Assembly: GCA_963808625.1 (NCBI GenBank)
Contig: CAWEHK010000051.1
Span: forward strand, 1-64,000
Direction: 5' to 3'
Length of the DNA stretch: 64,000 nucleotides
DNA from: an uncultured delta proteobacterium
GTDB taxonomy: Bacteria > Desulfobacterota > Syntrophobacteria > Syntrophobacterales > Syntrophobacteraceae
Each line of letters opens with the position of its first letter. Positions within the stretch are counted from its first letter, which is position 1. Below are positions 1-64,000 of this stretch, one piece after another. The translations under genes were made by a program, and so were the position numbers. Below the pieces are notes generated by a model. The model did no database searches, was not told where the DNA came from, and worked only from the letters and a program-made list of their open reading frames with translations.

Positions 1-1148
1 CATGTGTCCAAATCCATCTGAACCGCCAACCGCGAGGCGGCTTCCATCAGGGGAGAAGGCGACGGAGCGCCCCAACCAGCCCGGTGTGGGAATCCTCCTC
101 TCCAGGCCGCCGTTGGCAAAGTTCCAAATGGATATCGAACTATCGGCAGCGGCGGTTGCCCCAATGGAGCCGTCCTTGGAGATGGCAACCGAAAGCACGA
201 AGTTGCCCTGGCGGGAAGGTCGAGAACGGCTTCGCATTTTCCCAATTCACCACACGGGCCATCCCCTTGTACCCACCAATGAGAACCCATGGTTTGGCGG
301 GGTGCATGGCCATAGCCGTGATCGTGCCCGGCAGCGCCTGGATGACTCGGCGGAGTCGACCCTGGGCCTGCGAGCGCAACAACTCGGCGAAGGCCTGCGG
401 GAGGCACTCAGTAACGGCCCCTTCTCGCGGGGGCAACGCGGTCAGGGCCAGCAGAGCCCCCAAGTCATACAAGCCGGAATCGTTAGCGGCTCTCGCATGG
501 CCGGCAATGGCCTGAGAGCGCGAGCGGGACTGGCTGAACCACTCCTATGTCACCGTGAGCCGGCTGACGGTCACCGTCACGAGATAGACGGCGACGAGGG
601 CGATGAGTTTCCGGCGTCGCCGGCGCTGGGCAATTTCATCACGCCTGCGCAGCTGGTCGAAATCGACCCCGATCAGGGAAGCCACCAGCTTCAGACGGGC
701 TTCCCGCACACCGTCGCCAACCGGCCGCATATCGGGAGCCAGGGGAACGGCATCCTCGCGGGAATCTCGCAAGGCTTGGGGGAAGCAGGCAGGCGGATCG
801 CCACCGGCAATGATCCCCAGTATGCGACCATCCGGCCGCAGAGTGCGGAAATCCGTTATCTCCCGGTTCACCCAGCAGTTCGGATCGGCGGCGCTCGGAG
901 AACAAGGGACTATGAGATCCCGTGATTGGGAGAGAGCCTCCCGAAGGGCCGAGCGCAGATCTGGTGATCCAACCGCATCGGTGCGGTCGCGAAAGAACTT
1001 GCCCAGCCCCTTTGGTATGGCTCCCAAAGCCCCAGGCGTGCCAGGCAGAGGTTTGGGCACCCGGTAGGATTCCAGGAACTGATGAAGCTGTTCGGCAACC
1101 TTCCGCTCGGTCGGAATAGCTCAGGAAAGCCGTGTACTTGAAGCTCAT
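1..1148 (-). CDS. TIR-domain protein with a transmembrane segment and WD40-like repeats; integron cassette; frameshifted and running off the window edge
   Basis: ATG at 1148 gives MSFKYTAFLSYS; after a frameshift, ERKVAEQLHQFLESYRVP..FFRDRTD..LREALSQSRDLIVPCSPSAA..WVNREI (TIR_2-like). Then an Arg-rich stretch plus hydrophobic helix and WD-like segments (ITAMAMHPAKPWVLIGG). Joined from ORFs 639-1241, 545-1060 and 140-472. Confidence 0.75.
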
Positions 1149-1192
1149 TCGCACTCCCTGGCCACGCCAACGGGGAACCGATACTTGAACAC

Positions 1193-1285
1193 GCTCAACG
1201 CTCGAATAACCAGCGCGCGCTATAGTGGCACGGAATTGCATAAAACCAAGGCGTGGCGCGCGTCGGGTTCATTGCTTGGTTAGAT
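1193..1285 (-). mobile_element. attC: Integron attC site (93 bp)
   Basis: The minus strand reads ATCTAAC (R'', RYYYAAC, overlapping the upstream stop)-CAAGCAATGAAC...CGCGCG...CGCGCGCTGGTTATTCGAGC-GTTGAGC (R', GTTRRRY). It is an imperfect palindrome between two co-oriented ORFs near intI. Confidence 0.88.
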
Positions 1286-2180
1286 TTCCGTGTACTCCAA
1301 ATCGTACTCTGTCTCGCTTTTGCACGCCCGACATACTTTGCTGTGCGGAAATGCCTTTCGGGTAAGCGAGATCACTTCATTAGAGAAGTGCGGGTCAGCT
1401 CGACACCCGATGTACACAGCTGCAAGTTCTGACGGACGAATAGGAACATCTTCGTGCAAGGCGTTCGGCGCCGGATAAAGGGGTAACATCGCCACTCACG
1501 CTCATACCGCCAATCGCTACTCTTGGTATAGACATAGCGCTTGTACAATTCAGACTCATTCAGGCGCCGTACAGAGAATATGTGGTCGAGCCACTCCGAC
1601 TCGGTGAAGAATGGAATAGGGTGATCCACGTACATAACGGGCTCTGCAACTAAGAGCGGATTGCCTTCATCAGGCAATGACAGAAACTCGAAGACTGCAC
1701 CCGTGTGGTCTTTGGCGTAGTGTGCCCACATCAACAGGTTGCTTCGCTCCTCCGAAACACACAAGACCCGAATTCCTGGTAAAAGGGTTTTCCACAAGCA
1801 TCCTGATACTCCTGCTGTGTAACCCTAAACTGCCGGACAAGATTTTCGAAGGATGAGGCTGTCATTTGCTCCCACTGGTCTCGCGGGAAACCGTGCGTCG
1901 GGTATTTCTCACAAACGAGCAGGGCGAGCTGTCCCCAAGAGTTGTTTTTGTCGTTCGGTGGCCCTTCCATTTGTACTCGCAAACTCCTCAAGTCTGTCAA
2001 GAACCTTCGCATGAAGCGTGTTTAGATCAAAGTCAAAGTGCAGCCCAGATTGCACATCGAATGGATCATTAAACTTCAACGGCGAACTGTACCGAACCTT
2101 GCAGTTCGGAGCGCGGCCAGAGCCGTCTCGGGTGAGGCATACTTAAAGAACGAACGTTTTCCTGGAGTAACCCTACTCAC
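1280..2180 (-). CDS. DUF2971-like protein; integron cassette; frameshifted
   Basis: GTG start at 2180 with GAGGTG RBS. Motifs FFKY..RYSSPLKFNDPFD, CVSEERSNLLMWAHYAKDHTGAVFEF, YTKSSDWRYEREWR and AVYIGCR are spread over 3-4 frames. Confidence 0.8.
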
Positions 2181-2194
2181 AGATCACCTCGGAA

Positions 2195-2330
2195 ATCTAA
2201 TGTAAAGTTCACCTGCGACTGATAAGGAGTCTGGTGCAGCTTTTGGTTGCGAAGCGCCGGGGAGGGGGTGGACAATTCACCTTTAAAGCTGAGCGCGGAG
2301 CGTGTTTTGCTGTCCGCATCAACGAATGTT
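2195..2330 (-). mobile_element. Degenerate attC/attI-like recombination site at the 5' boundary of the DUF2971 cassette
   Basis: The cassette begins A|TTAGATTTCCG, and TTAGATTTCCG is the exact complement of CGGAAATCTAA at its 3' attC. It is preceded by GCAGGTGAACTTTAC, which resembles an attC right arm. Confidence 0.55.
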
Positions 2331-3008
2331 CCTCGGGCGAAAAAGTCAAAATACATTCCGGTAGTCCTTTCCCGAAAAGAAATCGATACTCTCCTGAAGT
2401 ACCTCCTATATCCTTATGATCTCGTGGTCAAATTGCTTTACGGCTGCGGACTCAGGTTATTCGAATGTCTACAGCTGCGGGTGAAGGATTTCAACTTCGA
2501 GGCCAGAATACTCACGATCCATGGAAAAGGGAAGAAGGACCGCACGCTTCCCCTGCCGGAGGCCATTGTGCCGGAACTGACTTCCCAAATTGAGGTGGTG
2601 AAGAAGATCCATGACGAAGACCTTGCGGCGGGATATGCGGGAGTCTTTCTCGACGACCGGCTTGAAAAGAAATATCCCTCGGCAGCCAAGGAGATTGTTT
2701 GGCAGTGGTTCTTTCCACAAAAGACGCTCACGCAGGTTTCGACGACACAAGAACTGCGGCGATATCATTTGCATGAAACGCATGTGCAGGGTGCGCTTTA
2801 CGAGGCTGTGCGCCGGGCCAGACTCACGAAACGGGTCACCTCCCACACCTTTCGGCACAGTTTTGCCACTCACCTTCTACAGGCGAATTACGACATTCGG
2901 ACCATCCAGGAACTCCTCGGTCACAGGGACGTGAAGACCACGATGATCTATACCCATTGCATACCAAGCAAGACCGTGAAAGAGGCCAGGAGCCCCCTTG
3001 ATTTTTGA
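2247..3008 (+). CDS. intI: Integron integrase (tyrosine recombinase), apparently lacking its N-terminal domain
   Basis: LLYGCGLRLFE (catalytic R), HGKGKKDR (K), the IntI-specific insertion (KKYPSAAKEIVWQWFFP..RRYHLHE), HTFRHSFATHLL and LLGHRDVKTTMIYTH (H, Y). Recognisable homology starts only at about 2325 (VPRAKK). Divergent from the cassettes. Confidence 0.9.
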   Translation: MRSAGEGVDNSPLKLSAERVLLSASTNVPRAKKSKYIPVVLSRKEIDTLLKYLLYPYDLVVKLLYGCGLRLFECLQLRVKDFNFEARILTIHGKGKKDRTLPLPEAIVPELTSQIEVVKKIHDEDLAAGYAGVFLDDRLEKKYPSAAKEIVWQWFFPQKTLTQVSTTQELRRYHLHETHVQGALYEAVRRARLTKRVTSHTFRHSFATHLLQANYDIRTIQELLGHRDVKTTMIYTHCIPSKTVKEARSPLDF

Positions 3009-3070
3009 GAAAATAGGGATGCGGTTTGAAGTTTCGGATGAGATGGTGCTCATGAATCTCGGCGAGTTGA

Positions 3071-6000
3071 TCAATATTCGTGCCCACAAAGAGCAGCATG
3101 CGGAAGGGACCGATCCCGACGAGAAGACTTTTTGACTGGCGGTTCGCGATTGCTCTGACCGGGTGCGGGTAACGGTTTGAGCTTGCTTACACTTTGGACA
3201 TCCAGGTTTATAGTCCCAAATTCACTTTCTACCCTTCCCCATAGAAGATAGGCTCGATCCATATCCAACTCCTGGCAAAAGCGTTTGAAAGCCTTTGGGA
3301 AGAAAACGGTTTCATAGATGGCCGTCTGGTCTTCGAAGGAAAAGAATTCCATCGGTTCTCCCTCTTTTGTCATCACTTCCTTGCGGGTGATGGGCCAACC
3401 CAGCACCCAAACCTGCTGCCCCACATGCTGTGCAAGTTCCGATGCCGGAACCAGGCGATAAGGAAGAGTGCGAATAACAGGCTGCCACATGGTTAGAGGA
3501 TGTACGGAAAGCACCAACCCCAGGGTCTCGATTTCCTGCTGCCATTTGCGCTCCAGGCTCAGGTCCGGCAGCAGCGGGACAGTGAACGCCGTGCGGGAGG
3601 TGGGAAACAGGGCCATGCCGGTCTGTTTGCCATTACTCCGAGAAGCGAAATTCCCATGCAACCATGCGTCTACAAACCAGAGCAACTGAGGGCGGTTGAA
3701 GTTGCGCTCTTGGCTCTTGGCTCTTGGCTCTTGGTTTTTGGTAATTGGCAGTTAATCCTTGGCTGTTGGTAGCGGGCACCGGCACGGAAGCTAACGGCAT
3801 ATATCGAGGTTCAGCTGTGGGGCAGGCTTTCCAGCCTGCCGAACGCCTGGCAGGCTGGAAAGCCTGCCCCACACACGGAGGAGCTGTTCCCGCCAGGGAA
3901 TCCAGGGCGCCGCTCTTTACCAGGACGGAACCATCGGATGGGGTGAGTCTCACCCGCCGCAAGAAATCCTCAAGGCTCATAAAAGGCCCATTCCTGCTGC
4001 GCTCATCCAGGATGCCTTGCACCATATCCCGGCGAATGTTCTGCAGTTGCTGCAACCCCATGCGGATGGTTTTGCCTTTTCCCCGATAGTTCCAGTCGCT
4101 TTCATTGAGATCCGGTCCCAAAACGGTGATTCCCATCCGTCTGGCTTCTGAAATATAGGCAAGGGTGCTGTAGTAGCCACCGCCGTTGCTGATTACGGCG
4201 GCCATGAATTCAGCGGGATGGTGGACTTTGAGGTAGGCTGACTTGAAGCTGACGAGAGCGTAGGACGCCGAGTGGGGCTTACAGAAGGAATATCCCGAAA
4301 ACGAGATGAACATATCCCAGACCGCGTTCACCACCTCCTCGGCGATGCCTCGCTGCCGGCAACCATCGAAGAAACGCTTGCGATAGCCGGAGAGTTGGGT
4401 CGGACTCTTTTTGCTGATCACTTTGCGCAGGCCGTCTGCTTCCGCCCAGTTGAACCCCGCCAGAACCATGGCCACCCGCACCACGTCTTCCTGGTAAACC
4501 AGAATCCCATAAGTTTCCGCCAGCAGTTCTTTCAGGCTGGGATGAAGCGGTTCATAGGGAGCCCCGTGCAGGCGGCGGATGTATTCCTGGATGTAGCGGT
4601 TGGCGGCCGGGCGAATGATGGAGGAGTGAATCACCAGATGTTCGAAATCGCCACGCCCGGTCCTTTGCTGCAACTGACGCATGGCGGGAGATTCCACATA
4701 GAAGACACCCATGGTGTCGCCGCGGCTCAGCAAATCCATGGTGGCGGGATCGTCAATGGGGTTAAAGGAAGCATAATCAATGGTTTTCCCCGTGTTGTTC
4801 CGGACGGCGGCCAGAGTGTCCCGAATCACCGCCAGGGAACGGTTGCCGAGAAGGTCGATTTTTACCAGGCCGGCCGTTTCCGTCTGGTCCTTTTCCCACT
4901 GAATGATTGGAATGCCCTTGGCGCTGCGCTCCACCGGCACATAACGGGAAACTCGATCCGGGGCGAGGATGACCCCGCCACAGTGAGTGGCCAGGTGTCT
5001 TGGCAAAGATTCCAGGCGCATGGCGAGCTGCATGATTTCCGGCCATGGGGGATCGAGAGGATAGCCACGAAATTTGGGATGAGTTTCCACCCGCCGCAAA
5101 ATGTCTTCCGGGTCCGTGTAAAAGCTCATCCGCCGCGTCACCTCTTTAATCTCGGCAGCGGGAATGCCATACACTTTGGCGACCTCCCGCACCGCTGCCC
5201 GCGCTCCAAAACCCACGTGATTGGCCACCGTCGCCATGCGCTCCGTGCCGTAATGCTGCCGCAGTTCCTCATGCAAGGCATCGCGCTCATCCCAGGGAAA
5301 GTCCACGTCGATGTCCGGCGGGTCCTTTCGCTGCGGGTTGAGGAAGCGGCCAAAAAGAAGGTTGTGGCGGATGGGGTCGACGTGCGTGATGCCCAGGAGG
5401 TAACTCACCAGGCTGGCGGCGGCGCTCCCGCGACCGCAATGAATGGGACGCCGCCGCACCATGTCGGTCACCACCAGGAAATAGTCCACGTAGCCTTTGG
5501 CGTGAATCAATTCCAGTTCTTCCGCAAGGCGCTTTTCAATGACGGCATTGCTCTCACCGTAACGCCAGCGGATTCCCTTCCGGCATTCCTCCCCAAGGAG
5601 TTCAAGGTGATCACCCGCCTGATCTTCATAGTGGGGGAAGACGGTACGAAAGTGGTCCCAGGCGGTGTGGCAACTCCCGGCCAGCTTCAGCGTGTTGGCC
5701 AGGGCCTCGGGACAATCAGGGAAGTGCCTGGCCATCTCCTCGGCCGTTTTTAGCCATTGTCCGGGTTGGACCAACTGTTCCCGGGGAAGGGTGCTCAGAG
5801 TGCCGTTGCAATCGATGGTCCGCACCAGGCGGTGCAGCGGGTAGTCCCCCGGGTTCGCAAAATAGACCGCATTGGTGGCAAGGGGCGGGATTCCCAAACT
5901 TCCGGCCAGTTTCAACGCCTGGCGACCAGCGGGCCCGGGAAGGACTTCCACCCAGCACTCGGCGCGGGAGCGCAAGGCCTTGATGATGTCCGGGTTGGAG

Positions 6001-6727
6001 CTGAGCACCGCAAGGTCTTCCGGCGCGTCGGGGAAGTCTCGAAACAGGGAAAAATGCTCCTTGAGATGGCGTTGGGTGAGCAACTCGCTGAGGAGTTCAT
6101 AACCCCGTGGGGTTTTGACCAGGATAACCGGTGAGTGCTGGGTGATGGGTGATGAGTGATGAGTGATGAGTGATGGGTGATGGGTGATGAGTGATGGGTG
6201 CCAAGGGGTGAGGGACGATTTATGCGTGTTGAGTTTCGGGTGGGGGGATTGCCTGCCGGGGCGTTACCCCCAGCGGGGCAATCGATTTGAAGATGGGCGC
6301 CGACGATAGGGCGAATGCCATGTTGACGGGCCGCTTCCAGAAAGTGGATCAGCCCATAGAGTCCATTGGTGTCGGTGAGCGCCAGGTATTCACAACCCGC
6401 CTCCGCTGCTTTCCGGCAGAGGGTTTCCACCGAGCTTACTCCCCACATCATCGAGTAGTGGGAATGCACATGCAAATGGACGAAGGATTTCGGATTTCGG
6501 ATGGCGGATGGCGGATGGCGGATGGCGGATTGCGGATGGCGGATTTCGGATGGCGGATGGCGGATGGCGGATGGCGGATTTCGGATGTCGGATTTCGGAT
6601 GGCGGATGGCGGATGGCGGATGGCGGATTTCAGGTGATGGTTGTGGGATATCAGATTGAGAATTCTGGATTTCGGATTTCGGATGGTGGATTTTGAGGCT
6701 TGAATTTTGGGTTGTCTTGGTCATCAT
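3071..6727 (-). CDS. dnaE2: Error-prone DNA polymerase III alpha subunit (DnaE2/ImuC), split in three frames at two repeat-containing insertions
   Basis: PHP domain FVHLHVHSHYS..LALTDTNGLYG, then GRGSAAASLVSYLLGIT, PPDIDVDF, KIDLLG, FSGYSFCKPHS, and a C-terminal OB fold (MEFFSFEDQTAIYETVFFP). ORFs 5912-6763, 3633-6083 and 3071-3685, downstream of lexA-imuB. Confidence 0.92.
3706..3768. repeat. Heptamer tandem repeat (GCTCTTG)n inside dnaE2
   Basis: Four perfect GCTCTTG units at 3706-3733, followed by about five degenerate units in the same register. Confidence 0.85.
3816..3873. repeat. REP-like palindrome inside dnaE2
   Basis: TGTGGGGCAGGCTTTCCAGCCTGCC-8 nt-GGCAGGCTGGAAAGCCTGCCCCACA is a perfect 25-bp inverted repeat. 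Confidence 0.9.
6132..6201. repeat. Heptamer tandem repeat (TGRGTGA)x10 inside the dnaE2 PHP domain
   Basis: Ten units in unbroken 7-bp register, translated as THHSSPITHHSSLITHHP. Confidence 0.9.
6485..6693. repeat. Heptamer tandem repeat (GGATGGC/GGATTTC)n encoding the DnaE2 N-terminal extension
   Basis: About 21 units at 6485-6631 plus degenerate units to about 6693, translated as IRHPPSA/IRNPKSE. Confidence 0.9.
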
Positions 6728-6788
6728 AACTGCACGCTCTTCGCTAATGCTTAGATTTGCCAATTATGAACAGAGGATGAAGGCCCTT

Positions 6789-8094
6789 TCAACGCACCTC
6801 TATCTTGCAAGCCCCCGTGTTTTCTAAAATCCCCCATCCGACATTCACTATCTCACATCCGATATCCGCTATCCCACATCCGAAATCTGAAATCCCTCTT
6901 CCCATCATCCGCAAATCCGAAATCCGAAATCCGAAATCCGAAATCCCCCAGGAAATGGTCCCGCGGCCAAAGCGATGGCGGATGGCGTCGATGGCCTTTT
7001 GGATTTTCTGATCATCCTGAAGGGTTGTTTCTTCCCATGGGAACAAGGAGAGTTGCCGAAAAGGCATGGTGAAGTCGGAAAGCTCGATCACCATGCGACG
7101 AATGGCAATGCGCCGCCGGACGAGACGATTGAAAGCAAAGCGGACCATGCGAAATAAACGCTGATCAACATGGGTGGTTATGGGAGAGAGGGGGTTTTGA
7201 CTGCGTACGGTGACCCCGTCCGCGTAGCGAACCTCCAGCGTGAACTGCCCCGGGTAACGGTTGTGACAGCGCAGCATCCATCCCATTTCTTCTACTTGTT
7301 GAAAAAGGATGGCCTCCAATCGTTCGCGATCAATTTCATCCCGTTTCAGGGTGCGGACCACACTCAGGCAGGGGAGCTTCCGGAAGGGGAGCACCGGGGT
7401 TGCATCCACTCCTCGGGCGATTTGCAGCAGGCGGGAGCCCATCCGGCCGAAAACGCCGGAAAGGATTGCTGCTGGAATGGCGGCAAGCTGGCCGACGGTT
7501 TCGATATTGAAATCAACCAGGCGGGAGGCGGTCTTCGAACCCACGCCGGGGAGCGTGGTTACGGGCAGAGGAGCGAGAAAAGCGGTTTCACCACCGGGGA
7601 AAATACAGCTCAGGTCACCCGGGATAAGGCAATGGGCGACGACCTGGCTGATCAGCTTGTTTGAGGCAAGCCCGACTCGTGCCTTCAGGCCTTTTTCTGC
7701 TGTCAACTGCCGGCTCATGCGGGAAGCCGCATCGGGAGATGGTCCCCACAGCCGTCTGGTGCCCGTAAGATCGACAAAATAGTGCCCCGGCAGGACGCCC
7801 TCTACCAGCGGCGAAAACTGCCCCAGGGCATCGAGAACGCCGTTGATGTTGGTGCTGGTAGTAACGACCATCGGGAGGCATAACCAGGAGCCGCCGGCAG
7901 AGGCGCTGCGCCTGGCTGAGCGGCATGCCTTCGCGGATGCCTTCCGTACGAGCGGCCCCATTGACTCCCTGGGCGACCGCGCGCGGTCCCGGTTCCGCCA
8001 GCACCAACGGACGTTTTTTCAATTCCGGCTTGCGCAGCTCTTCCAGGGTCGCGCAGAAATCGGGAACATCGAGATGGGCAATGTTTCTTTCCAT
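6789..8094 (-). CDS. imuB: Y-family polymerase homologue, ImuB/DinB-like, probably catalytically inactive; one frameshift near 7850
   Basis: IAHLDVPDF..PELKKRPLV..GIREGMPLSQAQRLC, FSPLVEGVLPGHYFVDLTG (the DinB SIDE motif is absent), LPGVGSKT, and QLSLF (clamp-binding-like). Lies between lexA and dnaE2. Confidence 0.85.
6830..6945. repeat. Heptamer repeat (ATCCGAA)n in the imuB 3' end, inverted relative to the 6485-6693 array
   Basis: AAATCCG units translated as ISDFGFR/ISDFGCG. Confidence 0.8.
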
Positions 8095-8118
8095 GAGTTT
8101 TGATGCTTCAGCAACCAA

Positions 8119-8730
8119 TCACGCTTTACGCTTCCGGTAATGACGCAACAACCCCACTACCGTTCCTACAATTTCCACATCGCCGGCTGCGATGCGAAGG
8201 GATTTCATCTGACTGTTTGCCGGCCGGAGCTCGATTTCCTCCCCCTGCTGGTAGAATTTTTTCACCGTGGATTCACCCCGGACCAGGGCCACCACGGTCT
8301 GCCCGTTTTCCGCGTGGGCTTGCCGGGTAATAATCAGGATATCGCCCTCGCGGATGCCTTCATCGATCATGGAATCACCCCGGACCCTCAGGGCAAAATT
8401 GTTGCCGCTCCCCAGAAAGCTTTCCGGGACTTCAATCGTTTCCGGGACTTCAATGGCCTCAATAGGGGTCCCGGCGGCCACCACTCCTAAAAAGGGAAGG
8501 GAGAGCAATCCGGAGCGCAGAGGCAGCAACTCGATGGCGCGCTTCCGGTTCTTCCAGAGACTGGAGAGGTAACCCCGCTGTTCCAATTGCTTCAGATGCT
8601 TGTAAACGGCATTTAAGGATTGAAACCCCAGATGCCGCCGGATTTCCTCGTAGGAGGGAGAATAGCCGTGCTGTTGCAGATAGTCCCGCACAAACCGGTA
8701 GACTCTTTCCTGTGCCGGAGTCAATCCCAT
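8119..8730 (-). CDS. lexA: SOS repressor LexA
   Basis: N-terminal wHTH (GYSPSYEEI..AVYKHLKQLEQRGY), VAAG cleavage site, FALRVRGDSM (Ser) and TVKK (Lys). Confidence 0.95.
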   Translation of the reverse strand: MGLTPAQERVYRFVRDYLQQHGYSPSYEEIRRHLGFQSLNAVYKHLKQLEQRGYLSSLWKNRKRAIELLPLRSGLLSLPFLGVVAAGTPIEAIEVPETIEVPESFLGSGNNFALRVRGDSMIDEGIREGDILIITRQAHAENGQTVVALVRGESTVKKFYQQGEEIELRPANSQMKSLRIAAGDVEIVGTVVGLLRHYRKRKA

Positions 8731-8756
8731 GTCATGATCCTCCTTGAAACAGGAAT

Positions 8757-8805
8757 CTTCACCCTTCACCCTTCACCCTTCACCTTTCACCCTTCACCCT
8801 TCACC
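8757..8805. repeat. Heptamer repeat (CTTCACC)x7 in the lexA 5' leader
   Basis: Seven units with one mismatch. Confidence 0.9.
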
Positions 8806-8850
8806 CACCGGAACCGGTGAAGGAGAACACGCCATTAAGATCTATGACAC

Positions 8851-8879
8851 AATTTAGGTGAACAAAAGGTGAAAGTCAA
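8851..8879 (-). promoter_or_regulatory. Sigma70-type promoter of the lexA operon with a candidate LexA operator in the spacer
   Basis: Minus strand TTGACT-17 nt-TAAATT. The spacer is TTCACC-TTTTG-TTCACC, a direct repeat. Confidence 0.7.
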
Positions 8880-8982
8880 GATGAATTGCAAAATGTATTT
8901 ACTTGAAAAGCCTCGGCTCGTAGGATTCCTGGAAATCCCGCATCGCTGTTTTGACGAAGGCCAAACTGGAAGGGGTAACTCC

Positions 8983-10204
8983 ATGGGCCTGGGCTCAAAG
9001 GACCGTGTGCCGTCGTACGAAGCATTGCTGCTGCTGTGCTGTACCATCTGCTGCGGGTGCTATCTCGGCTCGTATATACGCGTTCCGGTGGTGCCCCTGT
9101 TCGCACGCACAATGGGGGCCGACACCTTCGAGGTGGGGACCATCAATGCATCCTTCCTCTTGATGGCAGGGCTCCTGTCAATGCCCCTGGGTCTTCTCTC
9201 CGACCGTCTCGGCCGAAAGCGCCTTATCATGGGCGGCCTCATCATCATCTCGTTGAGCTCTTTTTTGCTCTGCTTCAGCACGTCGGTATTGGAAATGATC
9301 GGCGTATACGTCCTCTTCGGCATCGGAACTCGCGGCCTTTGCCCCGACGATGATGTCATTTGTGGCAGATTTTTCGCCCCCAACCCACCTGGGCCGCTCC
9401 TACGGCTGGTACACCCTGGCCCTTTACGGAGGTATGAGCACCGGCCCCGTTCTGGGTGGTGCGATTGCCGGGTGGTTCGGCTTTCAGGCGGCTTTTATCA
9501 GCTCCGGCGTAATTACCGTCGCGGTCTTCATCATTGTGGTGTGTCTCCTGCCCAGCGCCCGGCACGTTCTCGCGAACCGTCCACCGAAGAGGGCTACAGG
9601 GGAGGTTGCCAGGGAACTCGCGAAAAATGGGCCCCTCCTGGCATGCTGGGTTGCCACGCTGGGGGGATGCCTCGGGCTGGGGATGTTCGTGACCTTCGTG
9701 CCCTTGCACGCTCAGGATCAGGGGATAAAGGTGGGACAGATCGGGATTATTTTTGGCGCTCAGGCCCTCTGCAATGCTCTTTCTCGTGTCCCCTTCGGGC
9801 GGTTGAGCGACAGGGTGTCGAAGCGAAGCCATCTCGCAACGGCAGGCCTCATCGGCCTATCCATCTCGATTACAGGACTCGGGATGGCTCACGGCATGGA
9901 TACCTTCATCTTGTTCGCTGCGGGGCTCGGCATCAGCATGGGGATAGCCTTCACCGCCATCGGTGCGCTTATTTCGGAAGTGGTACGCCCCGATGCCCGG
10001 GGGCTTGCCATGGGCGGCTACAACAGCGCGATCTATATCGGCATGATGCTCAGCTCCTTCGCAATGGGAGCGATGATTCGGGAGGTCGGCTTCAGGAACG
10101 CTTTCCTCATGGTGGCGATGATGAATCTTGCGGCAACAGGATGGTTTCACCTGGTGTTCAGCCGCATGCATGCGGGCCGGATGGTTCGGGCAGCGGCGGA
10201 CTAG
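8983..10204 (+). CDS. MFS transporter (one frameshift near 9330)
   Basis: Motif A GLLSDRLGRK and GRLSDRVSKR, with about 12 hydrophobic segments across ORFs 8869-10260 and 9350-10204. Confidence 0.9.
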
Positions 10205-10324
10205 TACAGCCGGGCGGAAGTTTCCGGTCAGTTCAGCGACTATTCAACCGGATTGTGTAGGGGCGACCGGCCGGTCGCCCCTACCAGCCGAAACCAATTA
10301 GTGACTTCCGCCCACGCGGACTAG
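10201..10324. mobile_element. MITE-like element bounded by CTAG, carrying an internal GTAG-type REP palindrome (10257-10284)
   Basis: Ends CTAGTACAGCCGGGCGGAAGT and ACTTCCGCCCACGCGGACTAG are imperfect inverted repeats. Internal GTAGGGGCGACCGGCCGGTCGCCCCTAC. Confidence 0.7.
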
Positions 10325-10338
10325 GGGAGGAGGAACAT

Positions 10339-11235
10339 ATGGAAGAAACGTTACCGGGAAAACAAGGCAGTGATCCGGATCGACGAGAACCCTTTGGCGG
10401 AGTCTGTTTGGAAGATCTGGCCTATACGATTGACCACCTGGGAGACTCGCAACTGGTCATAGAAGATGACGCGCTCTTCGAGTGGGCGCGTAGCAACCGG
10501 ATTTCACCGCGAAAGGCTCAGATTCAGGCGATCCAAAGCCGAATCATTCCTCTGCGCTATGCCAAGAACTTCCATTCCCTGACGCTTGCCGAACAGAGGC
10601 GGATCTGCGAGAGCCGGGTCCTGGTCTGCGGCTGCGGAGGACTTGGCGGCGTGATCATCAACCTTCTGGCAAGCGCGGGAGTGGGTGCGCTACGTCTCGT
10701 GGATGGGGGCATTGTCGTCCCCTCCAATCTCAACCGCCAGTGGTTGGGTGACACCCAGGCGCTCTCACGCCCGAAAGCAGAGGTGACCGGAGCTCGGGTG
10801 CAGGCCATTAACCCTTTTATCGATGTTGAGATATTTCCCACCCTCATGGACGAGAATAACGCCGGATCTTTTCTTGAGGGGATGGACCTGGTGCTGGATG
10901 CATTGGATGACCTCACGGGAAGCTTTCTTGTTGCAGAAGCAGCAAAGCGCGCACGGGCACCCTTCATCCACACTGCCGCAACCGGTTGGTGGGGGCAGGT
11001 CAGCACCTTCCTTCCGGAGTCCTTTCTGGACATGCACAGCGTCTACGGGCGTGGGGAAGAACAGGATCAGCCGGATGATGTGATGGGCGTTCTCGGGCCG
11101 ACCCCTGCCGTTATCGGAGGTCTTGCGGCCTTTGAAGCGATTCGCCTCCTGTCGGGCCGAAATGCTGCCTATGCTGATCAGCTTTGTTACCTTGATGGCG
11201 AAAGCGGACGATTGGATGTGATTCATCTCGAATAG
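10339..11235 (+). CDS. HesA/MoeB/ThiF family protein
   Basis: VLVCGCGGLGG, SNLNRQ, DLVLDALD and GVLGPTPAVIG. Confidence 0.88.
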   Translation: MEETLPGKQGSDPDRREPFGGVCLEDLAYTIDHLGDSQLVIEDDALFEWARSNRISPRKAQIQAIQSRIIPLRYAKNFHSLTLAEQRRICESRVLVCGCGGLGGVIINLLASAGVGALRLVDGGIVVPSNLNRQWLGDTQALSRPKAEVTGARVQAINPFIDVEIFPTLMDENNAGSFLEGMDLVLDALDDLTGSFLVAEAAKRARAPFIHTAATGWWGQVSTFLPESFLDMHSVYGRGEEQDQPDDVMGVLGPTPAVIGGLAAFEAIRLLSGRNAAYADQLCYLDGESGRLDVIHLE

Positions 11236-11277
11236 AGGTTGCCTGATAGACTGTTGAGTTTCAGGATTCTTGACACT

Positions 11278-11907
11278 CTATTTCAGGAATGGATTATGCG
11301 TCTTTTCGTGGCCGATGGTCGACGACGGCACCCTCCCGTAGTTGTGCCCCGGCATCACGATGGTATCGTCTGGCAGGACGAAGAGCTTTTCCATGATCGA
11401 GTGTCTTAGCATCCGCCGTGATCCTCCGGGAAAATCGGTTCTCCCAACGGCCTCCACAAAGAGGGTGTCTCCCGTGAAGACATATCCCGGTGAATAGAGA
11501 CAAATGCCACCAAGAGTATGTCCGGGCGTATGAATGACCTTCAGTGAAAGCTTCCCCACCGTGATAAAATCGCCGTCATTGACAGTAATGTCCGGATAGG
11601 GAGACTTTTCAGCCCCGTGCATCTTGAAAAGCGGAAGGGGTGTAAACATAACGAGTTCCGCATCATCCTTGTGGACAATAATCTGCGCTCCCGTTTCTCT
11701 TTTCATTTCCGCATTCCCTGTCATATGATCCACATGGCCATGCGTGTTTACAATGTACTTGATATTTATGTTGTTTTCTCGTGCCACATGAATGATGTTA
11801 TCAACATTCCCTGCGGGATCAAGGACCAGACCTTCGCCACTTTCCGGATCACCGACAAGGTATGCAAATACCGCCATATGGCCAACCTGCATTTGTTTTA
11901 CAAACAT
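11278..11907 (-). CDS. MBL-fold metallo-hydrolase (glyoxalase II-like)
   Basis: THGHVDH, HTPGH, FTGDTLF, GRTDFPGG and PGH. Confidence 0.92.
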   Translation of the reverse strand: MFVKQMQVGHMAVFAYLVGDPESGEGLVLDPAGNVDNIIHVARENNINIKYIVNTHGHVDHMTGNAEMKRETGAQIIVHKDDAELVMFTPLPLFKMHGAEKSPYPDITVNDGDFITVGKLSLKVIHTPGHTLGGICLYSPGYVFTGDTLFVEAVGRTDFPGGSRRMLRHSIMEKLFVLPDDTIVMPGHNYGRVPSSTIGHEKTHNPFLK

Positions 11908-11929
11908 ACCTGGTCCCCTCTACGGAAAT

Positions 11930-12547
11930 CTATAACGTATTGATGACCGGCTGTGGTTTCGGATTTAATGTTTCCTCGTTGGCAAAATCACAAATCGACA
12001 GATCGGACACCTGGCTTCCAAAATGACAAAATTCTTCCTTGAGCATATCGAGAAACATCCTGACGGTAATTGAAAAGCACCAGCACTCGGAATAATCGTA
12101 CAACATGGTATTCTCGGAAACATAAGAAATGACATACTGTAACATCTGCCGTGAAATTACATCTTTCTTGTAATATATAATAAGACCGACCATGCTGAGC
12201 GCCATCACTTTTATGTGAAAGCTTATCACCGATCCCCTTTCCTGTCGATAATCCGGATGATCAGTAAGATATAGTCTATCCTCCAGTAACATGATATTGG
12301 GGGGAACATCATCCAGACATTTCCTGCTATACCATTGATCAAACGAGGGGAAAAGAGGGGCATACACTGCTTTTCCATACCCCCCAAAGCCGATAATATC
12401 AATGCCTGCATAATAATGCCGGTATTTCAGGTACCGTTCCTCCATTTTATTTCGACTGCCATTTTCACAACCCGCAGCGCCTGTATAATAACGCTGGTAT
12501 TTCAGGTATCTTTCCTCGGTACCAACAGCTCTGATCTCTTGCTCCAT
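11930..12547 (-). CDS. Hypothetical protein (AT-rich) with an N-terminal duplicated motif
   Basis: 205-aa ORF with a CAGGT RBS-like site. EERYLKY..YY.G occurs twice. Confidence 0.5.
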   Translation of the reverse strand: MEQEIRAVGTEERYLKYQRYYTGAAGCENGSRNKMEERYLKYRHYYAGIDIIGFGGYGKAVYAPLFPSFDQWYSRKCLDDVPPNIMLLEDRLYLTDHPDYRQERGSVISFHIKVMALSMVGLIIYYKKDVISRQMLQYVISYVSENTMLYDYSECWCFSITVRMFLDMLKEEFCHFGSQVSDLSICDFANEETLNPKPQPVINTL

Positions 12548-12800
12548 GATACCACCTGTAAACCATGCTCGTTACGCGTTATTCTTTCTTCAGGCAAAAA
12601 GCGGACGCACACAAGCCCAAGCTGCCACAGCCAGGTTGCCGCCTTCCCGCGTGACCTTCTCATTCTTCACGCACGGTCATTCCAAAACTCTATAATAGTT
12701 GTTATTAGACTTTTTGGATATTGGAATCTCTGCCGATGCTGAAATGGCGTCTTTGTGAGGACCTCAACCAGACGCTTGTCAAGTAAGTTTCCCATATAAG

Positions 12801-12832
12801 AAGAGCGGTGTTCCAAAAAAACACCGCTCTTC
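12801..12832. terminator. Hairpin downstream of CoA-transferase pair 1
   Basis: AAGAGCGGTGTT...AACACCGCTCTT inverted repeat just 3' of the stop at 12864. Confidence 0.55.
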
Positions 12833-12863
12833 CAGTTATTGTGTGACTCTGTTCACTCTTCAA

Positions 12864-13631
12864 CTACCCAAGGTAGAAACCGGTCGGGTCAATCGCTCTG
12901 AGGATCTTGACCTCCTCCTCGGTCGGGGCAACGGTTTCTATTACATTGGGCGATACCTTGAGGTCCCAGGCGCAGTTGGCCTTGAGCTTCTCCACGGACT
13001 GGCCGGGGAAGTACTCTGCCAGGTACATCTCCTTGGTGTCTTCGTCGAACCGGTAGACACCCATGGTGCTGACCACGCAATCCGGACCGCCACCGATCAT
13101 GCCGAGTCTCTTGCGATCTCCCGGGCCACTCAGGTAGCCGGGAGTGGTAACGTATTCCACTCTCTCGACGAACTTCTTCTTATCCTGGGGCATAATGGCC
13201 AGAACTCTTTTGCCCGAAGTCGCCATGTCGTTGGCGCCTCCGCTTCCGGCAAAGTAGGTGAAGCTTTCCTTTTTGGACCAGTCCCCTGCGCCCGTCGAGT
13301 TGATGTTGCCGAATTTGTCGATCTGGGCTCCGCCGATGAAGGCCACGTCGACCTCGCCGCGCTGCAGTGCGGCCATGGTGGCCAGCATGCCGAAGGTCGC
13401 GTCGGCATGGGTGAAGAGAGCCGGGTCGTCCACGGTGATGGCAAGGCCCTTAGGGGGGGTGGCCCGGATGGCGCCGCCCTCGGTGAACATAATCATGTTC
13501 GGGGCGTGGGTGGCAAAGGCGTATGCGGCCACCACAATCGGCAGTCCAACGCCCACGAAGACAACCTCTCCGTCCGCAATTTCTTTGGCACAACGCACCA
13601 CCATAAGTTCTGTCAGTTTATAATCGGCCAT
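12864..13631 (-). CDS. Family I CoA-transferase beta subunit (GctB-like), pair 1
   Basis: VFVGVGLP, MFTEGG (candidate catalytic Glu), GGAQIDKFGNINST and GSGGANDMA. Confidence 0.9.
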   Translation of the reverse strand: MADYKLTELMVVRCAKEIADGEVVFVGVGLPIVVAAYAFATHAPNMIMFTEGGAIRATPPKGLAITVDDPALFTHADATFGMLATMAALQRGEVDVAFIGGAQIDKFGNINSTGAGDWSKKESFTYFAGSGGANDMATSGKRVLAIMPQDKKKFVERVEYVTTPGYLSGPGDRKRLGMIGGGPDCVVSTMGVYRFDEDTKEMYLAEYFPGQSVEKLKANCAWDLKVSPNVIETVAPTEEEVKILRAIDPTGFYLG

Positions 13632-13633
13632 GA

Positions 13634-14668
13634 TTAATTTCCCCCTTTCTTCGCGGCGAGCGCCTCTTCGTAGGCCTTGAGCCGGTCATCATTGTACAAA
13701 GGCACACCCTTCCAGCATGCCGGATCATGGTAACCGTAATCGACACCCAGTTTCGGGCTCGGCGTAAAGCCGAGAATGGGTTTCAGCCGATCCAGGCCTT
13801 CCTGGCCGAATTTCTCTACATATTTCTTGATGTATGCGGTGTGGTCCTCGCAGCCATAGATCCATTCATCGAGGAAAGCAGGCAGGAGTTCTGCGTGCCG
13901 CTCATAGCGGCCCTGATACTGACTGAAGCGGATGTCTAGGCCGTAGTACCCGCGGCTGGCCGACGGATGAGCGCCCCAAGGGCAGTGGACAACGGCCAGG
14001 GTCTTGTAGTAGGGAACAATCACGCGGTCCGGATCGCTTCTGACCACTTCCGGCTCCACAATCTCCTCACACGTAACGACTACACCCCGTTTTGATCCCA
14101 TGGCGCCGAACTCATCGGTAACGCCGCGTGTTCCATAGGAGACCACATTGCCGAGACGGTCGGCTTTCTGGGCGTGGATAACGGCCACATCAGCCCGCCA
14201 GGCACGGACAACGGTGGTCTTCTGGCCGGTGAAAGGATCGTCAATGATTCTCAGGTCGGTAGTGTTGTGCTTGACCATGTCCGTGCCGATATTCCCCCGG
14301 ATGGGGATGAAGGGGATGCCGAGGAAGCCCGCCATCATGGCGCTGGTAGCGCCGAAGTTGGAGATGTCATACCTCTTGAGGTGACCTTTGTTGAATGCGC
14401 GGCGAAGGGCATAGGGAGCCTTCACGTACCAGTTCATGATCCAGGCGGAGTGAATTTCCGTAACACAGCCGGCGCCCACCAAGAGGTCCAGACCGCCTAC
14501 GTCCGTCGAAGATTCAATGGTGGTGAGGTGTCTTTTCTTCTGTCTGATGATTTCGTGAGTCAGGGCCATGGGGACCGCAATCTGAAAGCCCCCATAGTAA
14601 ACCGTATCGCCATCATGGATGAATTTGGCTACCGCATCTTTGAGCGTCATCCTTTTGTCGAGATCCAT
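13634..14668 (-). CDS. Family I CoA-transferase alpha subunit (GctA-like), pair 1
   Basis: KRMTLKDAV..DGDTVYYGGF, PMALTHEIIRQ, DPFTG, DVAVIHAQKADRLGN and VVHCPWGAHP. Confidence 0.9.
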   Translation of the reverse strand: MDLDKRMTLKDAVAKFIHDGDTVYYGGFQIAVPMALTHEIIRQKKRHLTTIESSTDVGGLDLLVGAGCVTEIHSAWIMNWYVKAPYALRRAFNKGHLKRYDISNFGATSAMMAGFLGIPFIPIRGNIGTDMVKHNTTDLRIIDDPFTGQKTTVVRAWRADVAVIHAQKADRLGNVVSYGTRGVTDEFGAMGSKRGVVVTCEEIVEPEVVRSDPDRVIVPYYKTLAVVHCPWGAHPSASRGYYGLDIRFSQYQGRYERHAELLPAFLDEWIYGCEDHTAYIKKYVEKFGQEGLDRLKPILGFTPSPKLGVDYGYHDPACWKGVPLYNDDRLKAYEEALAAKKGGN

Positions 14669-14747
14669 GTAAACCCCCTTTTCTTGTTATTAAAAACAAA
14701 GTAACAGAACTGCCAACAATTTCTGGAACGTAGCTCACACCTCCTTC

Positions 14748-14954
14748 CTAAGGCTCAACAAAGCCCCGCTCAATGCGTCTCTCATAACATCGACGACATA
14801 GATAATATACGCTGACATTTCCGCAACCAGTGCCATAGAGCTGTAAGAGAAAAGTGCATTCAGGGCAACTTTGCAACATGCATCGGTTCGCACAAAACCT
14901 GAAGTTTTCCTCAGGCTGGCCACATTCATCACAATCATGGGAAAAAATGGACAT
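14748..14954 (-). CDS. Small Cys-rich protein (68 aa, 9 Cys), copy 1
   Basis: Protein-level homology to ORF 17819-18166 (RCML.SCPEC.FL.Q.YGTGCGN....YLCR.C......R.FVEP). Confidence 0.7.
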   Translation of the reverse strand: MSIFSHDCDECGQPEENFRFCANRCMLQSCPECTFLLQLYGTGCGNVSVYYLCRRCYERRIERGFVEP

Positions 14955-15718
14955 GGCTTCTCATTCCGCGCGTTATTTGCTGTCCTTTAAAACAGCTAAT
15001 GATATCTTAAATAGGGTCAGGCGGGCAACAGCGTAAACAGCCCGAAGTCGAGAGATACAGAGATCGAGAAATACAGCAACTCGCGCGCCAGATTTATATG
15101 GTCTTCGATATTGCCCTATTCATTATGGAGGCGTCCCTTTTACCAAAGAATGATTTACTGTGTCAACTTATTTCTGAACCCCGGCAAGTTTTTTCCGATT
15201 AGCACCATGCTTCAGCGATTCTCAACCACTTCTCTTGCCGACTGCCCGGACTTGGCCCCAGCATTGGAAGGCCTTGACCTTGCCATGCCAGACAATGCGT
15301 GGCTGCCGCTAGGGCATGCTGGGCAGAGTAGCATCCTGCCTGCCAGCAGGCCTTCTTCAGGGCGGGCTCCCACAGGGGTTGAGTACCATGGTCAGGAAGA
15401 AATTGATTCACACTCAGGCCCGGTTGCAACTTGAGATAGTCTGGGGTCATGGCTTGCACCTCATGATCAGGTGGAATCACCATGACAACCCTCCACCTCA
15501 CATACGACCGTACCTGCAGCAGCCTCATGGCTGAATTTTGGCGCCAGTTCGGAATTGTTTTTGACAAAAACCTCTTTAGAAGTATAATCCGCCCCGATTC
15601 TTGGCCACGAGCTAGGGTGGAGAATGAGATTGGTTGTGGGGTACCGTCGGTGTGAGCATCAATGTTGAGGCGACGGGTGGCATCGGAAAACGGAAACCTA
15701 ACGTGGAGGACTGATCAG

Positions 15719-16808
15719 ATGGAAACAGGAGTGCATTCGAAAATTGTAGAGTGGACTAAGGTCGAGAAGGAAGTCCTGGAGAAAGCGGCAAAGAGGAAAC
15801 AGAACTTCGAGTACTGGGGGGCAACTCCTAGACAGGCGCGAAAGGCTGCAGTTGCTAAGCTGAAGGGGCTCGTTGACAAGCGCACGACCATCAAAGAAGC
15901 GGTGGACAGGTATCTCAAGGACGGTATCAATATCGGCGTGGGTGGTTTCGTAAATACCCGCGTTCCTACCGCCTTGATGTGGAATATTATAAAAAAAGGC
16001 GCAAAGAATCTGACCCTCTCGTTCCAGTCGAATTCGATCTGCTGTGAGTGGATTGCCGGCGCCATGCTGGTGCTATCCGGAGCATATTTCGATCAAGCGG
16101 GCCGAGCTGGCGTGGTGGGGCTATGAAATCATCGGTATCGCTCCGATCCTGCGCTATCTCGCCGGCAATGGCCTGATCGAGCTGGACGACTATACCAACT
16201 ACGGCATGTCGGTCCGTTTCAAAGCCGGCGCCATGGGCATCCCCTTCATCCCGGTCCGTGACCATGGCGGTTCCGATATGGAAATGGTCAATCGCGGCGC
16301 CATGATCCAGTGCCCCTTCAGCGGCGACAACACTTACCTGGTCCCGGCCTGTAATCCGGATCTCGGCATTGTCCACGTGACTGCGGCGGATATGTACGGC
16401 AACGCCCGCATCTTCGGGGCCCTGTGCACCTGCCCGGAAATTGCCCAGGCTGCAGCTCATACAATTATGAGCACCGAAACCATCCTCGACAACATGGCCA
16501 TTCGCCGCTACCCGAACATGACGGAAATTCCCTACCCGGTGGTTGATGCGGTTTGTGAGCAGCAATTTGGGGCCTGGCCGGGAGCCGTATATGGTGCGTA
16601 CTGGTTCGACATGGAACACTTCCTGTACTTCAGAAGCCTCTGTGATGAGTTCCGCAAGACGGGCAGCAAAGACAAGCTGAAGGCCTACTATGACGAGTAC
16701 TTCTTCGGTTGCGATACGTGGGATGATTTCATCGCCAAGATCGTTCCTCACAAGAAGCTGACTTACCTAAGGAAGATGGACGGTGGGCAGCCGATAATTT
16801 TCTCTTAA
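15719..16808 (+). CDS. Family I CoA-transferase alpha subunit, pair 2 (frameshift near 16075)
   Basis: GGAGGA RBS. KRTTIKEAV..IGVGGF, RFKAGAMGIPFIP, CPFSG and HVTAADMYGN. Confidence 0.88.
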
Positions 16809-16855
16809 CAGGACCAGGAAGAACAAGTCGACACTTGGAAAAAGGAGATCTGAAT

Positions 16856-17680
16856 ATGGTATCGATAGCTGATGTCAATCCCTATGAAATGATTGCCTTT
16901 ACGGGCTCAAGAGTATTGGAAGACAACACCATCATCTTCGTCGGTACGGGCCTGCCCATCATTGCCGCAATGCATGCCCAGCTGACCCATGCTCCCAACG
17001 CGAATTTGATCTTTGAGGCCGGTTCGCTGGCCTCCATCCTGGAGCAGGGCATGCCGATGTCCGTGGGCGACACCAGAGCCTTTCGTAAAGCGGTATTCGC
17101 CAAGGGGCTCTGCGCGGTTTTTGAGCTGACCCAGCGGGGTTATTCCGACTACGCTTTTATCGGGGGCGCTCAGGTCGATATGTACGGCAACATCTGTTCG
17201 ACCTATGAAGGCGGAAATTATGGCAAGCCCAGAGTCCGGTTCCCCGGCAGCGGCGGCGCCGGCGCGATGGCCGCGAACTGCGAAAAGACCATTGCCATCA
17301 TGGCTCTGGAGAAGAGAAGGTTCGTCAAGCAGGTCGACTTCATCACCAGCATCGGCTTCGGCGACGGCTCACCCGACTACCGCGAAAAAGCCGGGGTTAT
17401 GGGTTCGGGACCCTACCGGGTCATCACCAATCAGGCGCTGTTCGGGTTTGACAAAGACACCAGGCGCATGATGCTCCTGGAATACCTCCCGGGCAAGAGC
17501 CCGGAGGCCATTCAGGATCTGGTTGATTTCGAACTGCTCATCTCCCCGGATGTCAAGGAGATGGCCATTCCCACCGAGCATGATCTGATGCTGCTGCAAA
17601 CCAAGTGCGATCCGGAAGGCTTTTTCCTCAAGAGGAAGATCGTGGAACAAATAAGCCGCAGGATTGACCGCAAATTGTGA
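16856..17680 (+). CDS. Family I CoA-transferase beta subunit, pair 2
   Basis: IFVGTGLP, LIFEAG, GGAQVDMYGN and RFPGSGGA. Confidence 0.9.
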   Translation: MVSIADVNPYEMIAFTGSRVLEDNTIIFVGTGLPIIAAMHAQLTHAPNANLIFEAGSLASILEQGMPMSVGDTRAFRKAVFAKGLCAVFELTQRGYSDYAFIGGAQVDMYGNICSTYEGGNYGKPRVRFPGSGGAGAMAANCEKTIAIMALEKRRFVKQVDFITSIGFGDGSPDYREKAGVMGSGPYRVITNQALFGFDKDTRRMMLLEYLPGKSPEAIQDLVDFELLISPDVKEMAIPTEHDLMLLQTKCDPEGFFLKRKIVEQISRRIDRKL

Positions 17681-17687
17681 CGCAGAT

Positions 17688-17723
17688 GGCCGGGAAAGAA
17701 GCAGTTCTTTCCCGGCTTTTTTA
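17688..17723 (+). terminator. Intrinsic terminator after pair 2
   Basis: GCCGGGAAAGAA-GCAG-TTCTTTCCCGGC followed by a T tract. Confidence 0.8.
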
Positions 17724-17818
17724 TCCTATGACCCTCCTGCAATAAAACTCCAATTACCACTAGTTAATTCAGAAACTTTGCTGTAGAGTACTTTTTTTTG
17801 AGCGGGTGTTCATAAACT

Positions 17819-18166
17819 GTGGTGGAGCTTCCCTTGGTCGCCAACCCTCGATGCTTACAAGAATGCAACCTTCCTGAAGATGCTTTCCCGCTGTGCGAGA
17901 CCAGATGCATGCTGCCGAGTTGTCCCGAATGTGCTTTCCTCATCCAACCTTACGGAACGGGTTGTGGGAACATCCGCGTGTGCTACTTATGCCGTGACTG
18001 CTGCGATAAACTCGTGGGAAGAAGCTTTGTCGAACCCGAAGCGGGATTCGTTCAAACCATGAGCTGGTGGCGACCACTGTTGTTGGATCCATACCGAGGA
18101 GGGCGAAATGTCGGTTCCGGACAAACGGATGAGCCTCAAGGAGGCGGTGTCCGCACACGTGCATGA
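17819..18166 (+). CDS. Small Cys-rich protein, copy 2
   Basis: Homologous to 14748-14954 and in the same position upstream of a CoA-transferase alpha gene. Start and 3' end are uncertain. Confidence 0.65.
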   Translation: MVELPLVANPRCLQECNLPEDAFPLCETRCMLPSCPECAFLIQPYGTGCGNIRVCYLCRDCCDKLVGRSFVEPEAGFVQTMSWWRPLLLDPYRGGRNVGSGQTDEPQGGGVRTRA

Positions 18167-19103
18167 CGGCGACTCAGTGTATTACGGTGGCTTCCAGACC
18201 ATGGTGCCCATGGCATTGACCCATGAAATCATCAGGCAGAGGAAGAAGAACCTGACCATCTTCAACGCCTCCACGGATGTCGGCGGACTGGATCTGCTGG
18301 TGGCTGCGGGGTGCGTCGGAGAGATGCATCTCGCCTGGGCGATGAACTGGTGTGTAAAAGCGCCCTATGCGATTCGCCGCGCGTTCCAAGCGCGTGAAAT
18401 CCAACGCTTCGATCTTTCCAATTTCAGCGCTACCAGCGCCCTCCTCGGAGGGTCCCTCGGTATTCCTTTTGTTGCCGTTCGAGGCAACATCGGCACCGAC
18501 ATCGTCGAGCACAACAGCCAAGATTTAAAAGTAATAGAGGATCCTTTTACCGGAGAGAAGATCACCATCGTTCGCGCCTGGCGGGCGGATGTCGCTATCA
18601 TCCATGCGCAGAAGGCTGATCCCCTGGGCAACGTGGTAGCCTGGGGGACCCGCGGGGTGACTGATGAGTTCGGAGCCATGGGATCCAAGCGGGGGGTCAT
18701 CGTGACCGCCGAGGAGATCGTTGACACCGAGGTGGTGCGTAGCGACCCGGACCGCACCATCGTTCCCTACTTCAAGACTCTGGCCGTGGTTCACTGCCCG
18801 TGGGGTGCCCATCCCTCTGCATGCCGTGGGTATTATGGCCTCGATATCCGCTTTTGTCAGTATCAGGGCAAGTATGAAAGGAGTGCGGATCTGCTCCCGA
18901 AATTTCTGGATGAATGGATCTACGGCTGCCCCGACCATGACGCCTATATTCAAAAATACGTTGGCATGTTCGGTCGGGAGGGGCTGGAGCGGCTTAAGCC
19001 GAAGCTCGGTTTTAGGCCGAAACTGGAAGTCGATTACGGCTACCACGATCCCGCCGTCTGGCAGGGGGTGCCGCAATATACCGACAAGTATATCAGAGCA
19101 TAG
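18108..19103 (+). CDS. Family I CoA-transferase alpha subunit, pair 3 (close paralogue of pair 1)
   Basis: Long identical stretches with 13634-14668, e.g. GTRGVTDEFGAMGSKRGV and LAVVHCPWGAHPSA. Confidence 0.9.
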   Translation: MSVPDKRMSLKEAVSAHVHDGDSVYYGGFQTMVPMALTHEIIRQRKKNLTIFNASTDVGGLDLLVAAGCVGEMHLAWAMNWCVKAPYAIRRAFQAREIQRFDLSNFSATSALLGGSLGIPFVAVRGNIGTDIVEHNSQDLKVIEDPFTGEKITIVRAWRADVAIIHAQKADPLGNVVAWGTRGVTDEFGAMGSKRGVIVTAEEIVDTEVVRSDPDRTIVPYFKTLAVVHCPWGAHPSACRGYYGLDIRFCQYQGKYERSADLLPKFLDEWIYGCPDHDAYIQKYVGMFGREGLERLKPKLGFRPKLEVDYGYHDPAVWQGVPQYTDKYIRA

Positions 19104-19137
19104 CCGCAAACCTCCAACCGCAGCTGAGGAGGACCTC

Positions 19138-19908
19138 ATGACAGGCACCTATCGACTTACCGAACTTATGGTCGTGCGTTGCGCAAAAGAAATCAAAGAC
19201 GGCGAGGTGGTTTTTGCCGGCGTCGGTTTGCCTCTGGTGGTGGTCAGTTTTGCCATGGCTACGCATGCCCCCAATATGATTCTCTTGACCGAAGGGGGCT
19301 CGATCCGGGCCACGGCCCCTCCGGGTCTGGCCATCAGCGTCGACGACCCTGCGCTCTTCACCAACGCGGATGCCACCTATGGGATGCTTGCCACAATGGG
19401 CACCTTGCAGCGCGGAGAGGTGGATGTGGCCTTCATCGGCGGCGCCCAGATCGATAAGTACGGGAACATCAACTCAACCGGCGTCGGCAGCTGGAGCAGT
19501 CCCGGGACCTTCACCTATTTTGCCGGCAGCGGCGGCGCCAATGACATGGCGACATCCGGAAAACGCGTCATCGCCATCATGCCGCAAGATCCCAAAAAGT
19601 TCGTGGAGAAAGTGGACTATCTTACCACTCCCGGCTATCTGAATGGCCCGGGAGCCCGGGAAAGGCTGGGAATGATCGGTGGGGGCCCATCAATGGTGGT
19701 CAGCACCATGGCGGTTTATCGATTTGATGAGATCACCAAAGAGATGGTTCTGGCGGAATACTTTCCTGGCCATTCGGTCGAGAAGGTTCGGGCCAACTGT
19801 TCTTTTGACCTCAACATCGCCGCCGATGTCAGAGAAACTGAACCCCCGACCGAAGAAGAAATAGCTCTGCTGCGAAATATCGATCCAACCGGCTTTTATT
19901 TGCGTTAG
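19138..19908 (+). CDS. Family I CoA-transferase beta subunit, pair 3
   Basis: GAGGAGG RBS. LTELMVVRCAKEI, LLTEGG and GSGGANDMATSGKRV. Confidence 0.9.
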   Translation: MTGTYRLTELMVVRCAKEIKDGEVVFAGVGLPLVVVSFAMATHAPNMILLTEGGSIRATAPPGLAISVDDPALFTNADATYGMLATMGTLQRGEVDVAFIGGAQIDKYGNINSTGVGSWSSPGTFTYFAGSGGANDMATSGKRVIAIMPQDPKKFVEKVDYLTTPGYLNGPGARERLGMIGGGPSMVVSTMAVYRFDEITKEMVLAEYFPGHSVEKVRANCSFDLNIAADVRETEPPTEEEIALLRNIDPTGFYLR

Positions 19909-20082
19909 GAGTTGTCACAATAAGCGTCACCTTGCCACGAAATGCAGAAACACAGGAGGGCCGGAACTGACGCCGTCGGCGCTTTGGGGTTGTCCGGGGT
20001 GGAACATCATTGAAAAGGCACGCCCGTTTCGCGGTCCGGGCCTGCCGTCAGAATGAGCCGGTTTCTGGACGGGATGTCACAT

Positions 20083-21457
20083 TTACCGGCCCCCCAGTTC
20101 ATAGAGTAACGCCGCAACCGACCGAATGCCGCACTGAAAATCTTCCAGCGAAAAATGTTCATTGGGAGAGTGCGCCCCATCATCGGGGCTTCCCCAGCCC
20201 AGCAGGAGGATACTGTCCATCCCCAGGCATTCTTTGAAAAGATTGACGATGGGTATGGAGCCCCCTTCCCGGATAAAGACCGGCTCCTTGCCAAACCCGA
20301 TTTCAATGGCTCGTTTCGCGGCCTGCACGCTCACCTCATCCCGCGAAACCAAAACCGGGTCGCAGCCATACAGATCGGTGATCGTCAGCTTCACACCGGG
20401 CGGCGTGAGGGTCTGCACGAAATCACGAAAGAGCCCGTTAATCCTCGCCTCTTTCTGTCTTGGAACCAGGCGCATGCTCACCTTGGCGCCGGCTTTGGCC
20501 GGAATGATGGTCTTCGCTCCTTCCCCGGAAAAGCCTCCCCATATCCCGTTTACATCCAGGGTCGGGCGCGTCATTTTCCGCTCCATTGCGCTGTACCCGG
20601 GCTCCCCGGACAGATGCTCAACCCCGACATAGGTTTTCAACCGCTCTTCCGAAAAAGGCAGGGAGGCGATTTCGTCTCGCTCCCATTGCGGCACGTCTTC
20701 AACATCGTCGTAAAATCCGGGGATCGCCACGCGCCCGTCGGGCTCTTTGAGCTTTGCCAGAATCTCTGCGAGGACCTGGACGGGATTGGCAATCAAGCCG
20801 CCAAATCCCCCCGAGTGCAGGTCGAAGCGAGGGCCTTGCAGATCGATATGAACATACGATAATCCTCTTAAACCGTAGGTTATGGCAGGGATTCCCCGGG
20901 CGAACTGAGAGCCGTCCGAAAGGGCGACCACGTCGGCTGTGAGTTCCCGCCGGTGTTCCTTGAGAAAAGCCTCCATACTGGGACTGCCGATCTCTTCTTC
21001 CCCTTCGGCCAGGACTTTGACGTTTACGGGGAGGGCTTTGGCGACCGCCAGAATGGCTTCCATGGCTTTGAGGTAAGTGAAGAACTGCCCTTTATCATCG
21101 GCGGCACCGCGGGCGTAAATCGAACCGTCGCGGATATTCGGATTGAAAGGGCGGCGTCAGCCACTCATCCAGAGGCTCTGGGGGCTGCACGTCGTAGTGA
21201 CCGTAAATCAGCAGAGTGGGTCGATCTTTCGCGGACAGGTATGCGCCGTAAACGATCGGATGGCGTTCCGTCTCGTAGATTCTGGCCTGCAGACCCAGTC
21301 TCTTCAAATGATCCAGGACCCATTCGGCGGCATGCTGAAGGTCGCCGGAATGGTGGGAATAGGTACTGACGCTGGGAATGGTAAGAAAGTCGAGCAGTTC
21401 GTCAACATACCGCTGGCGATTTGCCGCAATGACATTCAGAACATCATGTGGAACCAT
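20083..21457 (-). CDS. M20 family dipeptidase (frameshift near 21130)
   Basis: YGHYDVQP, ARGAADDKGQ (alternate frame), EGEEEIGS, DLHSG and GAHSPNE. Confidence 0.9.
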
Positions 21458-21653
21458 GTATTGCCTCCTCGCTCGATCTGCGAATGCCGGCGTCACAAAT
21501 CTTCTTCGCCCTCGGCGGGAACCAGATTAGCACGTTCGCTTATCTGTTGCCATCGGCTATATAATGATTTGCGGGTTGCCGAAGTCTTCTCGGGGCTTTG
21601 CGGACGTTTGTCTGCTTGTCTCTGCTGTGATTGACGAGTTGCGGAAAGAGATC

Positions 21654-22772
21654 ATGGGGGTTCATTTCAAGACGTTTTCCAGCGTGGAAGCCATTGCCAG
21701 GGAGGAATGGAACCGGCTGGCCGTTACCGCAAGTCCGATGATGGAGTGGGAGTACTTCTACGCCCTGGAGAAGTCCCGTTCGGTTTCCGACCGGAAAGGA
21801 TATTACCCGCGCCACCTTGTGGCCTACAATGACCTCGAACCCATTGCTCTCGCACCTCTCTACGAGCGGGATCGAGCGTGGGTGGAATTTGGAGATGGGG
21901 GCCTGCTCGAAATGCTGAGCGAAATGACCGGCCTCCCCTTCAGCCACGGACTTGTCGGTTCGATTCCCTACACACCGGTACCTGGCTACCAGTTCCTGCA
22001 TCACCCCGCGGTAGACCCCGTCCACGCCTCGAGGTTATTGTTGGACTATATCGATTTCTATTGTGAAAGCCAGGACCTCTCAACCTCGCGCATCTATTTC
22101 GTCTCGCCTTCGGCCCCCCACCTCGATGGGCTCTTGCGCGAGAAAGGCTACCTGCGTCTGAGCACTGAATATTCTCTGTGGTTCAATCACAGCTACGCCG
22201 GTTTTGAAGATTATCTCAGATCGTTCAAGTCGAACCGGAGGACCAAGATCAGGCGTGAGTTGCGGGAAATTCGCGAACAGGGAATCGCGATCAAAATGGT
22301 TTCCGGCGAAGACGCCCCTTCAGGGTTCTATGAACAGGTCTTTCAACTGTATCGTCGAACCTGGATCAAACACATGGGCCCCCGCGTCCCTCCTTTTCTC
22401 AACGAGGCCTTCTTTCAATCACTGGCCAAGAACTTCCTGCCCAGGAGCTCCTTCGCGGTAGCTTCCCAGGCCGACCGCACCCTTGCGATGGCCCTCTTCT
22501 ACCATAAGTCGGATACGCTCTATGGGCGCTATTGGGGCTGCTTTGAGGAGGTCCCCTTTCTGCATTTTGCGACCTGTTACTATGGGCCTATACAGTATGC
22601 CATCGAAGAGGGAATCGGCCTGATGGATCCGGGATTTGGCGGAGAACACAAGCTTCTCCGCGGTTATGAGGTCGTCCCCGTGCACCACTACGTCAAATTC
22701 TATGGGCAACGACAGCGGCGGGTGGCCTACGCCATCTTGAACCGCATGAGGGTGCAAAGCGCTGTCACCTGA
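21654..22772 (+). CDS. GNAT-fold FemAB-like protein (DUF482-like)
   Basis: IPYTPVPG, FEDYL.SFKS.RR.KIRRE, LYGRYWG and LHFATCYY. Confidence 0.85.
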   Translation: MGVHFKTFSSVEAIAREEWNRLAVTASPMMEWEYFYALEKSRSVSDRKGYYPRHLVAYNDLEPIALAPLYERDRAWVEFGDGGLLEMLSEMTGLPFSHGLVGSIPYTPVPGYQFLHHPAVDPVHASRLLLDYIDFYCESQDLSTSRIYFVSPSAPHLDGLLREKGYLRLSTEYSLWFNHSYAGFEDYLRSFKSNRRTKIRRELREIREQGIAIKMVSGEDAPSGFYEQVFQLYRRTWIKHMGPRVPPFLNEAFFQSLAKNFLPRSSFAVASQADRTLAMALFYHKSDTLYGRYWGCFEEVPFLHFATCYYGPIQYAIEEGIGLMDPGFGGEHKLLRGYEVVPVHHYVKFYGQRQRRVAYAILNRMRVQSAVT

Positions 22773-22914
22773 AAAAATGAATCTCATATGTCGCACAAAG
22801 AACCGCAGAATATCGAAGGAGAATAAGGATTTTGATCTTGACAAGCGGTGAGACCAATTAGCTTGATGCATAGGGGGGACAACCTGACGCACTTTGGGAC
22901 GAGATCGGACACCC

Positions 22915-22985
22915 AAAAAAAGAGAGAGCCAGGAAGGAGGGGGGGACCTGGCTCTCTCAGGAGGAGGAAAGATGTTCTTTCCGGT
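22915..22985 (-). ncRNA. Candidate small RNA with anti-Shine-Dalgarno (CCUCC) motifs and a terminator
   Basis: Minus strand CUUUCCUCCUCCU, then a 12-bp stem GAGAGAGCCAGG/CCUGGCUCUCUC with a C-rich loop containing CCUCCUU, then U7. Lies in an intergenic gap. Confidence 0.5.
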
Positions 22986-23280
22986 TGCATACTAACATAT
23001 GGGTCAAGAAATGAAAATACTTTTTCAATGACACGCAAAAACTTTTTTCTTGTTTCTTCTCGTTTGCATTTTCGCAATATTCCTGACGATTTCAGGCAGA
23101 GCTCGAACCGAGTCCTCCGGTCACCTCTTTGCGATGCCTCTCAGGGCTTGCAAGAAGATTATTGGGGTATCCAGAGCCGGGATTTCAGGGTACAAGGATA
23201 TCCGGGTCCTTTTGTTTTGAAGCAGTCACCGGGGCGATACGGATGATGCCCAAGGCATTTTTGCAGCAGGGAACGCGGTC

Positions 23281-23775
23281 ATGAAAAGAGTAACCCTTGA
23301 GAACGAAATCCTGGGTCGGCAGATCAAACCAAGATCAAAGCGCATTGCCCTGGTGGCTTTTCTTTGCCTGGTTTTTGTTGTTTCGTCAGGAGCTTATGCG
23401 GCATCGACAGACGAGAGGCTGGTCAGCAAGTTTGTGGGGAAAAACTGGGTCAACGGGCGTTCGTGGGAGAAACTCGACTACTCGGGCAAGCTGGGATTTG
23501 TGTGCGGCCTGTTTGACGGGATTACGCTCTTCTGGTCTGCTGCTGAAGGGGGAAAAAAGGGCGACCTGGATGCCGTCTACCACGGGCTAAGTATCCCCTC
23601 ATCCCTCACGGTTGGGGATGTCGTAAAGGGCATGGACGAGTTTTACGAAGATGCCGCCAACACCATGCTCCCTGCCATCTGTGCCTACCTGTACTACGCC
23701 AACAAGTCGCGGGGCGAACCCGGCGAATCCCTGGGAAAACGCCTCGCGCTCTGGCGCAGAATGTTCGACCGCTAA
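23281..23775 (+). CDS. Hypothetical exported protein
   Basis: 164 aa with a signal-peptide-like segment (IALVAFLCLVFVVSSGAYA). Confidence 0.7.
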   Translation: MKRVTLENEILGRQIKPRSKRIALVAFLCLVFVVSSGAYAASTDERLVSKFVGKNWVNGRSWEKLDYSGKLGFVCGLFDGITLFWSAAEGGKKGDLDAVYHGLSIPSSLTVGDVVKGMDEFYEDAANTMLPAICAYLYYANKSRGEPGESLGKRLALWRRMFDR

Positions 23776-23890
23776 AGTGCCCTCGCTCAACTTAGAAACC
23801 ACAGTGCTCCCGCCGGCGGCATCCCGAAAAACGCCTTGGCCCCGCAAAACTGCCTGGCTAGTTCTCATCCGGAAAGTGGCGCCTTGTTCT

Positions 23891-23936
23891 GTAGGAGGGG
23901 CTTCCAGCCCCGATCGCGGCTGGAAGCCCCTCCTAC
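23891..23936. repeat. GTAG-type REP palindrome between convergent genes
   Basis: GTAGGAGGGGCTTCCAGCC...GGCTGGAAGCCCCTCCTAC. Confidence 0.85.
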
Positions 23937-23963
23937 AAAATGGGGTTTCCGGATGGACACCAG

Positions 23964-24557
23964 CTACTCTCGCCGGGACGGCTTTACTTCGTAAAGACCT
24001 ATGGCATTCAAGGCATAGGAGTTGAGTTCGGCCTCCGCCTTGCTGAGGGCCTCGACGGTCCCGAAGATGGCTTCCGCCTGAGCGTATCGGTTCGCTGACA
24101 GCTCCATAAAAACGGCCTCCAGATACAGCGCCTGGAGCGACGACAAACGCCCGATGAGACCGATACGGCGTGCTTCGGAAATGCTGCAGCGATCGGCCAG
24201 AGACCGGTAGTACAGAAAAAGGTCCTCCCCCGAATCCCCCCATTGCGCAGTCCACTCATCAAGCGCCTTTTGCAGGCCCTGATCAACGGCGAGGTCGTCT
24301 TCGAGATCGGCACGGGAGGTTGTGAAAGCAATGACCGTCTCCATCTCGCTCCAGCCCGGGTGGTCGTAGAGCGCCTCGATGTCTTGAAGAAGGACCTCAA
24401 GCCTGGAGTAGAAGGCGGTTGCGTCCACGGTCCAACCGTCCAGAGCGGTATTGCCTTCCAGAAGCCTTGCCTCGATTCTCGGATTTGGTTTCGGCAATGT
24501 CGCACAGGCCGCCAGGCTCAACAGAACCAGACCACCAACCATCAGGTTACGGAGCAT
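23964..24557 (-). CDS. Hypothetical lipoprotein
   Basis: Lipobox LSLAAC after a hydrophobic N-terminus. Confidence 0.75.
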   Translation of the reverse strand: MLRNLMVGGLVLLSLAACATLPKPNPRIEARLLEGNTALDGWTVDATAFYSRLEVLLQDIEALYDHPGWSEMETVIAFTTSRADLEDDLAVDQGLQKALDEWTAQWGDSGEDLFLYYRSLADRCSISEARRIGLIGRLSSLQALYLEAVFMELSANRYAQAEAIFGTVEALSKAEAELNSYALNAIGLYEVKPSRRE

Positions 24558-24572
24558 GATGTGGAGATCTCC

Positions 24573-25469
24573 TCATTTATTCATATCGATCCGGCTGACT
24601 ATGCAGGCGCGACAGGAGCCGGAACGAACGCGCGCAGCATCAGCAAGAGTCACGATGCCAACGATGTTTACGGGGCTGTCCTTGTGGACGTAAAGAGTGT
24701 CCAGGTCGTAAAAGATCATCCTTTTGACGGCCATGAGCAGGGGTTCATCGTGGTCGGAGGAGAGCACGGGTGCATTCATGACCGTTTTTGCGCCGACACC
24801 GGAGGGGATGCCGTGCATGTAGGCAAGAATCAGATCGGTTGTCGAAACCACCCCGAGGGGGAGATCATTATGGCCCTTTATGAGGACCGTCCGGGAATGA
24901 TGGGCCGAAGTACTCTCCATTACCTGCATCAGGCTGTCATCTTCGCCATGGACCTCGAATGCGGGGTTCATCAACTCGCAGACTTTAAAATAGTCCGCAA
25001 GTTTGCCGGGCGGTCCCGAAGCCTGCACCCTGAGCGTGCTTCGTTCACAGCGATGGCAGTAGCGGTAAAGCATCCCCAGGATGTCGGGATAGGCCAGGAC
25101 CCCAACGACCCTGTTGGGGTCATCTCCAACCACATAAAGGCGATGGACCTGGGCACTGCGCATTGCATCGAGAGCGGAATCCAGGGAACTATGCAGGTGG
25201 CAGATGATCGGGGGGGCCGCCATGATGGCATCCAAAGGGGTGGTAATGGGCAAGCCGGCATAATAGGCCCCCAGAATGTCGGTCTTCGAAACGACACCGA
25301 TGGCTTCATTGTTCTTATCGACGATCAACACGGCATTGATCTTGTACTTGATGGTATGCCTGATGGCCTGCTGGATCGAGGCATTGCGATCCAGGTAGCA
25401 GATCAGCCTTCGCATCGCTCCGCGGACCGTCTGCCCACTCAAGGCACTCATGCGGTCGATAATCGCCAT
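24573..25469 (-). CDS. CBS-domain protein (two CBS pairs)
   Basis: Repeated IGVVSKTD, VVGVLAYPD, LGVVSTTD and IVGIVTLAD, with CHRC and CRAC motifs. Confidence 0.85.
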   Translation of the reverse strand: MAIIDRMSALSGQTVRGAMRRLICYLDRNASIQQAIRHTIKYKINAVLIVDKNNEAIGVVSKTDILGAYYAGLPITTPLDAIMAAPPIICHLHSSLDSALDAMRSAQVHRLYVVGDDPNRVVGVLAYPDILGMLYRYCHRCERSTLRVQASGPPGKLADYFKVCELMNPAFEVHGEDDSLMQVMESTSAHHSRTVLIKGHNDLPLGVVSTTDLILAYMHGIPSGVGAKTVMNAPVLSSDHDEPLLMAVKRMIFYDLDTLYVHKDSPVNIVGIVTLADAARVRSGSCRACIVSRIDMNK

Positions 25470-25496
25470 CGCTTTTCCTGAGGCTGAGTCCTGAGG

Positions 25497-25967
25497 TCAG
25501 CTAATGAGTTTTTCCATCAACTCGTAAAAAACCGTCGACGTGTAGACAATGCCGATGACCTTGCCGTCCTCGACTACGGGCAAGCGACGAATGTGTTTCT
25601 TAATCATGATGTCCAGGATCATGAGGAGATGCGTATCCGGCGTTATGGTAACGACGTCGGTGGTCATGACGTCCCCGACCAGGATGGGCCGCGCGCGGCG
25701 GCAGGCTTCTTCAATGAAACCGGTGACGTCAATGTCGCTCATTTCCCCCCAGATATGGATGTTCTTGGGGCGCATGAGGAGCAGCATGTCATATATGGAG
25801 AGCATGCCCACCAATTGCCCTCTGCCGTCTGTCACCATTAAGCCGAAAACCTTTTGCCTTCGGTGTTTGCTGGCCTGCTTAAAGGCTTTGACCGCATCTG
25901 CGATGGTTGTTTCCGGATGGACCGTATGGAACTCCGCGTCCATCACTTGACGTGCTGTCACACCCAT
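25497..25967 (-). CDS. CBS-domain protein
   Basis: VGDVMTTDVVTITPD..IRRLPVVEDGKVIGIV. Confidence 0.9.
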   Translation of the reverse strand: MGVTARQVMDAEFHTVHPETTIADAVKAFKQASKHRRQKVFGLMVTDGRGQLVGMLSIYDMLLLMRPKNIHIWGEMSDIDVTGFIEEACRRARPILVGDVMTTDVVTITPDTHLLMILDIMIKKHIRRLPVVEDGKVIGIVYTSTVFYELMEKLIS

Positions 25968-26250
25968 ACGACCTCCTTATTCGCTTTCGAGTTGCATCGA
26001 GGCTACTCTTCGCCGCAAGTTCTTGTATCATGATGGACTTTACTGTCAATGTCCTTTTGCGCCCGGCACGCTTGAGGCACGCATTCGGTCAATACAGGAG
26101 TTTTCGGATGGCGGCCGGGCGCGAAATCAATGGTAAAAGACGAAGAGGCCTCGCCAGGATTGCGCATGAGGAGACTCATGGTTATTGAAGGGGGACTCAC
26201 CCGACCGGGGTGCATCAAGAACGGCATTCATAATCTCTTATGGAGCGACG

Positions 26251-27105
26251 ATGGGGAATCAGGAGAGACGTTCAATTTTATGCCCTAACTGTAAAAAACT
26301 CATCAGCATTGACCAATCGCCTTGTCCACACTGTGGCTTGCGGAATCCGGGGTCCCCCTGGCGGAATAATTTTCTGACCAAAGGCTTCCGCGATGGTGAC
26401 CAGCTCATCAAGAATATTATATACGTCAATGCTGCCATGTTCATCTTGTCGGTGATCATGAGTCCCACCTCCACCCAGTTTTCCATGAATCCATTCGCTT
26501 TTCTCTCTCCCGGCGATCGCAGCCTGCTGCTCCTGGGAGCGACAGGGAGCCTCCCCATTGACAAATTTCATCGCTGGTGGACGCTCCTATCCGCTAATTA
26601 TCTGCACGCAAGCATCCTCCACATCCTTTTCAACATGATGGCGTTTCATCAAATCGCCCCTCTTATTCTCCAGGAATATGGCGTATACAGGATGGTCTCC
26701 ATTTTCACCCTCAGCGGCGTCGGCGGTTACGTGGTTTCCTACTTCGCCGGAGTCCCCTTTACCCTGGGCGCCTCCGCAGCCGTTTGCGGTCTTATCGGTG
26801 CGGCCCTCTATTACGGAAAGAGCAGAGGAGGATACTTTGGTGAAATGGTCTATCGACAGATCGGCGGTTGGGTCATTGGGATCTTCATTTTCGGTTTCTT
26901 ATTTCCGGGGATCAACAATTGGGCCCACGGCGGCGGGTTGATTTGCGGCATTCTAACCGGAGCTCTCCTCGGCTATCGGGAGCGAAACAGTGAAACCTCC
27001 TTTCATAAGATTGTGGCCGCCGTCTGTATCCTGGCTACCGTTGCAGCGCTTCTCTGGGGAGTCGGTACCTCTCTTTTGATTCTTATGCAAAGTTCCATGT
27101 CATGA
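26251..27105 (+). CDS. Rhomboid family intramembrane serine protease with an N-terminal zinc ribbon
   Basis: CPNC..CPHC, WW..LSANYLH..HILFNM, GAS and NWAHGGG. Confidence 0.9.
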   Translation: MGNQERRSILCPNCKKLISIDQSPCPHCGLRNPGSPWRNNFLTKGFRDGDQLIKNIIYVNAAMFILSVIMSPTSTQFSMNPFAFLSPGDRSLLLLGATGSLPIDKFHRWWTLLSANYLHASILHILFNMMAFHQIAPLILQEYGVYRMVSIFTLSGVGGYVVSYFAGVPFTLGASAAVCGLIGAALYYGKSRGGYFGEMVYRQIGGWVIGIFIFGFLFPGINNWAHGGGLICGILTGALLGYRERNSETSFHKIVAAVCILATVAALLWGVGTSLLILMQSSMS

Positions 27106-27141
27106 TTTCATCGGAACAAGCATTTAAGGAGGATTGCTGCC

Positions 27142-27357
27142 ATGCCTTACGTGAATATCAAGATAACGAGGGAAGGCGCCACTGCGGAACAGAAAGCGGA
27201 GCTCATCCGGGGAGTAACCAATTTGCTCGCCGATATTCTGGGGAAAAATCCTCAAACGACGGTCGTGGTTATAGATGAGGTTGAAACCGACAACTGGGGA
27301 ATTGGTGGCGAGACCGTCACGGTGCGCCGAAAGCGTGAATTTAAATCATGCCCTTGA
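27142..27357 (+). CDS. 4-oxalocrotonate tautomerase family protein
   Basis: N-terminal Pro (MPYVNIKI), EQKAELI.GVT and NWGIGG. Confidence 0.92.
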   Translation: MPYVNIKITREGATAEQKAELIRGVTNLLADILGKNPQTTVVVIDEVETDNWGIGGETVTVRRKREFKSCP

Positions 27358-28135
27358 CCTTCAACCAGGCCAATCCCAGGTATTCGTAGAACGCTCTCGT
27401 GGCTTTGGCAAGGGCGGACGGTGTCGGGAATAACAAATCCTGGATCGAGGTATCGGTATCTCGAACCAGGAAGTCGGTAGGCGCAGGGAGTGGATGCATC
27501 CCGAAACTTTCAAATAACCTCATGGAACGGAACATGTGCGATGCCGACGTGACAAGGATGAAGTCGTCCTTCTGCACCAGAGGCTTGAGCAAGCGCGCCT
27601 CGTCTTCGGTATCCCAGGATTGGTCCTCCACAACAATATCGTGGTGAGGCACCCCCAGGGCCTGGGCGACGTTCGACATGACTTCTGCGTCAGAGATCGT
27701 ACCGTCCACTCGTCCTCCGGAGACAATGAGCTTGCTGCCCGGGTTCTTCCTGTGGAGAAGCACCCCCTCGACGAGACGGACCATGGTGGTGGGATCGAGT
27801 TGACTTGAAAGAGGGATATCGGGGTCCGCCGCGTGTCCTCCACCCAGCACCACCACCCATTTAACCGGAACGGCCGGCGGTCGCACTTGCAGCTCGCTGG
27901 TCCTGGCAGGGCTAAAGGGCTGATACGTGCGCTCCAATCCTCTCAGCAAACCTCCCGAAAACTCATCATAGCTGAACAGAAACAACAAGACTGCCCCGAT
28001 GGTAACCACGATCCTGCCTGCCTTCTGCTTCTTCGTGAACCAGAGCAGGAACAGTCCCACCGCAAGGATCGCAAGGCAGAGCGGCAGGGGAAAGAAAAAC
28101 CGGGAAACCAATTTCTTAAGAATGAAACCGTCCAT
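27341..28135 (-). CDS. DUF218 / ElyC-YdcF family protein
   Basis: VVVLGGG, RLVEG, VSGG, SWDTEDEA, LVTSASHMFRS and YEYLG. Confidence 0.88.
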   Translation of the reverse strand: MDGFILKKLVSRFFFPLPLCLAILAVGLFLLWFTKKQKAGRIVVTIGAVLLFLFSYDEFSGGLLRGLERTYQPFSPARTSELQVRPPAVPVKWVVVLGGGHAADPDIPLSSQLDPTTMVRLVEGVLLHRKNPGSKLIVSGGRVDGTISDAEVMSNVAQALGVPHHDIVVEDQSWDTEDEARLLKPLVQKDDFILVTSASHMFRSMRLFESFGMHPLPAPTDFLVRDTDTSIQDLLFPTPSALAKATRAFYEYLGLAWLKVKGMI

Positions 28136-28550
28136 TTGCGGCGACTTCTCCCATCCGATAACGTCTTCAATCGGGTTTATCCAAGAGCAGAAAATCCCTC
28201 ACACTTCCCAACGCTCTGAGGCGCTCTTCTCCCCGCCGAACCTCATCCACGCTGGAAGAATGGAATCAGTCCTGACCGTCCGGCCTTCAGCGGGTTACGG
28301 GCAAGGCCACCCTTGAGAGACTCCAGGATCCTTCCCTTAATCACTATCGCATGGTGTCACGATTTGTCGATGGTGCTGTCCTGGGGACCCGATTATAACG
28401 TCAACCACTGATCGAAGGCACGGAAAATTGTTTTCAAAATTGGAGCCGACTGAATGTGCCCCTCGGCTCTGCATGAAATGGACACCAATGGCCCCCGTCG
28501 ATGGTGCCTGGAGACTAAGGGACCGTCCAAAAATAAAAGGCATGTCTTTT

Positions 28551-28620
28551 ACCACGAGGAGACGCGGAGATCGCAGAGAAAGACCATTCTCATAGTTCTT
28601 CGTGTCCTTCGCGGCTCGAA
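28551..28620. repeat. Short-period inverted repeat element (ACCACGAGGAGACGCGGAG.../CTTCGTGTCCTTCGCGG)
   Basis: Imperfect inverted 8-9-mer repeats similar in style to 37306-37381 and 60303-60363. Confidence 0.45.
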
Positions 28621-28854
28621 AAAGGGCTGAAAATGAGAACTCTGTACCTTTGGCAGTTCTAAGTGAAGACAAATCGGCGCAGAAGAGGGTAATGGTGCCA
28701 GGCACGAATTGTTGAAATGAATTATTGCCTTTCCGGTTCCCTGGGGTAATGAGAGAAAAGCGTCATCCGAGGCAATTCCCTGAGTTTTTGGTTTCCCGGG
28801 GCTGAGCGAAGCCAGAAATTCAGACGTTGCAAGAGCTTGCAGGGGGAGGAGAAG

Positions 28855-29298
28855 ATGGAGCAACTACTGAAGGCGTTTCCGGTGATCGTGGAAATCCCCG
28901 TAGCCTGGGGAGAAATGGATGCTCTCGGGCACGTGAACAATGTCGTCTACTTTCGTTATTTTGAAAATGCCCGTATCGCCTATTTTGAAAAGATGAAATT
29001 TTGGGAATTTATGAAGCAGACCGGAATCGGACCCATTCTTGCCGCGACACAATGCACGTTCAAGGCGCCGTTGTCGTTCCCGGACCACGTTCTGGTGGGA
29101 ACGAGGACCTCGGAAATCAAAGAGGATCGCTTTATTATGCAATATGTTCTGGTCAGCCGGAGTCTCCGCAAAGTTGCCGCCGAGGGAGAAGCCGTCATGG
29201 TCACCTACGATTACCGGGACAAGAAAAAGACACCAGTGCCTGAAGAGCTGAGACGGTATATTTCGGATCTTGAGAATTCTGTCGAAGAGAGCGGATAG
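28855..29298 (+). CDS. Acyl-CoA thioesterase (4HBT/YbgC-like)
   Basis: VAWGEMDALGHVNNVVYFRYFENAR. Confidence 0.92.
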   Translation: MEQLLKAFPVIVEIPVAWGEMDALGHVNNVVYFRYFENARIAYFEKMKFWEFMKQTGIGPILAATQCTFKAPLSFPDHVLVGTRTSEIKEDRFIMQYVLVSRSLRKVAAEGEAVMVTYDYRDKKKTPVPEELRRYISDLENSVEESG

Positions 29299-29361
29299 CT
29301 TGAAATCCCAGAATTCACATGTCCGGTTTTGAGCTGTGACTTTGACGGGGATGGTGCACTG

Positions 29362-30054
29362 ATGAACGGCTATATTCTCTTGGAAGGCGGGGCCGAGTTC
29401 GGCGGACGGATGGCCGAACCGGACCGGCACGCGATCGAGCTTGCCGGGGGTTGGGATGTTCAGGTGAGCATCATTCCTGCGGCCGCCGCTCCCGACAACA
29501 ATCATGAGCGTGCCGGGCAAACCGGTGTCCGCTGGTTCGAGCAATTGGGCGCAAGGGACGCGAGGTCTTTGCCGCTTATTGATCAAGCCTCAGCCAACCA
29601 GGCCTCCCTCGCGGCATCCTTGCGACATTCCCGCCTCATCTACCTTCTCGGCGGCTTTCCGCATTACCTTGCGCAGACCCTCGCCGGCAGTGTAAGCTGG
29701 CAGGCGATTCTCGAAGCTTACCGGGCGGGAGCTGTCGTCGCAGGGAGCAGCGCCGGAGCAATGGTCTTATGCCGGCACTATTATGATCCGGGAACCGCAG
29801 GCATTATCGATGGCTTGAATTTGGTCCCCAAGGCTTGCCTTATTCCTCATCATGATACGTTTGGCAGGAGTTGGGTGTCGCCGTTGATGAAATCACTTCC
29901 AACTGAAGATGCAATTATCGGGATTGATGAAGAAACCGGAATGATTGATGATGGTGCGGATGGTCAATGGTGTGTTTACGGGAAAGGGTCGGTGACGATC
30001 TACCGCGATCGCGAAGTCCACAGTTATCGTCCTGGAGAGACATTCTTTCTGTAA
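29362..30054 (+). CDS. Peptidase S51 / cyanophycinase-like protein
   Basis: LEGGAEF, IYLLGG, GSSAGAM nucleophile elbow, IPHH and GIDEETG. Confidence 0.85.
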   Translation: MNGYILLEGGAEFGGRMAEPDRHAIELAGGWDVQVSIIPAAAAPDNNHERAGQTGVRWFEQLGARDARSLPLIDQASANQASLAASLRHSRLIYLLGGFPHYLAQTLAGSVSWQAILEAYRAGAVVAGSSAGAMVLCRHYYDPGTAGIIDGLNLVPKACLIPHHDTFGRSWVSPLMKSLPTEDAIIGIDEETGMIDDGADGQWCVYGKGSVTIYRDREVHSYRPGETFFL

Positions 30055-30101
30055 GTGACCGCAACGCAGCAAGGCGGTCATACCGGGAGAACAGAAAGGG
30101 C

Positions 30102-30635
30102 ATGGCAAGGGTTATGACCACACGAAAGAGGGTTATCCTGGTTCTTTTCATTATCGGTTCATGCCTTGCCGGTGATCAAATCACCAAGGAGATGGCCCAG
30201 TCTCACCTGCCGCGCACGAAGGTATTCTCCTTTGCCGGTGATACTCTGCGATTTGATTACACTGAAAACAAGGGTGCGGTCCTCAGTTTTGAATACTGCC
30301 TGCCGGAAGAGTTGCGCGGGTCGGTCTTGACGGTCGCCGTCGCCGCGTTCCTGGGTCTGCTCATCCTCGTTCTGCTGTTTACACCCGTTCTGAGGCTTCC
30401 TTCGGTGGTGGCGCTGTCACTCATTTGCGGTGGCAGCCTCAGCAACCTGCTTGACCGCATTGCCTTTGGGGGCGACGTGGTCGACTTCGTGAGCCTTGGT
30501 TGGGGCGGATTTCGCAGCGCCATTTTCAATGTTGCCGATGCCGCCATTACCATTGGTGCGGTGCTTTTGGTCGTCAGTATTGTATGGTCTCTTCGACCGT
30601 CGGCTTCGGCGAGGCCCGTCCAGCCGTTTTGCTGA
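30102..30635 (+). CDS. lspA: Lipoprotein signal peptidase II
   Basis: DQITK, NKGA, GGSLSNLLDR, VVDF and FNVAD. Confidence 0.9.
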   Translation: MARVMTTRKRVILVLFIIGSCLAGDQITKEMAQSHLPRTKVFSFAGDTLRFDYTENKGAVLSFEYCLPEELRGSVLTVAVAAFLGLLILVLLFTPVLRLPSVVALSLICGGSLSNLLDRIAFGGDVVDFVSLGWGGFRSAIFNVADAAITIGAVLLVVSIVWSLRPSASARPVQPFC

Positions 30636-30682
30636 AGCTCGTGGAGCCTGGATCATTCTCAGAGAAAGGCTGTTGTCCGCTT

Positions 30683-31952
30683 ATGGCTCACCACACCATT
30701 CAATCCGGTTATTCCCGCCTGGTGGACCGCTTGAATCGTTTTCCTCAGGGTGCTCCACCTTCCGAGCTCTTATTCGGCATCTTGAAAATGCTTTTCAGTG
30801 CGCGAGAAGCCGAATTGGTTTCGGTTTTGCCGATCAGACCGTTTACGGCCAAAAAGGCCAGTCATGTCTGGAAAATGGACCTGACCAGCACGCAAAAGGT
30901 CCTCGATGAACTGGCAGGACGGGCCATCCTGCTTGATATGGAACAAAACGGGGAGTCCGTCTACGTGCTGCCGCCCCCGATGGCGGGCTTTTTTGAGTTT
31001 TCCCTCATGCGGGTACGAAATGATATCGATCAGAAGGTCCTGAGCGAGCTTTTCTATCAGTATTTGAATGTGGAAGAAGATTTTATCAAAGCCTTGTTTA
31101 CTCGAGGCGAGACTCAATTGGGGCGCACCTTTGTTCACGAACCAGCCCTATCCCTTGAAAACGCTCTGCACGTTCTGGATTATGAACGCTCGACAGAGGT
31201 CATCAAGAGCGCCTCCCACCGTGCGATCAGCATGTGCTACTGCCGTCATAAAATGCATCACCTGGAGCGGGCATGCGGCGCCCCCATGGACATTTGCATG
31301 ACCTTCAACACGACCGCAGCATCCCTGATTAAGCATGGCTTCGCCCGCGCGGTCGATGGCGTCGGAGGCCCTCGATCTCTTACAGTTGGCTTATGAAAAC
31401 CGGCTGGTCCAGTTTGGTGAGAATGTGAAGGAGCAGGTGAATTTCATCTGCAATTGCTGCGGATGCTGCTGCGAGGCGATGATCGCTGCCCGCCGCTTCG
31501 CCCTTCTCCACCCCGTCCATACCACCAACTTTATCCCTTTCGTCAACGATGCGCAATGCAACGGGTGTGGGAAGTGCGTCATTGCATGTCCCGTGGAAGC
31601 GATGTCCCTGGTCTCAGCCAATGATCCGCACCAACCCAAAAGGAAAAGAGCCAAGCTCGAAGAGGATCTCTGCCTGGGATGCGGTCTTTGCGTGCGCGCC
31701 TGCGCCAAAGCGAGCATTCATCTGAAATCCCGTCCGCAGCGGGTGATCACCCCCCTGAATGGAGTCCACAAAACCGTGGTGATGGCCATTGAACGCGGCC
31801 AATTGCAGAACTTGATTTTTGACCAGCAGGTACTCTGGAGCCATCGTGCCCTGGCTGGTGTGGTGGGCGTCATCCTGAAACTGCCGCCATTCAAACAGGC
31901 CCTGGCCAGCCGCCAGGTCAAATCACGCTATCTGGAAGCCCTTATCGGCTAA
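30683..31952 (+). CDS. 4Fe-4S ferredoxin-domain protein (frameshift near 31360)
   Basis: CYCRH..C..C, ICNCCGCCC, CNGCGKCVIACP and CLGCGLCVRAC. Confidence 0.85.
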
Positions 31953-32851
31953 TGAAACAAATGATCAAAGACTCAGAAAAACCATCAGGTGGTGATCTTT
32001 CCCACTGGTTGCAGGAGATCATCAGGAAATTCTGCATGGAGTCGCCCGACAACTCGCTCAAAAGAGAAACCGATGAAAGGGCATGGGATGAGCCATTGAT
32101 TGGGTTCTCCAGCGGCAGTGACCCGCTTTATCCGCAACTGAAGGAGGATATCGGCCCCTTTCTCTGGACTCCCCTCGAAGCATTCGAGAAAAGCTTCCCT
32201 CAGATGGCCGTTTCACCGTCTGACTTGACCGTGATCAGTTGGATCCTGCCCCAAACCAGGGCCACCAAAAGCGATCACCGGAAGGAAACCGCCTATCCTT
32301 CGGAAAGGTGGGTGAGGTCACGGCTCTATGGAGAAGATTTCAACGCCAAACTCAGGAACTACGTTGTTGTCACTCTGCTGGAGGCAGGCTTTGAATCCGT
32401 TGCACCGGTAGACTCACCGTTTTGGTCACCGGAGATTTCTCTTCGGTATGGCTTTTCATCCAGATGGTCCGAGAGGCATGCGGCGTACGTTTCCGGACTT
32501 GGAACGTTCGGGCTGTGCGATGGCTTGATCACAGCGGCAGGCAAAGCCATGCGGTGTGGCTCGGTGGTCAGCCGGATTCCTATCAAACCAACCATCAGAC
32601 CATATACGGATCATCACGCGTACTGCCTTTACTTCTCCCACAGCAAGTGCGGCAAGTGCATTGCTCGATGTCCTGTCGGGGCAATCTCCGAACGGGGTCA
32701 CGACAAGATAAAATGTCGGGAATACATTCGCAACGTGACCGCCAAATACGGAAAGGACCGATTTAACATTGATACCAATGCTTGTGGGCTGTGCCAGACA
32801 CGCGTTCCCTGTGAATCCAAAATCCCGTTGGCAAAAGGAGAATCACCGTAA
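31952..32851 (+). CDS. Epoxyqueuosine-reductase-like (QueG-like) Fe-S protein
   Basis: WSERHAAYVSGLGTFG, CGKCIARCPVGAI and CGLCQTRVPC. Confidence 0.8.
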   Translation: MKQMIKDSEKPSGGDLSHWLQEIIRKFCMESPDNSLKRETDERAWDEPLIGFSSGSDPLYPQLKEDIGPFLWTPLEAFEKSFPQMAVSPSDLTVISWILPQTRATKSDHRKETAYPSERWVRSRLYGEDFNAKLRNYVVVTLLEAGFESVAPVDSPFWSPEISLRYGFSSRWSERHAAYVSGLGTFGLCDGLITAAGKAMRCGSVVSRIPIKPTIRPYTDHHAYCLYFSHSKCGKCIARCPVGAISERGHDKIKCREYIRNVTAKYGKDRFNIDTNACGLCQTRVPCESKIPLAKGESP

Positions 32852-33047
32852 AAGGAGGGTCATCCCAAAAGGAGGACCACCGTCAAAGGAGGGCGGGTTT
32901 TCCAACCCGCCAGATGGCTCTTGTCACTACACAAATACACCCGAATAACAGGGAGCCGTAACGTTCCTCTTTGGATTCATCACTTCATCTACCGGGAAAC
33001 GCATGCCCCCCACCAACACGAAGACCCTGCTTCTATTGCTCGAACGC

Positions 33048-33692
33048 TCAGAGCTTTTCAATTCGCACGGGTCGAACCAGTGGCTCCCGTACTGAGTTAA
33101 GGAGGCCTGATAGTTCCTCGGCGAGGGCCTCGACGGTCGTGAACAGGATCCCCTGCATTCCCAAGGCACGGGCAGCCAGCACATGCTCGATGGTGTCGTC
33201 AATGAACACAGCTTCTTCGGGCCTAACGCCCAGGCGCTCGACTACCACCTGAAACACGGCCGCATCGGGTTTGACCAGGCCTTCGTCGCCGGAACAGAAC
33301 ACGACGTCGAACAATTCGAGAATACCCCAGTCGTCCAGCCACTGGCCAAGGCCCGGCGGGTTGTTGGAAAGCACGGCCAGCCGGTAATGGCCATGCAAGC
33401 GGCGAAGCAAATCCTCGATGCCATGGTTGATCGCCTCATCGCCATGGTAGCGACGATGAAAGGCCTCGATTGCCTCGGGAGCAAACAACCCGAGCTCAGG
33501 CCCGATTGCCTGCCAGAACTCATCAGCAGTCTTCAGGCCCAGCAGCGCATCCCGCCAGGCCTGACTGTCAAACATGATGGCGTTGATCGTGTCGGGCTCC
33601 AGCCCCAGGTCCTCCTCGTAGCGATGAAACAGGGATGATGGCTTTGGCGCCGAAATAACCCGGCCAAAATCAAAAATGACGGCCTTGATCAT
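33048..33692 (-). CDS. HAD family phosphatase
   Basis: IKAVIFDFGRV, LSN, KPD and VFIDD. Confidence 0.9.
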   Translation of the reverse strand: MIKAVIFDFGRVISAPKPSSLFHRYEEDLGLEPDTINAIMFDSQAWRDALLGLKTADEFWQAIGPELGLFAPEAIEAFHRRYHGDEAINHGIEDLLRRLHGHYRLAVLSNNPPGLGQWLDDWGILELFDVVFCSGDEGLVKPDAAVFQVVVERLGVRPEEAVFIDDTIEHVLAARALGMQGILFTTVEALAEELSGLLNSVREPLVRPVRIEKL

Positions 33693-34032
33693 GGGATCAT
33701 CCACCTCGGCAGGCATGACTGCAAAGGATAAAACCTCTCCCTCCCGGCTTTACCGCAGTCCTTCATGTCTCTTCGGGACACCCGAAACCATGAATACGCC
33801 GGAAGGAACGCGCAACCCGAAACCCAAAACTCCGGACTTTTCGTAACAGAAAGCATGGCCTATTTTACCATCTCCTCAGGAGATTGAGCCGGTGGGGAAG
33901 ATTGGGAGGCGCGGCGGTCCATTTTTGCCGGAAACCCGCGCCAGCGAATCATCCGCCGGTTTCATTAGAACCCTCAAGGCAAATTGCTTATCGCCACCCA
34001 CACCGCTTCAGCCGATCTCAAGCAGGGCGATT

Positions 34033-34572
34033 TCAGGGGCTCTCGTCAAGAATGTTCCAATCCTTTTCCCGATTGGCGTCGAGCTTTCTGCGGCCGTATT
34101 TAATGGTCACGATATCGGTAAGCGTTCCATTCCCCTTAAACGTGCCCGTCACATAGACGTTACCGGAAACGTCTGCGACCACACCCACGGCACGATCATC
34201 GCGCGGTCCCTTCGTGCGGTACAATCGCGTGCACCCTTGGGTCACAGCCGCTTCGGAACCAGAGCCAGAAGAATTTCCTCCTTGCTGGAGAGTCTGCTCC
34301 CCTTGTGCCGGCAGGGAGCGGTAACCAACGCTCTGGTGAGACCGCGTCGAATGCTACTCGTTCCATCTGCCAGAAGTCGGTCCGGTAGGTTGAAAAAGCC
34401 GCCCCTTTGTCGGGAAAGACGGCCGAGCTCCCTCACGCCACGATCGCTGACGGAGGGGACTATAAAACCCCTGTTCCACTGGGAATGCCGCCATCCTCGC
34501 TGTAGCCGAAGAGAACTCAGACCAGCTCACCGTCGCCAACAGCACCGCACTCAAGAGAACCAACCGCTTCAT
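34033..34572 (-). pseudogene. Fragmented secreted protein with one SBBP-like beta-propeller repeat
   Basis: Signal-like MKRLVLLSAVLLA, and a separate-frame DDRAVGVVADVSGNVYVTG..DIVTIKY. Confidence 0.45.
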
Positions 34573-34820
34573 GTTGTACCTCCGCGGCCCGGGGACCTGA
34601 CCCATTTTCTGCCGCTCTAAAGAGCCGCTCAACCCTCAACTGCCCATGAAACTCGGGTGGCGGGGTGGCTGACCGTATCTATTTTGCTCGATGGGTCTGA
34701 CAATGGAGGCCATCAACCTGGAGCATTGTCATTAAGGTTGATGACCTTTGACAGGACATGTGCTAGCATTATGCAACCAGGTGCGAGTGAACTGGTCTAC
34801 CAGAAAGGGGAGAAGAAGCC

Positions 34821-35062
34821 ATGGCGACACTCCATGTACGGAATGTACCCAATGAATTAAGCACGAACGCACAGGCGATCGCTCATGCAAACAACCGATC
34901 ATGAGTGCTCAGGTGATCAGCATGCTCAGCAGGGCCGCCGAGGAAGAAGAGCTCAGAGAGTCAAGATCCCAAAAGCTTGCCGCAGTGCGGCGCCAGCGTA
35001 TTACCTATGCAAAGCAGGTCCCTGAAAGTGCGACCCTGTTACGGGAGGATCGGGCGCGATGA
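34821..35062 (+). CDS. FitA/VapB-like ribbon-helix-helix antitoxin (frameshifted)
   Basis: MATLHVRNVP..AHANNRS(M)SAQVI..LLREDRAR. Its stop overlaps the toxin start (ATGA). Confidence 0.75.
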
Positions 35063-35505
35063 AAGGGGGGCGTTATGTGGTCGATGCGAGTGTAGCGATC
35101 AAGCTCTTTATCGACGAACCGTTTTCGGAGCAGGCAGAGGTCCTTTTTTCGATCCTCAAGGACGATCCGGTAGGGGAATTCTATGTGCCGGACCTCTTCT
35201 TTATCGAGTGCACCAACGTTTTATGGAAACACATCAAAAGGTTCGGCTATCCGGAAGAGAAGGCATACGAGGACCTTGCCGCGCTGAGAGGCCTTTGGCT
35301 TCAAAGCTTCGTAACCGGTGAGCTCGTGGTGGATGCCTTGACGATTGCTGTGGCTCACGACATAACCGCTTATGACGCATGCTATGTAGCGCTTGGCCAG
35401 CAACTGGAAATCCCGCTGGTGACGGCTGATGAAAGACTCGTCAGGAAGATGGCCGATACGGTCCATGCCGTCCAATGGCTCGGAGACCTTTCATTTCTGC
35501 ACTGA
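35059..35505 (+). CDS. vapC: PIN-domain VapC-type toxin
   Basis: VVDASVAIK, E.TNVLW, YDACYVAL and LVTAD. Confidence 0.9.
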   Translation: MKGGRYVVDASVAIKLFIDEPFSEQAEVLFSILKDDPVGEFYVPDLFFIECTNVLWKHIKRFGYPEEKAYEDLAALRGLWLQSFVTGELVVDALTIAVAHDITAYDACYVALGQQLEIPLVTADERLVRKMADTVHAVQWLGDLSFLH

Positions 35506-35534
35506 TCCCTTCTTGCGCCGTTTCCGGGCTGCGC

Positions 35535-35941
35535 TCAGATCTTATCGCCCAGCACCCCAAGGTTGGCCAGATCCTGCTCTTTACCGATCATGACGAGGAT
35601 ATCGCTCGGTTCAATGACGAAATCGGGGGATGGCAGAAAGACAAAGCGTGGGGGAATGATCTCCCTGATCGCAGGGATGAGGATGCCAAATTTTTTCTGT
35701 AGGTCGAACTCAGCGAGCGTATTGCCACAGAAACGGTCCGGCGGCGTGAAATTAATGACCCGATAATCTCCATCGAGGGGAACGAAGTCCAATTGGGCAG
35801 GCACCCGAGGTAATGATGTTGATTCATCAGTTCCCGGAAGTGCTTTTCTTCGACTCGCCCAACAGGTCGTACAAGGATCTCGCGCGCATTCAAAGCGGTT
35901 TGTCTCGTTGTTTTTCCCTTTTCCCCCTTGACAGCATTCAC
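35535..35941 (-). pseudogene. Chimeric remnant: DUF4338-like fragment joined to a TrkA-C fragment
   Basis: ILVRPV..FRELMNQHHYLG (35800-35900), then LDFVPL..GNTLAEFDL..SDILVMIG in another frame. Confidence 0.55.
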
Positions 35942-36233
35942 GCAAGTGCATAGTAGCTGCTATGCAACCATAGTGAAGCAGATGTAGCAAGAAGCTACTC
36001 AAAGGCATGCTTCGTCGTCAATAAAGCCAGGAAGGCTTTGAGGTGACAGGAGGACCTGTCCGAGCCCTGCTGGCTTTTTATCGTTTTCCGGCAGGACTGA
36101 TTATCATAGAATTTTTAAGTGGTTAGAACGAATGGCAACGCAATCGGTCCTTTCCGCCGCATCCATTTGCGATAATCTAAGTCACCTGGTGGATGAGACA
36201 CATGCCGGCGAAGCGGATTGCCTCGAATGGGCC

Positions 36234-37205
36234 ATGGGGAGGATCGTTATCTCAGGGGAGCGCATTTGGCAGAACCTCGCCATCTCAAGCCTCCTCCACA
36301 TGGCCCTTGCCTTGCTTCTCCTGGTTGCGCCATTTGCCAAAACCACCACGAATCCTCAGGTCCTTCAGGTTCAATTAGTCTCCATGGGTGGCGACGGGGA
36401 CCTTTCCGCCGCTGGCTGCGATGCCCCCGGGGGAGGCCCGCCCGCGGCCTCCGAAGCAGGCAAAGCAACCCCACCCGGGAAGGCTGCCGACAACTCAGCA
36501 GAAAACACGAAATCCGATACCTCCAACAAGGCTCAACTGATCGAGGCGGAAAATAAGCCAGTCCAAGCTGAAGCGACAGCCCCGATGCCGGAGGAGAAGC
36601 CCGTACCTGTCGATGAAAGTAAAGAACCAGCCCCCATCCCGGCACGCGAAGCCATAAAGAAGACCCCGAAGCCACCGGATCGCCCTCTCCCTGCCGCGAA
36701 AAGCAACCTCCAGAAAGCTGCTCCGGATGATGCGAAAACGCGGTCGGAAGCCGATTCCCGACCGGCCTCCGATTCCTCCTCCTCCTCCGAGGGCAATCCC
36801 CAGCTCCGAGATCAAGACGGGGGCAAGTCTTCGTCTACCGGTTCCGGCGAGGGATCGGGGGCGCAAGCCGGTCATGGCCGGGGCGGTCCTTCGGGGAGTG
36901 GACCGTTTGAAGCCCAGTTCGGCTCGCCCAATGGGCCCCGTTTTCTTCGCAAGGCAACACCGAATTATCCCCATCAAGCCCGGCAGATGGAAAAGGAGGG
37001 AACGGTGATCCTGCACGTCACCATCGATGAGATGGGCCGCGCCGTGGAAATCGAGCTGGTGAAAAAGGCCGGGCACGGTTTCGATGAAGAGGCGATCAAG
37101 GCGGTGAGAAATTCAACTTTCGCGCCGGCCAAAAAAGACGGCAGACCTATAACGTGCAAAGCCGTTCTGCCGATCCGCTTCGTCCTGAAAAACACGGAAG
37201 ATTAA
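36234..37205 (+). CDS. tonB: Energy transducer TonB
   Basis: N-terminal TM with SSLLH, a Pro/Lys-rich linker, and C-terminal YPHQARQMEKEGTV..FDEEAIKAV. Confidence 0.88.
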   Translation: MGRIVISGERIWQNLAISSLLHMALALLLLVAPFAKTTTNPQVLQVQLVSMGGDGDLSAAGCDAPGGGPPAASEAGKATPPGKAADNSAENTKSDTSNKAQLIEAENKPVQAEATAPMPEEKPVPVDESKEPAPIPAREAIKKTPKPPDRPLPAAKSNLQKAAPDDAKTRSEADSRPASDSSSSSEGNPQLRDQDGGKSSSTGSGEGSGAQAGHGRGGPSGSGPFEAQFGSPNGPRFLRKATPNYPHQARQMEKEGTVILHVTIDEMGRAVEIELVKKAGHGFDEEAIKAVRNSTFAPAKKDGRPITCKAVLPIRFVLKNTED

Positions 37206-37305
37206 TGACGCCCCGGCGGAAGTCTCCAGCGGCTGCCATTCCCGTTTCTTTTCTCGAGTGCAATTTTCCCATGCGACATCCAACCCCGCCTTTCTTTTTC
37301 TGTCT

Positions 37306-37381
37306 TCTCACGCGAAGACGCGAAGACGCAAAGGTAGTGGAGAATCTTCGCGCCTTCGCGCCTTCGCGTCTTCGCGTGAGA
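37306..37381. repeat. Inverted octamer-repeat element between convergent genes
   Basis: TCTCACGCGAAGACGCGAAG...CTTCGCGTCTTCGCGTGAGA. Confidence 0.85.
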
Positions 37382-37423
37382 CTTTTCGGCCAATCTCAAG
37401 CACGTCCGCGATGATCCAAAATT

Positions 37424-38203
37424 TTACAGCGCCTGATCAACATTGGGCACGACCAGTGCCCGGTCCCGGTAAGGGATCGAGCGGAGTTCGGTGCCGTATA
37501 CCCGCTGCAGCACCTCGGCGTCCCACGGCTTTTGGGAACTGCTCCATGATTCGATTTGCCCATCTTTTATAAAGACAAACCGGTCGCCATAAAGAAAGGC
37601 GATGTTCGGGTCGTGAAGCACGGCCACGACCGCGAGCTCCGAGCCCGCCAGCTCCCTGATCAGGCGCAGCACATGTGCCTGATTGACAAAATCAAGATGG
37701 GCAGTGGGCTCATCCAGAAGGACAATCTGGGGCTCCTGGGCCAGGACCCTCGCAATCATCACCAACTGCTGTTCGCCCCCGGAGAGTTCCGTGAAAGGGC
37801 GCCATCGCAAGTGGCTCACACCCACCTTCTCCAAAGCCATCAATGCTTTCTGTCGGTCCTCCTGCCCCGGAATCAGGTTCACATAGCTTGCCCGTCCCGT
37901 GAGCACAACATCCTCGACGGAGAACGGAAATATCGGGCGGTGGAATTGCGGCAGGTAGCCAATGATGCGGGCCCGCTCCCGGAGCGTGAGATCACCGAGC
38001 TCCCTGCCCATGACCTGCACCGTCCCTTGCTCAGGGTTGAGCAGGCCGGCCATGATTCGCAACAGCGTTGACTTGCCGCTCCCATTCCTTCCCAAAACGA
38101 TGGTGAACTGCCCCGGTTGGATTTCAACGGTAACGTTATCCAATACCCGCCTGCCGCCATAGCTGAAGGAAAGATGATGACATGTGAGCAGACGACTCTT
38201 CAT
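37424..38203 (-). CDS. FecE/BtuD-type ABC ATPase
   Basis: GRNGSGKS, LSGGEQQ and LLDEPT. Confidence 0.92.
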   Translation of the reverse strand: MKSRLLTCHHLSFSYGGRRVLDNVTVEIQPGQFTIVLGRNGSGKSTLLRIMAGLLNPEQGTVQVMGRELGDLTLRERARIIGYLPQFHRPIFPFSVEDVVLTGRASYVNLIPGQEDRQKALMALEKVGVSHLRWRPFTELSGGEQQLVMIARVLAQEPQIVLLDEPTAHLDFVNQAHVLRLIRELAGSELAVVAVLHDPNIAFLYGDRFVFIKDGQIESWSSSQKPWDAEVLQRVYGTELRSIPYRDRALVVPNVDQAL

Positions 38204-39210
38204 ATTTCCCACCCGAGTTTCGATCGTCGCAGCAGAAAAATGAAGAAGGGGCCGCCAATCAGGGTTGTAAAGATGCCTATCGGCACCTCGAAGGAAGCGG
38301 CAACACGAGAACAATCATCCACCAGGAGCAGGAACGATCCGCCAAGGGCGAGGGAGGCGGGTAAGGTTCGGGTGTTGTCCGGGCCGATCAGCATGCGCGT
38401 CATGTGCGGGACCACCAGCCCCACCAGGCCGATTACCCCGGCCACGGCTACCGAAGCAGACGCCGCCAGGGTTGCCGGGATGAGCACGAAAAGCTTCTGA
38501 TGCTCGGGATTTAACCCCACGGCCCGCGTTTCTTCGTCCCCCAGGGCCAGGACATTCATGCGCCACCGGAAGAGCAGGAGCCAGCCCACCCCTGCCAGGA
38601 TTCCCGGAGCCGAGGAATTGAGCTTCGCCCAGCTGGCATTGTGGAGATTCCCCATGGTCCAGTGGACAATCGTCTGAAGCTTGAAGGGGTCGGTCAAAAA
38701 CTGCACGATGGTGAGAAGTGCGGTAAAAATCCCGGAAACAATGATTCCTGAAAGAATCAGGGAGATGATGGTGACGCTTTTCCGGGTGCGAGCCAGGAAA
38801 TAGCTGGCCCCAACGGCAGCCATGCCAAAAGCGAAAGCGGAAACCTGGAGGGGCATCCACGAGGTGGCCAGGGCCAGCGCCGCACCGAAAGCCGACCCCG
38901 ACGACAGCCCCAGGAGATAGGGGTCAACCAGGGGATTTCGAAAAAGGGCTTGCAGCGCATTGCCGGACCCGGACAGCGCGGCGCCGACCAGGAATGCCAG
39001 CAAAATTCTCGGAAGGCGCACATCCCACACGATCGTACCAACGAGCCCGTCGCCGACCGCAGCAGACGATGCCGGCAAAAACCATGAACCGGTCAGCCAT
39101 GTCAGAACATCACTGGCGCTCACCGTATCGGCCGGCCCCAGGAATAAAGACACGATCAAAACCGGGAGCGGAGTTGCGTATATTAGATAAAGCGCCATTC
39201 TGGGACGCAA
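38200..39210 (-). CDS. FecCD/BtuC-type ABC permease
   Basis: VRLPR, QALFRNPLVDPYLLG and GLVVPH. Confidence 0.92.
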   Translation of the reverse strand: MRPRMALYLIYATPLPVLIVSLFLGPADTVSASDVLTWLTGSWFLPASSAAVGDGLVGTIVWDVRLPRILLAFLVGAALSGSGNALQALFRNPLVDPYLLGLSSGSAFGAALALATSWMPLQVSAFAFGMAAVGASYFLARTRKSVTIISLILSGIIVSGIFTALLTIVQFLTDPFKLQTIVHWTMGNLHNASWAKLNSSAPGILAGVGWLLLFRWRMNVLALGDEETRAVGLNPEHQKLFVLIPATLAASASVAVAGVIGLVGLVVPHMTRMLIGPDNTRTLPASLALGGSFLLLVDDCSRVAASFEVPIGIFTTLIGGPFFIFLLRRSKLGWEI

Positions 39211-39237
39211 AGCCTGATTCCTGTCGCCGCTCGCTAA

Positions 39238-39401
39238 GAGCGTGTCTTAAAACAGAAAGTAAGTGACCTTGTCATGATTTCCGACTGAGCCCCCGATCGT
39301 CATTCCCGCATGCATCTAGCGGGAATCCATGTTCTTAAAGGCCTGGACCCCCGCCAAACACATGCGGGGGTGACGCTCAGAGGGACTGTTTGGACACGCT
39401 C
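39238..39401. mobile_element. MITE with a TAA target duplication
   Basis: TIR GAGCGTGTC/GACACGCTC flanked by TAA at 39235-39237 and 39402-39404. Internal palindromes GTCATTCCCGC..GCGGGAATCC and CCCCCGC..GCGGGGGTGAC. Confidence 0.8.
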
Positions 39402-40443
39402 TAAGGCAGAAGCTCGATGAGAGCAGGCCTCTCGCCATACAGTTCCCGGACGAGGACCAGCTTCTCTCTTTCAGGTCCAGGTCGCGAAACAGCTCGGGAT
39501 AGCACCATTTGGCAACCATCTTCACGGCATACTGATACTTGAGGGTCCAAAGATCGCAGGAAAAGATGTCAGGAAACTCGTAAACCCGCTGCTGCCGCAC
39601 CGCGCTTATGGACTGCCACATGGGGTTATGCAGAATGTCGGCAGGATCTTTCCTCGCATTGTACCACATGACGATTACCTGCGGGTCCCATTTGAGGACC
39701 TTCTCCATATTGACTACGAGATGCTCCTGCTCGATGGAAGCGCAGACATTCACCGCCCCGGCCAGGGTGATCAGCTCATCGACGGTGCTCGGTCTGCCGG
39801 AGGTCTCCAGATCCCCCTGAGCCCACATGTAATAGACCCGCACCCGTCTCCCCCGGCGCCACGGCAGCGGTTCTGCTCGCACCTCGGCCCAGGGCCTCCT
39901 TGGTGCGAGCGACAAGCTCGACGGCCCTTTCCCGCTTCCCCGTCAGGTCCCCAAGGGCGAGCATTTCCTGGTAGACATCCTCGAAACTCCGGATAAAAAT
40001 CCCAAAAACCGGGATTCCCCGTTCTTCGAGAGCGCGAATGGCCTCTTCCTGATGCGCCCAGATGATCACCAGGTCGGGCTTCAACCCGACCACTTTTTCG
40101 ATATTGATGAAATCCCAGTTTCCGGGTGTGGGCAGACTCCTGCTGCGAATCCTCTCATCCATCGCCGCATAGTAGCGAAAGGTCTCTTCCTGATACACAT
40201 TAGCGGAGATGCCGACGACTCTCGCTTCCGCCCCCAGCATGTAAATGCCGCTGAGTGCGCTTTCGATGAGGCAGACGATCCGTTCTGCCGGTTGCCGGAG
40301 CAGAATATTTGCCTCGGAAGTCCTGCACTTCGATGGGTTGAGCGGAACCTTCTTGCGCAAAGGCCATGGCGAAAGAGGGAGGAATACTCCCCCTCGAACA
40401 CCTGGGTGAGCAGCAGTGCAATGAGCAGAAAAAACTTCAACAA
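39401..40443 (-). CDS. Periplasmic substrate-binding protein (FecB/BtuF class), several frameshifts
   Basis: Signal-like N-terminus, PAERIVCL, NIEKVVGLKPDLVI and VNMEKVLKWDPQVIV. Confidence 0.85.
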
Positions 40444-40478
40444 ATCCGCTTCAAACGCTCACTCCTCATTTCCCCATC

Positions 40479-40580
40479 CTTACTCCTGACTGCTTACTCC
40501 TGACTATTTTTGCCGTTACTCACTGCTTACTCCTCGCCTTAGCTTACTCCGCTTAGCTGCGCTCTACTCCACTCCCTACT
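40479..40580. repeat. Degenerate heptamer repeat (CTTACTC/CTGACT)
   Basis: About 7-bp periodicity in the intergenic region. Confidence 0.6.
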
Positions 40581-40604
40581 CATCACCCGTCGCGCCCTCC
40601 TTTG

Positions 40605-42671
40605 CTAGAAGCGCATTTCCACACCACCGGCCGCAGAAAAACCGGGGTCCTGGAACTGCCAGGGCATTTCATAGGTGTTATTGGTAATGTTGTAGAGATC
40701 CAGATGCAGATCCAGGTAATGGGCATCGTTCTGGATTAGGACCTTGGTCAATTTCATGTTCAAGACTTCGTAGGCATCAAACTGCTGCCGGCCGCTCCTC
40801 GAGTCGCTGTCATAAATGGAGCCGCTGACATGCAGGTAGAGAGCTGCCGAGAAGTTCTTGGGGAAGTCCAGGATGACTCCGACATTCCCCATATTTTCGG
40901 GGACAAATGGAATTTCGGTGCCGTCCTGATCGGGATAGAGGTCATTGCCAGACGCGCGAGTGGGTATAGGTGTAATTGCCAAACCACTGGAGCCAGGGGA
41001 GGAGCCGGTGCCGGATTTCAAACTCCACACCGTAGGAGGTGGCGCTGCCGGCGTTGACGTCTATGGACTGGGAAGGATCGTTACTGACCCGGTTGGTAAT
41101 GATGGCATTATCCAGCATATTGCCGAATCCGCGCAAACTGAGCTTGACGTTTTTGATCGGCTGATAATCGATTCCCAGGTCCGTCCCGAGGCCCGTTTCC
41201 GGTTGTAGACCCGGATTGGGAAGCTGACCGTTTTTGCCGGGAACTCCCACATCACTGGGAAGGAGCGTCCCGCCAATGGATTTGATCCCGGGGACGAGAA
41301 AACTCGAACCGGCATTTCCATAAACCGAGAGGTCTTCGGAGAAGTTATAGCGCACCCCGCCGCTCCAGAGAGGTTTGTCCCATGACTGGCTGTCTATGGC
41401 CGGGACCGTGCCGCCAATGAGGTCGTAGTTCTGCCACGACCAATTGTAGCGCCCGCCGGCGCGGAAGATCCAGTTGCACAAGTAATATTCTTCCTGCAGA
41501 TAGAGGCCTGATTGGTAGGCGCTGGCATCATTTCCAATCACCTGGTAGCCGTTGGCCGGCGTCGAAAAAGTCCGATAGGTCCCATACTGGAAATCGGTGC
41601 CGACCGTCAGGACGCTGTTTTCCAGGTGCCTGATCGAAAACGAAGCATCGGCGGGGAAGATTTTCTGTTCCACCCCGTTATTGGAATTGAGGCTGAGATC
41701 CGGATAGTTGTCCTCCGTCCAGCTCCGATCATAATTGCGGTAGCCCGCCTTCACCTGTGCCGTCAGTAATTGTTGATTTCATTGTAGTAATTGGCGTTGG
41801 CAATGGAGTAGGTGTGATCGAACGAGACGATTGGGGCGCCCCACGTTGCCGTCATGCCAGGTCTGGTTGCCAAAAAGGGAGAGCTTGTGGTTTTCGTCGC
41901 CGCCAAAGTAATAGGTTGCACGCCCGAAGAGCTTCAATTTCTGAATAATCGGGGTTATCGAGGATATGCAGCCACGAGTCCTGGGTCCCATAGTTGGTGT
42001 AATCGGATTTTTCCCCCCAGCCCCCCACATAAAAGTGGAGATTCTCAATCCGGTACTGGCCGATGCCATGGCCGGTGACGGTATTGTAGGAGCCGTAGTC
42101 AAGAGACCCCCGGGTTTGGTTTTCAAAGGTTCTTTCTTTCAGAATGAAATTGGTCGTTCCGGCCAGGGGACTCTGATTTCCGGCGAAGTCCTGGGAGAGG
42201 TAGTTGGGGTAGAGGACCGATGCCGGACCTTTTTGCGTCTCGATCCTCGCCAGCGCCCACGGGATCAAGGGCCATCGGGTCCACAAAGGAGTCGATGGGC
42301 AGGCCATCCAGAAGGTAGGTGTTATACTTGGGACCAAGTCCGCCATAGGAGCCCCAGTTGGCGTCATTCCTGGAGAGCACGTTGACGAAAACCCCCGGTG
42401 TATACATCAGCGCCTCGGCGATATTCCGATTTTCCAGGACGATCTGATCAAGAGTTTTCTGGGTGATGACATCCACCTTCTGCGTCACGTTGCCTTTCGT
42501 CTGGGGCAGCTTGGATGCCGTCACCACGATGCTCTCGAGTTGAGCAGCGCTCCCAAAGTAGCTCGCATCGTTCTGGTCTGGATTGGCTCCGGGATTCGCC
42601 TGTTGCGCGAAACAGGGCACGGGGATAAGGACGAGCATCAACAATGGTAAAATCGTCAAATAGTGCTTCAT
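40605..42671 (-). CDS. TonB-dependent outer-membrane receptor 1 (several frameshifts)
   Basis: Signal peptide, TonB box ESIVVTAS, plug (LLDGLP, KGPASVLY), NPGLQPETG and C-terminal GVEMRF. Confidence 0.9.
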
Positions 42672-42814
42672 GTCTCGGCTCCTTTCAACAATGAAGTTCA
42701 GCACTTTTCGCACAACCCATCGCCCCGGTCCGGCATCGCCGAAACCGCTGATGGGGTGCTTTGCTGTCCTTCGCGAGGGTGATGGGAAAATTTCGAGGAG
42801 TCGGCAGTCGCACG

Positions 42815-42947
42815 AAAAAAGCCACGACGACAGTCAACCCTCTTGGTCGAAAAGCCTTCGTGGCTCTGATTGTTTCCTAAAAACGCTCTGGCCTTTGCTG
42901 CGTTGCCTTCTCACCTTCCTGGTGAGGATCGCCTTCCCTTTAGCGCA
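42815..42947 (-). promoter_or_regulatory. Conserved structured leader RNA with a terminator, copy 1
   Basis: Colinear and highly similar to 50592-50725. Hairpin CUCACC-AGGAA-GGUGAG and terminator GCCACGA..UCGUGGC-U6. Confidence 0.75.
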
Positions 42948-43516
42948 GATGGGCTAAGATTTCAAGCTGAAAATGAGAAAAGAAGCACATACCGTCCGGA
43001 TTTTTTGCACCTCACGATCCGAGACTCCGATGCACGCCATATATATTAATGGAGAGCAGGTTCCGCAGACTATTATGCAGAGACCACAGCGCGGCGTAGC
43101 CGCAACCAAAACTGGGTGGGAATATTAACGATACCAACAGGTTCCAAAGAAAATCTTGGCAAAAAAACAAGAAACTCGGCATTAGTATCACAGGCAGCCG
43201 CTCGTCACGGCGAGCTGAACCTTTCAGCAGAGGATTTATACCGGAGTTTCAGTGGCTTCACATATTGCTTGACGAGCGCTCAAGGGGAAGCTAAGGAATA
43301 GCGGTCCCCGGGTTCGGAGAAAATTTCGCTCAATGAATGGGCGGGCCGGTGTGGTCCGGGGTTCGGTTTTTCCTGCCTTAATTTTATAGTATCTGGATCG
43401 AAAACATAGACTGTTTCACTGCCAGGTTACCTCGCAAATGAGGCCACGAAGGCCCCTGAGCCCGCTGTGAAAGCGGGAGGGGCGCCGGTATGTGGCACAT
43501 TCGCAAGGAGCCTATC

Positions 43517-45563
43517 ATGATTACCCGTTTCTTTTCCCTCCTGGTTCTTTTCCTGTTCGTTTTCATGCTCAGCATCGGGTTCATCGCACCCCTGGGCGGC
43601 AGCGCCGAGGCCCAGGACGACGACAGGGCAAATCCTCTTCGGATCAAGTCCCACTGGTGCGTCGTCCGCCACCGCAACCCCCAAGGAGAAGACCTATGCG
43701 CTGGAAGAGATCCTGGTGGTAGCGCCGCCTGTCATCGAGGGCAACCAGGTCAACCGCCTCGGGAGTCAGTCGACCGTTGTCAGTGAAAAACAAATCGAAG
43801 ACCTCAATGCCCAGGACCTCCCGCAAGCACTGCGCATGGTGCCCGGCGTCGTCATTTCCCGATTCAATCCCATCGGCAGTTTTGGCGGGCGGTGAGGGCG
43901 GCTCCATTTTCATTCGTGGCCAGGGCAGTTCACGGCCGGGAGCAGAAGTCCTGACGCTTATCGATGGCATCCCCAAGTTCGTAAGCGTCTGGACTCACCC
44001 TCTGATGGATGTTCTGAACGTGGATATCGCCGACAATATCCAGGTCTATAAGGGAGCGCAGCCGGTGCTCTACGGCAATATGGCGGTTGCCGGCGCGGTG
44101 GACATCACGACCAAGCGGAAGAAAGAAGACGGATTCTACACCAACCTTCAAGCCGCAGGCGGTTCCTACAACAGCGCCATCGAGGTCGCTCAGACCGGCG
44201 GCAGGATAAAGGCCCTGGACTATTACCTGGTCCAGAGCTTTCGCCGCTCGGACGGCCATCGGCCTGATGCCGACGGCGCCTTGCAGAACTACTTCGGGCA
44301 TATGGGCTACCAGATGTCGGGGAACTGGGATGCGGGCGTCACCTTCAACGCATCCAATAACTGGGCGGACGATCCCGGACGCATCGACGGCTTGGCCCCG
44401 ACCCCAGGGAACGTTCAAAACCAACGGACTACTTTACGGTGGCAACCATCGCCAACCAATACGAGTCACACGGACGGTTATTTCAAGGCCTATTCGGACG
44501 TCGGCCACATCAAATGGCTGGACCAGTTCAACACGACCACCAAGAAGAACACGGACGACACCCTGACCGATTACAACAATTACGGTTTCAGGGCTCGTCA
44601 AACGGTTAAGAGCATGGGATGGCGGGGAATTTCTCCTGGGCATGGATCTGGATGCGATCAGCGGACAGGTTGACCTGGTTTCGCCGTCGGCGGCAAGGCG
44701 GCATTGGGGCGATGAAACGTGGCATATATTTGCGCCTTACCTTGCCTTAAGTCAATTGTTCGGATCGAAAGACAGCTTCTATGCCATTCCCTCCGCCGGC
44801 GCCCGTTACTTTTCTCACGATCAGTTCGGGACCGAAATGGGGCCCCAGGCCGGGTCTGATTCTGGGGTACAAGGATACGGAATTCCATGCGATGTATTCT
44901 CGAGGCGTCAATTATCCCGGCCTCTTCGTGAAGGCGAACAGCGATCTCTTCATGCCGGGAGACAACAAATGGCAGAATTTGAGCCCCGAGACCGTCAATC
45001 ATTACGAAGTGGGCATCAGTCAGCGATACAAGAAATGGGCGAAGATCGATTTCACCCTTTTCTACGACGATGGTGACAATCGCATTGTCACGACTACGCC
45101 TCCTCCCTTCCCTCCCCTCTGGACCAATTTCGGGGCGTACCGCAACAAAGGCGTGGAAGGCACCGTGACGGTCTTTCCTCTCGATGATCTCTCCCTTTAC
45201 GCAGGAGCGACCTACCTCGACACCACGCCTTCCGATCTGCCTTATGCTCCCGAATGGAGTACGAGCTTCGGCGCGAACTACCGGTTCCTGAAATACTTTC
45301 AGGCAAGCCTGGATGCCCTTTATCTCACCGACTATTTTGTCAATTCCCGCGCCCGCAGTGCCACGGCCCTCAATATTGACAAGGTGGATGGCTATTTTCT
45401 CTTGAATGCCAAGCTCACTTATGATTTCAATATGCCTTTCCGCCAGATGAGGGGCCAGCTCTTTATCGCCGGCGAGAACTTGACCAATGCAAGCTACCAA
45501 CAAAAAGCCGGCTATCCCATGCCGGGGATAAACGGAATGGGTGGATTCAAACTGACTTTCTGA
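43517..45563 (+). CDS. TonB-dependent outer-membrane receptor 2 (frameshifted)
   Basis: AGGAG RBS, signal peptide, EEILVVAP, IFIRG..LIDGIP..VYKGAQPVLYG..GAVDITT and C-terminal GFKLTF. Confidence 0.9.
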
Positions 45564-45586
45564 AAGGATTGACGAGGGAACATCCG

Positions 45587-47076
45587 ATGCGCCGAAAATT
45601 CTTGCTTCTGGCCGCTTTGCTGGCGGTACAATTACTGTTTGTGGGCTCTCCCGGAGCGGCCCATGAAGCAGCGAACACCTATCATTGTCGACACCGATAT
45701 GGCCCTGGATGACGTCCGGGCGATCATCCTGCTGCTCAGTTCCCCGCACGTGGCCGTGACCGCCTTCGTTACCTCCGACGGCTCATCGTCTCCCGAAGCC
45801 GGCTCCCATAATCTGGAAAGGGTGCTCGCCTTCTTGGGCAAGAGCGACATCCCCGTCGGCACGGGTCGGCAGCTCAATCTGCCGCCTCCGCCCTGGCGGC
45901 CCATTTCGGAAGCGCTGGGCTGGGCGGACCTCCCCGCAGGAAGCCAGGGCACTCCCGGGGGAACACGCCCGGCGGTCCCGCTCATCCTCGAGGTGCTCTC
46001 CCAAAGCCGGGAACCGGTGAGCTATGTCTGCCTGGGGCCGCTCACCAACCTGGCCGACGTACTCCGCGAGCAACCGTCTGCGGCCCAACGGATAGCAAGC
46101 GTCATTTATTACGGCTTGCCGCCCGCAGCGCCCGATCCGGGATGGAACACGAGCCGCGACAAGGAGGCCGCGGAAATCGTGTTTCGCTCCGGCATACCCT
46201 TCTATGCCGTGCACTTGACGCCTGAACAATGGCTCACCTTCGATGCGGCGCTGTACCAGGAAATCGCCAAAATCGACACCGAACCGGCCCGCCTGATCAC
46301 CCGGCTCCACCAGCATGAAAAGACCCAGAAGCTGCTGCAGGCAAATCATTTCGTCGCCTGGGATGAATCGGTGGCATTGTACCTGGACGAACCGGCCATC
46401 GGCATTTTCAAGAAAATGGAGCAATCCGATTCCGTGTTCAGCGTGGCCGCATGGGATCGCGCCGCGGCGCGCGCCGTCTACCTGGCCATCCTCGCCAACC
46501 CGGCGACACCGGGGCTCGGCGGCCGCACCCCGGTGGTCCTCAGCGAGCTATCCCACTCAGCCGGCGCTCTTTCAGGAGGATCTCCGCCCGCTGGTTTCAA
46601 AGATCATTGCCCTCTACGGCCTCGAGGAGTGGCAGACCACCGTCCTCACCAACGAGTTGCACCGGCACTTGGGCATCTATTCCATCCTCGGCGCCAAGAT
46701 GGGAATCCGGGCGCGAGAACTGCTGTCGGCATCGCTTGATGAACTTGCCGTGGAGAGCTTCGCCGGCCTGGCACCACCGGTGAGCTGCCTCAACGACGGC
46801 TTGCAGGTGGCGACCGGGGCCAGCCTGGGAAGAGGCACCATCAGCGTGCCGACCACCGCCTCACCCACGGCCGAAGCCGTCTTTGTCAAGGGCAGCCGGA
46901 GGCTGCACCTGCGCCTGAAGGATGAGATCAGGAACCGCATTCGGGCCGATATCCAGCGGGCCGTTCAGCAGCACGGGAATCTCACCCCGGAGTATTTCAA
47001 GGAGGTGCGGAGGCTTTCCCTGCAATACTGGGCGGAGATGAACCGCGCGGAGATCTTTGAAGCCCGGTTCGAATAA
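45587..47076 (+). CDS. Nucleoside-hydrolase-like domain fused to an FmdE-like domain, probably exported (frameshifted)
   Basis: MRRKFLLLAALLA signal, IIVDTDMALDD, LGPLTN and WN..D. C-terminal NELHRHLG..GAKMG..SCLNDGLQVATGASLGRG. Confidence 0.8.
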
Positions 47077-47272
47077 CGGGCTTCCCGGAATGATCCCTGC
47101 ACCCTGGCAGGATCGCCTCAGCACTTGGCGATCGACATGACCACCGGGAAGTTTTGTCAGTAAAATTGGGCCAGGAAGGCTCCTGAGTTGAACACGGCAC
47201 GGTGGCGCTTGAGGCTTCTATATTGATGCAGCCTGCCACCGCCTATTTTTCAGTAAAAATGCAAAAAATGAT

Positions 47273-47300
47273 TTGACATTCCGTTTCTTCCATGTAGAAT
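47273..47300 (+). promoter_or_regulatory. Near-consensus sigma70 promoter
   Basis: TTGACA-16 nt-TAGAAT with an A-rich upstream tract. Confidence 0.65.
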
Positions 47301-47370
47301 GCTCTCACTTTGAGCATTGAAGCTCGAGAAACTGAGGTTATAGATCTTTCTGTTCTGAATTGGGTCATGA

Positions 47371-47409
47371 AGGCCGGAGGTGGAATGAACGTCACCTCTG
47401 GCCTTTTTT
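47371..47409 (+). terminator. Intrinsic terminator
   Basis: AGGCCGGAGGTG/CACCTCTGGCCT followed by a T tract. Confidence 0.75.
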
Positions 47410-48063
47410 GTCTTTGAGTAAGAGACTCAACTCGCTGAGACTGTTCGGGAGACGGATATCTTCTTCCTGTGTGCATAATCTGCTTTGTGCGCACCTGTTA
47501 ACAGGACCAATGACGAGAGTAGTGATGAACCGGGAGTTGCAAACAGAGCAAGTTTTGCAGAGTGGCGGAGTAATATTGTCACCTCTTGATGTGATCTTGT
47601 GAATGATGTGCTCCTCCGGGCAGTCATCTCAAAGTAGTAGACAGAGTTGTAGGTTCAAAAAAATTTAACGCAGGGCGCAAACCGATCTCCTCGGGTCGTA
47701 TACGCCGTAACACCAAAGGGGGCCAGAAGGCCCCCTATCCTTCCTCATCAAAAGATAGAAACATGATCGGATGCTTGCTTCGCAGCCGATGTTTCGTGGT
47801 GAATAGATATTATCATATTTGTGGTCCTGGCAGTCTGATAGTTCTTAGCCTACGAGAAGGTGAACTTCCTTGAGCGTTTGCAGGAAAGAGCCCAACGCAT
47901 GGCGCGCCAGGGGAATTGGAAAACAAGGTTAGGAGTGTGGTCACGAAGGCCAGCAGTGATGCTGGCTTTCGTGTTTTGGTGCGCTGGTGGGAGCCGGAAA
48001 CTGCCGTTCACTTTGAGAATCCTTCGACTTCGATGCAGGCCGGTGCTGCAGGAGGAGGTTGCC

Positions 48064-49174
48064 ATGCCCGTCAACCGGAAGCGCGACGCGCTGGTTTTGG
48101 ACCAGGGGGAAATCGAGAGGCTTCAAACCATTCAATCCTCAGGAAAGGAATCTCCTTGGTCCGTCGTTCGTGCGGGAATTCTATTACGATACGCCCGCGG
48201 TGAAGCCATCAGCGAAATTGCCCGCCAAGAAGGTGTGAGCCGCCCCACCGTCCAGCATTGCCTCGACAAGGCTTTGTCGGGGGGCATAGAGACGGCGATT
48301 CGCGACCTGTCCCGTACGGGACGGCCCTCCATGGTGACCGCTGAAGACAAGGCCTGGGTAATGCACCTTGCTTGCTCCAGGCCCAGAGAGCATGGATATG
48401 AGTCAGAAGAATGGACTTTGAGCCAATTGACCAGCCATGTTCGAAAACACGCAACAGAGACAGATCATCTCTCGTCGAGATGCTCAGAAATACATTATTC
48501 GTACGATAATAAAGGAGTCGGCAGGTAGTCCCCACAATGTGGCCTATTATTCCGACCGACGGGAGCCGGAAGACGGGGCAAGAATGGCTTCCCTCTTTGC
48601 CGTCGCCAAGGATGTTGAACTGCTGCTGGAAACCGGCGCAGAGAGGGGCATCAGGAACACAGAAATCCCCCACAGCCGCCCCCGGAACTCCAAGGGGCGT
48701 GCTGCCACCGATATTACCGCGGACCTGGTTTCAGAACCGAATTCGCATCCCTTCTGGTTCAGAGACTACGAACGCGACCAGCTCGGGAGGGTTCATCTGC
48801 TGGCTGGGATTGATCTTTGCGATGGTCACGTCATCGCGACGGTTTGCGACAAGAGCCGGAAGCAGGGGTTTGTCGATTTCCTGGAGGTTGCCGACGACCA
48901 CTACCCGCCGGACTGGCGAATCAGGATTTTGCTAGGCGGCCGCTCGGCCGATGTCTCCAGACAGAACATGAAAGCACTGAGAAGATACCCCAATCGCTTC
49001 GAGTTCGTTCACGCCGATGGGGATGAATCGTGGCTGAACCTTGTTGATCTTTTTTTCACCAGAATGACACGAGGGTTCGTCAGGTCGATACGGGCAAAAT
49101 CAAAGGCAGAGTGTATCAACCGCATCAATGATTACGTCGGAGAGATCAATTTCCTGCCGGCCGGCATCACCTGA
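48064..49174 (+). mobile_element. IS630-family transposase-like gene, degenerate
   Basis: RAGILL..ISEIAR..VSRPTV HTH, DLSRTGRP, WTLSQL, then LLAGIDL..G.V, PNRFEFVH..SWLNLV. Canonical DDE positions appear substituted. Confidence 0.8.
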
Positions 49175-49254
49175 CTTTGCCGTCCGAAAGTGAGCAAGCT
49201 CAGCCGTAGATACCCTCTCCCCTTTTGACACCGAATACGGCGCCCCATCCCGAA

Positions 49255-49464
49255 TCAGGCATGAATTTCGACGGTAAAATCTTCCACGAACAGAATCCGG
49301 CGGAGGTTGAGATTGATTTCCTGAATCCGGGCCGTCATCCGGTACTGCCGCCCGTATATGTCATGGATGAAGACTTCCTCTCTTTCAGACGCAACGATGT
49401 TAACATTCTCAAGGATGAGTTGCGCCCTTCCACCCCGCACCAGATAGGCTTCGACCTCGCACAT
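49255..49464 (-). CDS. CooT-family nickel-binding protein
   Basis: MCEVEAYL..ILENV..DIYG..ARIQEINL, with the conserved Cys2 of this family. Confidence 0.8.
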   Translation of the reverse strand: MCEVEAYLVRGGRAQLILENVNIVASEREEVFIHDIYGRQYRMTARIQEINLNLRRILFVEDFTVEIHA

Positions 49465-49515
49465 ACTCGTCCTCCTCAATCGATGCTGCTCGGTTCGACC
49501 TTTTGCTCCTGATTC

Positions 49516-50019
49516 TCAGGCCTTCAAGTGTTTGACAGGTTTCTCAACACCGAGGGACGAATTTTGAGACCGAGATTGATGTCGGATTTGGGCAAGGTCG
49601 CTGCCATTCATGATGGCGGACAGATGTTCGTTGACCAGCTTGTCAACCAGATGAGGCAGAGGGGTAAAGACGGTGCCCACAATGACCACAGGTTCCAGGG
49701 TGAGGGGCAGCAGCAGTTTGATCGCCTTCGCTGCACCGGTTGCGTGGGCCATGGCCGGACTGACCTCTCCCATCATCGCGTTGCTGATGATAATCGAAAT
49801 CGGTCCGATGATCACATCCACCTGATGGACACAATGACAGACGGCGTTTTCTCCGGTCGCACCCCGGTTTGCACCGACTTTCATCATCTGGGAAGTCGCC
49901 ACAGCATTGGTTCCGATGGCCCAGATTTCCACCCTCTCGCCATAGGCCTGCCTGATCTCTCTGATGATAGCGGAACCGATACCCGCTCCCTGTCCATCTA
50001 TTACTGCGATCCGGATCAC
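49516..50019 (-). CDS. DUF3842-like protein
   Basis: IAVIDGQGAGIG, GTNAVAT.QMMK.GANRGATGENA and MMGEVSPAMA. Confidence 0.85.
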   Translation of the reverse strand: MIRIAVIDGQGAGIGSAIIREIRQAYGERVEIWAIGTNAVATSQMMKVGANRGATGENAVCHCVHQVDVIIGPISIIISNAMMGEVSPAMAHATGAAKAIKLLLPLTLEPVVIVGTVFTPLPHLVDKLVNEHLSAIMNGSDLAQIRHQSRSQNSSLGVEKPVKHLKA

Positions 50020-50037
50020 AATCCCACTCCCTGAAAC

Positions 50038-50226
50038 TTAGCCTTCTTCCAGCACGATCCGGTGATTGACGAGATTCATCTCTTTAATGCGTCCCTTCAC
50101 CCAGCGCTGTTGTCCAAAGATGCCCTGAATGAAAACGTTCTCACTATCGGGCTTGATGATATCCGCGCTTTCCATAATGAGCTCTTCTTTCCCTCCAACG
50201 AGCAAATAAACGTTTGCCTCACACAT
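50038..50226 (-). CDS. CooT-family nickel-binding protein
   Basis: MCEANVYL..EELIMES..IFGQQ..IKEMNLVNHRIVL. Confidence 0.85.
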   Translation of the reverse strand: MCEANVYLLVGGKEELIMESADIIKPDSENVFIQGIFGQQRWVKGRIKEMNLVNHRIVLEEG

Positions 50227-50591
50227 CTTCTCATCCTTTCTCCCCAGTCTGCGTCCTTAGCAAACTGCGGCATTGAGATCCTGAAAGCATTGCTTCGAGA
50301 AAACGCCCTCTCACCTCCGAAAACACTCTCCGCTCGTGCCAAAGATTGCCGTGAAGCTTTTCGTCTCTCCTCCTTCCTCCTGAGGGCATGGCGTCGCATG
50401 AACAAGAAAAGCCACACAACGCGGTTCACCCATCTCCGGGCAGGTTAAAGACTTTCGCAGCCTTTGCTTCACAAGCTGAACGGAAAGCTTTCCGCAACAC
50501 AAATGTTCGCTGATTTACGAGAAAGGCACAAGAAACGCCTCAGTCGAGGCAGGTATCAACAGAGGGGCGGGAGCGCGTGGTGCTGTCGGAC

Positions 50592-50725
50592 AAAAAAATC
50601 CACGACGACATTCAACCCCTTTGGTCGAAAAGCCTTCGTGGCTCTGATTGTGTTCCTAAAATGCTTTGGTTGTTGCTGAGTTACTCTCTTACCTTCCTGG
50701 TAAGCATCGCCTTGTTTTTAGCGCA
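50592..50725 (-). promoter_or_regulatory. Conserved structured leader RNA with a terminator, copy 2
   Basis: Homologue of 42815-42947. Hairpin CUUACC-AGGAA-GGUAAG and terminator CCACGA..UCGUGG followed by A and U7. Confidence 0.75.
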
Positions 50726-50826
50726 TTCGGTGTGGAATTACAAGATCAAAGTCTCCATGCAATTGCCATGGGAGAGAGATTTTGTTCTGTTGACCTATGT
50801 CGATAAGCATGGTAGGCGTTGTAGGG

Positions 50827-50841
50827 CAATACATAGTATTG
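50827..50841. promoter_or_regulatory. Palindrome between divergent metal operons, possible metalloregulator operator
   Basis: CAATAC-ATA-GTATTG. Confidence 0.35.
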
Positions 50842-50900
50842 TAAATAACCTGGAGTCAGGAACTCCGGAACACGCCATAACCAAGCGAATGAAATGTAAA

Positions 50901-50957
50901 GCCATGAAGGCTTGCGATCCTCTTAAGGGGACGTTTGCCCTCATGGCTTTTTATTTT
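50901..50957 (+). terminator. Leader terminator/attenuator upstream of cbiM
   Basis: GCCATGAAGGC...GCCCTCATGGC followed by a T tract, about 65 nt before the cbiM start. Confidence 0.7.
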
Positions 50958-51022
50958 ATGGCGTTCTGGATAGCAGGCGGTGTTTTCGACTCTAATGGTT
51001 CACACATCCGGGAAGGAAAGAG

Positions 51023-51628
51023 ATGCACATTTCTGAAGGAGTGCTCAGTCCGGCGGTCCTGGGCGCCGGGGCCGCGTTGGCGGCCGTGGGAACCGCCATT
51101 GGTCTGAAAAAGATGGAATACGATGCCATTCCCAGGGTGGCCATCCTGTCCGCCGCTTTCTTTGTGGCCACCCTGATTCATGTGCCGGTAGGACCAGTCG
51201 GTTTGCACCTCGTGCTAAACGGCCTCATGGGGCTGCTGTTGGGGTGGACGGCGGTGCCCGCTATCCTGATCGCCCTGTTCCTGCAGGCCCTCCTCTTCCA
51301 GTTCGGAGGGCTGACCGTGTTAGGGGCGAATACGGTCATCATGGCTCTCCCTGCCGTGGTCTGTTTCTATTTGTTTCGCCCCTTGTTTCGTCGTCCCGGT
51401 ATCGCTCAGTCGGTGGGGGCTTTTGCCTGCGGTTTCACCGCTATTTTGCTCAGCGCGCTGTTGGTGGCCGTAGCCCTCATTTCCACCGGCCAGGCCTTTT
51501 TGCAAGTGGCCGAACTGGCCGTTCTGGCCCATATTCCGGTGATGTTCATCGAAGCCATCGTCACCCTGTTTATTTTCCTGTTTCTTAGAAAGGTTCGCCC
51601 CGAAATGCTGGAGGATTTGTATGCCTAA
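51023..51628 (+). CDS. cbiM: ECF Co/Ni transporter substrate component CbiM/NikM
   Basis: MHISEGVL N-terminus and LQALLFQFGGLTVLGAN. Confidence 0.92.
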   Translation: MHISEGVLSPAVLGAGAALAAVGTAIGLKKMEYDAIPRVAILSAAFFVATLIHVPVGPVGLHLVLNGLMGLLLGWTAVPAILIALFLQALLFQFGGLTVLGANTVIMALPAVVCFYLFRPLFRRPGIAQSVGAFACGFTAILLSALLVAVALISTGQAFLQVAELAVLAHIPVMFIEAIVTLFIFLFLRKVRPEMLEDLYA

Positions 51629-52349
51629 ACAGACGCCACCAATATTCGCCAGTGATTCTTTCCTTTATCGTCCGATCTCCGCTAAAACCTCCCACCCTTG
51701 GCTCATCCCGATCATGCTTTGCCTCTGCCTCCTGACCCTGGCCTCCCCGGCCCTGGCCCATCGGGTGCTCGTCTTCGCCTATGCCGAAGGCGACACCATC
51801 CATACCGAAAGCAAATTCGTGGGCAGCGGTGCGGTGCAACAAGGGAAGGTGCAGATCCTGGATCAAAAAACCGGGAAGGTCCTCTTGACCGGGACTACCG
51901 ACGACCAGGGCAAATTCTCTTTCAAAATTCCCCCCGAGGCTGCCGCCCAAAGGCTGGATCTGCTCGTCGTGGTGGAGGCCTCTATGGGCCACCGTGGCGA
52001 ATGGCAGATGAAAGCCCACAGCTATCTTCCAGGCGCTGAAACGGCTGCCGGCGCGGCTACTCCCGTCGCGCCAAGCCCTGCTGCTGCCGGCGCACCAACT
52101 TCGGAGGCCCCTGCAACCCCGACGCCGCTGGCTCCTCCCGATATCAGGGCGCCCGCCGTCGACCGGCAGATGCTGGAGGAGACCCTGAATAAGGTTTTGG
52201 AACGCCAACTCGCCCCCATCAAGGAAATGCTGGCGGAATCACAGGTGCACAAGACTACCCTGACCGACATCATCGGCGGCATCGGTTATATCATGGGCAT
52301 CTTTGGCCTGCTGGCCTATTTTCAGAGTAAGAAGAAGAAGGATTCGTGA
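51621..52349 (+). CDS. CbiL/NikL-like accessory membrane protein
   Basis: Signal ending ALA-HRV, GTTDDQGKFSF, MGH and C-terminal IIGGIGYIMGIFG. Confidence 0.7.
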   Translation: MPKQTPPIFASDSFLYRPISAKTSHPWLIPIMLCLCLLTLASPALAHRVLVFAYAEGDTIHTESKFVGSGAVQQGKVQILDQKTGKVLLTGTTDDQGKFSFKIPPEAAAQRLDLLVVVEASMGHRGEWQMKAHSYLPGAETAAGAATPVAPSPAAAGAPTSEAPATPTPLAPPDIRAPAVDRQMLEETLNKVLERQLAPIKEMLAESQVHKTTLTDIIGGIGYIMGIFGLLAYFQSKKKKDS

Positions 52350-53812
52350 GCGGCATTCAAGAGCCTTTCTCCGAAGGCAACTCTTTGATCCACCGCCTCG
52401 ACCCCCGGGGCAAGACAATCGTGGCCGGCCTTTTCGCTGTTATGGTGGCCGTGGCCAAATCCATGCCCGCGGCCTTGGCCGGGCTGGTGCTGTCTCTGCT
52501 CTGCCTGGCCCTGGCGCGTCTTCCTCTGAAAAAGGTGATCGTGCGGCTGCTGGTGGTGAACAGCTTCATTTTTTTCCTCTGGTTCGTATTGCCGCTGACC
52601 TACCCGGGGGATGCGGTGCTTACCTTCGGGCCCCTGTCCGCCACCCGGCAGGGCCTGATCTTCACCGCTCTGATCACCCTGAAATCCAATGCTATTATCA
52701 TTGCCCTCATGGCTTTGGTCGCCACGGTGCCGGTCGTCACTCTGGGACAGGCAATGCACGATATGCGGTTGCCCGACAAATTGTGTCATTTGCTGCTCTT
52801 TACCTACCGCTACCTCTATGTCTTTGAGCAGGAATTCCACCGCCTGGTCCAGGCCATGAAAATCCGCGGCTTTCAGCCGCGCACCAATCTCCACACCTAT
52901 CGCTCCTACGCCTATCTGGCGGCCATGCTGCTGGTGCGCAGCTATGACCGGGCCGACCGCGTTTTTCAGGCCATGTTGTGCCGTGGTTTTCACGGCATTT
53001 TTTACAGCCTGCGCACCTTTTCCTGGCAGCGCCGTGATTGGGTATTAGTGGTGGTATCCACGCTGGCGTTGGCGATGCTCCTCTATCTGGAGTGGCAGAT
53101 GCCCAACCTCGCTAGTGAGGATATGATGAGTGAACCATTGATTGAGTTGCATGACATCACGTTTGCCTACCCCGGAGCCACCCACCCGGTTTTTCAGGGC
53201 CTGAACTATCAGCTCCTGCCGGGCAAACAGATCGGCCTCATCGGTCCCAACGGCTGCGGCAAGACCACCCTCTTGCACCTGATCATGGGGCTGTTGCGCC
53301 CCCAGGCGGGCAGCATCGTCGTTTTCGGGCAGGAAGTCAAAAAAGAGAAGGATTTCGTCGAGGTCCGGCAAAAGGTGGGCCTGCTGTTCCAAAACGCCGA
53401 CGATCAGCTCTTCTGTCCCACCGTCTTAGAAGATGTGGCCTTCGGCCCACTGAACCAGGGGAAACCACCGGCGGAAGCGATAAAGATCGCGCGGGAGACC
53501 ATGGAGCGGCTGGGACTTGAGGGCTTCGAAGACCGGGTGACCTATAAGCTCTCCGGGGGCGAGAAGAAACTGGTCTCCCTGGCCACCGTCCTGGCCATGC
53601 AGCCTCAGGTGCTCCTCCTGGATGAGCCCACCGCGGGCCTGGATGAGAAGACCAAGAAGCGTCTCATCCATATTCTTAAGAACCTGGATATTACTTTCAT
53701 GGTCGTGTCGCATGAAAATGATTTTTTGGAGCATACCGTGGGGGAATGCTGCCATGTTCATACCAGCTTTTGCGAATTTATTCCAATGGGCCAAGGGGGG
53801 AGATTGTTATGA
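52346..53812 (+). CDS. cbiQ: CbiQ (T component) in frame with CbiO (ATPase, internal start near 53123)
   Basis: HRLDPR, FTYRY, AMKIRGF and AMLCRGF, then GPNGCGKT, QLFCPTV.EDVAFG, LSGGEKK and LLDEPT. Confidence 0.88.
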   Translation: MSGIQEPFSEGNSLIHRLDPRGKTIVAGLFAVMVAVAKSMPAALAGLVLSLLCLALARLPLKKVIVRLLVVNSFIFFLWFVLPLTYPGDAVLTFGPLSATRQGLIFTALITLKSNAIIIALMALVATVPVVTLGQAMHDMRLPDKLCHLLLFTYRYLYVFEQEFHRLVQAMKIRGFQPRTNLHTYRSYAYLAAMLLVRSYDRADRVFQAMLCRGFHGIFYSLRTFSWQRRDWVLVVVSTLALAMLLYLEWQMPNLASEDMMSEPLIELHDITFAYPGATHPVFQGLNYQLLPGKQIGLIGPNGCGKTTLLHLIMGLLRPQAGSIVVFGQEVKKEKDFVEVRQKVGLLFQNADDQLFCPTVLEDVAFGPLNQGKPPAEAIKIARETMERLGLEGFEDRVTYKLSGGEKKLVSLATVLAMQPQVLLLDEPTAGLDEKTKKRLIHILKNLDITFMVVSHENDFLEHTVGECCHVHTSFCEFIPMGQGGRLL

Positions 53813-54844
53813 GAAGCGCACGTTATCTCTTAATGGTATTGTTCGTACTATCACTGACCGCATCGAAGCCGGTTTGGTCGGCAAGGGAATCACCCGGAAC
53901 AGCCGGCGAAAAGGTTGCAAGGGAGTCGGGGGCGCCTGCAGAGCGGTGCTGCGATTGGAGGCCGCGGCGAAGGCTTCGAACCCGAAGCTGAGGCAACTAA
54001 GGGAGAGGAAATCCCCGCCACCTTCGGGCCCATCGTCACCGATACCGCCATACCCGTCGAGAAGGGCAAGTTCGTGATTCAGCCCACCTTTGGCTACAGT
54101 TTCGTAAATAGCATTTTTAACGAGAACTGGAAACGGGCTTCAGCCGGCGGCAATTTCCAGTCCTTCTCCATGGATTGGAAATTGACCTACGGCCTGATCG
54201 AAAACATGGAGGTCTTCGTGGTCATCCCCTATGCCCACAACTGGGCCAGAAAGGTCATTGAACCGGGCCCCGATGGCGAGACCTCGGCGAATTCCGGCGG
54301 CCTGGCCGATATCAACCTGACTTTGAAATACCGCCTGGTGGAAGAAACGGAATGCCTGCCCACCGTAACCGCCTTGTTTGCCACCGATTTCCCCACCGGC
54401 AAATTTAAGAACCTGAATCCCAGTGCCCTGAATACCGATGTTATCGGCGGCGGCGCCTATGTCTTCACCCCCGGGGTCAATGTTTCCAAGTATATCAAGC
54501 CATTCATCGTCTACGGCAATCTCTGGTACTCGATGCCCACCTCTTTTACTGACGACGGCGGGAAGGCGTATCCTGGAGATTTTGTCACCGTCAATCTGGC
54601 CGCCGAATATCCCATAACCAAAAAATGGGTGGCCCTCCTGGAGTTGACCAGCTCCTGGGGCGGCGGACGTCTCTTCGGCCCCAAGACCAATTTGCCGCAA
54701 GAGTCTCTGGTTTCCATTATGCCGGGAATTGAATACATGGCCACGGACAAATTTTCCGTGGCTCTGGGCTTGAATATCGACCTCGTCGGAAGAAACACCG
54801 ACGTCGCAATAACGCCGCTATTGTCCATGGTCTATGGTTTCTAA
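53809..54844 (+). CDS. Putative outer-membrane beta-barrel transporter (frameshift near 53940)
   Basis: Signal peptide, GPIVTDTA, GGLADINLTLKY, FPTGK, and a C-terminal Phe. Confidence 0.7.
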
Positions 54845-54942
54845 ACCGCTGCCGGTAAGGAGATCGTTGCGAGACGGTGACAATTTCGTAGCGCAACTGC
54901 AGGCTTTGCTTGCCAACAATCAAGCTTAAATGGAGGGAAATC

Positions 54943-55520
54943 ATGAAAAAATTCTTTGTGCCTTGCCTATGTCTGATGTTCGTCCTCGTTCTGACCCAGG
55001 TCAGCCTGGCTCATTTCGGCGTGATCATGCCTGACAAATCCATGGTAATGCAGGGCGTCAGTCCCAAGCTTGAACTGACCCTGGCGTTCTGCCATCCCTT
55101 TGAACAGAATGGCATGGTCATGGCAAAACCTAAGGCCTTTATGGTACAGTCCGGGAAGGACAAAACCGATCTTCTCAAGAGTCTTCAGGAAACCAGGGTG
55201 TTGAACAACCAGGCCTGGAAGACGAGTTACACTCTGAAGAAACCGGGGGTCTACGCCTTTTACTTCGACCCCCAGCCCTATTGGGAAGGCGCTGAAAACA
55301 AATATATCATCCACCAGACCAAGACCTATGTGGCTGCCTTTGGCGGAGAAGAGGATTGGGACCAGGAAGTGGGTTTGAAGGCCGAAATCATTCCCCTGAC
55401 CCGTCCCTTTGGCCTTTACGCCGAATGTGTTGCAGGGCATATTCAAATTCAAAGGCAAGCCGGTTGCCGATGCCGATGTGGAAGTGGAATACTGGAACGC
55501 CGAGAAGAAGGTGACCGCTG
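54943..55520 (+). pseudogene. DUF4198-like (Co/Ni uptake periplasmic) protein, 3'-truncated
   Basis: SLA-HFGVIMP, FCHPFE, PQPYWE and EIIPLTRPFGLY, then GKPVADADVEVEYWN in a shifted frame. Homology ends near 55518. Confidence 0.75.
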
Positions 55521-55883
55521 TGCTATTCCTGCTCTTCGTGGTGAGTTCTTGAACTTGGCAACATTCTTCAGGTGCTAAATAATTTCTTCGGCATCAGCGT
55601 CACTCTGGGCACCTTCTTAACGGGAGGCGGCTGGAACTCTTTCCTCATCGAGGAACACCATCGCTTGAAAAATCCGTTTTCACCACGCATCACAGACCCG
55701 ATGCGGTGCATCCGCAGAGCTGACCAGGCCTTCAGACCGGTCATAAAATGCCAGGCAATTTGTTGTGCTGTTGCGATATTGCTAGACTGGAATCCGTTAT
55801 GAAAAAAAGGAGTTGACTATTCTTGCGATGGTTGGGTTTATTGAGCGGTCTGACATTTCGCACATACCAGCAATGAATGGCAG

Positions 55884-56828
55884 GTGATCAAAGTGCGGCA
55901 AGAGCTTACCCGTGAGGAACTTCTCCTAAAGATTGAATCACTGGAACAAGCAACCTCCCGGCGCAATGAAGCTGAGGAGTTCGCCGAGGCGGTCCTGAAT
56001 TCACTGTCCGCTCACATAGCCATCTTGGATCGTAATGGCATCATCATCCAGACGAACCGCCCATGGAAGGAATTCGCCCAAGCCAATCAAATACGGATGC
56101 GACCGGATACCGTCACCGTCAATTATATCGAGTTGTGCGATTCCGCCATTGGTGATTCCGCGGAGGGAGCGCGTGATGTAGCCGGCGGCATAAGGGCAGT
56201 CATCGCCGGTGACATCGATGAGTTCGTTATCGATTATCCCTGCCATTCCCCTCAAGAAAAGCGCTGGTTTTATATGCGCGTCACACGCCTGTCGGGCGCA
56301 GAGAGTCTGCGAATAGTCGTGAGCCATGAAAACATCACCGCTCTGAAGACGGCGGAAGAAGCCCTTATAAAACGAGAACTTGAACTGGAGCGGCAAACAC
56401 AGAATCTCGAAGAAGCCAACACCGCGCTTAAGGTTTTATTGAGGCAGCGGGAAAACGACAAGAAAGAGTTGGAAGAGAAAGTTCTTATCAACGTCAGGAA
56501 TTTCATTTTTCCATATCTGGAAAAACTCAAGAATACCCGTTTGGATGACCACCACAGAAACTATTTGGAGATAATGGAATCCCACCTTCAAGACATCATT
56601 TCACCGTTCTTATACCGGTTGCGTGCTGAGCATCTCCATCTGACGCCTCAGGAAATCCAAGTGGCAACTTTGGTTAAGGATGGCAGACCGACGAAAGAAA
56701 TTGCTCAAATTCTTGGTGTTTCCGCGAATGCCGTGGATTTTCACCGGAAGAACATCCGGAAAAAATTCAGGCTAAACAACGTTAAGACCAACCTGCGGTC
56801 CCATCTGCTTTCCTTATCTAATCTGTAG
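55884..56828 (+). CDS. PAS-domain LuxR-family transcriptional regulator
   Basis: PAS (AILDRNGII..YPCHSP..RWF), a coiled coil, and HTH LTPQEIQVA..TKEIA..VDFHRKNIRKK. Confidence 0.92.
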   Translation: MIKVRQELTREELLLKIESLEQATSRRNEAEEFAEAVLNSLSAHIAILDRNGIIIQTNRPWKEFAQANQIRMRPDTVTVNYIELCDSAIGDSAEGARDVAGGIRAVIAGDIDEFVIDYPCHSPQEKRWFYMRVTRLSGAESLRIVVSHENITALKTAEEALIKRELELERQTQNLEEANTALKVLLRQRENDKKELEEKVLINVRNFIFPYLEKLKNTRLDDHHRNYLEIMESHLQDIISPFLYRLRAEHLHLTPQEIQVATLVKDGRPTKEIAQILGVSANAVDFHRKNIRKKFRLNNVKTNLRSHLLSLSNL

Positions 56829-56962
56829 CTTCCACCTACCATTTTGCTACTGACTTTCTCGTATTGCCTTATCCTCAATCGATGTCATTTTTAAAGGGAA
56901 CAATTGGGTAGAGGTATGAAAGAGATGAGAATTTGCAGTCGCCTATCAAAGGAGGTGTAGTC

Positions 56963-57160
56963 ATGTTGTGCAGTCTTTCAACAAAACTGGATGAAAGGGA
57001 TCTTGGCGCCATCACCGCTCTGGAGAAACAATTGGGAAAAACACTCTTGGCTTTTTCATGCCATCCTCTGAAGCCTGCGGAAATCAGCAAGGAACAATTG
57101 GCCAAGATTCAGGAAGTCGAAAGCAAGCTGGGTATTTCATTGGTAGCCGTGAATTCTTAG
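56963..57160 (+). CDS. Small hypothetical protein with an internal duplication
   Basis: AAGGAGG RBS. ITALEKQLGKTLLA and IQEVESKLGISLVA. Confidence 0.75.
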   Translation: MLCSLSTKLDERDLGAITALEKQLGKTLLAFSCHPLKPAEISKEQLAKIQEVESKLGISLVAVNS

Positions 57161-57291
57161 CCAAAAGATTTGAGTTGACATCGCACAGGATGCCATAGAC
57201 GTCGCGCGGGGAAAGGTGGGGCTTTGCAGGAGTCTGTCATCGGTGCTCGCCTGAACTCATTTTTCCGTGAACAGACCGGCGCATCTGAGGA

Positions 57292-58125
57292 TCACTTCAC
57301 TTTGAAAGTTTGGGGGAGCCGCATGTCTCTCCCAACTATTGCGTCTCCAGGCACCAAGGTAATCCTGGGCACTCCTTTAATGGGATTGTTGTCCACAAGC
57401 AGAACACAGCCATAAGTTTCCTCCAGGGTCTCAAAAGTAAGCACCTCAGCGGGCTTCCCCAGGCTCACTATGCCGCCGTCTTTCATAAGCAAGAGGCGAT
57501 CGGCGTAGAGTGCGGCCAGATTCAGATCGTGGGATACCATGACGGCGGTTACCCCCTCATCGTTTCGAAGCTGTTCCAGGAGGTCCATGATCTGGACCTG
57601 ATGGGCCAGATCGAGCGCTGAGGTGGGTTCATCGAGGATTATGATGCGCGGCTGCTGGCATATAGCGCGGGCGATGAGGACCCGCTGGCGCTCCCCGGCG
57701 CTGAGATGGTCCAGTTTGCGCCCGGCAAGATGGACCACATGAGTGAAATGCATGGCTCGCTCGGCGATTTCCAGATCTTTTCGCCGTTCCAATCCCATCC
57801 AGGGGAGATGAGGCGAGCGTCCCATGAGCACCACTTCCGCCACGGTAAAGGGAATGTCCACCGGGGCCACTTGCGGCACCACCGCGACACATCGGGCCAG
57901 TTCCTTTCCCGAGTAACTCCGGAGCGGGCGACCGAGAATCTGCACCTCCCCCTGCTGCGGCCTGGCAGCTCCGGACATGGCCTTCACCAGTGTGGTCTTG
58001 CCGGAACCGTTGGGCCCGATGATGGTAAAGAACTCTCCTTCGAGCACGGAAAAGGAGACGTCATTCAGGACCCTTCTGTTTCCATAGGAGAGCTTCAGAT
58101 GCTCAAGCATCAATGCCGATTTCAT
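57292..58125 (-). CDS. BtuD-like ABC ATPase
   Basis: GPNGSGKT, LSAGERQ and ILDEPT. Confidence 0.92.
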   Translation of the reverse strand: MKSALMLEHLKLSYGNRRVLNDVSFSVLEGEFFTIIGPNGSGKTTLVKAMSGAARPQQGEVQILGRPLRSYSGKELARCVAVVPQVAPVDIPFTVAEVVLMGRSPHLPWMGLERRKDLEIAERAMHFTHVVHLAGRKLDHLSAGERQRVLIARAICQQPRIIILDEPTSALDLAHQVQIMDLLEQLRNDEGVTAVMVSHDLNLAALYADRLLLMKDGGIVSLGKPAEVLTFETLEETYGCVLLVDNNPIKGVPRITLVPGDAIVGRDMRLPQTFKVK

Positions 58126-58195
58126 CGCCGCCGCCTCTTGAGCTTCAAACGGAGGGCGGACATTCCTGTCCGCCGTTCTTGCATCAAAGCGTGAT

Positions 58196-59269
58196 TCATC
58201 GTTTCGATCTCTGGAGCAAAAAGATAAAGAGCGGCGCACCGATCATGGCCGTGATCACCCCCACGGGCATTTCGCCCTGCGCCGGGAGGAACCGCGCCAG
58301 GAGATCGCACCATACCAGATAGGCGCCGCCGCCGAGGATGCAGGCCGGCACCAACACGCGATGGTCCGGCCCCAGAAGAAGCCGCAGCAGATGGGGCATA
58401 ACCAGCCCGACGAACCCCAGGAGCCCCGACTGGCAGACCGTGGCACTGATCATGAATGAGCTCACCACCACGAGAACGAAGGAAACCAGGCGCACATTCA
58501 CTCCCATGTTTGCGGCCATTTCCTCGCCCATAAGGAGCAGGTTCATGGGCCGGGCAAAGAGCAGCAGCAGGACAAAGCAGGGCAGCAGGGAGGCGGCAAG
58601 GACCAGGACCTGATTCGCGTCGGACAGAGAAAGGTCACCCATCAGCCAGAAGAGGATGTTGTGAAGGCGAGAGTCCTGCGTGAGGGAGAGGAGAAACATG
58701 ATGACCGACGAGCAAAAGGCATTGACCATGACTCCGGCCAGGATCAGGGAATCCTGTTTGAGCGACAGTTTGACGGAGGCGATGACGAGCACCAGAATGA
58801 TCGTGGCCATACTGCCGCCAAAGGCTAAGAGGGCCACTCCGGGGAACCGCGACAGGCCAAGAAGGATACCGATAATGGCCCCGATGGCCGATCCGCCGGA
58901 AATGCCCAGGATGTAAGGCTCGGCCAGGGGATTGCGCAGTATGGCCTGAAAGACGAGCCCTCCCAGAGAAAGCGTAGCCCCTGCCAGAGCAGCCAGCAGG
59001 ACCCGGGGCAGGCGAATGCGCCAGACAATGTTCGCCATCGTCGAAGCCGGGTCCCCATGACCGGTAAGCAAGGCAAACACTTCCCTCAGGTTTTGCCCCG
59101 TTGAGCCGATGGAAAGCCCCAACCAGATGCTGATAAAGAGGAGCAGCCCCAATAACAAGGAGACGGCAAGGACGCGTTTGAGAGATGATCGGGACGCGGA
59201 GAGGGGGAGAAGAGAGGGGGGATCGCATCCCTCCCTCCCCCGTGTCTCCGTGTCACCCCGTCTCCCCAA
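58196..59269 (-). CDS. BtuC-like ABC permease
   Basis: IRLPRV, QAILRNPLAEPYILG and GFVGLVMPH. The N-terminus is encoded by short repeats (GDTETRGR). Confidence 0.92.
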   Translation of the reverse strand: MGRRGDTETRGREGCDPPSLLPLSASRSSLKRVLAVSLLLGLLLFISIWLGLSIGSTGQNLREVFALLTGHGDPASTMANIVWRIRLPRVLLAALAGATLSLGGLVFQAILRNPLAEPYILGISGGSAIGAIIGILLGLSRFPGVALLAFGGSMATIILVLVIASVKLSLKQDSLILAGVMVNAFCSSVIMFLLSLTQDSRLHNILFWLMGDLSLSDANQVLVLAASLLPCFVLLLLFARPMNLLLMGEEMAANMGVNVRLVSFVLVVVSSFMISATVCQSGLLGFVGLVMPHLLRLLLGPDHRVLVPACILGGGAYLVWCDLLARFLPAQGEMPVGVITAMIGAPLFIFLLQRSKR

Positions 59270-59285
59270 TCTCCGTTTCCAGGCG

Positions 59286-60174
59286 TCACCACAACTCCGG
59301 GTGAATGAGTCTGGCTAAGAGCTCGAGGCCTTCCACCAGCCGCGGAGAGGGCCGATCGAAGAGGTTCGATTCCACGACATAGACACGGCGGTTGCGAACC
59401 GCAGGCAGACTGCCCCACTGGTTCCATTCGTCTCGCACCGGTTCGAAGTCCTGCCCCCGGGTCATCGACGTAATGATAATGACCTCGGGTTCCAGCGCCA
59501 CGACCTGTTCCCTGGAAAATCGGGGATAGGGGATGGAGCCGGCGGCCAGGTTGCGCCCTCCTGCCGTAGTGATGAGCTCGTCAATGAAAGTGTGCGTTCC
59601 CACGGAAACGATGGGAACGATGCCGATCTGGAAGAAAACCGTCGGCCGCTCTTTAGTCTTTGCCACCCGTGATTTCACTTCCGCGATCCTGGCGCGCATC
59701 TCCCCGACCAGCGCCTGCGCTCTCGGTTCGGCCTGCAGCAGGCCGCCGATTTCCAGCAGGGTATCCAGGACCGTATCGAGATCCTTCGGGTTTACGGCAT
59801 AGACCGGTATCTTCAACGCTTCCAGTCTTTCCACCACCTCTTGCGGGTTGCCGTCCCGGGTCCCGAGGCAGAGGTCCGGTTTCAAAGCCACGATCCTTTC
59901 CAGGTCCGGATGCACATAGGAGCCGATTTCGGGCAAAGACCCCGCTTCCGGCGGAAAATCGCAGTGATGGGTGACCCCCTTCAGACGATGCCCCTCACCC
60001 AGACCGAAAACGATTTCGGTTATGCTGGGAGCCAGCGACACCAATCGTTCGGGGTTATCCGGCACGATGACATCCCGTCCCAATTGATCCCTGACCAGTC
60101 CTGCTTCGCCAATGGCGGCGCTCGTCAGGAGTGAACAGGCATGCGGCTCCCGCCAAAAGAAGGATACCGACCAT
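59286..60174 (-). CDS. BtuF-like corrinoid-binding periplasmic protein (frameshift in the signal region)
   Basis: DQLGR.V..PERLVSLAPSITE, CDFP, PDLERIVALKPDL and DRPSPRL. Confidence 0.88.
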
Positions 60175-60384
60175 TTCGATGGTTTCTCGTTCTAGCATTT
60201 TGGCGATGTGCATTGCCTGCCCATCACGTTCTGCATCATTTCCTCCTTGGGGGCGAAGAAACTTGTCCCAGAACATCTTTGATTCATTTCAGCCCCTTTT
60301 CGAAACACGAAGAGCACGAAGAAATCATTTCGTGTTCTTCGTGCTCTTCCTGTTCTCCGTGGCAAAAGAGGGGCTTTTATATTT

Positions 60385-60517
60385 GATGGTCTCGCAAAAA
60401 GGCCCACAAGGTGTTTCTTCGTCATTCCGGCGAGCGCCGGAATCCAGTGCTTTCAATGAGTTAGAAAATGCCTGGACCCCGATTTTCACCGGGGTGACGG
60501 CTTTTTGCGAATCTATC
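60385..60517. mobile_element. MITE with a 6-bp ATATTT target duplication
   Basis: TIR GATGGTCTCGCAAAAAG/CTTTTTGCGAATCTATC, with ATATTT at 60379-60384 and 60518-60523. Internal GTCATTCCGGC..GCCGGAATCC and CCCCG..CCGGGGTGAC. Confidence 0.82.
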
Positions 60518-60532
60518 ATATTTGAATACCCC

Positions 60533-61459
60533 CTAACTGGTCAGCTTGAATTGAACCGGCAGCACCATCCATGTGGCCACCGCCTTGCCTCGATAGATGC
60601 CGGGTTTGAATCGCCAGCGACGAATGGCTTCCAGGGCGCTTTGTTCAAAATAACCTTCGGGGTTGGCCGCCAGGATCGAAGGCCGGGAAACATGACCGTC
60701 GGGTTCGACCAGGAATCTTAGCACAACCTTGCCGCAAACACCCTGCATGCGAGCTCTCGGAGGATACATCGGTTCAACTTTTTGCAGGGCTTGAGGAATC
60801 TGATCCACCGCGTCCGCATTGAACTCGCCGGCATCGGCGCCCGACCCCGCCGATGAGCCATCTGCAGACGAGAAACCGCGGCCATCTCCTGAGCCCTTTG
60901 CGCCCTGTCCCTCCTCTCCGCTCGTTCCGGCGATTTGCGGGCTGGCATCCCGGTCAGATGGCGCCGCCGCTGAAGGCGACCCATCGGAAGGGATCGCGGA
61001 TGCCGACGCGCTTTCCAAGGGCTCGCTTTGGGGAGAGGCGGGAGCCTTTTTCACCGCCTTACCTGCCGAGGAAGACACCCGCTCGACCCGTTTGACCGTC
61101 TTGGGAGGATCCGGCAGGGGGGCCTTTTCCCGGGGTTTTTCCGGGGAAGGGCGAGACGCCTCGATCTGGGGCGCTCCCTCAGCCCCTTCGACACTACCGG
61201 CGTCGCTGGACCCCCCTATACTTCCTCCCCTCTCCACCAGGTTTACGGTGACAAAAGAACCATGAGACATGGGCTGCGGCTGGATGGTGGGCATAAGCAG
61301 GAGGGCCACGGCAACCAACATATGGGCCAACGTGGACCCGCCGGCCCCCAGGATCAGGTCTTTGGGGGTCACCCTGCCCGCTGGGCGGAGCAGCGATGCT
61401 CCGTCGGACAGGTCCAGTTCCGTCAGAAACGACGCGCTGAGGGAAGGTCCTTGATCCAT
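60533..61459 (-). CDS. tonB: Energy transducer TonB (second copy)
   Basis: TM with STLAH, a low-complexity linker, and YPPRARMQG..FEQSALEAIRRWRFKP. Confidence 0.88.
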   Translation of the reverse strand: MDQGPSLSASFLTELDLSDGASLLRPAGRVTPKDLILGAGGSTLAHMLVAVALLLMPTIQPQPMSHGSFVTVNLVERGGSIGGSSDAGSVEGAEGAPQIEASRPSPEKPREKAPLPDPPKTVKRVERVSSSAGKAVKKAPASPQSEPLESASASAIPSDGSPSAAAPSDRDASPQIAGTSGEEGQGAKGSGDGRGFSSADGSSAGSGADAGEFNADAVDQIPQALQKVEPMYPPRARMQGVCGKVVLRFLVEPDGHVSRPSILAANPEGYFEQSALEAIRRWRFKPGIYRGKAVATWMVLPVQFKLTS

Positions 61460-61522
61460 GCTCGGGATGCTCCAACATCGATCACCATCCAGGCGACAGG
61501 TATTCAGACCGAGTCGACTCCA

Positions 61523-63574
61523 CTAATGAAAGGGAGAGACTGTCATACGACTTACTGCCTTTTCCCTGGCGGCCAACCCGCTCAACAGGGCGTTGAGCGA
61601 CATTCTCATGACGATCGGAATCTCGGGCGAGGTGATATGATCCGTCCCGTTCATGATCCGACTCCCCGCGATTTCATCCGCCACGCTTCGGCACCACCAT
61701 CCAAAAGGTTCGAGGTTCGTTATTTGCCCTCTTTCGTAGGCGTCGCTGAGGGCGAAGGCGGCTCGATGAAGGACGCATAGCGAGGTTGGAGGAGAAGCTC
61801 TTCGAGGCGGGCCAGGTTCTGTCGCTGCTTGTTCTGATCGACAGGACCATCGCACTTCGCCAGAAGTCCAGGGAGGTCAAGATGTCGCTCCTGAAGGCGG
61901 CGAAAGACATTACGCCCAGCGGCGATGCCGTTTTGCCGGTAGACGGCTTCCTTCACCCCGTCATAGACAGCCTTTGCAATCAGTTCGCCCATCTTGCAGT
62001 GCCCCCCGGCGTTGTCGATGGGGGTCCCCGTGCCCTCAACCACCAGCACTTCGTCCGTTCCCGTGCCCGTTGCCTGATTCGCTGAGGGCTTGCGGAACTG
62101 CGCACATCCAGGTCCTCCATCGCCGCCGTCTTGGCTTCCGTGGCGCTGATGATGGCGCGCGTCCGGGCCCGCGAACTGAGCTTCATGTTGGTCATAAGAA
62201 TCACATTGATGGTGCCGGGTTCATAGAACCGTCCTTCATCCACGGACATGCGCACGGCGTTGCTTTCGACCCCGGCCGTCACCAGAGCATAGACGGTCAT
62301 GTCCGGTACTGCGCCTTCTGCACCGAAAGGTTCCCCATGTCGGCGCCGGTAAAAAGAAAGCAACTGTTCTCCTTGGCCTTTCCGATGGCCTTGCAGATGT
62401 GGTTCCGGGATTCTTCGAAACCTAGCCGGTGAACGATGTTCCAGCAGGGGGGCGGTGAATAGTGGTTGCCCACCGCGAGGATCCCCTGTCGCTCGCCCTC
62501 GAGGGTCGAGGTAACGCGCATGGGCTCCTTGAATTCGACCACCAGCGTCTTGTTGGGGAAATCGAAGATGGGGGTTTCGTCCACCCTTGCCGACCGCACA
62601 TAGGCCAGAGGAATATCCAGGGGTATGGTTCGAAGGAGCCTTTCCTCGAAGACCCGAGCCCGCCCACAGGCGAATTCTTCCTCATAGATCGTCGCCGCCA
62701 GCCAGGCCACAAACTCCCCGGCATGCACCGAGGCGCGGCAGGTCAGGGCACAGGGGAAATAGTGAATCCTGCCCGTGCGCACCGCCTCCACGTCCTTCCA
62801 GCCCGGACTGGGAGAAAAATTTCTCCGCCAACTCCCGGTCCCCGCCGCAACCATAGATAACCTGAGGGTCGAAGCGTCGCCATTCCTCGAGCGACACCTC
62901 AACCGCCCCTCCGTTCTTCCCGAATTCGGGAGGGATGCCGCCGGCGGCGCGGATGAAATCGTTTTGAAAGGAATCCTCACCAGGCGTCATCACCTGATCC
63001 CGGCCCATGATCCGCATGACCCGCCGGCGTTTCTCCCGTGGGATTTTTTCGACCTTGTTCGAGATGAGTTGCAGCTCGTTCTGGATATTCTCAACGATTT
63101 CTTTGGCCTGCGCTTCCCGGTCAAAAATCACCCCCAGGGTCTTAATATTCCGAAACAGATCAGCCACTGAGCGGGATTCCAGGTCAATCACCCGGCACGA
63201 CCGCCCGGCAAAATGGTTGCGAACCTCCTGGTGCAGCGGGAGAGAAACACCAGATCGGGATCGAGGGCACCCATTTGCGCCAGGGAAGGAGTGAGAAAGC
63301 CGCCCACAATCACTTTCTGGTTCACTTCGGGCGGCAGCGTGTCGTGATAGGTGAGACCCAGCAGGCAGTCGCCGGCGCCCAGCCGAAAGATTATCTCGGT
63401 CACGGCAGGCACCAGGGAGATGACCTTCCGGGGCTTTTCAAGGAAGGTAACCTGGCACCCTTTCGAATCGCCGACACTGACCGGATAGGCGGCCAGCAAA
63501 GCAGGGCTGCCTGGCAAGAGCAGAAAAGCCACCAGCAGGTGTAGCAGTGCCAGCAACAGTTTGATGATTCTCAT
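61523..63574 (-). CDS. cbiZ: Periplasmic-binding-protein domain fused to an adenosylcobinamide amidohydrolase (CbiZ-like) domain, several frameshifts
   Basis: N-terminal PRKVISLVPAVTE..FDPQVI. C-terminal GNH, FTGADM, VTAGVESNA, PGTINVI, ATEAKTAA, ATGTGTD and GGHCKMGE. Confidence 0.8.
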
Positions 63575-63640
63575 GAAAGCACCTTCTGACAGCAGGAGGG
63601 GAGTTACCCCAAATGTCAGTGAAAGAAGTATCCGCGCCTC

Positions 63641-63718
63641 TGTCGGGCGGGGATAAACCCCGCCCCTACGCGGCAAAAGCCCAATTCTCTGTAGGGGCGG
63701 ATTTTATGTCCGCCCACA
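63641..63718. repeat. Pair of REP-like palindromes
   Basis: GGGCGGGGATAAACCCCGCCCCTAC and GTAGGGGCGGATTTTATGTCCGCCC. Confidence 0.7.
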
Positions 63719-63796
63719 ATTCGTCATGATTTACCGACCTTAGTATTGTCCCCGCCTTTCTGCTGTCCCCCACACTCAGTTCGTATCGTCCACGGC

Positions 63797-64000
63797 CTAA
63801 TACCGCCCTTGCAGCCCCAGTCGAAAAGTCCTTCCCGGCATCGGGTAACCATCAACAAAGGCGTAGTTTCTGTCCGTCAGGTTGTCGACCGCCAGATAGA
63901 GATCGACATATTTGACCGGACGAATGGTAAGACGAGCTCCCAGGACCACATCTCCGCCCTTATCGATCGCCTGGGTGTAGGTGGGAGAAAGATAGTTCCA
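63797..64000 (-). CDS. C-terminus of a TonB-dependent receptor (BtuB-like by context), partial
   Basis: ..VDLYLAVDNLTDRNYAFVDGYPMPGRTFRLGLQGRY*. Confidence 0.85.
   Translation of the reverse strand, partial: WNYLSPTYTQAIDKGGDVVLGARLTIRPVKYVDLYLAVDNLTDRNYAFVDGYPMPGRTFRLGLQGRY

What the first reader, a model, noticed from the sequence alone, without database searches (positions are those of the whole stretch)
42815..50725. Two-copy ~133-nt structured leader RNA in front of metal-uptake operons: candidate undescribed riboswitch/attenuator
Seen: 42815-42947 and 50592-50725 (both minus strand) are colinear homologues with unrelated flanks. Both read GCGCUAAA..AAGGCGAU-[hairpin]-..CAGCAA..CCA.AGC..UUUUAGGAA..CAAUCAGAGCCACGAAGGCUUUUCGACCAA..GGGUUGA.UGUCGUCGUGG.-U6/7. 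The inner hairpin has a compensatory pair change (CUCACC-AGGAA-GGUGAG versus CUUACC-AGGAA-GGUAAG), CUAAA/UUUAG can close the domain, and a long terminator follows. Copy 1 leads a TonB-receptor/ABC uptake operon and copy 2 leads CooT-DUF3842-CooT. Established knowledge: from memory it does not resemble the cobalamin, NiCo, Moco or yybP-ykoY consensus. Inference: a cis-regulatory RNA sensing a metal (Ni/Co) or metal cofactor, directly or through a protein.
Basis: partly seen in the sequence, partly recalled or inferred. Interest (0 to 1): 0.82.

Follow-up and report, generated by a model that had tools for sequence, protein, structure and literature searches.

The report
Nickel-uptake attenuator RNA with GAA loops
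The two look-alike leaders belong to a widespread, uncatalogued RNA stop-or-go switch in front of nickel-uptake genes; it is probably read by a protein (DUF3842 with the nickel-binder CooT) rather than by the metal itself, and would explain how many anaerobes control nickel import without the usual regulator NikR.

Summary
The two copies are real (83% identical) and match no Rfam family. The conserved unit is smaller than proposed: promoter, hairpin P1 with an ANGAA loop, a 30-45 nt spacer, then mini-hairpin P2 (GCC-ANGAA-GGC), which is also the 5' arm of an intrinsic terminator. The proposed 5' aptamer motifs are absent or at chance level in 161 homologues; GCGCUAAA probably lies in the -10 box. 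Three more copies lie in the window (before tonB, nikM, and a degenerate one). The family spans Desulfobacterota, Nitrospirota and Bacillota, covaries, and precedes nickel-type uptake genes. In 251 phylum genomes the strict motif is in 52 of 98 with DUF3842 and 5 of 153 without; DUF3842 and NikR nearly exclude each other. Best reading: protein-dependent antitermination by DUF3842/CooT at low nickel, ANTAR-like in logic but not an ANTAR target. RNA binding and nickel response are inferred, not shown. This scan noted the same family before on other DNA; I retested it here. Not found in the papers searched.

The parts
42937..42965 (-).
   Evidence: Best site under a family-derived matrix, score 10.1, above the window's 99.99th percentile of 9.9; 47 nt from TTG to the P1 GAA, family mode 46-49. 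Not called by the generic scan. Inferred.
42910..42926 (-). Copy 1 P1, 6-bp hairpin with AGGAA loop
42815..42867 (-). Copy 1 P2 (ACGAA loop, 42851-42867) overlapping the 5' arm of the intrinsic terminator with U6
   Evidence: forcing P2 costs 3.5 kcal/mol
37424..42671 (-). Operon under copy 1: TonB-dependent receptor, periplasmic binding protein, FecCD permease, ABC ATPase (receptor and binding protein in frameshifted pieces)
   Evidence: Pfam; breaks may be assembly errors
50715..50743 (-). Copy 2 putative promoter (-35 at 50743-50738, -10 at 50720-50715)
   Evidence: Same 17-nt spacing and 47-nt distance as copy 1, but weak: score 3.8, second best in 240 nt. Inferred.
50688..50704 (-). Copy 2 P1, 6-bp hairpin with AGGAA loop
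50592..50645 (-). Copy 2 P2 (50629-50645) and terminator with U7
   Evidence: forcing P2 costs 6.8 kcal/mol
50038..50226 (-). cooT-1, 62 aa, with Cys2 and His55; candidate nickel sensor
   Evidence: Pfam CooT E 1e-24; PDB 6fan; Cys2 and His55 invariant in 95 homologues
49516..50019 (-). DUF3842, 167 aa, small Rossmann-like fold with a Gly-rich first loop; candidate antiterminator
   Evidence: Pfam E 6e-50; model pLDDT 87; unspecific Rossmann matches, best Z 9.8; role from co-occurrence only
49255..49464 (-). cooT-2, divergent second copy
50850..50952 (+).
51023..55578 (+). nikM, nikL, nikQ/O, porin, nikK (DUF4198): Nik-type ECF transporter
   Evidence: Pfam; NikL model over cut-off, cobalt-type TIGR00123 far below cut-off; gene set like nikKMLQO in PMC545781
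35928..36079 (+). Fourth leader, missed: TTGACA at 35928, P1 with AAGAA loop 35984-35998, P2 with AGGAA loop 36023-36039, terminator with the compensating change, before tonB (36132)
43328..43496 (+). Degenerate fifth leader: AUGAA hairpin 43328-43342, P2 43442-43454, hairpin without U-run, before a divergent TonB-receptor gene
   Evidence: not found by the covariance model at E<=1

Best explanation
A protein-dependent transcription attenuator of nickel uptake. Transcription starts a few bases before P1. The nascent RNA shows two small hairpins with ANGAA loops, and the second (P2) is made of the terminator's 5' arm. By default the terminator folds and transcription stops at the U-run. A protein that binds both loops holds P2 and lets polymerase read through; binding P2 can only oppose termination. 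Since the genes import nickel, the binder should be active at low nickel. Shown: the RNA architecture, covariation, gene context, co-occurrence, near-exclusion with NikR. Inferred: start site, termination, protein binding, which protein binds, nickel as signal, direction of control.
For: Covariation not forced by the search pattern: the variable P2-loop base and its terminator partner are C-G 102, U-A 48, U-G 9, C-A 2 of 161; purine variants mostly carry the compensating base too; the outermost pair is A-U 40, G-C 11, G-U 9 of 64. A P1 hairpin lies within 110 nt upstream in 91 of 161 against 6.4 in shuffles (downstream control 19 of 159, far-upstream control 15 of 118); strict ANGAA form 44 of 124 against 2.3, stems use all four Watson-Crick pairs, C-G closes 41 of 52. 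A TTGAC-like hexamer lies within 70 nt of P1 in 71 of 90, 47 of them at 35-49 nt. 55 of 79 leaders with readable downstream DNA have an uptake or nickel-related family among the first two ORFs tested (my tally), including nikM, nikK, nikL, nikA/B-like and larE-larB. Strict motif in 52 of 98 DUF3842+ and 5 of 153 DUF3842- genomes; 0 of 55 CooT+/DUF3842-; DUF3842 with CooT in 97 of 98; DUF3842 and NikR together in 12, against 86 and 108 alone. The covariance model finds E<=0.001 hits in 20 of 39 remaining DUF3842+ genomes and 2 of 41 CooT+/DUF3842- genomes. DUF3842 is in 9 of 9 Nitrospirota and 7 of 9 Bacillota leader carriers. No NikR and no NikR box found here; six cobalamin riboswitches lie elsewhere in this genome. 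R. rubrum CooT binds one Ni per dimer, Kd 9 nM, through Cys2 (PMC6006190).
Against: No experiment and no expression data. DUF3842 has no known RNA-binding fold and few invariant basic residues. Co-occurrence also fits DUF3842/CooT being mere members of the regulon, and kin are not independent. 7 of 28 hand-picked leader-carrying genomes lack a detectable DUF3842, among them L025, L042, L060 and L062, which look genuine (completeness not given); G053 and G224 have model hits without DUF3842. 70 of 161 leaders show no P1 by my rule, and P2 extends beyond 3 bp only weakly (94 against 86 by chance). 19 of 98 DUF3842+ genomes showed no leader by any of three searches at my cut-offs. A second DUF3842 in this genome lies before cobU/cobS-like ORFs (named by eye) with no leader, and one leader precedes a chelatase subunit, so cobalt is not excluded. 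G000 is only 84.6% complete.
Confidence: 0.55

Rival explanations
1. Same attenuator, different reader: a third, unidentified RNA-binding protein (or a CooT subfamily alone) reads the loops, and DUF3842 is only a co-regulated nickel-handling protein.
For: DUF3842 is Rossmann-like with a Gly-rich loop. Some genuine-looking leaders are in genomes without detectable DUF3842; the G224 hit lies about 110 nt before a cooT. Sources label CooT 'predicted RNA-binding protein'.
Against: 0 of 55 CooT+/DUF3842- genomes have the strict motif and 2 of 41 have a strong model hit. DUF3842, usually single-copy, nearly excludes NikR as a substitute regulator would. CooT's likeness to Hfq is weak (Z 3.0). No genome-wide screen for other co-occurring families was run.
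Confidence: 0.2
2. Protein-read attenuator whose signal is cobalt, a corrinoid or another metal cofactor rather than nickel.
For: CbiM-family, FecCD/BtuC-like and methyltransferase genes are frequent downstream; one chelatase subunit; a DUF3842 paralogue beside cobU/cobS-like ORFs; cobalamin riboswitches lie further downstream in 2 of 20 loci scanned.
Against: NikK, NikL, PDGLE partners, nikA/B-like genes, larE-larB and CooT point to nickel; near-exclusion with NikR; this genome has six separate cobalamin riboswitches.
Confidence: 0.12
3. A true riboswitch: the RNA binds a metal or cofactor directly.
For: Structured leader with terminator before metal-uptake genes; two copies 83% alike over 144 nt.
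Against: Proposed core motifs: 0, 0, 4 (expected 4.3), 3 (3.0) and 1 (0.8) of 161. Only short loops are conserved and the spacer varies in length and sequence. The 5' end is probably promoter DNA. The tie to one protein family is not expected of a riboswitch.
Confidence: 0.08
4. Not an RNA switch: a DNA operator palindrome, a plain terminator, or a small mobile repeat.
For: The outer stem is an inverted repeat and a few members read the same on both strands (L032, L141).
Against: Three strict copies in 4.8 Mb, all before uptake operons; first ORF on the same strand in 67 of 79; G-U pairs tolerated, compensatory changes, inner hairpin more stable than shuffle in 152 of 161, one-sided U-run; reversed-pattern control 1 of 251 genomes.
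Confidence: 0.05

Closest known systems
ANTAR-target dual-hairpin leaders (EutV, NasR, AmiR; PMC3369931)
   Same: Two short hairpins with conserved loops, the second overlapping the 5' arm of an intrinsic terminator; several copies across one regulon.
   Different: Loops are ANGAA pentaloops, not hexaloops with A1 and G4; 42 nt between stems here against 5-12 nt in E. faecalis eut; candidate reader is DUF3842/CooT; genes are for nickel uptake.
NikR regulon of nikMNQO / nikKMLQO in deltaproteobacteria (PMC545781)
   Same: Same target genes (nikM, nikL, nikK, nikQO).
   Different: NikR is a DNA-binding repressor; here NikR and its box were not found, and DUF3842 genomes mostly lack NikR.
NiCo (czcD) riboswitch (PMC11672702, passages)
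   Same: RNA-level metal control in anaerobes through a 5' leader.
   Different: NiCo is a four-way junction that binds metal directly and is linked to efflux; this element has no junction core, precedes uptake genes and has no Rfam match.
CooT nickel chaperone of CODH maturation (PMC6006190; PDB 6fan, 6y8v)
   Same: Family member with Cys2 and the same fold (Z 11.7 and 9.8).
   Different: Here paired with DUF3842 and uptake genes; a regulatory role is not described in the passages read.

Membership tests
ANTAR-target RNA | Two hairpins with at least 3-bp stems | tested here: met
   P1 6 bp and P2 3-6 bp in copies 1 and 2; P1 in 91 of 161 members
ANTAR-target RNA | Second hairpin mutually exclusive with an intrinsic terminator | tested here: met
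   P2 is the terminator's 5' arm; constrained folding
ANTAR-target RNA | Hexanucleotide loops with A1 and G4 | tested here: not met
   Loops are ANGAA (G at position 3) or NGAA; definition from PMC3369931
ANTAR-target RNA | Short linker (5-12 nt in E. faecalis eut) | tested here: not met
   42 nt between stems in copies 1 and 2; loop-to-loop mode 45-54 nt
ANTAR-target RNA | ANTAR protein in the genome | tested here: inconclusive
   None found, but the control genomes gave no hit either
Known riboswitches in Rfam (NiCo, cobalamin, Moco, yybP-ykoY, M-box) | Match to the family covariance model | tested here: not met
   0 hits in the window at gathering score; none on the copies at E<=10; none on the element in 20 homologous loci
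Riboswitch (general) | Compact aptamer core conserved across distant members | tested here: not met
   Proposed core motifs absent or at chance level in 161 members
Riboswitch (general) | Direct, protein-free ligand binding | not testable with these tools
   Needs in-line probing
MITE / REP repeat | Many scattered copies, indifferent to gene orientation and function | tested here: not met
   3 strict copies in 4.8 Mb, 4 with a looser rule; same-strand first ORF in 67 of 79; uptake genes in 55 of 79
NikR regulon | nikR gene and operator box | tested here: inconclusive
   No NikR_C in G000, control positive, but genome 84.6% complete; no box at up to 3 mismatches in the window, chance expectation 0.67
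RNA-binding antiterminator protein (for DUF3842) | Known RNA-binding fold or shown RNA binding | tested here: inconclusive
   Only unspecific Rossmann-like matches, best Z 9.8, rmsd 7.5, 134 aligned; binding not testable

The most novel reading that the evidence does not exclude
DUF3842 and CooT form the first nickel-sensing RNA-binding antiterminator: a regulatory system that replaces NikR across Desulfobacterota, Nitrospirota and Bacillota, reads a new class of dual ANGAA-hairpin leaders, uses a Rossmann-like domain as a new RNA-binding module, and gives CooT a signalling role beyond CODH maturation.
Probability: 0.45. Interest if true: 0.88.

Novelty: new variant of a known kind. Interest (0 to 1): 0.72.

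Why it matters
Many nickel users lack NikR, and a NikR-independent control was suspected but not identified (PMC2667541, passage). This gives it concrete parts: an RNA motif, a candidate reader, a candidate sensor. DUF3842 is in 98 of 251 sampled genomes of this phylum and nearly excludes NikR. In the reviews searched, metals are sensed by DNA-binding proteins or riboswitches; a metal-responsive RNA-binding antiterminator was not found. It would give a DUF and CooT a function, and the motif can flag unknown nickel transporters (TonB receptors, porins, ECF S-components) in syntrophs, sulfate reducers and acetogens. Every step is testable with two small proteins and a 110-nt RNA.

Tried and rejected
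A 5'-domain pattern over GTDB genomes gave 0 hits. BLAST over 60 relatives gave one full-length homologue; other hits covered mostly the terminator. The generic promoter/terminator scan called neither the promoters nor the bulged terminators. Sequencing runs: no RNA holder listed, so no reads were laid. Complex prediction of a CooT dimer with DUF3842 gave no verdict (score 0.00). ESM Atlas gave no usable hit for DUF3842. DUF3842 against PDB sequences: only weak short-chain dehydrogenase hits, E>=0.04. My recalled idea that CooT is Sm/Hfq-like got weak support only (Hfq Z 3.0). Model R1 was built with a mis-registered structure and not used; R2 replaced it. The four window hits of R2 were in its training set and are no test. 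One search covered 41 of the 55 CooT+/DUF3842- genomes. Literature: ten searches; one search was swamped by unrelated uses of 'coot'. DUF3842/PF12953 appears in one paper (PMC10580051, listing only, on Ralstonia exopolysaccharide). Term searches of the main text of PMC5737381, PMC11109978, PMC2965389, PMC1913097 and PMC12591593 gave no nickel hit; the supplement of PMC2965389 lacks the motif strings. The supplements of PMC5737381 and PMC11109978 could not be read and could hold a related motif. Rejected readings: CUAAA/UUUAG closure, MITE, NikR operator, ANTAR membership, known riboswitch.
Full report
1. Observation. Both stretches exist as described and align at 83% over 144 nt, E 4e-36; they are the only full-length copies in the 4.8-Mb assembly G000. 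Rfam gives nothing at gathering score in the window and nothing on the copies at E<=10. The terminators fold far better than shuffles (z -3.5, -3.8); the 5' halves do not (z -0.05, -1.5). Pfam confirms the gene context: TonB receptor, periplasmic binding protein, FecCD and ABC ATPase behind copy 1; CooT, DUF3842, CooT behind copy 2. Several genes are in frameshifted pieces, but so are rpoB and rpoC, so these are probably assembly errors.

2. The conserved unit is smaller than proposed. Among 60 relatives only G007 (same genus) holds the full length; other hits cover mostly the terminator. A strict terminator pattern occurs three times in G000, all in this window, the third before nikM. A looser rule adds a fourth before tonB with an AGGAA loop and the compensating base; a degenerate fifth without U-run lies before a divergent TonB receptor. 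The idea to read the terminator's 5' arm as an ANGAA mini-hairpin, and to test DUF3842 as reader, came from four earlier notes of this scan; I tested both here.

3. RNA structure. In 161 members (loci, own locus left out; related genomes are not independent) the free base of the P2 loop and its terminator partner are C-G 102, U-A 48, U-G 9, C-A 2; the pattern allowed all four. The unselected inner hairpin is more stable than its shuffles in 152 of 161. An upstream hairpin with an (N)NGAA loop and at least 4 pairs is in 91 of 161, against 6.4 in shuffles, 19 of 159 downstream and 15 of 118 far upstream. The strict ANGAA form was in 44 of 124 against 2.3, with all four Watson-Crick pairs in the stems and a C-G closing pair in 41 of 52. 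On 64 aligned terminators two pairs show two-sided changes, five depart only by unpaired cells and three never vary. P2 itself extends beyond 3 bp only weakly (94 against 86).

4. Promoter. A TTGAC-like hexamer precedes P1 in 71 of 90 members. A matrix from 63 of those 90 (selected on the -35, so only the -10 signal is unselected) ranks 42965 first near copy 1 (10.1; window 99.99th percentile 9.9) and 50743 second near copy 2 (3.8, weak). Both, and G007, are 47 nt from the P1 GAA, within the family mode. GCGCUAAA then overlaps the -10 box and is probably not transcribed. The generic scan called no promoter, so this is inference.

5. Genes controlled. With a crude ORF caller the first ORF is on the same strand in 67 of 79 leaders (3 short loci left out, 41 loci had no flank). 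First-ORF families: CbiM 8, methyltransferase 8, porins 7, DUF3842 4, DUF4198 3, TonB receptor 3, ExbB 3, others 13, no hit 30. Adding second ORFs and retests (50 proteins, 14; not all 73 second ORFs were tested), 55 of 79 have an uptake or nickel-related family, 6 only FmdE or methyltransferase, 2 something else, 16 nothing (my tally). One leader precedes larE-larB, one a chelatase subunit. The window's nikM operon carries NikL and NikK, like the NikR-controlled nikKMLQO of PMC545781 (passages).

6. Who reads it. Over 251 genomes of the phylum (250 at least 90% complete, plus G000): strict leader 57, DUF3842 98, NikR 120, CooT 152. Leader with DUF3842 52, without 5 (by eye poorly paired); leader in CooT+/DUF3842- genomes 0 of 55; DUF3842 with CooT 97 of 98; DUF3842 with NikR 12; leader with NikR 9 of 57. 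Purine-loop variants: 16 genomes, 13 DUF3842+, 7 of them new. A covariance model hit at E<=0.001 in 20 of the remaining 39 DUF3842+ genomes and 2 of 41 CooT+/DUF3842- ones. So 79 of 98 DUF3842+ genomes show a leader. Among 28 hand-picked leader carriers from other or unnamed phyla, 21 have DUF3842 and 3 NikR; four of the seven misses look like genuine leaders. cooT lies within 500 nt behind DUF3842 in 47 of 52 genomes that I transcribed from the top rows, nearest copy chosen. G000 has two DUF3842, three CooT, no NikR found. CooT keeps Cys2, the nickel ligand in R. rubrum (PMC6006190, passages). DUF3842 folds confidently as a small Rossmann-like domain with no specific match.

7. Mechanism. The terminator is favoured over P2 by 3.5 and 6.8 kcal/mol in copies 1 and 2, so the default is off. 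A binder of P1 and P2 can only antiterminate. For uptake genes it should act at low metal. I put DUF3842/CooT with nickel at 0.55; another reader 0.2; another signal 0.12; direct riboswitch 0.08; not a switch 0.05. Nothing here shows binding, termination or nickel response.

8. Known systems. It works like ANTAR antitermination (PMC3369931, passages) but fails the loop and linker tests. It fills NikR's role on NikR's targets. It is not NiCo or another Rfam family (NiCo description from PMC11672702, passages of the first 300,000 characters). Ten paper searches found no description; two motif-discovery supplements were unreadable, and most subscription papers are not held. Papers seen: passages only for PMC545781, PMC2667541, PMC3369931, PMC6006190, PMC11247825, PMC11672702; term searches for PMC5737381, PMC11109978, PMC12591593, PMC1913097, PMC2965389 (with its supplement); listing only for PMC10580051. 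Gene names nikK/nikL follow PMC545781; cobU/cobS and the housekeeping labels are recalled.

9. Verdict. A real, apparently undescribed attenuator family: new variant of a known kind, interest 0.72.

Noticed in passing
window 36023-36079 (+), 50898-50952 (+), 43443-43496 (+): Three further copies of the core, making the window a five-leader metal-uptake island; copy 2 and the nikM leader face away from each other across about 250 nt.
   Followed up: yes
window 39316-45563; G000 contig C22: TonB receptors and a binding protein are in frameshifted pieces and nikQ/O read as one ORF; rpoB and rpoC are broken too, pointing to indel errors in the assembly.
   Followed up: partly
window 47860-49174 (+): Transposase-like HTH ORFs between the CooT operon and the FmdE gene. 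In G007 the order is tonB, cooT, DUF3842, leader, so this locus is rearranged and copy 2 may be a recent duplicate.
   Followed up: partly
window 50227-50591 (-): 366 nt between copy 2's U-run and the cooT start, with no match elsewhere in the genome and none in the G007 locus beyond the cooT start; unexplained.
   Followed up: partly
G000:C5:3998-6151 (-): A second DUF3842 lies directly before cobU- and cobS-like ORFs (named by eye), without cooT and without leader.
   Followed up: no
G000:C51:65935-67733 (-): Two cobalamin riboswitches in tandem just past the window's end.
   Followed up: no
L032:3001-3057, L141:256-353; G275:C23, G031:C10, G309:C14: Some members match on both strands, so one hairpin could serve two divergent operons.
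   Followed up: no
loci: 38 of 161 members show a third GAA motif inside the terminator's inner part; the two copies of this finding do not.
   Followed up: partly
L041:2393-2923, L065:2421-2978; L045, L069, L103: ECF S-components and long repeat proteins of unknown function sit behind the leader: candidate new nickel or metallophore uptake parts.
   Followed up: no
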